Below, piece after piece: positions 1 through 64,000 of a stretch of DNA of 64,000 nucleotides. The notes below the pieces were generated by a model that saw only the letters and a list, made by a program, of their open reading frames with translations, ran no database searches and was not told where the DNA came from. Source of the stretch: Zancudomyces culisetae HAW-14-8. Taxonomy: Eukaryota > Fungi > Kickxellomycota. The translations under genes and the position numbers were made by a program. The stretch lies in contig JBNJNM010000006.1 of the NCBI GenBank assembly GCA_052426225.1, positions 310,001 to 374,000 on the forward strand, given 5' to 3'. Each line of letters starts with the position of its first letter. Positions within the stretch are counted from its first letter, which is position 1.

Positions 1-505
1 AACTGGGTAAAATTACGCCCAACTCCTAAAATTTGGTGTGCAAAACAATTAATTTTGGTCAAAAAATTAGACTCTGATACCTTTCTGATACCCTTTGTAA
101 ATTGTGTTACGCTTCACTACCTATGTTTTTTTTGTTTTAGGTAGGTTTTTGCTCAAATTACAAATTTCAATTTTATAGAGTAAAATCAGGTATTTTAGAG
201 CTAATTTATATTATATTTATTGAATAACTTTTAAAAACAAAAAGATAAATCACCAAACTTGTGGTGGAGTTACTAGTAATATACTAGTACCTGACTAGCT
301 ATTTTATTAGAACTTTATATAATAGAAACTTAAAATAAAACAATTAAAACTTAATATTAAATCACTTTTTGGGTAATTTATTACCTAAGAAATCCCAGAT
401 TACTAGCTCGAACACCCGAGATAACGGTGGTTATTCGGTGTTTGAGAAGCTGTATGCTGTTCATCCAATAGTTTAGCTTGGATAGAACTAAGCATACAAC
501 ATGTT

Positions 506-758
506 TGTTGTGTGTTGCCATGTTTAACGTCCCATTAGTGTTTTTTACACCAAATAACACACGGGACGGGTCATTTTACTTACCTTTTACTATATGCTTC
601 GAATAATTATAAAGTTAATTTGATTTTGCAAAAGAGGACATTTATTTAGTTAAACAAAAATTTCGATTTTATACAATAAAATCTACAAAAAATCTAACTA
701 AAAATTACGTAACACAATTAACCAATGGAAATGTTTCGCCTATTGTAGTCATACAACA
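506..758. mobile_element. Solo LTR in a head-to-tail LTR stack
   Basis: TGTTGTG...ATACAACA termini, 4-bp TSD TGTT on both sides; resembles the reverse complement of the LTR at 32389-32622 (shared acacgggacgggtca). Confidence 0.75.
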
Positions 759-761
759 TGT

Positions 762-2268
762 TGTTATATATTATTTATATAATATAAGTATTTTACTATA
801 ATTGTTCTATAATATTTCTTCAAGTTATTGTTATTAACTATAAAAAGGTAATTATATATTTAACTAATTATTTTCTGTATGTTTTTCTTTATTTTGTCAA
901 ATAATTCCTTTTTTTTATACTTTTTTTTCTTTCTAAGTAAAAAATATTTTACTAAGATACTGAAACTAAACTTCTTTAATACTATAACAATAAATTACTA
1001 TTAAAATAATATGACATAACAAACGTTTGTATTTCGACACTATGAGTCATCAGAAAAAACTAGATGACGTTATTTTCATCGATATTGAAAAAAACTGATC
1101 CTCATTAGTTATCGGAAACTTATTATTTGTGCGTTTGCATGATGACTAATTAATTTGTCATCATGCTCTCCTGCCCACTAAATGACAGTGTGTGTTAGAT
1201 TCAATTTATTATGAATTCTAACTGGTACTACTAGAGGGGTGGTATCACTAGACTGGGTTTAACCCTTTTAACTAGTTACCACTTTCTAGTCATACAAAAT
1301 TATGGAACCGGAACATTTATATGGGTCAAAATTTGACAATTTATTTGAGATTCAAAATAATAATTTCTTAAATACTAAATTTTACTAGAAAAACTAATAA
1401 AATACTAACTATAAAATTAACCAATAGTATGCAAACATTCTATTTTGCATACAACATGTGTGTCAGAATTTTTAATTCTTTTGTCGGATGACGCCGACTT
1501 TCCCGTTTGCACAGGTATTTTGATTGATAACTATTTGATTAATTTTACTACCTGTAAACGGTAGGGCCCAGGTTCTTAATTATTGATTATAATAGTATAT
1601 ATTTAGAAATATACTATTAAGAGTTTTGCGAATAAAACTAGGTGAAATTTTTTTCAGTAAAGGAAATTTGTTTGTTTATATGAATTCCCTTTACTAATAT
1701 AAATTTTATAACTATATAAATGGATAATATAATAGACTACTTAATAAATTTAATAAAAAATGATCACCGCATTGTGAACAAAAAAACCCTTTGGTAGGAA
1801 AAAACACAATGAGGTGAATCAGTACATTAGGTCAATCATGATGTACTGATTTACTGCCATTGTTGTATGACACTGCAATGAAAGCGGTAAATTTAAGTTG
1901 ATGCTTTTGCATACAACATCTTGTCGTGAATATAAATTATTGGTAATTAAATAAGAGTAATAATGAATGTAATTTCCAAAATTGGTAATATTAAATTCAC
2001 GTAACATTGAAAAAATTTGAGAAAGTTACATCTGGTAATCCGAGAATGTTACAACCACTACATGAGAATTTGATATCCTGAAAATATCAATAAATCAACT
2101 ACACAGGGAAACATCATATTAATTTAGTATATTTAATTATTAGTTAGAGAAGTATAAATTTAGTGCTTAGTAAATTGGTTGTCATAATAAAGTATATTAA
2201 GGCAACAAATTTTTAAATAAATTCATTATCGAGTTTCGACTTCAAAATAAATTATAAATTATACGACA
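762..2268. mobile_element. Run of about four abutting solo LTRs (ends near 1016, 1456, 1918, 2268)
   Basis: Repeated ...ATAC(A/G)ACA ends followed within 3-4 nt by new TGT starts (1461, 1922, 2272); 1305-1456 is a near-identical inverted copy of 63293-63445. Confidence 0.6.
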
Positions 2269-2271
2269 TGT

Positions 2272-4938
2272 TGTCGTATACGGGATTCAGCAGGCTTTTT
2301 CTCATAGGGTTTTATTCCTACCTCATACTAACGAGTTTAATTATTAATTTTATCATTTTAATTTTAGTTTATTATTATAATTTAGCTATATTAACTTTTA
2401 ACTAGCTTTATTTATTACATTTAAACCAAGAATGTATTAATTAATTATTATGAATCATCGATATTGAATGATTCACATATAAAGTTTTTAAAATTTCAAA
2501 TCTATATAGAAGAACAATATGTCATTTAATCAACTTTATGACATTTTGCGAATCTAATAGTTATTATAGTATATATATAGGCAATTTCATAGTATTCAAT
2601 AATTGGTTTAAAAGTATTTAATAGGTCCAATTTTGTTTTAAATAAATTATATCTTCAGATCAAACAAAAATCAAAGTGCAATTTCTTAGCACGACAATTA
2701 TTGGTGATCCAGCCAGGACGGCTACAGGAAAATAGAAATTTTCAATATATTTGACAAACACATAATTTTTAAATATAATTTTTAATAAAAAACAATAGCC
2801 AGGAAGGCTAAAGGATAACATACATTTCCAAAATGATTGGAAAAAACAACAGTAGCAGCAGTGATAAAAGTAGCAGCAAGGACAACAGTAGCAGCAAGGA
2901 AAACAGTGGCAGCATAAATAGTAAGGATGAGCAAAACCAAAGACCCAACAGAACAAGTTTAATAAGTAGCAGTATTAAGGAACCCCAAGTATTTACAGGA
3001 AGCAGTAACCAAGAAGCAGTTAGGTTTGTAAGAAGATTTGAGTTGTACTCAAAAAGCGTAGGATGGGATGATGATGAAAAGTTGGAATATATTGTACTAT
3101 TCCTGGATGATAAAGCTTTAAATTGATATTAAAGTAATAGGAAAAGGTTAGGTTCATGGAAAGTATTTAAAAATGAGATCGTTGAAAAGTTTGACAAAGC
3201 AGAATCTGAGTTATTTTATTGGCAGGAGTTGCTTAGGATTAAACTGGGAACTAAAGAAGAGTTAGAAGAATTTATAACTAGATTGGATAGACTGTTCATG
3301 ACGTCTAAAACAGAAGATGAAGACATAAAACTAAAATGTTTTCTTTCGGCAATACTACCATCATACTGTTAGGAATTGTTTCAAATAATTAAATAAATTC
3401 ATGTTTACATAATTCTCCATGACCAAATCAAGAAGGTTATAAAATGTAATTGTAACCATATACAAATTACTATTCTGTAACTAAGTACAAATTAATTAAA
3501 TGTAACTAAGTACAAATTATTAAATTAATCTATCCAAGTCAAGTAAAAAATGAATAACGCGATGAAATTCCGTTATAAAAATATAAACAGACCATTTTAG
3601 GAAATTGAAACCTAGAAAGAATTCCGAAACTAATAATTCAAAGAATCGTCAGAATAACATGAATGACGCAATCATTGACACACTAAACTCACGATAGTTA
3701 ATCACATCAGTTACTCATAAGTTAAATAGTCAAATTAATAGTTTGATAGCAACTTTATTTACGAAAATTTTATATGGAAAAATCTCTGGAGTAAAAGTAT
3801 AAAAACCCTTTCGAAATCCATTGAAAGAGAACTTCAGAGAAAAATATCTTATTCATTATTGAATACCATATTTTTCTAAATAATATAATAGTAATAAATA
3901 AATAATCTTATAATATTCAAGTCTTAACGAGCATAGGACAAAGTTCTGCGGAGTTGGTCCACGGACAAAAGTTAAATATTCCTGCACTTTGGAACCAATA
4001 TACCATACAAGCGGATGATAACAGAACAACAAACTTCAATATTTTAGAAAAACATAAAGGGATATAGAAAAAAATCATTCGATTTGAACCCAAAAATAAA
4101 ATTAATTAACAAGAAAAGATACAACAAGCATATAAGAAAAAGGTCATTTAACTTAGGAGTTCAAGTTCTTAATAATAATAAAGATATTCTAGGAATTATG
4201 ATGAACGGATCAGGTGCTTACTGTATTACAAACAAATTAGGACATGGGATCTATAAATATATTGCGACGAAGTGTTATAAACAAGAGCTGCTTATAACTT
4301 GGACCGTGGATTAGTTATGCTTGATTAATATTTTTAGGTAGAAGTCGGTATTTAGAAAAATATAATATTAGATGTGTTAATAAATATATATTTATCTCGT
4401 TGTATCCCAACGGAATTTCGAAGGGTTTATTTAATTTTTCATCAGAGAATTTTACTATGAAGTAAACTTGAAGACATAAAGTTTAGCTATAAAATTTGAC
4501 TATGTAAAATTGTACTAGTTTAAGATATCTACTTATCGTTAAACTTTTGATTTATATTTGTTGATTTTAACATAGATTTGGTTTATCAATTGTAACAATG
4601 ATTTTGTTTATCGATTTTATCATGGTTTTTGTTTATCGATTTTGGCATTGATTTTATTTATCGATTTTGGGATTGATTTTATTTATCGAGTTTATCAATG
4701 ATTTGGTTTAACTTATTTTTTACAATATTTTCGTTAGTATTAATTATTTGAAAATTTCTAATTTTTTTTGTGAATTTTCTCAATAATAAAATCAGTGAAT
4801 TCATGGTGAATTTCGCAAACATGATACCAAGGTCGGAATGGCATAAATGAAGGCCATAAATGAAATAAATATTTGATAAAATTTTTGTAGGCCAAAATGA
4901 AATAAAAATTATGTTCCGGGAATTGGCCTTTCTTAACA
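2272..4938 (+). mobile_element. Decayed or chimeric Ty3/Gypsy element: 5' LTR 2272-2696, PBS, gag remnant 2833-3366, integrase C-terminal remnant 3930-4272, LTR 4273-4938
   Basis: LTR end ACGACA followed by PBS TGGTGATCCAGCCAGG (resembles complement of a tRNA-Val 3' end); gag-like text FTGS..FVRRFELY..GWDD with a stop; the two LTRs are of different families. Confidence 0.7.
3367..3928. mobile_element. Solo LTR (same family as 43000-43563), replacing most of pol of the host element
   Basis: TGTTAGGA start; highly similar over its length to 43000-43563. Confidence 0.8.
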
Positions 4939-5029
4939 GAGTTGATATGTATATTTTCAATATTAGTATTTATCATATTATATTGTACGTGTGCGTGTGC
5001 GTGTGCGTGTTCATGTTCTCATTATCGTT

Positions 5030-6165
5030 CTCGTGATACAAAAGTCGCGTATATCTTCAGGAATATGAACAGTATGCACTCTTATTTTAACTGATGGGTC
5101 TGCCTTGAAATCTGGACTATATAAGGTAATTATTCGTCCAGTAAACGCGGATATTGTTTAAATATATGCTTTACACTTATATTCCTACTTTGCTCTACAT
5201 CGGTTATATGTATTTGTTGATTTCTATTTAGTTCTCTCGAATTAAAATCTTCAAATATTAAACCATCATGTATCCCATATGGAGTCTCTGGTACTATTGG
5301 GTTAAAATCCTTTAATCCTTTCAAAGTAGATACTATATGTGCATTTTCAAACAATGACTCGGCAAATAATGTCTTTCCTATTCCACTTTTTCCCCAAACA
5401 TATAAAGCTTTCTTTTCTCTTTCCCATTTTTCTACTCCTGGAACTGGTTTAAACTTGTACTTCTGAAGAATTAATGCTCAGATTGTTAATCCGATCTTTA
5501 GAGCTAATTTGATCCTTTTCGATGTTCGATTTGTGCAATAACTCTAGTGTTTACTTCATCAGCCAATTGTCGAATCTCAGCTCATGTATTTCCAAATGTA
5601 GCAAGCTTTGCCTATGTACCTGATGCGTCATTTAAACATTTTTGGTGTATCGCGTTGTGTGGTACTATCTGTTTTATTTCTGTTGTACATCGTTTGAATA
5701 TTTATAATACATTTCGTTATTATTACAATATCTTTAATTTTTAAACTGGATATTTAATAATAATACTTGTGTTTTTTAATTATCGCATCCAGTTTCACTT
5801 GAAACTATTAGTTATGTAATCTCCATCCTTCACAACATATGATAAACTACTAGCATATACCGAGCAGCTTGGTAGGTATCGTGGATAGTAACACCAGTTG
5901 TTGTATTCTGATTCTGATCTACATTTGATCTTCATTGATTATAATCAGGACCAACAACATTAAATGTATTTTGTGAGCGCAAATTCAGCTTTGCGTAATA
6001 CAAGTACGCGTGAGCGTGTTTTTTTCCATCCTCATGTTCCTCCTTACATATTACATATACGAATATGCAATTAATTCGATTTTTTGATTTATATGTTTAA
6101 AACTGTTTATTAACTTTTATTTGTATGTGGATAAGTTATAAATAAGCTTTGCACTTATTCTATAA
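5030..6165 (-). pseudogene. rep: Endogenous CRESS-DNA virus Rep (geminivirus/genomovirus-like HUH endonuclease plus SF3 helicase), frameshifted
   Basis: Manual minus-strand translation gives motif I YRISAK/LFITYP, motif II CKEEHEDGKKHAHAY, motif III YVVKDGDY, Walker A VWGKSGIGKT and Walker B GLIFED, in the correct order. Confidence 0.88.
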
Positions 6166-6419
6166 TAATTCTATTTTACTAGTTGAAATAGTGAGTATAT
6201 TCATATTTTGGATACGTCGTTATGTCATTGTTGAGATTTTGTGTTTTAATAGATTATTATAAGTTGTTCTGGTTAGCTTTTAAAATTTAAGTTCTTAGTT
6301 GTTGGGTTATAATTCATATTGACGTATATCGTGTATTCAGTAAAAAATGATAAGTTATTATAACCAAATATATGCTATAATTGATCTACGGCTAGAATTA
6401 TACAAATAATTTTATATAC

Positions 6420-8018
6420 CATTGACTCTAAATATTGTAAAAATGTTAATGATGTTCATTATTAAAAAATTATATCTCATGAATACATATCTTTTCACAT
6501 TAAATTTTAAAAAATTATACATCCATATACAATGTGTAACCTAATAATTATTTAGAATACTTGAACCAGCCAAACAATTGCGTTAAAATATAGGAAAAAT
6601 ATTTTATAAGAACAATTTTTTGGTTTAAAATAAAATTATCATATTGGTGATATTTTTTTCAAAATGTTAGATATCATTTAAAAAATTAATTCAATACTAA
6701 ATCAAACCAACTACAAATACACAATTATTATATTATTAATTATAAATTTTTGATCAATTTAAATACGATGAAAAAACTCAATATGAAAAAGTTTGGAGTA
6801 TTATAAATCTGCTGGATTATGGATACTCATTTAGCCTAATTGCATCTAAACTATCTTTTAGTAAAGGGACAATATCTAACATATAAAAAAAGTATCGTCC
6901 GTCAATAAAAAATATATCACCTGGCAGCCCAAATAAATTGACAAAAGCAAATGAGCGATAAATAATTCGGAAAATTACGTCTGGACAATTTGATACAGCG
7001 ACAGACGCTACAAATTTCTCAAGGATATGGCCTCGTAACTATGTTACTTCAAGCAGTGCGAAATAGCTTGAATATTAATGGTTTTTATGCAAAACCTAAG
7101 GTCAAAAAACCTATGCTAAAATTAGGCCATATTAAACAACGACTTGCATTTGCCTAAAAATATCAGCATTGCACTGTAGAAGACTGGAAACGTGTGATAT
7201 GATCTGATAAGACGAAAATTAACAGATATGGATCAGATGGGCGCTTGTGGTGCTGGAAAAAATAAGGGAGCCAGTTAAAACCGAACCATGTTAAAAAACT
7301 ATAAAACATGGTGGAGGTTCAATCATGATATGGGGATGCATGACTTCAGAAGGCCCAGGATATCTTACTATAATTGATTGCTGACTTAATGCAGAATTGT
7401 ACTGTGATATTCTTGAAGACGAACTGGTAAAATCAATGGAGTGGTACGACTTAGACAGGGTTAGTACAATTTTTCAGCATGATAACGATCCAAAACACAC
7501 CGATGAAATTACTAAAGAATGATTGCAAATAACTCAATTCAGGCGCTTGACTGGCCAGCGCAGTCACCTGACCTAAATCCAATTGAACATCTATGGGTCA
7601 ATTTGAAAAGACGGCTATCAAATCACGAAAAAGCACCAAAAGGGATGAACGAACTTTGAGACCGCGTACAAGACGAGTGGAATAATATATCACGTGACGA
7701 GTGTAAGTCGCTAATCAGTATCATGCCAACAAGAATTAATGTTCTATTGAAAGCTAGGGGTTGATATACTAAATACTTGTATAATCACGTACATATAATT
7801 TTTTATTATTAGCAATAAAATTGTTCAAATATATATAATTACAAAAAGTATATCTACAGTTGATTGGCTGGTTCAAGTATTCTAAAATTTTGATAGGTAA
7901 TACATGGTATATAGACGTATAATTTTGTTAAATATATTGAGATACGATATAATATTCGTGAGATATACTAATTTTTGAATGAACATCAAAAACATTTGAA
8001 CAATTTTTTGAGTTACTG
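6420..8018 (+). mobile_element. Tc1/mariner (DD34E) transposon, decayed
   Basis: Long imperfect TIRs (~6420-6585 and ~7855-8018) ending at TA; transposase remnants [36 protein letters not shown] with stops and frameshifts. Confidence 0.9.
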
Positions 8019-8804
8019 TATATAAATTAAATTTATAAATGATAATTCAAGTTCAATTCTGATAACTTTTAAATCTAATAATTAACATGAATTAATTTAT
8101 TAATTAACAAACTCAACAATGTTAAGATTGGATATAGGATATATCAAAACTATATATCCAATATAATTATTAATTTTAGAAAAATTATAATCAATAAATA
8201 CAATAATCTAACATTATGCTTTTTAATGTATAATATTATACTATACGACAAATAATCAAATAATATTGTCAAATTATTATTAGATTGTGAATTTCAGTTT
8301 GTATTAATGTGTAATTATATATTATAATTTATTTCATTATTATCTTGAATATTTAATTATGTTTATTTTCTTATATTAGTAATTAAAGATTAGATATTAA
8401 ATTATACAATTAATTTATATATATCCTAAACATGTATTATATTTATAGTACTAAAAGGCTAAAAGTATTATTATCCTGTATTAATGTATATTTTAATCTT
8501 TTATACTAAATTATATGTCAAACTATCATTTTTATTATTATGATAATTTAATAGGATTTTATATAGGATAGTTGAAATACTAATGTATATTATTTAATTA
8601 CGCACTCACATTTACAAATAGAATTCAAATTGTTTTATTTAAAAAGTATTATGCAAATTTATTCTTAAATTAATTCTAACGTTTTAAAGTACCAATTATT
8701 AAATAATAAATATTATTTATTATTTTAAACTAACAAGTAAGGTAAATTAATATAAAAACAATTCTTATAGTAATCAAAATATATAAATAGAATAATATAT
8801 TTAT

Positions 8805-8931
8805 TGTTACGGGCTGGATGATACTGGGTATATTTAACAAGATTAGAAAACTTAAGGTATCAAATTAATATAATTCTATTGGTTAAATAAAGGATTCTGG
8901 GTGATATCTATAATAATTGGGTTATGGGACA
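8805..8931. mobile_element. Short solo LTR (inverted relative at ~42878-42999)
   Basis: TGTTAC...GGGACA termini; second copy in window. Confidence 0.65.
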
Positions 8932-9328
8932 TAACATCTATAATACTTATCTTAAATGAATATTTTAGTCGTATAAAAATAATTGGGAAAACAATTTCAT
9001 TATATGACAATACTAGGAAACCAGGTTTAGAATAAATTATATTATATAAAAACTGGTTTTTAGATTATCAATTTCCCATAAAAATATATTATGTCACGAG
9101 TTTCTTTATGTGAATAGATTGATTAATTTTACTATATAGTGCATAAATTTGTTTTTACACTGTAAAATAAATATTTATACATTTTAAACTTAAATTTACA
9201 TAAATTATTTAGTCGGAAGTTTAATATAATAATGTATGTGTAAAAATCACCTGAATACTATGATATAGGCAATACTAAATATACTAATTATTTCTAGATT
9301 GTGAAGTTAGCTTGGTAAGTGCTGCTAT

Positions 9329-9750
9329 TGTCGTATAGCGAGCATACGATGGAAGATCCTAGGTTGATTTTAAAGTAAACATTAATTTTTATACTATTTG
9401 TTTTGACTTCTTAACTAACTATATATTATTAACTTAGTAATATTAGTTTTTATACATATATTTTAGGATATATATTTATACTATGTTGTAGAAACTAAAA
9501 TTATAGTTTAATAGATATATTGTATAAATAGAGTATTTACCGACTCTATGAATAAGTGTGCAATAAATAAAGTAATACTATAACAAAGTAATATTAGTAT
9601 CTTAGTGTAACCTTTCATAATTAATTTTTTATTGAGTAAAATATAGATATAATATAAGTTTTAATAACAATAATAATAAATAAAATAACTGTTACAATAG
9701 CAAGCAAGACAATACTCCTTAACAGAACTATTCAGTTGGATATTATACAA
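9329..9750. mobile_element. Old solo LTR (family also at ~28512-28943)
   Basis: TGTCGTATA start; 3' 250 nt similar to 28700-28943. Confidence 0.55.
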
Positions 9751-10379
9751 CTCTAAGTGATACCATTTGTTCTTTCAGTTTTTCCATTTTTTTTTGGGTG
9801 GTAATCCGATGTTAACTTGTGGCTAACTTTTATAGTTTTTAAGTAGATTCTAAAAGTTTCAGACACAAACTGTTTTTATCTGTTTGAGATAATTTCCTTG
9901 TGGCACCCAAAAAATAATAATATCTTTAAGTATATAAAATTAGATACGGTTAGTGTTATGAACCAATATGTTTATATTTGTGTTTATTATATTAAGAAAA
10001 ATATTAACTTAAAGATATGAGAATATTTTTCATTGACGATTTCCACAACGAAATTCGTCGGGTTTAAATACTTTTTCGATAGTGAATTTTTTCGAAATAA
10101 AAACAAGGTCGCGAGGCCTTGTTTATCGAAGAAAAAACATTTTCTTACTTCGAATATAAGTGAAGGGGTTTGACTCTTACATGTTTCATGACTCAATTTT
10201 CACTAAGTTTCTACATTGATGTTTTGATTTATGTAAAATAGTTATTATGTGAAAATTGAATTGGTAATAAATTAGTTATTTGATTCATAATGCATTTACG
10301 TAACTATACTAAATAGGACTAAATGATTACTAATTTAAAATAAACTAAATTGAAAAAAGATTATGTAAGATAAATTTTG

Positions 10380-13300
10380 ATACAATGTCCTATTCATAAA
10401 GTTAGGCCGTATAGTCAACGGTGGCCTCCATGACTACCCAACTGGTGAATTAGTTGACTGCAACTCATATCCAGCGATTCCCCTGTCGAGTTCTAGAAAA
10501 TGACCGATATATTCGATCCTTCACCTTGTATATGCATCTTCTGGCTGGATAATTGGGTGCAGCGGTACCTTATACCCTTCGTTATTCCGTATGCCTGGAA
10601 CTCACTGCAGGTACTTATGGTTGCTGCTATGGTGGTCCTCATGTTTTGCCACCAGTATCTCAGTCTCACGAGATATTTGACATTGTTTATTTCTAGGTGA
10701 GCCAACCCAACATGGTAGGTATTTATTAACTATTTACTATTTGTTTCTTCTATATATGGAAAGTTTTATTATTTAATTTCCTGAAAAGTTTCCCAATATT
10801 AATAATACAGTTGTATTTTCATTCTCAAAGTGACTTCTATTTCCTCATCTGAAGAATTAAATTATTTAACAGAAATTCTTTTAGTTTAAGTGCCCATTAC
10901 ACAGGTGTTAATGTAGAAATAGGTATTAACTGCACTTTCATGGATTAGGCGTCAGATACAATGTTTTCTTTGCCTGGAATACATTCGACTTTTGGAGCTA
11001 TGTGTTGCCACTCGTCCAGCCTTCGCGCTATTCTGTTTGACGGGACTTGGTCTTCAAATATACCGGTAATTGTTTTATGATCTGTATAAATTGTTAATCC
11101 ATTTTCGCAATAATGTTTCCGTTACTTTAAGGCGTGGATTATTGCTAACATTTCTTTTTCTCTAGTTGAATAGTTTTTATCAGCTTGATTCAGCAGACAG
11201 GACTCGAAGGCAATTGGAGTTCGACCATGGTCTTTTTCTTGGGACAGGACCGCTCCAATTACTGTGCCGCTGGTGTCGGTAACCAGATTAAACGGTATTG
11301 TCCAGTCTGATGGATACAATTCACATGCATCGGAAAGATTCTCTTTTAAATTACTAAATGCTACAATACCTCAGGCTTCCATTTTACTTTTTCTTGTAAC
11401 TTTTCATAACATGATATTTGTAGGTACAACGGTTCTGCGATCTTTGAAAACCCAGGTATGAATTTTCGATAGTAATTCGAGAGTCCCAGAAACGATAGCA
11501 TTTGACGAACGTTTTCTGGCTTTTTCAAGTTATTTATTGTCTCAATCTTATCTCTGCACGGTTTTATAGTTCCGCTATTTATATGGTGTTCTAAGAAGGA
11601 CAATTCTTCTACTCCAAATAAACATTTATTTTTGTTCAATATCATCTCGTTCTCCTAGTACTTCTTTAGTACCAATTCTAGATGTTTTTTATGTTCGTCT
11701 TGGTTTCTTGAATAAATTATTATATCATCCAAATATACGATGACAAATTTGTCCAGAAAAGGTCTTAACATGTCATTCAATAATCTTTGGAAGGTACTAG
11801 GGGCATTGCACAACCCGAACGGCATTGCTAAAAGTTCATACCCTCCATACCTTGTGTTAAAGCTTTTTTTTCTACTGATTTTGGGTCCATTCGGATCTGA
11901 TGGTATCCACTTCTCAGATCTAGTGAAGAAAACATTTTAGCGTTGTGGAGTCTGTCAAGGCAATCATCTATCCTCGGAAAAGGATATCTGTCTTTAATGG
12001 TAACTTTATTAAGAGCACGATAGTCTACGCACATTCTGTAGCTACCGTCTCGCTTTTTTACCAAAAGCACAGGGCTTGCCCACGGTGATGTGGAAGGCCT
12101 GATGATTCCTTGTTTTAACAGCTTGTCTACCTGTTGTTTAACTTCAGTTAATTGTTTTTCACCCATCCAATATGGTGGTCTTGCTACTGGTTCATTTTCC
12201 CCGTTTCAATTTTATGTTGGATTTTTCTTTCTGGTGGTAAAAAAATTTTTGTATAATCAAATAATTTTTCATATTTTGAAACTGTATCTTTCATTTTTGA
12301 TTTTTCTGAAAATAAATTTAAATTTATTTCTTCTCTAATTTGAATATAGAATACTTCTTCAACTTGATTCTTCTTAAATAACTTCGACATTTTGTTCCTC
12401 GATATAACTTTTGTTTCAGAAGTTGAGTATAATAAATATTGTTTATATTATTGTAACCATACCAAACTTTCTTGGTATAATCAAAACTAATCTTATATTT
12501 TAGCCAAAAATAGAACCCTAGGATAAGATCAAAGTTCGATATACCGATTACGAATGCGTTAGTACGAATTATTGTTCCGTTTAGAGTTAAGTCAAAACTT
12601 GTTTGCATATCGCATTGTACATTTTTTCTATTGGCTAGCTTTATAGTTATGTCTTTTACTTTATAAGTTTTTAAATTTAAATTTTTTGTTGTTTCAACTG
12701 AAATAAGTTGGAGGTTGCACCAGAGTCGAGTAAGGTTTTAATATTTTTGTTGTTTACTTTTGTTGTGATTTCGGGATGATTATAGTCCGTTTTGAGGTTA
12801 CCCAGACTAAATATTTTGTCAAAATCAATCATCTTTGTATCCTCTTTATTTTCTAAACTGAGCTCCAATGTTTCTTTCTCATGTTGTTAGGTAAAGTTTT
12901 TGTTCCGTCGTCGCTGTCGATTCTGTCGCTGTTCTCTTCGGACTCCGTTTTCTCGTCGACGTCGATAATTTTCGGTGGTTCCCTGTATTCTGTCCACTTT
13001 TTGTCGTTTTTATTGATTTGTCTCGGTGCAAACCTATACGAATTCGAGGTGGTTTGTCTATTGTATTTTTTCTGTGTGTATTCTTCTTTAGTTATTATTT
13101 TTGTAAATTTTTTTTATGTATTAACATTATTTGTTCTTTTATGTTTATTGTATTTTTTATACATTCTTGTTTTTTATCAATATATTACTATCAAAACCAT
13201 TAGTATTGTTATAAAAAAAATGTCATATAAAACTATCTTCTTTGGGGTTCGGTGTTTTCGGGTTTATGAGTATTCCCCCTACTGGAAACTATTGACTTTT

Positions 13301-13440
13301 CCCCGGCACTCTCTCGAGGTTTGGCTGTGTTTGCCGTAGTTAAAACAAATTATGTTTCTTATGATGTACTCCTTTTCTTCTTTCGAATATGTATCAATTG
13401 GCGCACTATCGTGTGTCGGATCGGTGTACACAAATTTTTG
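10380..13440 (-). mobile_element. Decayed Ty3/Gypsy internal region (gag zinc knuckle, PR, RT, RNase H, start of integrase)
   Basis: ORF fragments LLDSGATSN, SPWASPVLLVKK..RMCVDYRALN, YLDD, LVTDTSG..IGAVLSQ, YWWQNM; many stops and frameshifts. Confidence 0.9.
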
Positions 13441-15060
13441 TCGTTTGGTTCTGTTTTGATAACTATAATTTAAATGAATTCGTTCTGCAGTAATTTTTGT
13501 TCCTCTAACACAATTTATATATTATCATAATTCATGTATTCTGGTGTCTCAGCATCTTTTTTCACCCGCATTCATCATAACGTTTCAGTGGTTGACTTAT
13601 TAAAATAATATCATAAAATTTAATTCAGTGAATTTTCTTGAATTTATTTGTTTACCTTAATAATCTTTTAGTTAAGCACTCAAATATTGGTAATGATTGA
13701 AAAAGCTATTAAGCAACAGATCAAACTATCGTTTATTGTTGTACTATATTTTTACTTGTCCCATTTTTTAATTGACATATTAAGTGTTTGGAATGGAAAT
13801 TATTCATAATAATAGTTTGTGCAATTTTTGGTTTATTATGATATTACATTATGCAGGTTTTGATTGCTAAAATACTTCCAACAATTGAACATGTAATATG
13901 ATCTTAAAATATCGGATAATGTTAGCAAAGTAATTGCTATAATAAACTAAATTCAATATTTTTATTAATATAAATACAACAATATACTAAAATATTATTA
14001 TTCAATGTTTAGTCAAATCATTTTAAAATTTAAATACAAACAAATATTGCTCGGAAATATAACTGTATAATACCATGTTAAAAAAATGAAATGATAAAAA
14101 TTTGTTTCTTTAAACTAGATCTTTATATCAATTTATATCAATGGCAAATAAAATAAATTTCAAGATTAACATAGTAAGTTCACTGATAATGATCTTATAA
14201 TATTTATTTATATTGATTTATATTTTGAAAAATATATAACTCATAAAAGTAAAATAACTCATACAGGGTTCTTATGATAAATTATTAATATATAATATTA
14301 TCATTATTAGGTTATATTTCTATAATTACAAATATATCATTAAAATATAATTAAAAATTTTATGTGACAGAAATTGCTATAAAAACATATTTTTTAAATA
14401 TTGTACAATTTATGTCCAAAAATTAAGTTACACATCGTATATCTTATAAACATAAAAATGATTGATCGGTCATAATATCCGTATTTGAAGTACTAAATTT
14501 ATTATTAAAATCTCAAAATAATATTGTATTACAAAATTAAAATAAAATTGATATTTTATGCATAGAATTTATAACTAATAGCATTTAGAACTAATTAATT
14601 TAATATAGAAAATGTATGAATAATTCTTATTCCGTATATTAATTGTTTGAAATCTTTATTATTCAAAATTCATTTATCATAAGATTTTATTTATATGTTC
14701 CAAAATCTTCGAAATTCGTATTATGAGATGGAAAACTCAAGAAAATTTTATTGAGTTCAATATCAGTACAAATTTTTTTTGAAATTTTAGGGGTTAAAAG
14801 TATGAAAAAATTTTCTTAAAACAAAAACCAAATGAAAATAAAAGTATATAAACCGTCCTTTTTTCCAGTTTTCTTGAGTTCCTTACCATCTTTTCTTTCG
14901 CTAGGTACACAACCAGCATTTATATACATATTTAAACATAAATAAAGTCAATCATGAATAATGCAAACATTTCGCAAGAAATGCTTCAGGAAATCCTCAA
15001 CTGACTTATGTCCTGAAAAAATCAGGTTCACAGCAACAGGCAGCATCAGTCACAGAGTCA

Positions 15061-15726
15061 GTGGATATGGATCCGCCAGTTTCTCATATTACAGAAAGGC
15101 CACAGCCCGCCGACATGGAGCTCTACAATGAGCTCCAAGAAGCTCTTCCAACCGTTACGGAAGACTTCTTCAAGTCCCCTCTGTCCGACATCAATCGGAA
15201 GAAGTTTTTTGCCGCCGTCCCCAGAAACTCTGCCATGGACTATGACCCTCCCGCGATCAATGTCAAGTTATCCAGCTCTGCCAAACGCACCGACGCTGCC
15301 ATGTACGATGCACAGTACAGGTTATCGGCAATCACCAGGCCGATTGACTTCTTTGTGCATGAGTGCATTCAGGGTGGCAGCCAAGTGCCAGCCTCCAAGG
15401 TTATTGAGTTTGCCAACTCAATCAGGATTCTCTTGGCTGATGCGGCAACGCACCTCAGCCAGTGCAGAATCAATCAGGCATACAGAGATGCGGGTGTTGA
15501 AACCGACACGCCGCAACTCTATCCAGAAACCAAGAAGTCCCTTGTCGACACAAGCCAGATTGTCGAAGCAAAGGCCAGCCAGCAAGCGGCCCAGAGGGCA
15601 CTCAAGAGCTACCAGTCACGCAGGCCCAGATACACCGGTCAGAGAGCATTTCCAAGCCTCATGGGAATGCAGCAAGGCCAGCAACCACAGATCCAAGAGC
15701 CACAGCAGGTCCAGGAGCAGAGGTAG
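15061..15726 (+). CDS. DIRS gag-like ORF1 (partial, disrupted at both ends)
   Basis: Position upstream of RT; YRLSAITRPIDFF segment. Confidence 0.7.
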   Translation: MDMDPPVSHITERPQPADMELYNELQEALPTVTEDFFKSPLSDINRKKFFAAVPRNSAMDYDPPAINVKLSSSAKRTDAAMYDAQYRLSAITRPIDFFVHECIQGGSQVPASKVIEFANSIRILLADAATHLSQCRINQAYRDAGVETDTPQLYPETKKSLVDTSQIVEAKASQQAAQRALKSYQSRRPRYTGQRAFPSLMGMQQGQQPQIQEPQQVQEQR

Positions 15727-15854
15727 CCCCGTTTCAATGCTCCTAAGAATAATTTTCGGGGTGGCAGCAGCATCAGACCCCAAGCGTAAGGGGTAGACTG
15801 AAGCTCTTCCAGGAGGCATAGAAGAAGCTTACCGATCACCAGTGGGTACTCCAG

Positions 15855-17669
15855 GTGATCAAGGAAGGGTTTCGTATCCCCTTCAATGCGCATCCTCCCA
15901 CGGTCAAGCAGCCAAAGCCGTGCGTGAAGGACTTAAAGAAACTTCCGGAAAAGGTCGTCGAGCAGGAGATTACAAGTCTCCTCTCCAAAAAAGCTATAGA
16001 GGAAGTTTCAGCAGCGCAGCCAGGATTCTTCTCAAGGACATTCACCGTCCCAAAGAAGAATGGAGGAACACGGATGGTTCTCAACCTGAGACCTTTAAAC
16101 CAGTACATCCCCGAGCAGCATTTCAAGATGGAATCACTGAACACTATCTCGCGAATGTTGCGAAAGGGTGACTGGATGACAAGCATCGATCTCAGCGATG
16201 CTTTCATGCACGTGCTCATCAACAAGGCGTCAAGAAAATATCTCAGGTTCACGTGGGGCCATCGCATCTACCAGTACAGGGTACTGCCATTTGGTCTGTC
16301 CTTAAGCCCGCTATTATTCACCAAAATACTAAAGCCAGTTCTCAAGTGGGCCAGAGCTCGAGGGATCCGAATCTCGAGCTACTTGGACGATTTGCTGGTC
16401 TTGGGATCAACCAAAAGCGAGTGTACCAAGTACACTGCGATGGTTGCAAACAAGCTAGCCAAGCTAGGGTTCATTATAAACAACGAGAAGTCGTCAATGA
16501 ACCCCAAGCTGTCTATCAGCCATTTTGGTATGGACATCAACACCCGCCAAATGAGCTTCAGGATTCCCAAGCAGAAACTCAGGGATCTCACGCGAGAGGC
16601 ATCCAAACTGATCAGGAATGGGAAGACGACGCTGAGATGCTTAGCGTCTTTCATTGGCAAGACACAGGCAGTGAACATCGCTCTCCGTCCAGGCAGACTC
16701 ATGAGCAGGAGACTTTTAGAGCTCAAGAATGCTACCCTGCGGACCACGCAGAATTGGAGCAGAGAAGTATCTTTGGATCAGCCAGCTCTAGACAATCTGA
16801 TCTGGTGGAGAGATCATCTGAATGAATGGAACGGCCTGAGCTTCCTCCCAGAGATTCCGGAAGTGGAAGTCTACACAGACGCAAGCGACTTCCATTGGGG
16901 GATAGTTATTGGTCAGAGCCAGTACTCAGGAATATGGACCAAAGCACAGTCCAAGCTCCCGATCAACGCCAAGGAGCTACTAGCCATATACAAGGCTATC
17001 AAGATGCCCCAGGTAAAGGGCAGGAGTGTGGTTGTATACTGCGACAACAACACCTCCATCAGCTATGTCAAGAAACAGGGAGAGACCAGATCGCCCAACC
17101 TGCTAGACATATCGGAACTGATGTGGAAACACTGCATCAGCAACGGGACCAGGGTACAGGTCCAGTACGTACCATCCATTGTGAATCCGGCAGACGTCTC
17201 ATCCCGGCTTACTTTGCAGACCGAATGGTCGATATCGGAAAGAGTGTTTCAAAGGATTCAAAAATACTTTGGTCCTCACGATATCGACATGTTTGCGAGC
17301 AGCACCAATCACAAACTGAACACATTTGTGAGTTGGAAATACTGCCCCCAAGCAGTCAGGATCAACGCCTTCAACCACAGTTGGACAGTGTGGAAGAATC
17401 CATACATGTGCCCACCGTGGAATCTGATCCAGCGTACCATCCAGAAGATCCGTCAGGAGAGAATCACGGTGACTCTGATCACGCCGTTTTGGAGATCAGC
17501 CCCGTGGTATCCGGACCTGAAGAGCCTGTCAATTGCACCGCCAATCAAGATTCATCCGTCAGCAGTTATCCCAGACCCGAGAAGCGGAAAAGCAGCGACA
17601 ATGCGCAACAAGACATGGTCACTTACGGCTTGGCGGTTAAGCGCGCAAGGTATCAGGAAGCAGGATTAG
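15855..17669 (+). CDS. DIRS RT / RNase H / adenine methyltransferase-like polyprotein
   Basis: IDLSDAF, LPFGLSLSP, YLDD, YTDAS, INAKEL, DMFAS and CPPW motifs. Confidence 0.92.
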   Translation: MIKEGFRIPFNAHPPTVKQPKPCVKDLKKLPEKVVEQEITSLLSKKAIEEVSAAQPGFFSRTFTVPKKNGGTRMVLNLRPLNQYIPEQHFKMESLNTISRMLRKGDWMTSIDLSDAFMHVLINKASRKYLRFTWGHRIYQYRVLPFGLSLSPLLFTKILKPVLKWARARGIRISSYLDDLLVLGSTKSECTKYTAMVANKLAKLGFIINNEKSSMNPKLSISHFGMDINTRQMSFRIPKQKLRDLTREASKLIRNGKTTLRCLASFIGKTQAVNIALRPGRLMSRRLLELKNATLRTTQNWSREVSLDQPALDNLIWWRDHLNEWNGLSFLPEIPEVEVYTDASDFHWGIVIGQSQYSGIWTKAQSKLPINAKELLAIYKAIKMPQVKGRSVVVYCDNNTSISYVKKQGETRSPNLLDISELMWKHCISNGTRVQVQYVPSIVNPADVSSRLTLQTEWSISERVFQRIQKYFGPHDIDMFASSTNHKLNTFVSWKYCPQAVRINAFNHSWTVWKNPYMCPPWNLIQRTIQKIRQERITVTLITPFWRSAPWYPDLKSLSIAPPIKIHPSAVIPDPRSGKAATMRNKTWSLTAWRLSAQGIRKQD

Positions 17670-18620
17670 ATAACCAGGTCATCAATTTGATGCTCGACAA
17701 CACTCGAGTTAAGACCAAGCAGAAGAAATATCTGAACCCGAAGACCAAGTTCCTACAGTGGCTTTCACAATCTTCAATCTCCATAGAAAACGTAACAGTC
17801 GTTGACGTTATCAACTATCTGGAACAGCAGCGGAAGGCGCTAAACTGGAGAATCGGAACAGTCAAGAACTACAAGTCCGCCATTCTTGAAATAACCAGTG
17901 ATTGGGCTTCTTTCAGTGACGATCCACTAATGAAAGAGTATCTCAAACAACTATCTTCATCAAACGTCAGATCCTTTGACAATCCGCTTTACGACATCAG
18001 TCCAATTATTGACCACATCAGGAAACTTGGGCCTAACTCCAGAATGTCAAAGTATGACTTGACAGCAATACAATGCTGACTCATAGCCTTCTGTGACTTT
18101 CTCAGGCCAAGCGACATTGAGAGGATTGACGACAGCAAGACGTCAGTGACAAGAGAATACATCAAGTTTATTATTGTTGGACCAAAGGAAAAGCGCAATG
18201 GAACTCCAATTGAAAAAGTTTCAATAATCCATGCACACTCTGACAAGAAATTATGTCCGGTTGTAACCTATCAGGTTTACAAAAAGTGGATTGCGGTTAC
18301 ATCATGCGTAAAACCACATCCTTTGCTCGACGGAAACTCAATATCCTATCTCATCAGGAGTCTCAAGGACCACAGTACTAACATTGGAGCACAGCGTATT
18401 AGCAAGCACATTAACAAACTTATGTCGCTTATACCATTACCGCCAAACGCTAAAGTACCAATAGCAAGAGCACTTGGATCAACTCGTGCTACTTCATCAG
18501 GTGCAACATACGATGATGTTATAACAAGGATTTTGGGCAAGCAGAGGAATATTTGATACATACTATCAGTTATCACGTAGAACAAGAGAAAATAAGACTC
18601 TACACGTATTAAACTCTGAA
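17640..18620 (+). pseudogene. DIRS tyrosine recombinase (stop at 18077, frameshift near 18525)
   Basis: FLRPSD, KEKR, LCPV, ARALGST, FDTYY segments. Confidence 0.85.
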
Positions 18621-20159
18621 GCACATAATGTATCTGGCCAATGCAACATAATACTATGTTGATTTGCATATAATGAAAAATTATTATTAGTATGCGAATA
18701 CCAGATACAAAAAGTTCCACCCAGTCCCTCCCTAACCTAGCAAAAAAATTGTAATTATACAAGAATGCTAAATAACATTTCGTGATTTAATATTTATAGC
18801 ATATTGTATAAAATAAATGTTATCATAATTTAATGATTATAATTAAGTAATATTGAACTACAAACTGTTTATTTAATTTATAAAATATATCATTTTTTAA
18901 TTAGATGAATGGTTTTTATAATTTGTAAATTAGTATACAAAAATACATCATTATACATTTATGTTTTAGCTAACAAATGTCTAAAAATTTCAAAATATAT
19001 ATGAAATAATAGTAATTAGATTAAATTAATGGTAGTATGCATATTCTAATTTTCTGATACTATAACTATTGGCAAGATTATTTTAAAAATATTATATTTA
19101 CTATGGTTAATTAAGTACAAAAATTAAGGGCTAGTTGAAAAGAATACTTTACAATGTTAAAATATCATTGATTTACATAATACCTGTTTAAATTTAATTT
19201 TAATTGTAACTTCGAACCTTAGTAATAATTATTGCCAAACTAATTCTTTGAATCATACATATTATTAACATCAAATAATGTAAATTATAGTTGCATTTAA
19301 ATTCTGCAATGACATTAAAATGAAATTAAACATAATTTATTAACTGTTTTTTATGAAATGTGTATTCTTATATATCAGTAATTAACTTAAACTTATATTG
19401 TAAGTATCAATTGTAAATTATGTCGAATAATGTAATTTAAGACATTATACAATAAATATGTTACAATAGATTTTTGGTATTTCATCTTGTTAAATTCAAT
19501 AGTACGAATGATTTGTCTGTTTATTAGTAATATCTTTTTATCATAACATTTAAAGAGATTATATGTTAATTTATATAATTGTTTTTTGAAAAAAATAAAG
19601 TTTTGATGAGATATTATGGTATATATACTAACTATAAAATACATAAATCAATATATATATCAATATTAATATTTAATATTATCTAATATAAACTCATTAC
19701 AATTAATTTACTTGTACTACCATAATATAAATTTCAAACTAATATTTAAATAGGTGATTTCTAATATCGTGATACTCTAAACTAGAAAAGCTGTATAACA
19801 ATAATTTCTAAAGCAACTTAACTTTATATATAGTTTTGACCAATTTATACATTATTTCAAAAGTAAGTTGATAATAATTTCGGAAACACCGAAATAAACC
19901 ACCATAAATAAAAAATAATACATTTTAAATATCTAGAACTGGTTAAAACTCCGTATTCGATTTCCCAACCCCAACGTCAAATTGCTTTTCAATGCATAGA
20001 AATCATTCTATTTATTTTTGTCAGAATCGCATTATTTACCCATAAGTTTTAATATTTATTTTTAATCATATTTAATTACCTTTGAATCCTAACTTGGGAA
20101 CATAAAGTTTCCCAACTTAAATAAATTAGTTTCCTGACATTTTGGGAAACTTCTAATTA

Positions 20160-21128
20160 TTGGTTGAAGAGTTAATGATGGTCCACCAATTAGATGAGAT
20201 CGCAAAATTAGCTATGCAACAAGCTTTGCAAGAAAGTCAAGCTCAAGCCCAGGCTCAAGCCCAGACACCCGCCCAAGTTCCCAGTCAGTTGCAGAATTTG
20301 CCTGCACCAAATCCGCAGCCAAGGATTGATGGTATCAGAATACCAGAAATCCAGAAATACTCAGGAGAATCAGGAAGGTTCCGAGCCTTCACCGCCGAGA
20401 TCAAGCGCCAGTTCTGGGCCAGACCAGACGTGTTCCAGAGTGACCATAACAAGATATGGTTCATCAGTTCTCACCTTGCCGGTCATGCTGCCCTGTGGTT
20501 CGATAACCTTATCGATACCCAATCACCGTTGCTCTCAGATTTCAAAGGGTTTGAGAATGAATTTCAAAAGAGATTCTCAGATCCTGGCCACCAAGCCCGA
20601 GCTATCACCCAGCTTCATAGTTGCCGCCAGTCCCAGCGTTCCGTCCTGGAATTTGCAACCGAGTTCAGAAACCTCGCCTCTCTCAGTGGATTCAACGAGC
20701 CAGCCAAAATTCACCTGTTTTACATCGGATTGGATACTAGCCTTGTCCAGCGCCTTGCCACTGAACCGCTACCAAACACCTTGGACCAGCTCATTGATCA
20801 GGTGATTGAGCTTGAGAACAGAATCAATGCCCGCAGTGCCTACCTGCCCAAGAGAAGCGTCCCATTCCGCAACTGGAGTACTCCGGCTCCACCGGTCTTC
20901 CCCCGTCCAGCCATGCCTGTCCCAGATCACCAGGCTTCTGAACCAATGGACGTTGATGCCGTCACCTCCCGTCCAAGAGCACCGCTAGATACAGCCGAAC
21001 GCCAGAGAAGATTAGCCAATAATCTTTGTCTATACTGTGGTCAGCCGAACCACATTCTCCGTAACTGTCCGCTCCGCAGGCCAAGACCCCCTATACCTGG
21101 GTTGCCAAAAGACAGTGCTCAGATGTAG
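20160..21128 (+). CDS. gag: Chromovirus Gag
   Basis: PMDVD motif and CLYCGQPNHILRNC zinc knuckle. Confidence 0.95.
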   Translation: MVEELMMVHQLDEIAKLAMQQALQESQAQAQAQAQTPAQVPSQLQNLPAPNPQPRIDGIRIPEIQKYSGESGRFRAFTAEIKRQFWARPDVFQSDHNKIWFISSHLAGHAALWFDNLIDTQSPLLSDFKGFENEFQKRFSDPGHQARAITQLHSCRQSQRSVLEFATEFRNLASLSGFNEPAKIHLFYIGLDTSLVQRLATEPLPNTLDQLIDQVIELENRINARSAYLPKRSVPFRNWSTPAPPVFPRPAMPVPDHQASEPMDVDAVTSRPRAPLDTAERQRRLANNLCLYCGQPNHILRNCPLRRPRPPIPGLPKDSAQM

Positions 21129-24100
21129 TCCGGGAGTTACTCCTGAGCGTAGCAAATAATTCTAATATTTCTAGCAATAAATTTCATATTAAAGTTGTTT
21201 TAAATAATCTACACGAACTTGTTGCATTAGTGAACTCCGGTGCTTCAGCCAACTTTATTCGTCAAGATTTATTAGAAAAACTAAACCTCCCAACCGTTGA
21301 AGCAGAAAAAACCATTGTCCTAGAAAGCGTTGATGGACACCAGATATACCCAGGGGGCATAAATGTCAAGGTTGATAATGCCCATATCAAGTCCGGTCCT
21401 AACCACTCTGAACACCTAGACCTTATCCCGATTCCAACCAATTACGCTGACATCATATTTGGATTACCCTGGTTACAGAAACACAATCCTAGTATAACTT
21501 GGCCAGACCTCCAGATCCACTTTGACTCTGACTTTTGCAGTACAAATTGTGTTGATACCCACTCCATCCAGGCCGTGTTCAAGTCACCTGAAGAACCAGA
21601 CCCAGATCCAGATCTAGTAGAACAAAATACCAGTCAGAATACGTCCACAAACCCAACCATCCTCCAAAGGGTGTTGAATAGATTATCAACTACCCTGCTT
21701 CCACACAGTGCCAAGTTGCTCGAATCGGTCAAGTTGGACGATTCAAACACTGAAAATCAAAGATTTTCACCGCCTCCGTCTCCTGATCTCCCCAGCCCAG
21801 CTCCGTCAAATCCATACGCCAGAATTGAAGAGATTCTTCCTGTTCCTGTTCCTGCACCAGTCCAATCAGTCACTCCAGAACCTGAAACCCAAAGTTTGCC
21901 CAAACCCACCGCTATTGAGAATCGAGTAAATAACCATGTTAAGCAAATTTCTGAGCCCCGTCGTCCAGTAACCCCTGTTCCAAAAGTACCACTCAGACCT
22001 GAACTTCCCAAAGCAATCCTGAAGAAAATTGAGCCAAGAGAACCAGTCGTCAGATCCCGGCCATTTCATAAAAATACCCCAGTCACCACCCCCGAGCCAG
22101 AATATTCCTTGGATCCAGATCCTGTAACTTTTGCCGTTTCTGAGTCCCCGCTAGAGTACTTGGAAGAATTTCCGCAACTTCCAGTAATATACTCTGAATT
22201 CAAGGAAGTGTTCAATCCCAAGTCTGCCGTCTCACTTCCTCCTCACCGCCGTTATGACTGTCCTGTCAACACCAAAGAGGGTTACACCCCATACTGGGGG
22301 CCAATATACCCGCTATCTGAAGTAGAGTTAGAGTCTCTAAGAGGTTACATCCGCGAAAACCTCACCAATGGCTTCACCAGACGCACTGTTTCCCCTGCCG
22401 GTGCACCAATCATGTTTGTAAAGAAGAAGTCTGGAGACTTGCGCCTTTGTGTTGACTACCGCCGATTGAACGAAGCTACCATCAAGAATAGGTACCCATT
22501 ACCTAGGATTGATGAGGCGTTCGATCGGCTGCGTACAGCCAAGGTCTTTACAAAATTGGATCTCAAAGGTGCCTACAACTTGGTGCGGATCAAGGAAGGT
22601 GACGAGTGGAAAACTGCATTTAGGTGCAGATATGGCCACTTTGAGTACCAGGTCATGCCATTTGGCTTGACAAATGCTCCCGCTACCTTTCAGCACTTTA
22701 TCAATGATGTGTTACGAGATGTATTGGATCTCTATGCAATTGCATACCTTGACGACATCTTGATATTTTCCAATGACACTGACACTCACATCAATCATGT
22801 GAAATCTGTTCTGAAAAAGCTGCTTGAAAATGGTCTGTACTGTAACGCCGAAAAATGTCACTTCCATATCAGGGAAGTTGAATTTCTAGGCCATGTTGTG
22901 TCTTCAGATGGAATAGCCACCGATCCTGCTAAAGTCAAGTGTGTAAAGGAATGGCTACCACCCACCAATGTCAAGGAGGTCCAGAAGTTTCTCGGTTTTG
23001 CCAATTACTACCGAAAGTTTATCCCATACTTCTCGCTGAAAGCCCTGCCAATCACAAGACTTCTGAAAAAGGATACACCGTTCGTTTGGAGTAAGGAGGC
23101 AGGTGAAGCCTTTAATACTCTTATCCAGGATCTCACCACTTCCCCCGTTCTCAGATACCCTGACCCAGGAAAACAGTTTATTCTGGAAACTGACGCCTCA
23201 GACTACGCCATTGGGGCTGCTCTATCCCAAGAAGATGAAAACGGTGATCTCCGTCCTTGTGCCTACTACTCTTACAAACTCAACACTGCCGAATCCAACT
23301 ATAATATCTATGACAAGGAACTTTTGGCAATCATCAAGGCTCTCAAAGAATGGCGACATCATCTGGAAGGCTCCTCCATCCCGTTCAAGATTCTTACTGA
23401 CCATAAGAATCTGGAGACCTTTAAAAATCTGAAGTCACTCAACAGAAGACACGCAAGGTGGTCACTTGATCTCAGTAGATTCAGCTTCATCATAACCTAC
23501 AGGCCTGGATCTCAAGGAGGCAAACCTGACGCTCTTTCTCGTTTGCCCAATCACACACCTGATAAGGTCGCCAACAACAACATCATAGGCGAAGACCACT
23601 TCATAGACATTATCAGCATAGTGGACAGTGATTTTGCTCAAGAAATCGCCAAATCCAGCAAAGCCCATCTAGAAGGATTATTGGATGCCGCAAGATACCA
23701 GAGCAGCCATAAGTCTAACGAGCCAGTAGAAGTTGAAGATGGGATTGTAATGCTTGGAAACCGTGTTGTCGTCCCCGACAAAATGAAGCCGCAAGTTGTA
23801 AGTTCTAGACATGACAGTGGCCCAGCCGGCCATTTTGGCGCTAAAAAGACATTGGAGCTCGTGGAACGAGACTTTTGGTTTCCAGGAATGCGCAAATTTA
23901 TTAAAGAGTTTGTTCAAACCTGTGATACATGCAATAGATCAAAGGACAGAAGACACAAAGTTTACGGTAAACTACTTCCGCTACCCGCTCCCTCAGGCCC
24001 ATGGAAATCTATCACCATGGATTTCATAACTGATCTTTCTCCATCCAACAAGCACACTACTATTATGGTAGTGGTAGACAGGTTCACTATAATGAGCCAT

Positions 24101-25060
24101 TTCATCCCGCTTAAGAAGCTGCCATCCTCAGAAGAAACTGCCTCCGCCTTTTTCACACATGTATTCAAGCTTCATGGACTTCCAGACGTCATAATCTCAG
24201 ACCGTGGAACCCAATTCTCGTCCAAATTTTGGAGTTCACTATTCAAACTGCTCAAAGTTGATACTAGAATGTCTACAGCCTTCCATCCAGAGACAGACGG
24301 TCAAACGGAGCGGGTGAATCAAACATTGGAACAGTATCTACGCTGTTTCATCAACTATCAGCAAGATAATTGGTTTGAACTGCTCCCAATTGCCGAATTT
24401 GCTTATAACAACACTCTCCACTCCAGCACTAATACTTCTCCTTTCTTTGCTCTATATGGTTACCATCCAAGATTTGATCCTCAAATCACTAAAAACGTTC
24501 ACGTCCCCAGCGCTACTGATAGGATAAAACAACTCAAAGAACTTCAATCAGCCCTCACTTCCATACTTAACAAGAAATCTCAGGAATATAAAAAGTATGC
24601 TGATGTAAACCGATCTGAACATCCAAAGTATAAACTAGGTGACAAGGTTTGGCTATCCAGCCAAAATATCAAAACTCAAAGGCCTTTTAAAAAGCTTGAC
24701 CATAGACTTCTAGGCCCATTCACTATTTCAAAAATCATCAATCCTGTTTCTGTCCGCTTAGACCTCCCGCCATCAATGAAAATCCATAACAATTTTCATG
24801 TCTCGTTATTGGAACCGTATATCGAACCCAGCAGTAACCGCAGATTATTAAACAGTCTTCCTCCACCCCTAATTATAAATGGAAATATAGAATATGAAGT
24901 TAAGGCTATTTTGGATTCTAGACTTGTACGGGGTAAAAAATATTACTTAGTTGATTGGAAAGGCTTTGATATAAGTGAAAGAAGCTGGGAGCCGATTGAA
25001 AACATAAACGCGCCTCAACTATTGAAAAAATACTATAAGACATATCACAACAAACCATAA
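21110..25060 (+). CDS. pol: Chromovirus Pol (PR-RT-RH-IN-chromodomain), in -1 frame to gag
   Basis: -1 frame open from 21110; YLDD, ETDAS, HHCC, DDE integrase, C-terminal YEVKAILD..YLVDWKG..SWEP chromodomain; protease site reads NSGA. Confidence 0.95.
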   Translation, partial: RQCSDVVRELLLSVANNSNISSNKFHIKVVLNNLHELVALVNSGASANFIRQDLLEKLNLPTVEAEKTIVLESVDGHQIYPGGINVKVDNAHIKSGPNHSEHLDLIPIPTNYADIIFGLPWLQKHNPSITWPDLQIHFDSDFCSTNCVDTHSIQAVFKSPEEPDPDPDLVEQNTSQNTSTNPTILQRVLNRLSTTLLPHSAKLLESVKLDDSNTENQRFSPPPSPDLPSPAPSNPYARIEEILPVPVPAPVQSVTPEPETQSLPKPTAIENRVNNHVKQISEPRRPVTPVPKVPLRPELPKAILKKIEPREPVVRSRPFHKNTPVTTPEPEYSLDPDPVTFAVSESPLEYLEEFPQLPVIYSEFKEVFNPKSAVSLPPHRRYDCPVNTKEGYTPYWGPIYPLSEVELESLRGYIRENLTNGFTRRTVSPAGAPIMFVKKKSGDLRLCVDYRRLNEATIKNRYPLPRIDEAFDRLRTAKVFTKLDLKGAYNLVRIKEGDEWKTAFRCRYGHFEYQVMPFGLTNAPATFQHFINDVLRDVLDLYAIAYLDDILIFSNDTDTHINHVKSVLKKLLENGLYCNAEKCHFHIREVEFLGHVVSSDGIATDPAKVKCVKEWLPPTNVKEVQKFLGFANYYRKFIPYFSLKALPITRLLKKDTPFVWSKEAGEAFNTLIQDLTTSPVLRYPDPGKQFILETDASDYAIGAALSQEDENGDLRPCAYYSYKLNTAESNYNIYDKELLAIIKALKEWRHHLEGSSIPFKILTDHKNLETFKNLKSLNRRHARWSLDLSRFSFIITYRPGSQGGKPDALSRLPNHTPDKVANNNIIGEDHFIDIISIVDSDFAQEIAKSSKAHLEGLLDAARYQSSHKSNEPVEVEDGIVMLGNRVVVPDKMKPQVVSSRHDSGPAGHFGAKKTLELVERDFWFPGMRKFIKEFVQTCDTCNRSKDRRHKVYGKLLPLPAPSGPWKSITMDFITDLSPSNKHTTIMVVVDRFTIMSHFIPLKKLPSSEETASAFFTHVFKLHGLPDVIISDRGTQFSSKFWSSLFKLLKVDTRMSTAFHPETDGQTERVNQTLEQYLRCFINYQQDNWFELLPIAEFAYNNTLHSSTNTSPFFALYGYHPRFDPQITKNVHVPSATDRIKQLKELQSALTSILNKKSQEYKKYADVNRSEHPKYKLGDKVWLSSQNIKTQRPFKKLDHRLLGPFTISKIINPVSVRLDLPPSMKIHNNFHVSLLEPYIEPSSNRRLLNSLPPPLIINGNIEYEVKAILDSRLVRGKKYYLVDWKGFDISERSWEPIENINAPQLLKKYYKTYHNKP

Positions 25061-25189
25061 GAGCTCATTATATTTTATTATTTAACCAATATTATACCTA
25101 AATACTTATCAAAAAAAATTATAAAAACAACCTAACAACAACCTTAAAACAACTAAAAAGCATAAAAAATTATAAAAGAAAAAATAAAA

Positions 25190-25452
25190 AAGAATGAACT
25201 TAGGAGGGCGCTAACGTCTTGGGCCGCACAATCACGTGATTCGAATTAACTGCTCGAGATCCCGAAGGAGTTATCGGAGAGGTGAAACGGTCCGGTACTA
25301 GTCCCGAAGGACGTTATCGCGCACATTGGCCCCGTGAAACATCTCATCCACTCTACAGCTAATTACTTCCCAATTACGGTCTTACAGCGAAGGATCGAAC
25401 CAGGGTCCTGCAGAATACAAGTTCGACGCCTTAGCCACTCGACTATAAGCTC
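25190..25452 (-). ncRNA. Putative Pol III ncRNA: tRNA-like head (A and B boxes), ~179-nt structured body, oligo-T terminator
   Basis: A box TAGTCGAGTGG (25445-25435), B box GGTTCGATCC (25401-25392), two cUUCGg hairpins, no T4 run until ~25191; homolog at 33149-33319. Confidence 0.65.
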
Positions 25453-26379
25453 ACATTTTTGTCCAAGATATTATTTTTATATATTTAATATATTCTTTGA
25501 AGGGGGGATAATGTCAGAATCGCATTATTTACCCATATGTTTTAATATATATTTTTAATCATATTTAATTACCTTTGAATCATAACTTGGGAACATTATG
25601 TTTCCCAACTTAAATAAATTAGTTTCCTGACAATTATATAGCTAGAAATTTAAATATTGGCCATATAGTTAATGATATTAATAGTTTATATATATTTTAT
25701 GTAAAATATTTATGATTAACTACGTGATAAAATATTATATGTTTGTGGCCTAGATATATTTCAAAAATAAAATAAATATTTGTATCATACACAGTTGTCA
25801 AGTCCATACCTGGACTTACTATTAGTTGATTAAATTAATGTTATATTATCAAAAAACTTTGATTATTTTATAATTTAAATGATTTTAAATATCAATTCTT
25901 TAAAATGATAATATATTTATAAATATATAAAAGTAAGATATTTATACATTTATCAAGATACAAGCAAACCCATAAATTATTATGTCGGCAAAAAGCAAAA
26001 AAAAAGAAAACAAAAATAAAAATCTATATTAACAAAGTCATAGCGTTAAATAAGAGTTCTGATGATATTTTAAAAATTCAATTTAAAGAATATTATTCTC
26101 TATGTGTTTTTATATAATAATTATATTTAATTTATATACCTATTCATTTGAAATTTCATCTCAATCTCCAAAGATCAAAAAAAATAGAGTAAATAAGAAA
26201 AGATCTAAGTAATCTTCGTAGATGAACTTAGATTGAGACAAGATCGCGAGCATTCTTAACAGATGAAAGAAGATTATGTTGAGATGAGATTAACTGAATT
26301 TTAACATATAAACCTAGGTTGTGACTAGATTGGAAGTATTCTGTTCAAATTTTGGAAGATTAGGAGAATCGGGAAAATA

Positions 26380-28200
26380 TATTTCGGATAGAAAACCAAT
26401 TCTGTCAGATAGGAACGAGATTGTCGAGATAGTCGGTAAAACGAATCGAAAACCGAACGAGACAATCAGTAACCTTGCGACACGACTTCATCGATGCTTG
26501 CGCCAGCCTCTGTTGCTAATGTCAAACCTAATGTGCGGGCCTTCGGTCTCTTTTCACCTTCAGGTATAATTAGCAAATCTAAAAAGTAATTTATTCTTTT
26601 ACTTATCCTTTGAGAAGTTACCTGTTTGTTTGTATCTATAAGACTTCTAATTAAATAAACTTATCTTATTCTTTGTATTCCTTCTGTGTTCTTTGAGATG
26701 AATAATGCTTCCTTCCCTATTTTAGTAATATTGTCAAGATCTGGAGTCTGATGAGTTATATTAATTATTATAAATGTTATTGTATGAATGTATACAAGAT
26801 ACTAGCTACTGAATCCAAGACATGAAAATTGTACTCTTTTTATACTTTTTTCCAGCCTTGGTTTTTGAACAAAATAACTAGAAAACTGCGGAATAGCTAA
26901 ATATCCAAGCTAAAGAAAAACGTGTTTGATTACTAATCCAATTTGATTAGTAATCAAACAAAAATCAAACTCGAATGAAAATAAAATTCAACATGTGTAA
27001 ATTATTACGTAAGAAAAATTAAGAAATAAAGTGAATTTTCGGTAATGTTCTAGAATGTTTCCAGACATTCTAAACATTACTGCGAATAAAATCAAATGAT
27101 TCTAGAACGTTTTCAACATTCTAGAATCAGTTCATGACACAGATGGCCAAGAGGAAACAGAGCTTGGAAGTCAGTTTGTCTAAGGACATAGAAGGGTTAG
27201 GTCCATAAGACTTTATTTCCTCGATTATAGGTGTCTATTCATAGCAGTTTGAAGCTAAATTCATAGTTTTTGTTGTAACTATAGATTTTATGAAGTCGTT
27301 AAATAAATCATTGAAATAGACCTGCTTATGTCCAATGAGTTGATGATGGCAGTGGAATAATTCCGGATAGTGCCACAAGACCAATTATTTTTATAATGAC
27401 CTATGGATAAAAAGTTAATAAGATCAGCAGACTAGATATCAGATACCATTAAGCTGTGATCATGGCAATACTTCAGGAAACGGTTTTGAATGTAAGCGTA
27501 ACGAGTCTCTAGGTGCTGCTGATTGTAGTTACTAGAGAGGATGGCTCGGGCTAGGTCGTTAAGACCTTTCTGGTCATACCGTGACCGCTTAATCGCCAAG
27601 CGGTGAGCATCCAGCTCTTGTTGGCGTTCATCAACCGCTTTTCGCTTTTCGGGTCGGCTAATACCTGGTGGGCTGGGATTGGTAACGGCTTCTGGACTAA
27701 TAGTTTCAGTAGGACGGAAACCACAGGGCAGACTTCCAGAAGGGGGTAATCAGGGTTATTGTTTGTTTTTCCCTTTTGATCATCTTGATGACTTGCGGGA
27801 TCAAGTTCCATGGGGGACACGCATACGGGTTGGTCCAAAATTTCCAGTGATGCTGGAATGCGTTTGTCTGAGACGCCAGAGGGTCCGGATACCAACTGAC
27901 AAACGCCGGAACCTTCCTGTTCTGTCTCGTAGCAAATAAATCTACGTCTTGGGGACCGAACCGGTGGTCGATCTTGTGGAACATGGGATTGGAGATTTCC
28001 CATTCCACTTGAGCCGTCAACCGGGAGGGCGCATCCGCAGCGTTGATGGCTGATGGGATGTAATTTATTTGGGGTTTCGTGCTCGTGGTGAGACAGTGGT
28101 TTCAAATTTCTTCCGTAACTTCCAGTAACAGGGATAAACGGAAACCTCTCATATTCGTAATGTAAGCAATCGTCGCATTGTTGTCGAAATACAACAAAAA
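26380..28200 (-). mobile_element. Second DIRS element, 3' portion (RNase H end, methyltransferase, YR), decayed
   Basis: DLFAT, CPPWNLI, WMLTAWRLS; YR text YLIRSL..SQRISK..RPKARTLG..FDSFYRLSR at 26400-26660. Confidence 0.88.
26732..27139 (-). mobile_element. Solo LTR inserted in the DIRS YR gene (family of 63447-63858)
   Basis: Highly similar inverted copy of 63447-63858; no TSD, adjacent YR sequence deleted. Confidence 0.85.
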
Positions 28201-28511
28201 GCTCCTTTATACAACTTAAGGAAGCTTTAGTGCTTATTTTTGGCATGTTTCATTACATTATTGGATATTTAGTGTCTGAGTTAGCCTTATTCCGATACTT
28301 ATTTTATCATATTTAATACTTTCTAATAATTTTATGATAATATTTTTTGAGGTAACAAAAAAAATTCACTAATTATATTTATTATATAATCGAGATTTAG
28401 ATATGAAGAGAATTATAAACTTTGATATTTTAGAGATATCATTTGATAATTCAATATAGTGTAGTGGTTTGACACTTGGCCATTATTAAATTTTGTAAAT
28501 ATTAATATCTA

Positions 28512-28943
28512 CTGTCGTATAATGGGTATACGACAGAAAATCATTAAGTAATTTTTATAGTATATATTTATTATATATATTATTATATATATTTAATATA
28601 TATTATTCAACCTATTAACTTAAGTATAAACTATATAAGTTTTTATACATGTATCTGTTGATATATAAATTGCTATGTGTAGAATTATAATATATAATAG
28701 ATTGATTTTATAGTGTAAACAAAACCCTATTAGGAAATAATTTGTGCAATAAATTAGTTAATACTATAGCAAAGTAATATTAGTATAAACGTGTACCCTT
28801 CCAAAATTATATTTTTAGAAAGTAAAATATAGATAAAATATTAGTTTAAATAAAAATAACAATAAATCTAATAACTGCTACGATAGCGAGCAAGATAATA
28901 TCCCTGAAACAGCACTATATAGTTGGATATTATAAAACACAAC
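28512..28943. mobile_element. Old solo LTR
   Basis: TGTCGTAT...CACAACA termini; similar to 9329-9750. Confidence 0.55.
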
Positions 28944-29399
28944 ATTATAGTATTTAGGTTTAAACTGTGTATTTAGTACTGATATTGATATATTCATAAA
29001 TAATTTTAGTTTGCTATACAGATATTGTAAACTTACGAATTACTATCCATATTAAGTCTATATGAATACTTTAAATAATATTGAAAAAATTATAATCTAA
29101 ATTTACAACAAATACATAAAGTTCAGTTTAGCGTATAGAATAGATTAAACTATACTAGTTAAATCGATAATTGAAATTTATCCATTTAACTTTCATATGT
29201 TTCTTCATCCTATCGCTGAGTACATTATATAAAATGATTTTATACTATATAATTTAATATGTTTTCTAGTGTTAGGAATGGTTTTATCCTGGAACAACAA
29301 TATAGTTTAAATTATTGTTAAATAATTAAAAATATATATTAGTTCCTAATTCGTCATGAAATTAAAAATTTGTCATTATAACTAGTTATTAAATTTTAT

Positions 29400-31230
29400 G
29401 TGAATAATTTACATTTATGGGCTTGAATATACGAACGAAAAATCAAACAATTCTTAGAATTATAAATCGAGATTAAATAATTTATAAAATTTTTAGTAAT
29501 TTAATGAGAACCAGTATGTATCGAATAGTCTAACACGAATGCATATAATAAAATCATATCTATTAATTAAGGAATGAAATTGTTTCGGATAAGTTAAATA
29601 ATCTTATGATTAATTTAATCAATATGTTCTATGTTAAAATTGATAAATATAATTACTCAAAAATCATTAAATAAAAACTATGTATAATGATAAATACATT
29701 CTGATATAATTGATAATCTAAATTCATAACAAAATTTATTTGCTAAATTCATGTTAAAATCGATAATGATAATGTTAAGTTTAGCGATAAGTAGATACTT
29801 TACAAATTTCAATTTTACATATTCAAATTTTATAGCTAAAATTTATTATGTTTAAGTTTTTGATCATAGTAAAATACTGTGATAAAATTTTATAAAACAC
29901 TTCGAAATTCCGTTGGGATACATCGAGATAAATATATATTTATTAACACATCTAATATTATATTTTTCTAAATACCGACTTCTACCTAAAAATATTAATC
30001 AAGCATAACTAATCCACGGTCCAAGTTATAAGCAGCTCTTGTTTATAACACTTCGTCGCAATATATTTATAGATCCCATGTCCTAATTTGTTTGTAATAC
30101 AGTAAGCACCTGTATTCCGTTCATCAAAATTCCTAGAATATCTTTATTATTATTAAGAACTTGAACTCCTAAGTTAAATGACCTTTTTCTTATATGCTTG
30201 TTGTATCTTTTCTTGTCTATTAATTTTATTTTTGGGTTCTAATAGAATGATTTTTTTCTATATCCGTTTATGTTTTTCTAAAAATGTTGAAGTTTATAGT
30301 TCTGTTATCATCCGCTTGTATGTTATATTGGTTCCAAATTGCAGGAATATTTAACTTTTGTCCGTGGACCAACTCCGCAGAACTTTGTCCTATGCTCTTA
30401 TGTTGGACGGTTCTCATTGCCAACAGAGCTCGCCAATTATAAGTATCCCATTTTCCTGGTTTCAAAGGAATAAATTTCCTTGATATTGTTAGCGAATTCC
30501 AGGTTCCAGTTCGCTATTGTGTAAAAAATATATTTATTTGATAGAAAAACTATACTATGTACTAATGTTGTTAAGTTTTCATTATAGTAACTATAACTTT
30601 AATAAATAGACCAAACTTGTATTTTACGTGTTTATTTGATGATGTTTAAACTATCTGAATAACTATCATATTTATAATTTTTTAAAACAACTATTAAACT
30701 TAAAACCTAATATATTTTAAACTTAAAACCTAATATATTTTAAACTTAAAACTATACTATTTAAAATAAAAATCTAGAATGTTGCTGTAGAAAAATTCCA
30801 GAAGGATAAATAAACAGGCAACACATAATATACTAAATAACATAAAATAAATATTATCTTATATAAGAGATAAACCTAAATATTAATAAATAGAAATAAA
30901 TATGTAATTGGTAAGTTATTATTATATAATGTCTAGTGGTAGCTCTAGCCACTATATAACAATATATGCTTAATTCTTATAATAGTTATTTCGGTCTGAC
31001 CGGTCGATTGTGGCATGTACGCAACTATTTGTTTATGGTTTATGCATAAATTTTATTAAAAAGGCTCACTACTTCACCCGTGAAGTGTGTACCACGATCT
31101 GTAATAATTGCCGTAGGTACTCCAAATCTTGAAACAATTTCGTCTACGATTACAGCGCAAGTAGTGTCGCTGTTTGCTGCTTTTGTCACTATGGCTATTG
31201 GCCATTTGGTATAATAGTCAACAGAAACGT
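29400..31230 (-). mobile_element. Gypsy integrase remnant plus decayed 3' LTR
   Basis: VDYYTKWP, SRFGVPTAIITDRG, ALLAMRT; 29880-30395 nearly identical to reverse complement of 3930-4430. Confidence 0.8.
30487..30961. mobile_element. Solo LTR with 4-bp TSD ATAT (family of 47178-47632)
   Basis: TGTTAG...TATAACA termini; near-identical to 47178-47632 plus a short tandem duplication. Confidence 0.9.
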
Positions 31231-31784
31231 ATATACAGAACTCAAAAAAACTTTCGAATGATATTGATTACGTATTATACAATGTAATATCTCTTATATT
31301 TCTAATCGTATTAATTTTAATTAACAATTTTAATTAATATTATTGCTCTAACACGTATAAATATTATAAAAATTTTTAACGAATTAATATTAATTCGTAT
31401 TTATGTTTATAATATTAACGTATAATATTATTGTAGAAAATAACTAAAAAAATTTAGGCATAATTATTTGTAAATTTATCTATTGTCAAATATTAGTTAT
31501 AAGGTGTTATATTACGTATAACATATTTATTATATATGAAACCAAAGTTTGATAATTTAGGATATAAAAATTAAACATAAAAATATTATACTAATAAATA
31601 TTAAGTCATAAACTATAGTAATGGAATCTCGTATGGAAGTATTGCTTTATCTATTAATATAAGCCTTAGTTCTATTATTTTTTAATAATATATCTAATAT
31701 ATTTCAATAATAAATAAGTCCTAAAAGCCGAAATATTAGGAAACTCAAATGAGAAGTTGATAATTGAATATATAATTCATGAAA

Positions 31785-32220
31785 ATTTGATACAGCGACA
31801 TAGCTACAAATTTCTCAAGGATATGGCCTCGTAACTATGTTACTTCAAGCAGTGCGAAATAGCTTGAATATTAATGGTTTTTATGCAAAACCTAAGGTCA
31901 AAAAACCTATGCTAAAATTAGGCCATATTAAACATCATGCATTTGCTAAAAAATATCAGCATTGGACTGTGGAAGACTGGAAACGTGTGATATGGCCAGA
32001 CGTGACTAAAATTAATAGATTTAGGTCAATGGGCGTATGTGGTGCTGGAAAAAACAAGGGAGCCAGTTAAAACCGAACCATGTTAAAAAACTATAAAACA
32101 TGGTGGAGGTTCAATCATGATATGGGGATGCATGACTTCAGAAGGTCCAGGATATCTTACTATAATTGATTGCGGACTTAATGCAGAATTGTACTGTGAT
32201 ATTCTTGAAGACGAACTGGT
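31785..32220 (+). mobile_element. Tc1 fragment (same family as 6420-8018); its right end resumes at 39966-40216
   Basis: Near-identical to 6985-7428; right TIR found after the LTR ending at 39965. Confidence 0.88.
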
Positions 32221-32372
32221 TGTCACAGAACGAGTTTTATTAGTTATACAGGTTGTAATTATGAAGGAATTACAGCTAGGCAAATGTTATTAATTAAATA
32301 CTAATTAAATATTAGATAAATGTTATAGTAGGTTAGATTTCATCTGATTGTCCATGACATTATCCCCCTTTT
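32221..32372 (-). mobile_element. 3' LTR (32221-32359) and PPT of a truncated chromovirus
   Basis: TGTCAC...CATGACA termini, related to 39827-39965; PPT AAAAGGGGGATAA on minus strand. Confidence 0.8.
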
Positions 32373-32388
32373 AAAACCATTACAAAAG

Positions 32389-32622
32389 TGTCGTATAGTA
32401 AACTATACTGAAGAGTTGTCCCAATTATATTGGTTAGTTTTGTTTATGTATTTTATAGAATTGGTTTAAATATGTTTGAATAGAATTAATAAATAAATGG
32501 TCCTTTTCCACAGATAAAAAATAAATATATAAAATTATATAATATTGAAATTGACCCGTCCCGTGTAGTACTTGGTAGCGAAAGTTACTAAGTAGGACGT
32601 TAAGCATTTTCACTACACGACA
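32389..32622. mobile_element. Solo LTR with 4-bp TSD AAAG
   Basis: TGTCGTAT...ACACGACA termini, exact TSD. Confidence 0.88.
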
Positions 32623-32629
32623 AAAGTGA

Positions 32630-32707
32630 TTGTGTTTGGCCTAGACATAGGCTTCTCGCACTTTGCCATTTGGCCCGGGTTCGAATCCCGTTGATTTCGA
32701 TCCTCGG
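32630..32707 (+). promoter_or_regulatory. tRNA-like Pol III promoter remnant in chromovirus 3' UTR (antisense to element)
   Basis: A-box-like TGGCCTAG at 32637 and B box GGTTCGAATCC in a CGGG/CCCG T-arm; cloverleaf not intact. Confidence 0.6.
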
Positions 32708-32824
32708 TGTCAGGAAACTAATTATTTAAGTTGGGTAACTTAATGTTCCCAAGTTAGGATACAAAGGTTATAAATATGATGAAAATATATATTAAAAATT
32801 ATGGGTAAATAATCGATTCTGACA
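32708..32824 (-). mobile_element. Solo LTR of the 20019 chromovirus family, TSD CTCGG
   Basis: Inverted similarity to 20019-20139; exact 5-bp TSD. Confidence 0.9.
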
Positions 32825-33064
32825 CTCGGTGTAATTAATTGGTCACAGAACGAGATTTATTGAATAAACAAGTTGTAATTCTTAGAGAATTACAACGAAG
32901 CATAAACGAAATGATTAAATAGAACATAAAATATTAAGAATATTATGAGTAATATGAAGTAATATTATTGGCTATATCATTATCCCTCTCCCATAATTAT
33001 AAATATTTTCTTTTAAACTACTATGTATGTAGAGAAATTTTGTATTAAAATAAATTATTTAATA

Positions 33065-34620
33065 TTTTTTTTTATTATATATAGTTTGTAAATAAAAAAT
33101 ATATAACAATCGAATAAAGCGATATTCGACTTCTATTTATTAATTGAAGCTAACGTTGTGAGCCATACCATTCGGTAATTCGCGCATCAGTAACGGCTTC
33201 CTAAAGGAAATTTAGAAGAGGTGGGAGGCTCCGGTGCTCGCTTGCGCTTGCGCACATTAACCGCCTATAACCATACATTCTTACCAGCTGATTCGTCTTC
33301 TCCCTGACGATCTTACAGCAAACTCGCTTTATTTTTAAGCGAGTTGGTTCGATTTTAATATTTCATTTCGCCAGGGGGAAGTTGGCATATTTATACATTT
33401 TTTTAAAATTTAGTAAAAAATATTTCAAATTAGTATATTTTACTTTTTCAATTTTTTATTTTTAATTTTTTGAAAATGTGTTTAATTATAGTTCATATAT
33501 AAATAAATTACTAAAAAAGTTCGAATATTCCCTGTCTTCCAAAAAAATAAAAATCTCGAAACATTATAGTATAGTACGCTCAAAATTAAGTATAGGTATT
33601 GTAAATCGAGAACTGCTTCGACTATTCGACTAGATATTCATCACCTGGGTCAAAAGAGAACCAGGAACATTTGACCTTAAGCCATGTTCGCTTGAATTTG
33701 TTAAGCGTTTGGTTTTGGTAATCTTGACTAATCTTTTCGCGGAGTAAGCCTTCGAAGCGGTGAAATAGTTCAGCTCCATTCAGGTTAGTATTTGACAGTG
33801 AGCTTTCGGAACGTGCACGGTATATATTTCGTAGTGCTAGTGCGTGAATTGTATTACTTGCAGGTATTGTTCCTTTGTATTTATTTAACATTCCATAAAT
33901 ATCCTTTATGTTCAACTCTGTTGTGTTTTCTAATCTTTTTTTGGCTACTCCTTTTTCAATAAACTTTTTTACCATATTCCAGTATTCTTGTATGCGTTTA
34001 CATTCGTAAAATATATGTTTATAATCTTCATTTGGTTCTTTACAGTAACTACACCTACTGTCCCTATATATGTTGTTATTGTCTTTGTTCCACATGCCGA
34101 TATCTTTTCCTGAGATTATCCCTCCATGATACATCATTCTTAAGAAACTTTTTATCTTAGGTTGTACGTTTAATTTCCGTATATTTTTCCAATTGAACCC
34201 CTCAATATCTTCATCTTCTACCCCCATTTTCTTAAGGTTTGGCTTGGCCCCCTGTCTATATCTATCTCCATCGTTTGCCCTTCCTGGTATTGTCTTGCCA
34301 TCTTTGTAGTATATACCCATTTTGTGTTACCACAGATTATGATTTTTCCTTTGGGTATCTTCACTTGATTTTCGCTTTTTTCGGTACCAAATAATTTTTT
34401 TTCCTCAATTTTGTTTAGCCTAAACTCTCTCCTTTTTTTCCAATTTCGATTTCGTATTTTGATAAATCATCGTTACTCTAAATTTTTTTACAATTACCGA
34501 AGAACTCGGATACATTTTATATACCCAATTGCTTCAAAAATAATTTATCTTATTTGTACAGTGATTATCAATCATATTCTTTACAAAATTAACGCTTAGA
34601 ACGTTTTAATCATTATATCC
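33065..34620 (-). mobile_element. 5'-truncated non-LTR retrotransposon (L1/Tx1-like ORF2 C-terminus with zf-RVT), 3' UTR and A-tail
   Basis: ORF 33622-34320 with W..I....VQPKIKSFL and CSYC....EDYKHIFYEC..IQEYW; T9 run at 33065-33073. Confidence 0.8.
33149..33319 (-). ncRNA. Second copy of the conserved structured RNA motif
   Basis: Collinear conserved blocks with 25210-25388 and compensatory stem changes. Confidence 0.65.
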
Positions 34621-36310
34621 CCAATTTTTAACGTTTGTAATATCGATTTTATTGAATTTTTTGTATAAATTGGCAAATTTTGACCAGAAAAATTCCGTTT
34701 TGGCACATTTTGAGTCATTTTTTTACTGAAAAATGCGTCTGCGTGCACAATATCACCGCTATCATATTTTTATGAAATAATTGCAAAGTTAAATATGATT
34801 CCGCTATTTCTTTCCACAAAAATTTGCAATTATCAATATAATCCATTTACCTCGAAATAAAATCAAATCTTCATTTGAAAAATAAGGAATTCAACTGGGA
34901 ATCAATTGGGATTAGTCCCCTGCTATGAATTCCTTGACTGAACGATGCATGTGAGGTAACCAGAAGTCTAATTTCAGTAGTTCAACTGTCTTTTTGTATC
35001 CATAGTGACCTGTTAAACTGCTATCATGCCTTGAGCTGATCACTTTGAAAACTGATGCTTTAAGTACCACTACTAAATTTCCCAGAGTAATGAGATTGTC
35101 TGGTGTTGATACTACAGCGAGATGTTTTTTAGCTGCATCTGTTTCTGCCCTTTTAGTTAATTCTATTCGCTCGTTTTGTGTTTGTAGGACGAGATCATAT
35201 AGGAGAAACTGATTGGTGGTTATTAGACTGTCGATAAAAACTGAGGCTGGGAGTATTGTTTTGTCTTGTAAGGCGCGGTCATGATCCAAGTAACGTGATA
35301 AAGTGTCTTGTTTTCCACCAAGCTTTCCTGGCCTATAGGTGATCACAAAGTCGTATCTGCTGAACTCCAATGACCATCTTGCGTGGCGTCTATTGAGTAC
35401 CTTTGAGGTTTTGAAAGTCTCCAGGTTCTTGTGGTCTGTCAAAACGATGAACTGGTGTTGAGCTCCTTCTAGGTAGTGTCTCCATTCCTTAAGTGCCTTT
35501 ACTATTCCTAATAGCTCCTTATCATAAACATTGTAGTTTAGTTCTGCTGCCTTGAGCTTGTAAGAGTAATAAGCGCAGGGGCGGAAGTCACCTTTCTCAT
35601 CGGCTTGAGACAGAATTGCACCAATGGCATAGTCTGAGGCGTCTATCTCATTATGAACTGCTTACCGGGGTCAGGATACTGTAAAACGGGTGAAGTCGTG
35701 AGCATGGTTTTCAGTGTGTCATATGACTTTTGCTGATCAGGACCCCAAATAAACCTGGTGTCTTTCTTCAGCAGATTGGTCATCGGCAACGAAATCTGGG
35801 CATATTCAGGAATGAATTTCCGGTAATAGTTGGCGAATCCAAGGACTGACTGAATGTCCTTACAATCCTTTGGAACCTTCCATTTGTGGATTGACTGGAT
35901 CTTGGCGGGATCGGTACTGATTCCATTTGAAGTGACGCGGTGTCCTAAGAAATCCACTTCCTGTTTATGGAATTCGCATTTTTCCAAGTTGCAGTACAAT
36001 CCATTTGTTAACAATTTTGCCTAAACTTTATTGACATGAAAGATGTGGTCCTGGAAATTGTCGGAAAATATCAGAATGTCATCAAGGTAAGCGATGGCGT
36101 AACGATCAAGCACAACTCTTAGAACATCATTGATGAAATGTTGGAAAGTCGCGGGCGCATTTGTCAAGCCAAAAGGCATGACATTGTATTCAAAATGTCC
36201 ATAGCGGCATCTGAACGCGGTCTTCCATTCATCCCCCTTCCTGATCCTGACTCGATTATAAGCACCTTTCAAATCTAGTTTGGTGAAATATTTGGCAGAT
36301 CTAAGCCTAT

Positions 36311-37089
36311 TGTTATAAACAATGAGCTGCTTATAACTTGGCGTAGAGATTTGTTATGCTTGATTAATATTTATTTAGGGAGAAGTAAGTATTTAGAAAA
36401 ATATAATATTTGATGTGTTGATAAATATATATTTTTCTCTGATGTATCCCAACGGAATTTCGAAGGGTTTTAAAATTTTTCATCAGAGAATTTTACTGTG
36501 AAGAAAAACTTAAAGTCAATTAATATTAGCTATAAAATTTGTCTATGTAAAATTGAACTTAGTTTTAAGGTATCTACTTATTGTCAAACTTGTAATTTTC
36601 ATTTGTTGATTTTAACATAGATATGGTTTATCAATTTTAACATTGATTTAGTATATCAATTTTAACAATGATTTTGTTTATCGATTTTATCATGGTTTTT
36701 GTTTATCGATTTTAGCGTTGATATTGTTTATCGATTTTAGCATTGATTTTGTTTATCGATTTTATCATTGATTTTATTTATCAATTTTAGCGTTGATTTT
36801 ATTTATCAATTTTATCATGGATTTGGTTTATCCAATTTTTTTCATGGATTTGATTTATCCTATTTTTTCATGGATTTTTGTTAAATTTAATTATTGGAAA
36901 ATTTCTTGATTATGCTTGAAAATTATCCCAATAATAATATCAGAAAGTTCATGGTGAATTTTGCAAACATGATTCCAATGTCGGAATGGCATATTTGAAA
37001 AACGGAAATGAAAAAATAAAATAGGTTAGATTTTTAGTAGGCCAAAATGTAACTAAAAATTATGTTCCAGGAATTGGCCATTCCTAACA
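36311..37089. mobile_element. Solo LTR with internal ~21-bp tandem repeats, TSD CCTAT, inserted in RT
   Basis: TGTTATAA...CCTAACA termini, exact TSD; family also at 4273-4938 and 43935-44707. Confidence 0.92.
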
Positions 37090-38415
37090 CCTATCAAAGG
37101 CTTCATCGATCCTGGGCAGAGGGTATCTGTTTTTCATAGTCATATCGTTGAGCTTACGATAGTCTACACAGAGGCGGAGGTCACCAGATTTCTTCTTAAC
37201 GAACATTATTGGCGCTCCAGCGGAAGATTTGGACTTTCTGATGAATCCATTTGCTAGGTTTTCAGTAATGTAGTCACGAAGAGTCAGGAGTTCCCTTTCA
37301 GACAATGGGTAAATAGGGCCCCATGGTGGATTGGATCCTTTTTTGATGTCAATTTGGCAGTCATATGATCTGCGAGGAGGGAGTTTGGTGGCTAGGGATA
37401 GGTCAAATACCTTGGCTAGAGAAGCATGTTCAGGTGGAATTTCAGGAATGTGACTGGTATCTGCAGATTTTTGTTCAGGAATTGACTGTAACAGCGGAAT
37501 ATCGGAACTTGGTGTCAGACTAGTTTAGTAATTTTTTTCCATATAGTTTTTTTTTTACTGGTTTTTTTGTCGTCTTTTTTATATAATTATTTGGTTGAAT
37601 CGGTATAGTAAGAAGTGGCATTCCTATGTCAAATGCGGAAGATACGGGTTCAGGCGGTGGCAAATCTTGTTGGGGTAAAATATTGGAAGCTGGTGATCTT
37701 GAAATTTCAGGTTGGATAGGCAAGCTTTGAATACGAGTTACTGGAGGTGGTAAAGATACCATTGGTGTGGGTCGTCCCAGACGGGGTAAAAATGTCTCTT
37801 GAGGCTCATAATAGCTGATCTGAGGAGAGTTCACGGTGGAAGTCAATGAGCGTTCGGAATATGATGAGTCTGAATCTGAATGGTATGCGGATACATGGCT
37901 GCCATCTGGCTGGTAGGCCTCAAGGTCATGATTGGCCTCTAAAACTTGGACTTGTGGTGTCTGAACGTGAGATACGGGTACTTCAGTGTTGTGCTGTAAT
38001 ATATCACTTGGGTCCATATTTTGCCAATGTATTGCTTCTGGTTGGGTATCATAAAATCTTCCAAGGTCATCATTGGATTCGCTGTCAGAAGATGTATCAC
38101 TTTCTAAATAATCATCCGAATCATCTTGGCTTCTATCTTCTGAGTCCATACTGTAATCTGATTCGGATACGCTCATTCGGTCAACAATATTTTCTTCATC
38201 TAGTACTAATTTATCATCCATCAGCTGACTTAGTTTTTTGATATCATTTTTTGAAATTCTGCGGTTAGGATCAAGGTTCAGATTGTTAACGGCTACAGTC
38301 TTAGATGTGGAGGACCTGGTCTTCAGGGTGAGCTTTTTCCAATTGATATCGGGGTTATGTTTTTGTAACCATGGGAGACCTAATACAATTTCGGCATGAG
38401 TGGCGGGTATCACGT

Positions 38416-38536
38416 TGTCAGAATCGCATTATTTACCCATAAGTTTTAATATTTATTTTTAATCATATTTATTTACCTTTGAATCCTAACTTGGGAACAT
38501 TAAGTTTCCCAACTTAAATAAATTAGTTTCCAGACA
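38416..38536 (+). mobile_element. Solo LTR of the 20019 chromovirus, TSD CACGT, inserted in the protease region
   Basis: 121 bp, near-identical to 20019-20139, exact TSD. Confidence 0.95.
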
Positions 38537-41439
38537 CACGTATAGGTCCGAGGTAAAGTGGTATTTATCCTTGGTACTGAGCTTGATGTTGCGGGCTACT
38601 GATTTTATACCTGTATTTGTGAGCGGTTTTCCGTCAATAGTTTCAACAGATATCGGACTTGATAGATCTTCAGTGGGCAAGTCTAGTAGCTTTACAAGGT
38701 TTAAACTAATAAAATTTTCTGATGCACCGGAATCAATTAGTGCATTAACAACTATCGAATTATTAATTATTAACTTTATTAAAAATTTATTAGCTTGAAA
38801 TCCTTGTACGGTTAGCCCCAGTAATACCTTGCCAGTTATTCCTGGGGTTCGACTTTTAAATTAGGCTCTGTAGGTCTTGGGATACGTGACGGGCAATTTC
38901 TCAATATGTGGCCTAGTAGTCCACAGTAAATGCATAGACTGTTGAGGATCCGTCTCTGGCGTTCTTCAGTTGTCAACGGTCCTCTTGGCTTCGGGACTAC
39001 GGCATCAACGTCCATTGGCTCTGGCGTCTGAGGGCGGTACTGTCTTGGCTGGCGCTGGAAGTTCTGGTTTTGGTACTGGTGTTGCTGAAACTGATTTTGC
39101 TGGTAATTGTGGAACGGCTCGTTTATTGGCTGAAATGGTCTGGGCTGTCTTGGAAGCGGGTTTGCTGCTGGATATGGACTTCTGTACTCGGATTTGTTCA
39201 TATAGCTGAGGTTGGAATTAATTGTGTTTTCCAACTCAACTACTAGAGTTATTACTTCATCCAACTTGCTTGGAATCTTGGTAGCGATCAGGTGACGGGT
39301 AATTCTGGTACTGAGACCGCGCCTAAACATGTCGATATTGGCAGCCTCGCCAAAATCGCATATCCGAGCTAGGTTCCTGAAGTCCACTGCATAGGCCATA
39401 ACAGATTGGTTACCCTGTTTAAGTTCATGAAGCTGCTGGATGGCACGTGATTGGTGGACGGGGTCGGACAACCTAAGCTTAAAAATTTCCACAAACGCTT
39501 CATATGATACCAAGAGTTTGGGTTCAGTTGAAGTTACAGGGAGCTTGGCTTCGGATTCCAGAAAATCGTCAAACCACGTGGCGGCATGACCCGTGAAGTG
39601 GGCGCTGATAAAAGCAATCTTTTTTTTCTGTAGAAATAGCATCGGATTTTGCCCAAAACTGTATGCGGATCTAAGCCATGAATGGAACAAATTGTTCCGC
39701 GGCTCCGGAAAACTTCTCTATCTCGGGTGTCTTTGGCTCGGCTTCACTCATAATACTTATGATATCTTGATTAATATTTTCCAACAAAACTAGACTGATT
39801 AACTAGGAGTTGGAAGAATTACAAAATGTCACAGAACGAGATAGATTGAATATACAATTGTAATTCATAGAGAATTACAATGAAGCATAGCCGACATGAT
39901 TAAATATAAGTTAAAAAGTAAAGCTTAATTATGGGTAATAAGAAGTAATATTATTGGTTATAACAGATATACTAAATACTGTCTAATTAGTTTATATAAA
40001 TCATTATTTAGCAAAAAAATTGTTCAAATTAATATAATTACAAAAAGTTTAAATACTGTTGATATGCTGGTTCAAGTATTCTAAAAATTTGATAGGTAAT
40101 ACATGGTATATGGATGATAATATTTGTAATATTTATAGTGATACGATATAGTATTCGTGAGATATTCTAATTTTTTAATGAACATAAAAACATTCAAACA
40201 ATTTTTTGAGTCACTGGATTTGTTTACCTTCTACTGTCGTATAGTAAGATACAACGGAAGATTCTTTTTTATTTCTCATTTATATTTAATAAACGATTCA
40301 ATTAAAGATTTCTTAAATTATTGAATTTACTATAATATATACAATTAGATATTATAGATATATATTAATATATATATACAATTAAATAAAATAAAAAAAT
40401 TAATATATGCATAAATTATATAAATGACGTATACAACGTATCAAAAGAAAAGATGTGCTCAATTTAAATAAAATATTCTACAATATAAAATAGTTTGTGC
40501 CTTTTCATAATATTATTTTTGGAAGATGTTATAAAGTTATCTTTATAAATATAGTATAAGAGATATTAACTTAAATATTATATTAAACACTTTAGTAAAT
40601 AATATATTATATTAAATTAAATAAAGTTTTAATAAATATAAAATCTATAGTATCATAATGAAGATTGTGGACTATATATACTTTTCCTAGATAGTTAAAA
40701 TTAGATAATTTGAGTATTATACATGTGAGATAAATAAATGTCACATGTATTTTATATAAATATAATTAACATCATGGTAATAATATTATCATGTGTGAAT
40801 ATATATACATATTAAATTCTAAAAATTAAATCGAAGTGTCAATCCATTTTTTTATATTTATGAAGTAAATTAAAGATAAAATTTCAAATTAATTAAAATA
40901 ATTAAAATTAATATATCAAATATATAATAGATCTATATACTAATACAGAAAATATTAATAACAATAATTATCTTCTAAATGAACTTATAATGGCGAGATT
41001 GTAAATGTGGAACTAAATATTTTGTGTAGAATAAAAAGTATTAAAATATATAATCCGGATCTAAATGAATGTCATGACTCAGTTAATAAATTATAATTTT
41101 AACTATATTTAGTACTATAAACATATTGTTACATAATGTTTATACATTATGTAAAATCTAGTTAGTTAGTATTAGTTTTTAGTTTGTTGATTAGTAAGCT
41201 AAATTATATTAACTGCTTACTAATCCTACAATGCCTATAAACACTTGCGGATATGTGTTATTTATTAAATAGTGTTTTTATGAGCACAATCGATAGATAA
41301 TGATTATAATAGTCTTCTATTTTCTACATACTATATATCCTTATCAGCCAACAATTGTCGAAATAAATACAGAGGTAATTTGCTATACTATAATTTAAAA
41401 TAATATACCTATAAATAATTAAACCAACACAGCCCTGAC

Positions 41440-42180
41440 AGTGAACTTGCGTTAAAAATTTGATAATTTCGAAACGATCGAAAGAAGAAAATTATTGTCG
41501 CGATGTTCAAAATTTTTAATTTTGAATCGGCGTCGCTGTATTAAAACGAGTAGAAATGGATCGAACTAAATTCGAAAGATATTGGGAGGGTCCCTATACT
41601 ATTGAACGAGTACTTTCAAAAGGTGCCTATATAAATTACGATATTAAGGAAATTGAGATTTAGTTAATAGTGACATGTTAAAAATGTACCATATGAGAAA
41701 CAATATGATTCCAGATGTAACTACCACGCTCAAATCGAAATTAAAAGGGTTTAAATATTGCGAGCGGGATGAGGGCATCCACCTTAAGGGTGGAGGTTCA
41801 GTTATCTAGAGGCTAGTTCTACATCTAGAATTATATAATAAAATCTTACCTAAAATCATTTTATTTATATATATTTTAGGTTTATCAATTAATTTATATT
41901 TATAGTATTATAAGATATTTAGTATTTTATGTGTTGCCTAGCTTATTATATCCATCTGGATTATTTCTACAGCAACATTATGGTTATGAATTAATATTTA
42001 GTTTATGTTTTAAGTTTAAGTATATATTTAGTATTCAAGTATATAATCGTCAAATAAATAATTATAAATATGGACAACTTCTAGCAATTATAACGTTATC
42101 AAATTAAATTATTAAACAAGGTTTGGGCTATAATGATAGTTTATAACTTTAAGTTATAAAGTATAACAAACAGACATTTG
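41440..42180 (+). mobile_element. Gypsy integrase C-terminal remnant plus decayed 3' LTR
   Basis: KFERYWEGPYTIERVLSKGAY; following sequence resembles reverse complement of the 47178-47632 LTR. Confidence 0.65.
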
Positions 42181-42999
42181 ATAAATTGTTTTAATTAGAA
42201 TATATTTACGAAAGAAATACGAAAATAATGTACGTGTATTTTCGTTAACAAATATCGTGTAAATATTGTGATTTAATGAAATTAACTAAGTTTAATACCG
42301 TACGACGAATCAGTATAACTAATCGATAGTATTAAAACTATAAATTTAAGGTCCAGGACCTTACAAACATTAATTTAGGTATCTATAAACCTTAATTTAT
42401 ATATATCTATAAATAAATGATAGTTTAAAAAAGATTTGATTCCCGACGAATATTCCACTAATTGCTTGTTGTCGTATTTATAATGGGTATGAATATACAA
42501 TTTAAATATATAATATAATCAAAACGTTGATTAATTGACAATTCTGTCTGCATTTGTCCAATTTTTCTCAGGAATAATTACCAAATCGTATTCTAATTAA
42601 TGCATATAATACAATCAGTAATTTATAAAGTAATTGTCATATTGTTATTGTTAGATACTAATTTTATAACATTATTATAGATTTACTAATTAAAACACAT
42701 GTTAATAATAAAAGTTATTAATGAAACGAATTTAAACACACAGTACAAATTTAAATAGGTTATAATATCTATATTAATGTTATACGAGAATGACAAATTT
42801 GATTGTTTAAAAAAATATTTGTTTCACCTTTTATAAAATTATGTTTGTTAAATATTAAATATTAAACTGAACTTATATGTCCCATAACCCAATATTATAG
42901 ATATCACTAGAATCCTATATGTAACCAATAGAATTATATTATTTGATACATTAAGTTTTCCCATCTTGTTATATAACCTCAGTATCATCCAGCCCGTAA

Positions 43000-43563
43000 T
43001 GTTAGGAAATGTTTTAAAATAAATTAAATAAATTCATGTTTATTATAATACTCCATGACCAAATCAAGAAGGTTACAAAATGTAATTGTAACCATATACA
43101 AATTACTATAATGTAACTAAGTACAAATTAATTAAATGTAACTAAGTACAAATTATTAAATTAATCTATCCAAGTCAAGTAAATTTATATTTCGCGATGA
43201 AATTCCGTTATAAATATATTCACAGACCATTTTAAGAAATCTGAAACCTAAAAAGAATTCCGAAACTAATAATTCAAAGAATCGTCAGAATAACATGAAT
43301 GAAGCAATCATTGACACACTAAACTCACGGTAATTAATCACATCAGTTACTCATAAGTTTAATAGTCAAATTTATAGTTTGATAGAAACTTTACTTAAGA
43401 AAATTTTATATGAAAAAATCTCTGGAGTTAAAGTATAAAAACCCTTTCGAAATCCATCGAAAGAAAACTTCAGAGAAAAATATCTTATTCACTATTGAAT
43501 ACCATATTTTTCTAAAAAATTAATAGTATTAAAAAAATAATCTTAAAATATGTAATCTTAACA
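43000..43563. mobile_element. Solo LTR inserted in the end of the short LTR 42878-42999
   Basis: TGTTAGGA...TCTTAACA termini, flanks CGTAA/CGTA; same family as 3367-3928. Confidence 0.88.
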
Positions 43564-43567
43564 CGTA

Positions 43568-45909
43568 CAGTGAGTTTAAAAAATGTCTCAAAATAATGAT
43601 AATAATTTTCAAAGTGTAATATCTCGCTCAATAAAATCCAGAAATTAGATAATTTTATAAAATATAATGCACAATTTGTATAATTTAATTTTATACAATT
43701 AGTATTATGATTGGTTAAAAATTCATTATATAATTATAAACTGAAAAAATTTTAAAAATGAGACAATTTTGGATATTTTTCAAAAAAAAACTTTAAAATT
43801 CTGTCCACCTTCCTTTAGACTTGATAACTGCCTCAACTCTTTTGGGCATACTATCTATAAGACCAAGTATTGTTTCCACTGAAATTAAATTCCATTCCGT
43901 TTCTATTCGCTCCCATAATTCGATCATCCCTGACTGTTAGGAATGGCAATATATTCCAAAAAATGGATCTTTGTTGGAATCGATCCTAAAATGTTAGGAA
44001 TGGCAAATTCCCGGAACATAAATTTTAGTTTACATTTTTGTTCTATAAAAAATTAAACTATTTTATTATTTCACTTACGACATTCAAATAAGCCATTCCG
44101 ACATTGGAATATGTATGCAAAATTCACCATGAAATCACAGTATTTATTATTGGGAAAATTGACAAAGAAAATTAAAGAAAATTTTCAATAATTAAATTTA
44201 TAAAATTCATGTTAAAAGCGATATACAATATCGTAGGCAAAATCGATATACAAAATCATAGGCAAAATCGTATACAATATCGTAGGCAAAATAGATAACC
44301 AAAAACCATGATAAAATTGGATAACCAAAAACCATGATAAAATTCGATAAACAAAATACATGTTAAAATCGATAAACAAAATACATGTTAAAATCGATAA
44401 AGTAATCTCATGAATAAATCAAACAAGAAGTTTGATAAACTCAATTTTGATAGTTACTTTAAATTAGTTCATTTTTACATAGTAAAATTTTAAAACTAAA
44501 AAATTATTATCACTAAGTTTTTTCATAGCAAATTTCTCTGATGAAAAAATATATAAACCCTTCGAAATTCCGTTGGGATACATCAGAGAAAAAGATATCA
44601 TTAACTCATCTAATAATATATTTTTCTAAATAACTACTTCTTCCTAATAAATAATAATACTGAATATTAATCACAGCATAGTTATAAGCAGCTCATTGAT
44701 TATAACACTGACGGAGGTTTACTGTATCTATTTAGGCGTCTTTTGATGATTGCCCATATAGTTTCGATTGGGTTTAATTCTGGAGATTGTGGCGGCCAGT
44801 CCAATGTATTATATTCCTGGTTTTCAAGCCAGCTGGTAACTAACTTCGCGGAATGTTTAGGATCATTGTCATGTTGAAATATTATTGACTTGGGATCCAA
44901 CTTGTAGTACTTTATTGTATTGCTAAGCTCGTCTTTTAAAATGTTTAAATAACCTTCCTTGTTTAACATTCCTTCTAATCGGCACATGTAGCCAGTTCCA
45001 AATGCTGTGATGCATCCCCAAATCATTAATGATCCTCCACCGTGTTTTACGGTCTGGTTAATATTGTGCGGCTGTAGACTCACACCATCACGAACCCAAT
45101 TCCATTCATTTCCATCAGATCCAAATCGGTTGATTTTAGTTTTGTCGGACCAAATTACTCGTCTCCAATCATCAGTAGTCCAGTGGCGCTGAGATTTTGC
45201 GAATCTCAACCTTTTTGCAATATTTTTAAGGCTCAGTTTCGGTTTGGATGCCTTCTTTTTTGCAACGGCTTTTAGTTCATTAAAAGCCCATATATTGTAG
45301 ACTTACTAGCACTAACGATATTATCCATTTCTAACTTCTTTTGATCGAAGTAGCAGATCGATACTCTCCAGATAATATCATCCTAGTACATATTCGCTTG
45401 GTTTGGGTGAAAGCTTCGCTGGACGACCGCGTTTATTAGCCGGTAAATTGATATTCATTGCTGCTTTTATTCTGTATATTGTTGCTTTACTAACTCCATT
45501 TTATATAATGATTTGGTCAATGCTTCTGTTTTCAAGTATCGCGTTTTTTATATCCAGTTTACGTTGTTCAGATATCATTTTTTAAAAAATTATTATTTTG
45601 ATTAGTATGACAATTATATATATTATTTTATGTAAAAGTTTAAAATTTTATAAGTTTGAATTCATAAAGTTATGATAGTTTAAACTTTTTTTTTATAAAA
45701 TTCCCAATATTGTCTCATTTTTAAAATTTTTTCAATTTATAATTTCATAATGAATTTTTAACCAATTAATTTACAGTTTATATAAAATTAACATATAACA
45801 TTTGTGTATTTAAAAATAAAAAAAACATATAATTTCTGGATATTATTGAGCGAGATATTACACTTTATAAATTATTTTCAATATTTTGAGACATTTTTGT
45901 AACTCACTG
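43568..45909 (-). mobile_element. Tc1/mariner (DD34E) transposon with ~220-bp TIRs, interrupted
   Basis: TA-CAGTGAGTT...AACTCACTG-TA; WSD, FQHDNDPKH, SPELNPIE. Confidence 0.93.
43935..44707. mobile_element. Solo LTR in Tc1 transposase, TSD CTGAC
   Basis: Exact 5-bp TSD; inverted relative of 36311-37089; terminus duplicated at 43992. Confidence 0.9.
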
Positions 45910-45911
45910 TA

Positions 45912-48900
45912 CTTTTAAAGATTGTTTTATTGAGTTTATTAACTATACTATTTAATCCGTAAAGTAGGACATGAATAAAGTTACCTTTTAGACTACTCTA
46001 TCAATTATATATATGATTAAAAACTTAAATGCTAACCTAGTTTTTCAATATAATAAATTAACCATACACTATTATTATGCTGTTAAGTATACTAATAGTT
46101 TTGTTTCATAATTGCAGCATACGTGCAATTAAGATTATGTGTGGGAACACATAATCATTAAAATTATTTGATGTTCAGTATGAAAACATATTTCGTACTA
46201 GAATCATCATTATTGAATGGACTCAGCATGTAGAATTTATTTCATGCTGAGTCGAAATTAATTTGAACAAAAATTTAAACGACAATAAAAATTATAAAAA
46301 TTGGCATTCCGCAATGAGTATACAACAAAATTTCTTGTACACTATTCGAATTTGCATTACAATTCGGCTTATTGCGACTGTCGTATTAGTTTTTATGGTA
46401 TATGTATGGGCACTTTTTCCCACTGGGTTTTTCCATATACATTTGTTTAATTCTTAGTATTAATATCATTTAATTTTATTAACCTATTTATATGTTTCAA
46501 AATAAATCAGTGTAATTTATCATGCGGTAAAATTACACCAACCACGTGTGTTAACACGGGGTAACGATGCTGTTTTGAGTGAACTGTTAACAGATAAGAA
46601 ATGTAGGGGTAAAAAAGATAAACAACGCATCAATTAATAAAACATGTTTGAACAACAGAAGAACATGTTAGTGATTTCATTAACAATGTTGACATACAGA
46701 AAAACTATATAAACCCCAACTTTTCTTCACTTATTGAAAGGAGCATCGAACTATTATTAAAAATTCTTATTACTTTATATATATAATAAATCTTAATATA
46801 TAAATATTCACTAGTATACAAATAATATAAATACAACAGTATGATATAGAATTTCACAATTCTATGATTATTTAATATTCTTATTGTAATATATGTTTAT
46901 TACTAAGTATATTATTTTAGTATTATTGTTGTTTTTAATACTATATATGTTTAACTTAATATTTTGTTAAGATGTGTTTTTATTTAATTCAAAGTGGGCG
47001 GTTGCTTTAACCCCCAGATAATAATATAATTAATGAGGAAATATAATGTAATTAACTAACTAAACTATTGGACAAAAACCACAGGGGGAAAAAAGGTCCA
47101 ATCTCAAAACTATTAACTAAAAACCTAATGAATAAATAAAGCTAATTATATAAAATCGTATCTATATACGACAGTCGTGTTAGCGAATTCCAGGTTCCAG
47201 TTCGCTATTGTGTAAAAAATATATTTATTTGATAGAAAAACTATACTATGTACTAATGTTGTTAAGTTTTCATTATAGTAACTATAACTTTAATAAATAG
47301 ACCAAACTTGTATTTTACGTGTTTATTTGATGATGTTTAAACTATCTGAATAACTATCATATTTATAATTTTTTAAAACAACTATTAAACTTAAATCCTA
47401 AATATATTTTAAACTTAAAACTATACTAATTAAAATAATAATCTAGAATGTTGCTGTAGAAAAATTCCAGAAGGATAAAATAAACAGGCAACACATAATA
47501 AACTAAATAACATATAATAAATATTATCTTATATTAAGAGATAAACCTAAATATTAATAAATAGAAATAAATATGTAATTGGTAAGTTATTATTATATAC
47601 TGTCTAGAGGTAGCTCTAGCCACTATATTACAGTCGAATGTGTCGTAATAATCATAATTCGGGAGATCATGATTATATGTTCATCACGTGTCATACCAGT
47701 TCGGGTATGACCACTTGATGAAGATGCACAACTACCCCGTAGTGTGATGTGCATATAGGGGTGCTCGGGTGAGCTATTTCCCCTGTACAATGTCGGTGAG
47801 ATGCTGCTCACGGACATTGGTTCTGGGCTCCTACGGATTTGGAGTTGACGGACACTTTCTGTCAACTCCCCAAGAGTCCGAGAACTTAGAACCCCGGTCT
47901 CTTGGTCCATGCTACTAGCCGTACTCAGACTGGAGCTAGTTTCAGAATCCCTCTTAGATTCGCTTTTACTATAAAAGAAATAGTTCATTTTTGGTTATTG
48001 GTTATTATAAATAATATTCTGAAGTTTGTTTTATTGTGTTTAAATAAATATACTATTTAATCCGTAGAGTAGAACATGGATGAAGTTTTTCCATTTACCT
48101 CTTCTTGCTCCTTAAATATAAATTTCTATTAAACTGCTACTATCTTCAAAACGTTTAAATTACTATTACTTATGTACTATAAGAACTATTATGACTTGAT
48201 ACTGACTTCCTCTACATATTTTTAATTATGTAGTGAAAGTTGAATTAGGTGTTGGGAACACCTAATAATTATTATTTAATTTAGGATTTAGTATGAAGAC
48301 ATTTTTCATACTAAATTATATCATTATTGAGTCGACTCAGCATGTAGAATTAATTTCATACTGTGTCGCTCATTATCCAAATTGAATTTCATGCAGATAC
48401 AAATATTTAATTTTCATTCTGCGATGAGTGTACTTCAATTTGTACTACAATTGTACTTAAGTGTACAATTGCTCACTCATGCTACAACACATGTTATATA
48501 ATGAGTAAACATACCTTTATGTTTATCATTTATATAAATATTTATATGATTTTATGATATTTTCTTGTAAATATTTATTATTTATAGTATTATACTTAAT
48601 TGTTTGACTTACTTGTTTAATATTTGTTTGTAGTTTACACATATTTATTTATTATTAGTAAACACAGAAGTAGTCTGTGCATATTTTATTAGTATATTTT
48701 AAGTAGTATTTGTTTATGCAAATCATGAATGTTTGCATATGTTTATTTATTTGTAGGAATCATGTATAGTTTTTTTATCTTTATGGTTTTTCTATGACAT
48801 GATAAGAAAGAATAAAAAGTAGTTTATTAGTATAAATTAATTTCTATTAGTATTTGAATTTTGTATAAATAGGTTGTTTAAAAGACCTAGAAAGAAAAAA

Positions 48901-49043
48901 TATCAATGTAATAAAGTTGGTTCTACACAGGAACTTATAGTATTATAGTGAAAACTTATAATAATATAGTACATAGTATAATTACTATAATAGTTTCCAA
49001 CTAATTGAAAAAACAAAAGCTGTCAATCTGAGCTTTTGATAAC
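45912..49043. mobile_element. Stack of six solo or partial LTRs: 45912-46378, 46379-46838, 46842-47173, 47178-47632, 47641-48489, 48492-49043
   Basis: Complete units have TG..CA-type termini and are separated by 0-8 nt; TSDs GTCG and CACA resolved; five have homologs elsewhere in window. Confidence 0.9.
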
Positions 49044-52000
49044 TGTCGTAATAATCATAGTTCGTGTAACCATGATCATTAAGTTCATCATGTGTCATAC
49101 CAGTTCGGGTATGACCACTTGATGAAGATGCACCACTACCCCGTAGTGTGATGTGCATAATAGGGTGCTCGGGTGAGCTGTTTCCCCTATACAATGTCGG
49201 TGAGATACTGCTCACGGACATTGGTTCTGGGCTCCTACGGATTTGGAGTTGACGGACACTTTCTGTCAACTCCCCAAGAGTCCGAGGACTTAAAACCCCA
49301 GTCTCTTGGTCCATGCTACTAGCCGTGCTCAGGCTGGAGCTAGTTTCTGAATCCCTCTTGGATTTACTCTTGGTATAAAAGAAATAGTTCATGATGTTTG
49401 GTTATTTATTATATGTATATACTTTTAAAGTTTGTTTTATTGAGTTTATTAACTATACTATTTAATCCGTAAAGTAGGACATGGATAAAGTTACCTTTTA
49501 GACTACTCTATCAATTATATATATGATTAAAAACTTAAATGCTAACCTAGTTTTTCAATATAATAAATTAACCATACACTATTATTATGCTGTTAAGTAT
49601 ACTAATAGTTTTGTTTCATAATTGCAGCATACGTGCAATTAAGATTATGTGTGGGAACACATAATCATTAAAATTATTTGATGTTCAGTATGAAAACATA
49701 TTTCGTACTAGAATCATCATTATTGAATGGACTCAGCATGTAGAATTTATTTCATGCTGAGTCGAAATTAATTTGAACAAAAATTTAAACGACAATAAAA
49801 ATTATAAAAATTGGCATTCCGCAATGAGTGTACAACAAAATTTCTTGTACACTATTCGGATTTGCATTACAATTCGGCTTATTGCGACATTCCCCCCCTT
49901 GAATCTTGATCGTCCTCGATCGATTCTGTGTTACGTGGTTGTTTGTCGGCTTGTGCTCCAGTTGTTCTAGCACTACCTGTATATAAATCCGGTATTATTG
50001 AATACTCGGGATAGTATTTTCTTAACCTATCCACGTGAACTTTATCGACGTGTCCTTGTCTGTCCTTTATCTCATAAACTCCGTTTTCCAGTATTGCTGT
50101 TATTTCAAAAGGCCCCACGTTTCTATGCATTGTAAATGGGTTTTGTGTGGTGGTTGCTTTTAGAACCTTTTCACCAACTTGTAATTTTCTGGGTCTAACT
50201 CCTTTGTTATACCTGTCCTCATCGTAAATTTTTTGCTTTTTCGCCAACTCAATTACCAATCTGCGATATGTAGGCATTTTATTTTCCAAATATTCTAAAC
50301 GATTTCGCATTGCCATTTCTTTTTCAATATCTTGTGGTAAGTAACTGTTCCATACCTCCGGTGTAAGTAATTTTAGTCCGTAAACTATTTCTGCAGGGGA
50401 TCGTCCCAAGGTACGGTGTGGTGTGGTTCTCATAGTTAGCAATACTCTCCATATATATGCATCCCACGATTTGGGTCTACTTATGGTCTGTTTTATTAGC
50501 AATTGTTTTAGTGTCTGTATTGATCTCTCAATTTGACCGTTTGCCGACGGTCTGTATGCAGTAACCTGTTTTTGCTCGATTCCTAAATATTCGTTGAACC
50601 TTGCGCATGCCTCGTTACTTAGATGAGACCCACGATCGGTTATTAATATTTGTGGGACTCCAAAGTTTGCTATTATCATTTCTGTAATAAAATTGCAAAT
50701 CACTTCTGCGTTGATTGATTTTACTGCTAGGGCCACTGGCCACTTTGTGAAATAGTCAATTGCCATAACTATATACTTATTTCCTTCTGGTTCACTTATA
50801 GGTGCAATTGGTCCAGCTACGTCTAACCCCCATACTCTAAACGGTTCACTTGGTATGATTGGGTGTAGATTCTCAGATTTTCTTTGTATGTAGTTTGTTC
50901 TTTGGCAGACTTCACACCTTTCAACTATTAGTTTTACCACATTGAAACTCCCTGGTGCATAATAATGCTCTGTTAAGTATTTGTTTGTGGCACTTATACT
51001 TCTATGTTGTTCATAGTGGATCCGGTAAATAGTTTCATACAATTCATTTGGATGTAGGTATTTCCTTTTGGTACGATCGGTGTGTATGATGTCATTTTCT
51101 ATCACTGATAGTTTTGCTAGTAAGTTATCATTGTTCGCCGCAGTATCTTTATTTCTTACTCTTTCTTTTAGCTCTTCGTATCCCTTTAACGAAATGTATA
51201 ACACTTCTTCCACTTGCTCTGGGATGTCTTCCCACGGAAACCTGCTCAAGTAGTCTGCAGGGTTACTTTTTCCCTCTCTGTGTATTACCTTAAAGTTATA
51301 ATGTCTTAACTTTAATATCCATCTCCCGATTCTTCCTTTCGCTGGTTCTTTTTTAAATAGTTCTACTAAAGCACTATGATCCGTAATAACTGTAAATGTT
51401 CGTCCATAAAGATAGTAGTGAAAGTGGGTTAATCCCCAAACCACCGCTAGGCCCTCCAGATGCGTAATACTATAGTTGCTTTCGGCAGGTGTTAGTGTCC
51501 TGCTCGCATAACATACAATTCGTTCTCTACCTTCTTTTCCTTGCGCTAGTATGGCACCCACTCCCGATTTAGAGGCATCCGTAATCACTGTGAAATCCCA
51601 ATCCCAGTTTGGGTGGTTTAATATTGGTTGACTTGTTAGTTGTTTTTGAAGAAAATCATATGCCTTTTGTTGGTCCACACCCCATTCATATGGTACATCT
51701 TTCTTTGTCAACGTAGTCAATGGTTTAGCAATGGTAGAGAAGTTTTTTATAAATTTGCGGTAGTATCCTACCAGCCCTAGATAACTTCTAATACTATCTA
51801 CATCTTTCGGCGGAGTCATATTTTTGATCTTTTCTACGTTTTCTGTGTCTGGTTTTATCCCAGTCGCAGATATGATATGACCCAGATATTTTACCTCTGT
51901 ATAAGCTAGTCTACACTTGTCTGCGTGTAACTTAATGTTTTTGGTTCTTAGCAGTTCAATTATCCTACGTACGTCTTGTATATGATCCTCAAATGTTTTT

Positions 52001-55000
52001 GAATAAATGATTATATCATCTATATAAACCATTGTACACCTATATAATTCTTCTTTTAATACTTCTTCCATTACTCTCTGAAAGATTGCTGGGGCGTTGG
52101 TTAGCCCAAATGGTAAGACAGTAAATTGGTATAACCCGAGTCCGGGCCCAGGTGTAAACGCTGTCATTTCTTGGGTTGTTTTGTCGAGGGGTATTTGCCA
52201 ATACCCACTCAGCGCATCCAGAGTCGTAAAATACTTTGAACCTTGTAAGTTACTTAATATTTCGTCTATGTTTGGTATAGGATAGGCATCAGTTTTGGTT
52301 ACCTCGTTTAGTTTCCTATAGTCGACACATATTCTTTTCTTGCCATCTTTTTTGTTAACTACTACCATAGGGAAACAATAGGGGCTACTGGACTTCACAA
52401 TTACTCCTTGCGTTATCATTTCTTTAATTTGCTCCATTATTTCTTCCTGTAGTCTCTTAGCCAATCTATACGGTTTGCATTTGATGGGATTTACGTCCTT
52501 AAGTATCATCTTTACGAGGTTTACTTCGGCACCCTGGAAGTCTTCTAAGTTACTGGCAAATCTGTCTCGGTTCAGTGTTAGCAGCTTAGTAAGTTGATCC
52601 TTATGTATATCTATCAACTCCGGATTTATGACGCCGTTTTTTGTGTTTACGGTATTTATTTCAATTATTTTGCTGTCTGTATGTTCGTTCGTATTGTCTA
52701 CGCAGCGTAGTACCATTGGTATCTGGTGTAGTTTACCTCCTACATCACATGTTATTGCATTATGCGTAAAACTTATTTCTGCTTTTAAGCAAGCAAACAG
52801 ATCAATTCCAAGTAATAACAAGTCCCTTTTCCCTTCTTTGATTGTGTAGAATGGTGCTTTTATTGCGAAAGTACCGAAATCTAACTTGACAGAAGGATAA
52901 TATACCGGTATGGATTCCTTTCCTCCAACGCCTAAAATTGTAACTTCTGTCGCTTGTCCATCCCCTAAGTCTAATGTCCTTGCCATTGCACAGCTCATTA
53001 AGTTGGTTGCTGCTCCTGAATCGTACTGAAACATGGTTTGCTTCCCATTAATAGTCACTAATCCCATTATTGCTTTTATATTCCTACTCATCTCTTTTTG
53101 GCATAATACTGTATTTGGTGTTTGTTTTCCTAACTCTACGAGATTGACTTCTTTATTCTGGCTATTGTTGGCTGAGTTTTTTATAGGTGATGCAGTCTTC
53201 ATTTCTATGTCCTCGATTTCTGTGGGACAATTACTCGCATAGTGTCCATTTTTCCGACACTTGTAGCACCTAACGTTACTATTATCTTTGGTTTGATATC
53301 TGCTATTCCTTGATGGGGTCTCATACATAGTTCTACTATTTACGTTTACGTTTTCTTTTACTTTATATTGATTGGTTTTTGAAGTAATGGAATTGTTATA
53401 TTTAGTGTTATTCTTATAGTTATTATTAGTATTAGTAGTTGAAATGTTTTTGTTGTTATATGTTTTGTAGTTTTTATTAATGTTATTTACGTATTTTGTA
53501 TTGTTTATTATTCTTATTCCTTGTGATTTTTTTGTCTCAATTATATCCTCCTCCCGTTGTATCATATATGCTAGCATTGATTTCATTGTTATCCCACCTG
53601 CGAGGTTTCGTACGTGTTGCTTATCCGTGGGGTTTAACTTTTTAAATACTTCTTCAGCCATTTTGGTTTCATCGTTTACTTGCATATTTTTAAATAGTCT
53701 TTTTAGGTCTGCGAATGTGGTAATTGGGTTATTGTTATATAAATTGTACTTCTCGAACTGCTTTCTTGCCTCCGTTGTATCTCTATACTTGTTACATGTC
53801 GATATAAATAGGGTACAGTATTCAGTCCAATCCTCTTGAATTACCATCAAATCCGTTAATGTTTTCTTTATTGAGCCATCTATAAAAGTTTCCAGATAAA
53901 GATATGTTTCCTCCAGGGTCAATATTTGTTCTAATGCATTCACATGTTTACAAAAAAGGTTCAAAAACTCTTCTGGATCTTGGTCCCATGCGTTAGTAAA
54001 TATTGGTGGTGGGACTGGTAACCATCCTGGTGTATTGTCGTTCTGTCCGCGTTTCATACGTTCCTGGGTAGCTTTTACGTTTGATTCTAATACTTCCTTA
54101 ATAGATTTGTTCCCTATTACTTGTTGTCTTAATTTGGTCTTGCTTGTGCTAGCTTCGAGTTTCTCTTTTTGTTTACCATTACCAGTATCAAAATTAAAAA
54201 TTTCAATTGTTTTTGGTGCGTATTCTTTGATTTTATTCACTCCATTAACAAACAGTCTCCTAGCTACTTGAGCTGTAGTAGGGCTAGGTGGTGTATTTTC
54301 ATTGTTGGTACTTTGTGGTGAAAAATACATAGCCGGGGACGCGGCTAAATCTGTGCTTGTGCCGCTCTGGTTTCCATCCATGAGATCATTATTAGAAAAT
54401 GATCCTGTCGCTGACGCCATGTCGTAATAATCATAGTTCGTGTAACCATGATCATTAAGTTCATCATGTGTCATACCAGTTCGGGTATGACCACTTGATG
54501 AAGATGCACCACTACCCCGTAGTGTGATGTGCATAATAGGGTGCTCGGGTGAGCTGTTTCCCCTATACAATGTCGGTGAGATACTGCTCACGGACATTGG
54601 TTCTGGGCTCCTACGGATTTGGAGTTGACGGACACTTTCTGTCAACTCCCCAAGAGTCCGAGGACTTAAAACCCCAGTCTCTTGGTCCATGCTACTAGCC
54701 GTGCTCAGGCTGGAGCTAGTTTCTGAATCCCTCTTGGATTTACTCTTGGTATAAAAGAAATAGTTCATGATGTTTGGTTATTTATTATATGTATATACTT
54801 TTAAAGTTTGTTTTATTGAGTTTATTAACTATACTATTTAATCCGTAAAGTAGGACATGGATAAAGTTACCTTTTAGACTACTCTATCAATTATATATAT
54901 GATTAAAAACTTAAATGTTAACCTAGTTTTTCAATATAATAAATTAACTATACACTATTATTATGCTGTTAAGTATACTAATAGTTTTGTTTCATAATTG

Positions 55001-55265
55001 CAGCATACGTGCAATTAAGATTATGTGTGGGAACACATAATCATTAAAATTATTTGATGTTCAGTATGAAAACATATTTCGTACTAGAATCATCATTATT
55101 GAATGGACTCAGCATGTAGAATTTATTTCATGCTGAGTCGAAATTAATTTGAACAAAAATTTAAACGACAATAAAAATTATAAAAATTGGCATTCCGCAA
55201 TGAGTGTACAACAAAATTTCTTGTACACTATTCGGATTTGCATTACAATTCGGCTTATTGCGACA
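49044..55265 (-). mobile_element. Intact Ty3/Gypsy element, 846-bp LTRs (54420-55265, 49044-49889), TSD TAAC
   Basis: LTRs differ at 2 positions by eye; PBS TGGCGTCAGCGACAGGAT (tRNA-Ser-like); PPT AAGGGGGGGAA. Confidence 0.97.
49879..54768 (-). CDS. Single Gag-Pol polyprotein, 1629 aa, starting in the 5' LTR and ending in the 3' LTR
   Basis: CYKC...GHYASNC, YDSGA, YIDD, TDAS, DDE integrase, GPF; no chromodomain. Confidence 0.95.
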   Translation of the reverse strand: MNYFFYTKSKSKRDSETSSSLSTASSMDQETGVLSPRTLGELTESVRQLQIRRSPEPMSVSSISPTLYRGNSSPEHPIMHITLRGSGASSSSGHTRTGMTHDELNDHGYTNYDYYDMASATGSFSNNDLMDGNQSGTSTDLAASPAMYFSPQSTNNENTPPSPTTAQVARRLFVNGVNKIKEYAPKTIEIFNFDTGNGKQKEKLEASTSKTKLRQQVIGNKSIKEVLESNVKATQERMKRGQNDNTPGWLPVPPPIFTNAWDQDPEEFLNLFCKHVNALEQILTLEETYLYLETFIDGSIKKTLTDLMVIQEDWTEYCTLFISTCNKYRDTTEARKQFEKYNLYNNNPITTFADLKRLFKNMQVNDETKMAEEVFKKLNPTDKQHVRNLAGGITMKSMLAYMIQREEDIIETKKSQGIRIINNTKYVNNINKNYKTYNNKNISTTNTNNNYKNNTKYNNSITSKTNQYKVKENVNVNSRTMYETPSRNSRYQTKDNSNVRCYKCRKNGHYASNCPTEIEDIEMKTASPIKNSANNSQNKEVNLVELGKQTPNTVLCQKEMSRNIKAIMGLVTINGKQTMFQYDSGAATNLMSCAMARTLDLGDGQATEVTILGVGGKESIPVYYPSVKLDFGTFAIKAPFYTIKEGKRDLLLLGIDLFACLKAEISFTHNAITCDVGGKLHQIPMVLRCVDNTNEHTDSKIIEINTVNTKNGVINPELIDIHKDQLTKLLTLNRDRFASNLEDFQGAEVNLVKMILKDVNPIKCKPYRLAKRLQEEIMEQIKEMITQGVIVKSSSPYCFPMVVVNKKDGKKRICVDYRKLNEVTKTDAYPIPNIDEILSNLQGSKYFTTLDALSGYWQIPLDKTTQEMTAFTPGPGLGLYQFTVLPFGLTNAPAIFQRVMEEVLKEELYRCTMVYIDDIIIYSKTFEDHIQDVRRIIELLRTKNIKLHADKCRLAYTEVKYLGHIISATGIKPDTENVEKIKNMTPPKDVDSIRSYLGLVGYYRKFIKNFSTIAKPLTTLTKKDVPYEWGVDQQKAYDFLQKQLTSQPILNHPNWDWDFTVITDASKSGVGAILAQGKEGRERIVCYASRTLTPAESNYSITHLEGLAVVWGLTHFHYYLYGRTFTVITDHSALVELFKKEPAKGRIGRWILKLRHYNFKVIHREGKSNPADYLSRFPWEDIPEQVEEVLYISLKGYEELKERVRNKDTAANNDNLLAKLSVIENDIIHTDRTKRKYLHPNELYETIYRIHYEQHRSISATNKYLTEHYYAPGSFNVVKLIVERCEVCQRTNYIQRKSENLHPIIPSEPFRVWGLDVAGPIAPISEPEGNKYIVMAIDYFTKWPVALAVKSINAEVICNFITEMIIANFGVPQILITDRGSHLSNEACARFNEYLGIEQKQVTAYRPSANGQIERSIQTLKQLLIKQTISRPKSWDAYIWRVLLTMRTTPHRTLGRSPAEIVYGLKLLTPEVWNSYLPQDIEKEMAMRNRLEYLENKMPTYRRLVIELAKKQKIYDEDRYNKGVRPRKLQVGEKVLKATTTQNPFTMHRNVGPFEITAILENGVYEIKDRQGHVDKVHVDRLRKYYPEYSIIPDLYTGSARTTGAQADKQPRNTESIEDDQDSRGGMSQ

Positions 55266-55279
55266 TAACACACAAATAT

Positions 55280-55353
55280 GGCTGGCTGGCGCAATTGGAT
55301 AGCGCATATGACTTCTAATCATAAGGTTGCGGGTTCGACCCCCGCGTCAGCTT
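55280..55353 (+). tRNA. tRNA-Arg(UCU)
   Basis: Full cloverleaf: GGCTGGC/GTCAGCT acceptor, TATGA-CTTCTAA-TCATA anticodon arm, GCGGG-TTCGACC-CCCGC T arm, followed by a T-run terminator. Confidence 0.93.
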
Positions 55354-55438
55354 TTTTTGTCATTATGTAGTACAATGTAAAATTTTTACAAATCCTTTTT
55401 TTTATTTTAATTGATGGTTAGATTAATTGAAATTATTA

Positions 55439-56335
55439 TGTCCTATACTCACATCTCGGATCACTTACATTGTATATAAAGGCTACATACTTTTAGTTAG
55501 CGAATCAATTGAGATTCCTTAGTAGATGATATCTACCAAGGAAACATGCATAATATATATTTAATTAAACTAAGATAGTATAGTGAATATAAAACCTTAT
55601 ATACCGAATGCGGACAACTCAAATAGCATCTTTAGCCTTACTACAAAAATAATCTTTACATATACGTGTATATAACTTAATAATTGATAATAGCACCTAA
55701 CTGATATAGATACTTGGTGTTTTAATAGTATTATATCAATAATAAAAGGTATTTAAAACATTCTTCATACGGCAAACAGAACTAGTTAAGTGATCCGAGA
55801 CCTGAGAATAACTGACATAATCTGTGATATACCAAACTCAGCCATCACATTAGCTGAAAAAATATATCAGATAACTTATAATGTAATATATTGTAGATGT
55901 TATAAGTTATCTGATATATTTTTCAGCTAATGTGATGGCTGAGTTTGGTATAGCACTGATTCTGTCAGTTATACTCAGGCCTCGGATCACTTAACTAGTT
56001 CTGTTTGCCGTATGAAGAATGTTTTAAATACTTTTTATTATTGATATAATACTAATAAAACACTAAATAAACTATATCAGTAAGGTGCTATTTTCAATTA
56101 TTAAGTATATAAAAACGTATATGTAAAGTATATTCCGCTAAGAAAGGCTAAAGATGTTTATTTTCCTTGTCCGCTTCGCTTTTATTCCCTGATCGTTCAG
56201 ATATTCAACTTTACTGTTATAAATATTTAAATATAAAATAACTACAAGTTAATTGGTAGTTATATCATGCTAAGGAATCGCAATTGATTCGCTAGCAAAA
56301 AGTATGTAGCCGTTATACTACAATAAATCTAGACA
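55439..56335. repeat. Large imperfect palindrome: two inverted ~375-bp TG..CA units flanking two inverted ~55-bp units
   Basis: 55470-55881 is the reverse complement of 55898-56325; inner arms differ by a single indel. Confidence 0.9.
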
Positions 56336-56369
56336 ATACAAACAAAATAAACTAAAATTATTTTTATAA

Positions 56370-56441
56370 CGCCCGATGTGGGGCTCGAACCCACAGCCTT
56401 GAGGTTAAAAGCCTCACGCTCTACCATTGAGCTAACCGGGC
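56370..56441 (-). tRNA. tRNA-Lys(UUU)
   Basis: GCCCGGTTAGCTCAATGGTAGAGCGTGAGGCTTTTAACCTCAAGGCTGTGGGTTCGAGCCCCACATCGGGCG folds into a complete cloverleaf. Confidence 0.95.
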
Positions 56442-56448
56442 CTGTTGT

Positions 56449-59400
56449 TGTTATAGAATTTCACAATTCTATGATTATTTACTATTCTTATTGTATTATA
56501 TGTTTATTACTAAGTATATTATTTTTGTAATATTGTTCTTTTTAATACTATATATGTTTAACTTAATATTTTGTTAAGATGTGTTTTTATTTAATTCAAA
56601 GTGGGCGGTTGCTTTAACCCCCAGATAATAATATAATTAATGAGGAAATATAATGTAAATAACTAACTAAACTATTGGACAAAAACCACAGGGGGAAAAA
56701 AGGTCCAATCTCAAAACTATTAACTAAAAACCTAATGAATAAATAAAGCTAATTATATAAAATCGTATCTTCATACGACAGAACCCCGGTCCCAGATTGG
56801 GCCTACCGGTCTAGGTGTACGGAAGCGTACCAACTTGGTTCTTAATGGTGTACTAATCTCTGGTATCATGTATCTACTTTGATGATAATGCTTTAGCATA
56901 TCACCGTTTACTAGATCGCGGTTCCCTTCACTATCTGATATGACGTAAGTTCCTTTGTTCAACCTTCGGTCTACCTTGTATGGTCCTTCCCATACTTGTT
57001 CTAGCTTTGGCATGGGTTGTTCGGTCAGTTTAAGTACTATATCACCCTCCTTAAATGCTGAGGGTCTCACTCTGCTGTCGTATCTGATTTTTTCTTTTTC
57101 TTTTTCAGCGATACTGTTACTTAGTCCTACATTTCTAAGTTCAGGTATATCGGTTTTTATTGCATCAATCCTTTCTTGTATAGCTATATCGAGATCGCTA
57201 ATTTCGGGTGGTGGTGCCCATAGGGCTGGCGTTGTTAATTTTACGCCGTATAATAATTCCGCAGGACTATATTTCGTAGCTCGGTTTCGCATCGTTCGAA
57301 TGGCAAGCAGAGTTTTCCAAAGGTACTTGTCCCAATTACCTTTGTTCTTATGACACTGCTTCACTAACGTATTCTTCAGAGTCTGATTAAGCCGTTCCAC
57401 CTGCCCATTACTCTGGGGCCTATAGGAAGTGGTGGGTGTGTGCTTAATCTGGAGGAAGTCGTAAACCTTGGCTGCTTGTTCACTGATGAAACCTGATCCT
57501 CTGTCCGTTATTATTTGATCCGGTACGCCATAGTGTTGCACTATTTGTGTAATAATAAAGTTAACTATTGTTTCAGTCTTTATGTTTTCAACAGCCTCAG
57601 CCACGGGCCACTTTGTAAAATAATCGATTCCAGTGAGTAAAAAGCGATTTCCTGTTGACGATATTGGGTTTATTGGCCCCACTGCGTCTAATCCAAATAT
57701 ACTAAATGGCTTATATGAATATATAGGATGAAGTCTGTTTCTTTTTATACGTCCTCCTTTAAATAGCTGACAATCATGGCATTGCTCTACAACTTTTCTT
57801 ACTGTTTCGAAAAGCCCTTCGCCTGTATAAGTGTCTTTCATTCGTTCCCATGTATTCTCTACCCCATTATGATTTTCGTTATGTATTCGCTCTACTGTAT
57901 CGCGCATGGTGCCTTCGTGAAGTACTTCTTTAATATTTCCTTTTATATATCGAACTAGTTTATCGTCTCTAACCCTGTATTTTGTTGCCCTGTTTCTTAT
58001 TTTTAACTGTTGGCTTTCGCTACTATTTTCTGGATACCTAGAGTTAGTGATATAGTTTTTTATAGCATTATATTCAATAGATGATAGTGTAAAAATTTGA
58101 ATCTCATTAGGTGATTCTTCAGCGTCCTTTGATACCAAACGTGAAAGCGCGTCGGCAGGATTCGTTTTTCCTGGACAATGTTCAATAGTGTAGTCGTAGT
58201 TTCTCAGCATCATAGCCCATCGGGCTACTCTGCCTGTAATCTCTTTGGAATTGAATAACTGCAATAACGACTTATGGTCAGTGCGTAATGTGAAGTGTTT
58301 TCCCCAGAGATAATACTTTAGCTTTTGGATAGACCAGATTACCGCTAGACCCTCCAGATGTGAAATTGAGTAATTACGTTCGTGCTTATTAGTGATTCTA
58401 CTTATAAAACATACCGGTCTCTCTCCATCATCAAATTTTTGCGAAAGTATACCCCCGATTCCAATCACGGAAGCGTCAGTTGTTACAATGAACTCACGCT
58501 CCCAATCTGGATGAGCTAACGTTGGTGCTTTTGACATCTTTTCTTTTATTGCTTCCATTGCCTGCTCACATGTTTTATCCCAATTCCACGGCTGTCCTTT
58601 TTTCAGTAGCTTTAACAGCGGTGCGATAGTCGTAGCATAATTTTCCACGTATTTCCTATAAAAGCCTATCAAACCTAAAAATGATTGAAGCTCTTTAACT
58701 GATGTAGGTGCTCTTGCTTTCTTAATGGATTCAACTTTTTTCATGCTTGTTCTCACGCCGTTCGTAGTTATCACATGGCCGAGGTATTCCAATTCTTTCA
58801 TTCCTAAGAAACATTTTGCTTCATGCAACTGTACCTTTCCTCCTCGTAGTAAATTAAATACCTCCTTTAGATGCACTAAATGCTCCTCTACCGTTTTCGA
58901 GTAAACAATTATGTCATCGACAAATACTATCGCTGTCTTCCACAGAACAGGTGCAAGAATCTTCTCCATTAGCCGCTGAAAAGAGGCAGGACTGTTCGTT
59001 AAGCCGAACGGCATAACATTGTAACAAAAACTGCCAGTACCGGGTATAGAAAATGCTGTTTTATCTCGATCCTCTTTGGCCATACGGATTTGCCAAAATC
59101 CGCTTAAGGCATCAAGAGATGAGTATATCTTTGCTCCCGCGACAGCCATAAAAATATCCTCAATAGTTGGCAGTGGGTAGGTGTCTTTCTTAGTCTGTTC
59201 GTTAAGTTTTCTGTAGTCCGTACATATCCTAAGTTTACCATTCTTTTTCCAAACGGTGACCACTGGGGAACACCATTCGGACATGCACTTGGATATTACA
59301 CCGTTATTCTCCATTATCTGTAATTCGTCTCTTACTTTTGTGTATAGGTGATGCGGGATCCTATAGGGTTTTAACTTTATAGGGGTATCGTCTTTTAGTA

Positions 59401-61628
59401 TTATTCTGTGTTCCGCTTGATCTGTCTGTGTTAGCTGTTCCAAATCAGATGCGAAGATATCCCTATTATCTGCCTTCATAGCTTCGATTCGTGGGTCACT
59501 ATACTTTAAGCTATCATCAACAGGTGATTGGTTTTCTTTAAGCATTAAAAACAATTCACTTTCCTCACATTCCTCGTAGCCTGGCACATCCTGTGTGTGC
59601 AGTGGTACTATAAGCATTATCCGTTCCAGCGGTAGTCTAAGCTCTGAATCTTTAATATTCAGTTGTGCCTGGTGCCTCATAAGCCAATCCATCCCTAAAA
59701 TTAGGCTATCATCTTTACGTTGCATTATAGTTAAATTTGTTGTAAACCTATTGTTTCCTATTCTTAGCGGAATATCCCTCACAGTGCCTAATGAATGATG
59801 CCTCATTCCGTCTGCAGTTATGATTACCTGGTCGTTTTCCTCATCCATGATTAGTCCCCATCCTTCTACCATTCTTGGTGTAGCAACGGAGCACGCAGCT
59901 CCTGTATCAACAACTGCCCATATTTCCTTGTTGTAAACTGTCACAATTATTCTGCAGTTGGTAGTGCGCGGTCTGGCAAACTTCAGCTCGTTGATTTCCT
60001 GCTTTTTTGTCTTCTTGCATAAACTTATCATTTCGCTGTTCAACGATGGTGCAACACTCATAAGTTGCGGAAAGGATATTGTTGGATTCCATTTAGCAAG
60101 TTGATCCACTAATGAGAATGGTTCTATCCCTTCTGCCATTTTTATCTCGGTTTTTACTTTAGTTTTTGAAGCTTGCGCTACATTATCCTGTTCTATCTCC
60201 TGCTTAAGCTTTTCTTGTTTTAAGTTGTTTTTTGATCTATAACTAACCTTGTTTCTAGCTGGGTCTGGATCTTCTACTTGCATTGACAGTTCTGCATTTG
60301 GTACATACTTGTTGTTAACAACTGTATCTGCACTATCCTGAATTTTCACTGCCTCTTTTCTTGTGTATGGCGTACTCTGTTTGTTCCCTGGTGCCCTTCG
60401 TTGTACAGCTAAGATTTCCATTGGTGAAATATCCTCATGAGCTAGTTCTAAAAAATTAACATTCTTAGTGTACTTTGACTCTGATTTATTCTCAGCTTCT
60501 TTCAGCTTGGGGCATTCGTACTTTTTATGTCCCTCCTTGCGACAGTGAAAGCATGTAACAACCCTAGGGTATGTACGTTGGTACCTATTTCTTCTAGATT
60601 CAAAAAACTTCTTCTCAACCGCCTCGTCTACTTTGCTTAGTAAATTTAAACTCAACTGTTCCATTCTTTCTAGTATCTCCTTATATTCTCCTGAACCACT
60701 GTTTACTTTTCTACTCAGACTAGCTTGTTTCCCTTCTTTTTCTACATCCTTTTCCCTGTCTGCTATCCATTTAACAACTGCATCCCATGTTTGTAAATTA
60801 TTATCTCTAACTTTGATCTTGATATCACTGCTCAATGAACTCACGAGCCAGTTATATTTTGCATTAGTATCCTCAATCCCGGCCTTGCTTAAAGCACTCT
60901 CCAAAGCAAATTCTAGTTCTTCTATAGACTCATAGTTTTCTTGTTTAATTTCCTTGAGTTTGTCGTAACTTACATAGCCTTGCTCTGCAGATGCAAATTT
61001 AGATTTAAATTCCACTGTGAAAGTAACCCAGTCACTAAACGTTGCGACATTCTTTTTATACCAAACTAGTTCACGCTTGCCTAACTTTAACTGCGCTAAA
61101 TCAACCCAATCTGCTGCGTCCCACTTATTCAACTTGGCAATCAATCTAAACTGCTTTAACCACTCTTCTGGGTCAGTGCCCATGGATGATTCAAAACGAG
61201 GGATACTTTCCATTTTAGCTGTAAGTCCTTAACCTATCTTGAAAAAGTTACTTTTATTACCATAGGCATATGTTCTGGCCTAGCTGGGAGCGCCACTGTT
61301 ATAGAATTTCACAATTCTATGATTATTTACTATTCTTATTGTATTATATGTTTATTACTAAGTATATTATTTTTGTAATATTGTTCTTTTTAATACTATA
61401 TATGTTTAACTTAATATTTTGTTAAGATGTGTTTTTATTTAATTCAAAGTGGGCGGTTGCTTTAACCCCCAGATAATAATATAATTAATGAGGAAATATA
61501 ATGTAATTAACTAACTAAACTATTGGACAAAAACCACAGGGGGAAAAAAGGTCCAATCTCAAAACTATTAACTAAAAACCTAATGAATAAATAAAGCTAA
61601 TTATATAAAATCGTATCTTCATACGACA
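56449..61628 (-). mobile_element. Intact Ty3/Gypsy element, 332-bp LTRs (61297-61628, 56449-56780), TSD TTGT
   Basis: LTRs differ at 1 position by eye; PBS TGGCGCTCCCAGCTAGG; solo copy at 46842-47173. Confidence 0.97.
56771..61213 (-). CDS. Single Gag-Pol polyprotein, 1480 aa
   Basis: CFHC..EGHKKYEC, VDTGA, FVDD, TDAS, DDE integrase, GPY; no chromodomain. Confidence 0.95.
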   Translation of the reverse strand: MESIPRFESSMGTDPEEWLKQFRLIAKLNKWDAADWVDLAQLKLGKRELVWYKKNVATFSDWVTFTVEFKSKFASAEQGYVSYDKLKEIKQENYESIEELEFALESALSKAGIEDTNAKYNWLVSSLSSDIKIKVRDNNLQTWDAVVKWIADREKDVEKEGKQASLSRKVNSGSGEYKEILERMEQLSLNLLSKVDEAVEKKFFESRRNRYQRTYPRVVTCFHCRKEGHKKYECPKLKEAENKSESKYTKNVNFLELAHEDISPMEILAVQRRAPGNKQSTPYTRKEAVKIQDSADTVVNNKYVPNAELSMQVEDPDPARNKVSYRSKNNLKQEKLKQEIEQDNVAQASKTKVKTEIKMAEGIEPFSLVDQLAKWNPTISFPQLMSVAPSLNSEMISLCKKTKKQEINELKFARPRTTNCRIIVTVYNKEIWAVVDTGAACSVATPRMVEGWGLIMDEENDQVIITADGMRHHSLGTVRDIPLRIGNNRFTTNLTIMQRKDDSLILGMDWLMRHQAQLNIKDSELRLPLERIMLIVPLHTQDVPGYEECEESELFLMLKENQSPVDDSLKYSDPRIEAMKADNRDIFASDLEQLTQTDQAEHRIILKDDTPIKLKPYRIPHHLYTKVRDELQIMENNGVISKCMSEWCSPVVTVWKKNGKLRICTDYRKLNEQTKKDTYPLPTIEDIFMAVAGAKIYSSLDALSGFWQIRMAKEDRDKTAFSIPGTGSFCYNVMPFGLTNSPASFQRLMEKILAPVLWKTAIVFVDDIIVYSKTVEEHLVHLKEVFNLLRGGKVQLHEAKCFLGMKELEYLGHVITTNGVRTSMKKVESIKKARAPTSVKELQSFLGLIGFYRKYVENYATTIAPLLKLLKKGQPWNWDKTCEQAMEAIKEKMSKAPTLAHPDWEREFIVTTDASVIGIGGILSQKFDDGERPVCFISRITNKHERNYSISHLEGLAVIWSIQKLKYYLWGKHFTLRTDHKSLLQLFNSKEITGRVARWAMMLRNYDYTIEHCPGKTNPADALSRLVSKDAEESPNEIQIFTLSSIEYNAIKNYITNSRYPENSSESQQLKIRNRATKYRVRDDKLVRYIKGNIKEVLHEGTMRDTVERIHNENHNGVENTWERMKDTYTGEGLFETVRKVVEQCHDCQLFKGGRIKRNRLHPIYSYKPFSIFGLDAVGPINPISSTGNRFLLTGIDYFTKWPVAEAVENIKTETIVNFIITQIVQHYGVPDQIITDRGSGFISEQAAKVYDFLQIKHTPTTSYRPQSNGQVERLNQTLKNTLVKQCHKNKGNWDKYLWKTLLAIRTMRNRATKYSPAELLYGVKLTTPALWAPPPEISDLDIAIQERIDAIKTDIPELRNVGLSNSIAEKEKEKIRYDSRVRPSAFKEGDIVLKLTEQPMPKLEQVWEGPYKVDRRLNKGTYVISDSEGNRDLVNGDMLKHYHQSRYMIPEISTPLRTKLVRFRTPRPVGPIWDRGSVV

Positions 61629-61632
61629 TTGT

Positions 61633-63446
61633 TGTTATCAAAAGCTCAGATTCACACGTTTTGTTTTTTCAATTAGTTGGAAACTATTATAGTAATTATA
61701 CTATGTACTATATTATTATAAGTTTTCACTATAATACTATAAGTTCCTGTGTAGAACCAACTTTATTACATTGATATTTTTTCTTTCTAGGTCTTTTAAA
61801 CAACCTATTTATACAAAATTCAAATACTAATAGAAATTAATTTATACTAATAAACTACTTTTTATTCTTTCTTATCATGTCATAGAAAAACCATAAAGAT
61901 AAAAAAACTATACATGATTCCTACAAATAAATAAACATATGCAAACATTCATGATTTGCATAAACAAAATCTACTTAAAATATACTAATAAAATATGCAC
62001 AGTCTACTTCTGTGTTTACTAATAATAATTAAATATGTGTAAACTACAAACAAATATTAAACAAGTAAGTCAAACAATTAAGTATAATACTATAAATAAT
62101 AAATATTTACAAGAAAATATCATAAAATCATATAAATATTTATATAAATGATAAACATATAGGTATGTTTACTCATTATATAACATTGTCGCATAATGTG
62201 AAGTATCACTACTTCCATTAGCGCTACCATAACGTGCTATACCGGTTCTGGTACGATCACTGATGGTTGATGCACTTCTATTGCGTAATGCAATGTGCAT
62301 CGAGGGGTGCTCGGGTGAGCTAATACCCCTGTACAGTGTCGGTGAAATTGTACTCACCGACATTTCTTCCGGGCTCCTACGGATCTGGAGTTGACGGACA
62401 CTTTCTGTCAACTCACCAAGGGTGCGGGGACTTAATACCCCTGCATCCTGATCCATGCTGCTGCCCCTGCTCATGCTGGTAGAAGTGTGTGACTCCCTCC
62501 TGGAGTCACATTCGGTTCCAATCCAACTGTTTAAAAACATTATTGCTAATTTATCTTTTGGTTTTATTTGATTTTATTTAATTATTTTATTATAGTATTC
62601 CGTATCGAGACATGGATGATGTTTTCATATGTCATCCATACGTCTCCTTAAATATACTATTCGAATGTTAAACCACTATATAAAAACTAAATACTAAAAT
62701 ATGACTATTGTTATAATATTATTAATAATTTGTTTGTTATTAATGATAAATGTAAAATGCATGGGATCATTTTACATTTTACATTCATCATTATTGAACT
62801 AGCTCAGTATGAAAAATTGATTGCATACTGAGCTCAAAATTATTTGAAAATATTTAAAAAAAGTAAACAAAAATGAATTTGCATTTTCGTACTGAGTGTA
62901 CCATTTTCAGGCACATCCGCGTACTCTTGTACAAATTGTTAATAATGCGACACACGACAAAACTGTAGTGAATTTTTATTAAACTACTTGATGATTTTAA
63001 ATTTAGATTCTCTGATATGATTTTTATACTCATAGGTAAAAAAATGTACTAGGATTAACTTTCCACGTTGGTTGTTTACAACGTGGTGTAGCTATTAGCT
63101 GCTATGAAAGACAATTGCAACCATGTCCTTATGATATTGATGCAATTCTTAACTAAATAATCAGTAGGTGTATGCCTCTGATTGTTAAAATACTATAAAT
63201 AGACTAATAATAAACTAATAAACGTTGTATGAGGAAAAACACATTGGGAAAAAGTGGTCATACAATAAGGTGCTACTAATTATACGACATAATGTTGTAT
63301 GCAAAATAGAATGTTTGCATACTATTGGTTAATTTTATAGTTAGTAATTTTATTAGATTTTCTAGTAAAATTTAGTATTTTAGAAAATATTATTTTGAAT
63401 CTTAAATAAATTGTCAAATTTTGACCCATATAAATGTTCCGGTTTC
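61633..63446. mobile_element. Stack of solo LTRs distal to tRNA-Lys: 61633-62185, 62187-62952, 62964-63289, 63293-63446 (interrupted)
   Basis: TG..CA units with 1-11 nt spacers; homologs at 48492-49043 (inverted), 47641-48489 and 1305-1456 (inverted). Confidence 0.88.
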
Positions 63447-64000
63447 TGTCATGAACTGATTCTAGCATGTTCGAAAACGTTCTAGAATCATCTGATTTTA
63501 TTCCGCAGTAATGTTTAGAATGTTGGGAAACATTCTAGAACATTTCCGAACATTCACATTATTTATTAATTTTTCTTACGTAATAATTTTCACATGTTTA
63601 ATTTTATTAGCATTCGAGTTTGATTTTTGTTTGATTACTAATCAAATTGGATTAGTAATCAAACACGTTTTTCTTTAACTTGCATTTTTAGCTATTCCGC
63701 AGTTTTCATAGTGATTTTGTTCAAAAACCAAGGCTGGAAAAAAGTATAAAAAGGGTACAATTTTCCTGTCTTGGATTCAGTATCTAGTATCTTGTATACA
63801 TTCATACAATAAACTTTAATAATAATAAATATAACTCTCCTGACTCCAGATCTTGACACTATACTAGATCAAAATATTATATTTATTATTTTCTGACACC
63901 AGCCTAAGTATTTTAACCATGGAACCGTTTAGCCCAGAACAAGTTGAATTCCTCAACAAAGCCGCCGTGACCCTGCCAGCAGTTGAAGACGCCCTCCAGC
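63447..64000 (+). mobile_element. 5' LTR (63447-63858) and start of gag (ATG 63919) of an element running off the window
   Basis: LTR family of 26732-27139; PBS-position ATACTAGAT is complementary to ATCTAGTAT in the LTR; GC-richer ORF start. Confidence 0.75.

Follow-up and report, generated by a model that had tools for sequence, protein, structure and literature searches.

A closed ~175-nt RNA fold in two diverged copies within chromovirus spacers of Zancudomyces culisetae, possibly small-RNA cargo

Small RNAs and other cargo in retroelements

Sequences derived from Pol III-transcribed small RNAs are found within LTR elements of the TRIMp3 type, namely Cassandra (5S-derived), Helenus (tRNA-derived, found in fungi) and Ajax (5S-derived), and are thought to come from SINE insertion (Kojima 2024, PMC10886601). 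The locus described here, in a 64-kb window (the whole stretch of DNA that was analysed) of the fungus Zancudomyces culisetae, resembles these elements in that an apparently small-RNA-derived sequence with Pol III boxes lies inside an LTR retroelement, along with which it would be copied. In TRIMp3, however, it is the LTRs of short, non-autonomous TRIMs that contain the Pol III-derived sequence, with no separate structured body, whereas here the host elements are autonomous gag-pol chromoviruses, the site is the internal spacer between pol and the polypurine tract, one of the two copies has no tRNA-like part, and the unit common to both is a fold of 175 nt with no relation to tRNA or 5S.

The tRNA-derived SINEs (SINE2, including those with a conserved central domain) offer another possible likeness: they have a tRNA-related head with A and B boxes, to which the tRNA-like head of copy A may correspond, joined to a tRNA-unrelated body that is kept between diverged copies. 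The present module differs from SINE2 in having no LINE-related or A-rich tail and no visible target-site duplications, in the confinement of both copies to chromovirus spacers, and in one copy being headless with its boundary at the end of a helix. In UnaL2/UnaSINE1, which represent the stringent type of SINE/LINE 3' tails, a structured 3' element is common to a LINE and a retroposon and is recognised by the LINE RT. This is the model nearest to an earlier, sequence-only reading of the locus, in which a LINE and an LTR retrotransposon had exchanged an RNA module, suggested to be a ribozyme, an RT-recognition element or a decoy; unlike the UnaL2 tail, however, the module lies outside the LINE 3' end.

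LTR elements tolerate additional sequence, in either orientation, in the spacer that separates pol from the polypurine tract. In Ty3/gypsy elements, the cargo between pol and the 3' LTR includes the antisense ORFs of Tat/Ogre/Grande-type plant elements, and the retroviral CTE, the IAP RTE and the MusD MTE are structured RNA elements of 150–250 nt in the same compartment. The module is comparable to such cargo in compartment and in the tolerance of either orientation, a likeness of position, not of sequence or fold; the known cargo consists of protein ORFs or sense-only cis elements, none of them known to be a Pol III-type unit.

The chromoviruses and their spacers

The features of the window that bear on the module are as follows.

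20019..25635, + strand: chromovirus element 1, with LTRs at 20019-20142 and 25512-25635 (95% identical)
20160-21128, + strand: gag of element 1
21230-25060, + strand: pol of element 1
25499-25511, + strand: polypurine tract of element 1
25179..25191, - strand: two T6 runs that may serve as Pol III terminator, ~20 nt beyond the 3' end of copy A, read from the sequence
25210..25388, - strand: module copy A, 179 nt, antisense to element 1, 51% GC
25378..25449, - strand: degenerate head resembling a tRNA, joined to the 5' end of copy A, with A-box-like TAGTCGAGTGG and B-box-like GGTTCGATCC (ARAGORN, relaxed)
32222..32705, - strand: a third related chromovirus, of which the 3' end is present, with LTR (32222-32369) and polypurine tract
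32623-32698, + strand: tRNA-like sequence with a perfect B box, which with a hairpin makes up an antisense small-RNA-like unit in the spacer of the third chromovirus
32842..39965, - strand: chromovirus element 2, with LTRs at 39965-39828 and 32979-32842 (84% identical)
~39621-38857, - strand: gag of element 2; pol extends only to residue 895 at 34924
32992-32983, - strand: polypurine tract of element 2
33149..33319, - strand: module copy B, 171 nt, sense to element 2, without a tRNA-like head (79.6 bits, E=3e-19, full model length)
33323..33343, - strand: perfect 7-bp hairpin CTCGCTT/AAGCGAG, preceding copy B by 3 nt, read from the sequence
33450..34601, - strand: 5'-truncated L1-like LINE fragment with an A-rich tail (33471-33440)

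The hallmarks of chromoviruses were found in these elements: gag, RT, RNase H, integrase and chromodomain between LTRs, and polypurine tracts adjoining the 3' LTRs. An 11-nt complementarity between primer-binding site and LTR points to self-priming of the Tf1 type. Element 1 is the more intact of the two hosts, with full gag and pol ORFs, and its pol contains the RT, RNase H, integrase, SH3_Tf2-1 and chromo domains (Pfam); in element 2, the LINE fragment and a solo LTR (38416-38536) interrupt the sequence. Both copies of the module lie inside the pol-to-polypurine-tract spacers of these two related chromoviruses, copy A antisense, as had been claimed for it, and copy B sense, with the polypurine tract and 3' LTR of element 2 following ~160 nt downstream. 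The chromovirus spacers amount to ~0.9 kb, or ~1.4%, of the window, and two of the two copies fall within them. In either orientation, the remaining spacer sequence of element 1 cannot be aligned with that of element 2 and shows no significant similarity to it, and the LTRs (121–138 nt) contain neither a tRNA-like sequence nor the module. No relative of the element 1 pol was found above 58% amino-acid identity; three distant chromovirus relatives (L004-L006) are without the module and, next to pol, without a tRNA-like sequence except for doubtful relaxed calls in L004.

Two collinear islands with an apparently conserved fold

On the minus strand, the segments 25210-25388 and 33149-33319 are collinear homologs, with 117 of the 188 columns of the global alignment identical and a score of 82 compared with 7.2 ± 3.5 for 2000 dinucleotide shuffles (z=21). 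The sequence-only reading had described them as such, and every conserved block that it listed is present in both islands at its coordinates on that strand. The spacing of the blocks is the same in A and B: GCTGTAAGAYCGT and AATGTGCGC are 48 nt apart, CACCTCT and CGAATYAC 34 nt, and ACGTTAGC follows after another 18 nt. The islands have a GC content of 51% (A) and 50% (B), compared with 19–26% in the flanks, and the homology ends abruptly at the two termini of the module, which pair with each other, the flanks of A and B being without similarity (5', p=0.17; 3', p=0.19). The islands are best read as two diverged copies of a discrete, closed RNA-fold unit of ~175 nt; no third copy was detected within the 64-kb window by nhmmer, blastn or three covariance models. 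At 62%, the identity between A and B is similar to that of the RT-coding DNA of elements 1 and 2 (68.6%).

The fold of the module looks conserved between the two copies. The structure-aware model R1, built from copy A alone, detects copy B with 79.6 bits, compared with 30.7 bits for the sequence-only model R2 (the score of copy A itself with R1, 234 bits, is circular). With the structure drawn from A and the alignment of B fitted to that structure, 17 of the 23 varied pairs remain paired (null, 9.4 ± 2.3; p=5e-4), 93% of the cells are paired, compared with 30–44% when the partners are slid, and 13 pairs are changed on both sides, compared with 1–3 when slid; these covariation figures rest on two sequences, too few for R-scape. 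The compensatory pairs noticed by eye are all present, namely ACGG/CCGU versus AGGC/GCCU, AUUAG/UUAAU versus AUCAG/CUGAU, CAC/GUG versus UAC/GUA and GUGC/GUAC versus GUGC/GCAC, as is the replacement of a UUCG loop in one copy by a GCAA loop in the other. The shared unit behaves as would a folded RNA with compensatory changes. The block CACCUCU, described as unpaired, may be paired at its UCU. RNAalifold independently finds the inner helices and disagrees on the outer ones, which makes the latter ambiguous. The single-sequence folding energies of A and B are not better than those of shuffled sequences (z=+1.5 and +1.4), folding of either strand gave no energy signal, and the strand of function is only weakly indicated (46 versus 42 and 36 versus 34 pairs).

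The module belongs to no described RNA family, as the sequence-only reading had supposed from inspection. With the covariance models of Rfam 15, which cover hammerhead, HDV-like, twister, hairpin, 5S, SRP, RNase P/MRP, snRNAs and tRNA among other families, only two real tRNAs matched in the whole window at the gathering thresholds, and at E<=10 there was no match for the 8.7-kb region that spans the islands nor for each ~200-nt island alone. Exact block-pattern scans, with two patterns each on metagenome contigs, prokaryote genomes and viral contigs, returned 0 matches.

Inspection by eye recognised no motif of any universal small RNA in the module. The SRP Alu domain was considered and rejected, with only CUGUAA in common with the module, as were the conserved regions of RNase P/MRP, C/D boxes and H/ACA boxes. 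The hammerhead core was also rejected: a hammerhead-like CUGAUG is present in copy B only and is not conserved in A.

The LINE fragment is a bystander

The LINE fragment between pol of element 2 and copy B is L1-like, its full-length relatives having APE endonuclease, RT and zf-RVT domains; an exact look-up of its ORF in the window found no record. The sequence-only reading had placed copy B in the 3' UTR of this LINE. This placement is contradicted by a second, independent copy of the LINE (L002, on the Zancudomyces culisetae contig LSSK01001523.1), which is 93.6% identical to the window from 34601 to 33453, where the match stops at the common A-rich tail and the two sequences diverge, with no module downstream of the LINE tail in L002. 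Copy B begins ~130 nt past the A-rich tail, so that the LINE homology ends well before it and the LINE is a bystander. With no support for copy B in a LINE 3' UTR, the claimed exchange between unrelated retroelement classes is unsupported as well; the two copies share both element class and compartment. As the LINE breaks element 2, the stretch that bears B could instead stem from LINE 3' transduction or from a separate insertion.

The tRNA-like head of copy A

The head fused to copy A, which the sequence-only reading had passed over, includes AGTGG and a B box that fits at 10 of the 11 positions, and its acceptor 3' strand, CTGTAAG, overlaps the first conserved block of the module. ARAGORN calls it tRNA-Thr(TGT) only at the 85% threshold, at which 12 calls are made in the window, two of them the real tRNAs, and not at default settings; the Rfam tRNA model does not match the head, also at E<=10. 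The region upstream of copy B has no significant homology to this head. A role of the head as primer of reverse transcription was rejected because the elements self-prime. The T-runs 3' of copy A may be the mere complement of an A-rich UTR.

Origin of the module

We tentatively favour, at somewhat short of an even chance, the reading that the module is a small-RNA cassette of SINE-like Pol III origin carried as chromovirus cargo. Under this cargo reading, the carriers would be a Tf1-like, self-priming chromovirus clade of a harpellalean gut fungus, in which a SINE-like Pol III small RNA most likely lodged and would now be copied with each chromovirus transposition. In element 1, the antisense module, the putatively tRNA-derived head with A and B boxes and the T-runs together look like a self-contained unit that Pol III may transcribe; in element 2, the headless sense module would be made within the element's own transcript. 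If the module was inherited with the spacers, its retention where they are otherwise unalignable would mean that it is constrained. The 3' end of the third related chromovirus, with its own antisense tRNA-like unit in the spacer, also argues for cargo. Several observations run against it: there are only two copies, so that carriage by chromovirus families rests on one copy each; the opposite orientations call for an inversion or for two independent acquisitions; the promoter-like head is absent from copy B and weak in copy A; the folding energies are unremarkable; and the three distant relatives are without the module. A stronger version, that this is a new structured RNA family of zoopagomycete fungi, possibly catalytic or bound by Gag or RT, and the chromoviruses' own Pol III-transcribed gene, is improbable.

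The copies could also belong to an ordinary SINE family of tRNA derivation that a LINE has mobilised, with A full-length in element 1 and B a 5'-truncated or head-decayed member of another subfamily near element 2; this is unlikely though well worth weighing. A tRNA-like head with A and B boxes on an unrelated body is classic SINE anatomy, the genome has an L1-like LINE family with A-rich tails, copy B is headless, the opposite orientations fit independent insertions, and the fold would be retained because SINE RNA requires it. Yet neither copy has an A-rich or LINE-like 3' tail (the 3' flank of A is T-rich, and the A-run nearest to B is ~85 nt downstream), the module does not belong to the 3' end of the LINE, no target-site duplications convince by eye, the flank repeats being at the chance level for AT-rich sequence, the homology ends exactly at the closing helix instead of at a random truncation point, and both copies fall within so small a fraction of the window. 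The sense position of B between pol and the polypurine tract, the conserved fold and the GC-rich island in an AT-rich spacer would also suit an element that acts in cis on the genomic RNA of the chromovirus, for instance in its export, packaging, dimerisation or 3'-end formation, much as some retroviruses and IAP/MusD have transport elements located after pol or env and before the 3' LTR. This account, in which B works and A is an inverted relic, is quite improbable: the module is antisense in the more intact element, copy A brings a promoter-like head with it, the pairs in which the two copies differ are intact in A as well as in B, which is unexpected in a dead relic, and the three distant relatives have no such element.

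There is only a small chance that the copies are captured genes or pseudogenes of a host ncRNA family that Rfam misses for zoopagomycete fungi, the compensatory pattern having arisen in functional host genes and not in A and B. Conserved fold, absence of an Rfam match and ~50% GC in both copies agree with this origin, and tRNA-like leaders upstream of Pol III RNA genes are known from yeast RPR1 and SNR52; but both copies are within transposons, none was seen in non-repeat DNA (of which the window has hardly any), the block patterns had no match in the metagenome, prokaryote-genome or viral collections, and the eye recognised no universal small-RNA motif. Exchange of a mobile module, possibly a new ribozyme, between LTR retrotransposon and LINE is very unlikely. 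The LINE ORF with its zf-RVT domain does share the strand of B and end 300 nt before it, but the second LINE copy matches only up to the A-rich tail at ~33453 with no module thereafter, B precedes a chromovirus polypurine tract and LTR, no known ribozyme family was matched, and the CUGAUG of B is not conserved in A.

Implications

If the module is a real, expressed chromovirus RNA, the cases of Pol III small RNAs in LTR elements widen to full-length elements and to a new fold, and a poorly sampled fungal lineage gains an RNA family; if it is an ordinary SINE or a private insertion, its relevance is confined to transposon annotation in Harpellales. Should the chromoviruses own the gene, an LTR retrotransposon would encode a small RNA that acts in trans and can be expressed from either strand of the 3' spacer, and the internal Pol III units might, in addition, serve as landing beacons for further insertions that target tRNA genes. 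For annotators, the locus is a caution that a tRNA-like or small-RNA-like match in a genome of this kind can be cargo of a retrotransposon.

Two copies of a putative folded RNA module

The window contains two copies of a putative folded RNA module of ~175 nt, both read on the minus strand:

25210-25388, minus strand: module copy A, 179 nt
33149-33319, minus strand: module copy B, 171 nt

All the conserved blocks described in the sequence-only reading are found in A and B, in identical order on the minus strand, and the gaps separating four of these blocks (48, 34 and 18 nt) are constant. Global alignment of the two copies yields 117 identities in 188 columns and a score of 82, while 2000 dinucleotide-shuffled versions of B score 7.2 ± 3.5 (z = 21) and the reverse complement scores 6, which confirms the observation of that reading that the two islands are collinear homologs. 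The GC content is ~50% in A and B and 19–26% in the flanks. The similarity stops precisely at GCTG... and ...TAGC, the ends that pair with each other, and none is detected between the flanks of A and B (5', p = 0.17; 3', p = 0.19). No third copy is found in the window by nhmmer, blastn or covariance models.

Single-sequence folding of the minus strand gives no signal (z = +1.5 and +1.4), but comparing the copies is more informative. With a nested structure of 46 pairs (helices P1-P8) drawn on copy A, a covariance model of that copy alone recovers B over the full model length with 79.6 bits (E = 3e-19), compared with 30.7 bits for a sequence-only model of A; this test rests on two sequences, with the structure derived from one of them. 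In the model-guided alignment, gaps are confined to one apical hairpin, which is capped by UUCG in A and, on a shorter stem, by GCAA in B. The paired cells amount to 93%, compared with 30–44% when the partners are slid, and 13 pairs are altered on both sides, compared with 1–3 for slid partners. Where the two copies differ in a pair (23 cases), pairing is retained in 17 (9.4 ± 2.3 under permutation of the variable bases of B, p = 5e-4). An independent RNAalifold run recovers the inner helices P3, P4, P5 and P6, with a different outer pairing, and the strand is weakly indicated by the pair counts (46 vs 42 and 36 vs 34). The proposal of a folded, unclassified RNA is supported. The compensatory pattern could have arisen in functional ancestors of A and B and not in these two copies themselves.

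The comparison with known RNA families, also suggested in the sequence-only reading, was run, and the module matches no Rfam 15 family even at E ≤ 10: there are no matches at this threshold in the 8.7-kb region or with each island and the tRNA-like head of copy A taken alone, and at gathering thresholds the whole window yields two real tRNAs and nothing else. Exact block-pattern scans of metagenome, prokaryote-genome and viral collections did not find the module.

Copy A in an intact chromovirus

Copy A lies antisense within element 1, in the interval from the pol stop (25060) to the polypurine tract (25499), in line with its initial placement, antisense, in a chromovirus 3' region:

20019-20142 and 25512-25635, plus strand: LTRs of element 1, a chromovirus
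25449-25378, minus strand: degenerate tRNA-like head, fused to the 5' end of copy A

The LTRs of element 1 are 95% identical (TGTCAG...CTGACA), the 3' LTR is directly adjoined by the polypurine tract GAAGGGGGGATAA, and the coding region comprises gag and pol, the latter 1276 aa long and bearing RT, RNase H, integrase, SH3_Tf2-1 and chromodomain. This pol has no close relative in the protein collections searched, and the module is absent from three distant chromovirus relatives. The primer-binding site TTGGGAAACTT is perfectly complementary to AAGTTTCCCAA (11 nt) in the element's own LTR, which indicates Tf1-type self-priming. Complementarity to the own LTR, and thus Tf1-type self-priming instead of tRNA priming, is seen at the primer-binding sites of both element 1 and the related element 2 (20108-20157 and 39790-39850, respectively).

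The head of A shows a 7-bp acceptor stem, AGTGG, GGTTCGATCC and a TGT anticodon, and the 3' strand of the acceptor is the first conserved block of the module; ARAGORN calls this head at the 85% threshold only, where ~10 other doubtful calls appear in the window. Two T6 runs follow ~20 nt past copy A. Together, the head, the module and the T6 runs look like a putative Pol III unit.

Copy B in a second, disrupted chromovirus

Copy B lies downstream of a LINE remnant, in the region of element 2:

39965-39828, minus strand: 5' LTR of element 2, a chromovirus
39621-38857, minus strand: gag of element 2
34320-33622, minus strand: LINE ORF remnant, 232 aa, zf-RVT domain
32979-32842, minus strand: 3' LTR of element 2

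The pol of element 2 shows 53–69% amino-acid identity to that of element 1 and is broken off at residue 895 by the start of the LINE fragment. The LINE ORF, of which only the last ~220 residues are recognizable in the window, shares 93% identity with Z. culisetae OMH79526.1, and the domains of its full-length relatives (APE endonuclease, RT and zf-RVT) identify it as L1-like. A second copy of this LINE, in the Z. culisetae contig LSSK01001523.1, matches the window from 34601 to 33453 with 93.6% identity and diverges thereafter; the two copies share the terminus CAAAAAA..TAAAAATAAAAA. The LINE therefore terminates ~130 nt before copy B, and neither the covariance model of A nor a further covariance model detects the module in that contig, which contradicts the earlier assignment of copy B to the LINE. 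About 160 nt downstream of B lies GGGAGAGGGATAA, followed by the 3' LTR of element 2. The LINE end and this LTR context place B, in the sense orientation, in the spacer between pol and the polypurine tract of a second, related chromovirus. Alternatively, the stretch bearing B may have been brought in by 3' transduction of the LINE, or it may have inserted separately.

Nested in element 2 is a solo LTR (38416-38536, plus strand) that belongs to the family of element 1 and has the 5-bp target-site duplication CACGT.

Origin of the module

The reading we tentatively favor, at somewhat less than even confidence, is that the module is cargo carried by chromoviruses. The chromovirus spacers make up ~1.4% of the window and contain both copies; the A-B identity of 62% resembles that of the RT-coding DNA of the two elements (68.6%), and no alignment could be obtained for the remainder of their spacers. 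The opposite orientations of the copies and the headless state of B hold our confidence at this level. Such cargo would probably go back to a SINE-like Pol III RNA, which parallels the origin proposed by Kojima for Cassandra, Helenus and Ajax (PMC10886601).

An ordinary SINE would be a distinctly less probable source, given that the module has no tail, that inspection of the flanks by eye showed no convincing target-site duplications, and that its boundary is sharp and structural. A sense cis-element of the chromoviruses would agree with the orientation of B, but the module is antisense in the intact element 1, making this explanation unlikely; capture of host RNA genes appears slightly less likely still. 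The exchange between LTR and LINE elements originally envisaged is contradicted by the module-free LINE copy and by the LINE ending before B.

A third chromovirus remnant

The 3' end of a third related chromovirus also has a small-RNA-like unit in its spacer:

32222-32369: LTR of the third chromovirus, with polypurine tract AAAAGGGGGA
32557-32705, plus strand, antisense to the element: small-RNA-like unit in the 3' spacer

This unit (fold z-score -2.6) consists of a 10-bp GAAA-capped hairpin inside an 8-bp stem, followed by a tRNA-like sequence (32623-32698, plus strand) with a perfect B box, a pattern found elsewhere in the window only in the two real tRNAs; it has no homology to the module. 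This third case shows that putative Pol III-like small units recur in the spacer compartment in this chromovirus clade.

The TTCGAATCACGTGATT of copy A (25229-25244, minus strand) resembles the T-loop and 3' strand of this tRNA-like sequence (32679-32695, plus strand; local alignment p = 0.04), which weakly suggests that the module could in part be tRNA-derived. Two insertions, a solo LTR of chromovirus type (32708-32824, target-site duplication CCGAG) and the 3' LTR end of element 2 (32842), landed within ~25 nt of the 3' end of the tRNA-like sequence, a hint that internal Pol III-like units may draw in further elements.

Other elements in the window

The entire window is a transposon nest nearly devoid of host genes. 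A repeat pair (6902-7428 and 31704-32220, 89% identical) is presumably Tc1/mariner transposase-like, a guess by eye from one translated segment. A DIRS-like retroelement (15061-18556, plus strand) encodes RT, RNase H and a Dam-type DNA methyltransferase domain and has a GC content of ~50%, compared with the ~25% background. The ORF at 49879-54768 is Ty3-like and 78% identical to a Z. culisetae Pro-Pol protein. Together with the 93% identity of the LINE ORF, this assigns the window to Z. culisetae or a harpellalean fungus very closely related to it; a 27.2-Mb PacBio HiFi assembly exists for this species (PMC12611240). Two young Ty3-like elements (49044-55266 and 56449-61628), with LTR identities of 99.8% and 99.7%, respectively, flank two tRNA genes:

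55280-55353, plus strand: tRNA-Arg(TCT)
56370-56441, minus strand: tRNA-Lys(TTT)

The outer LTR of the first element stops 14 nt upstream of the 5' end of tRNA-Arg(TCT), and that of the second stops 8 nt upstream of the 5' end of tRNA-Lys(TTT). It appears from this arrangement that, in this fungus, insertion is targeted to Pol III start sites in the manner of Ty3. The two tRNA genes enclose an 880-nt imperfect palindrome (55469-56324) that is 82.5% self-complementary.
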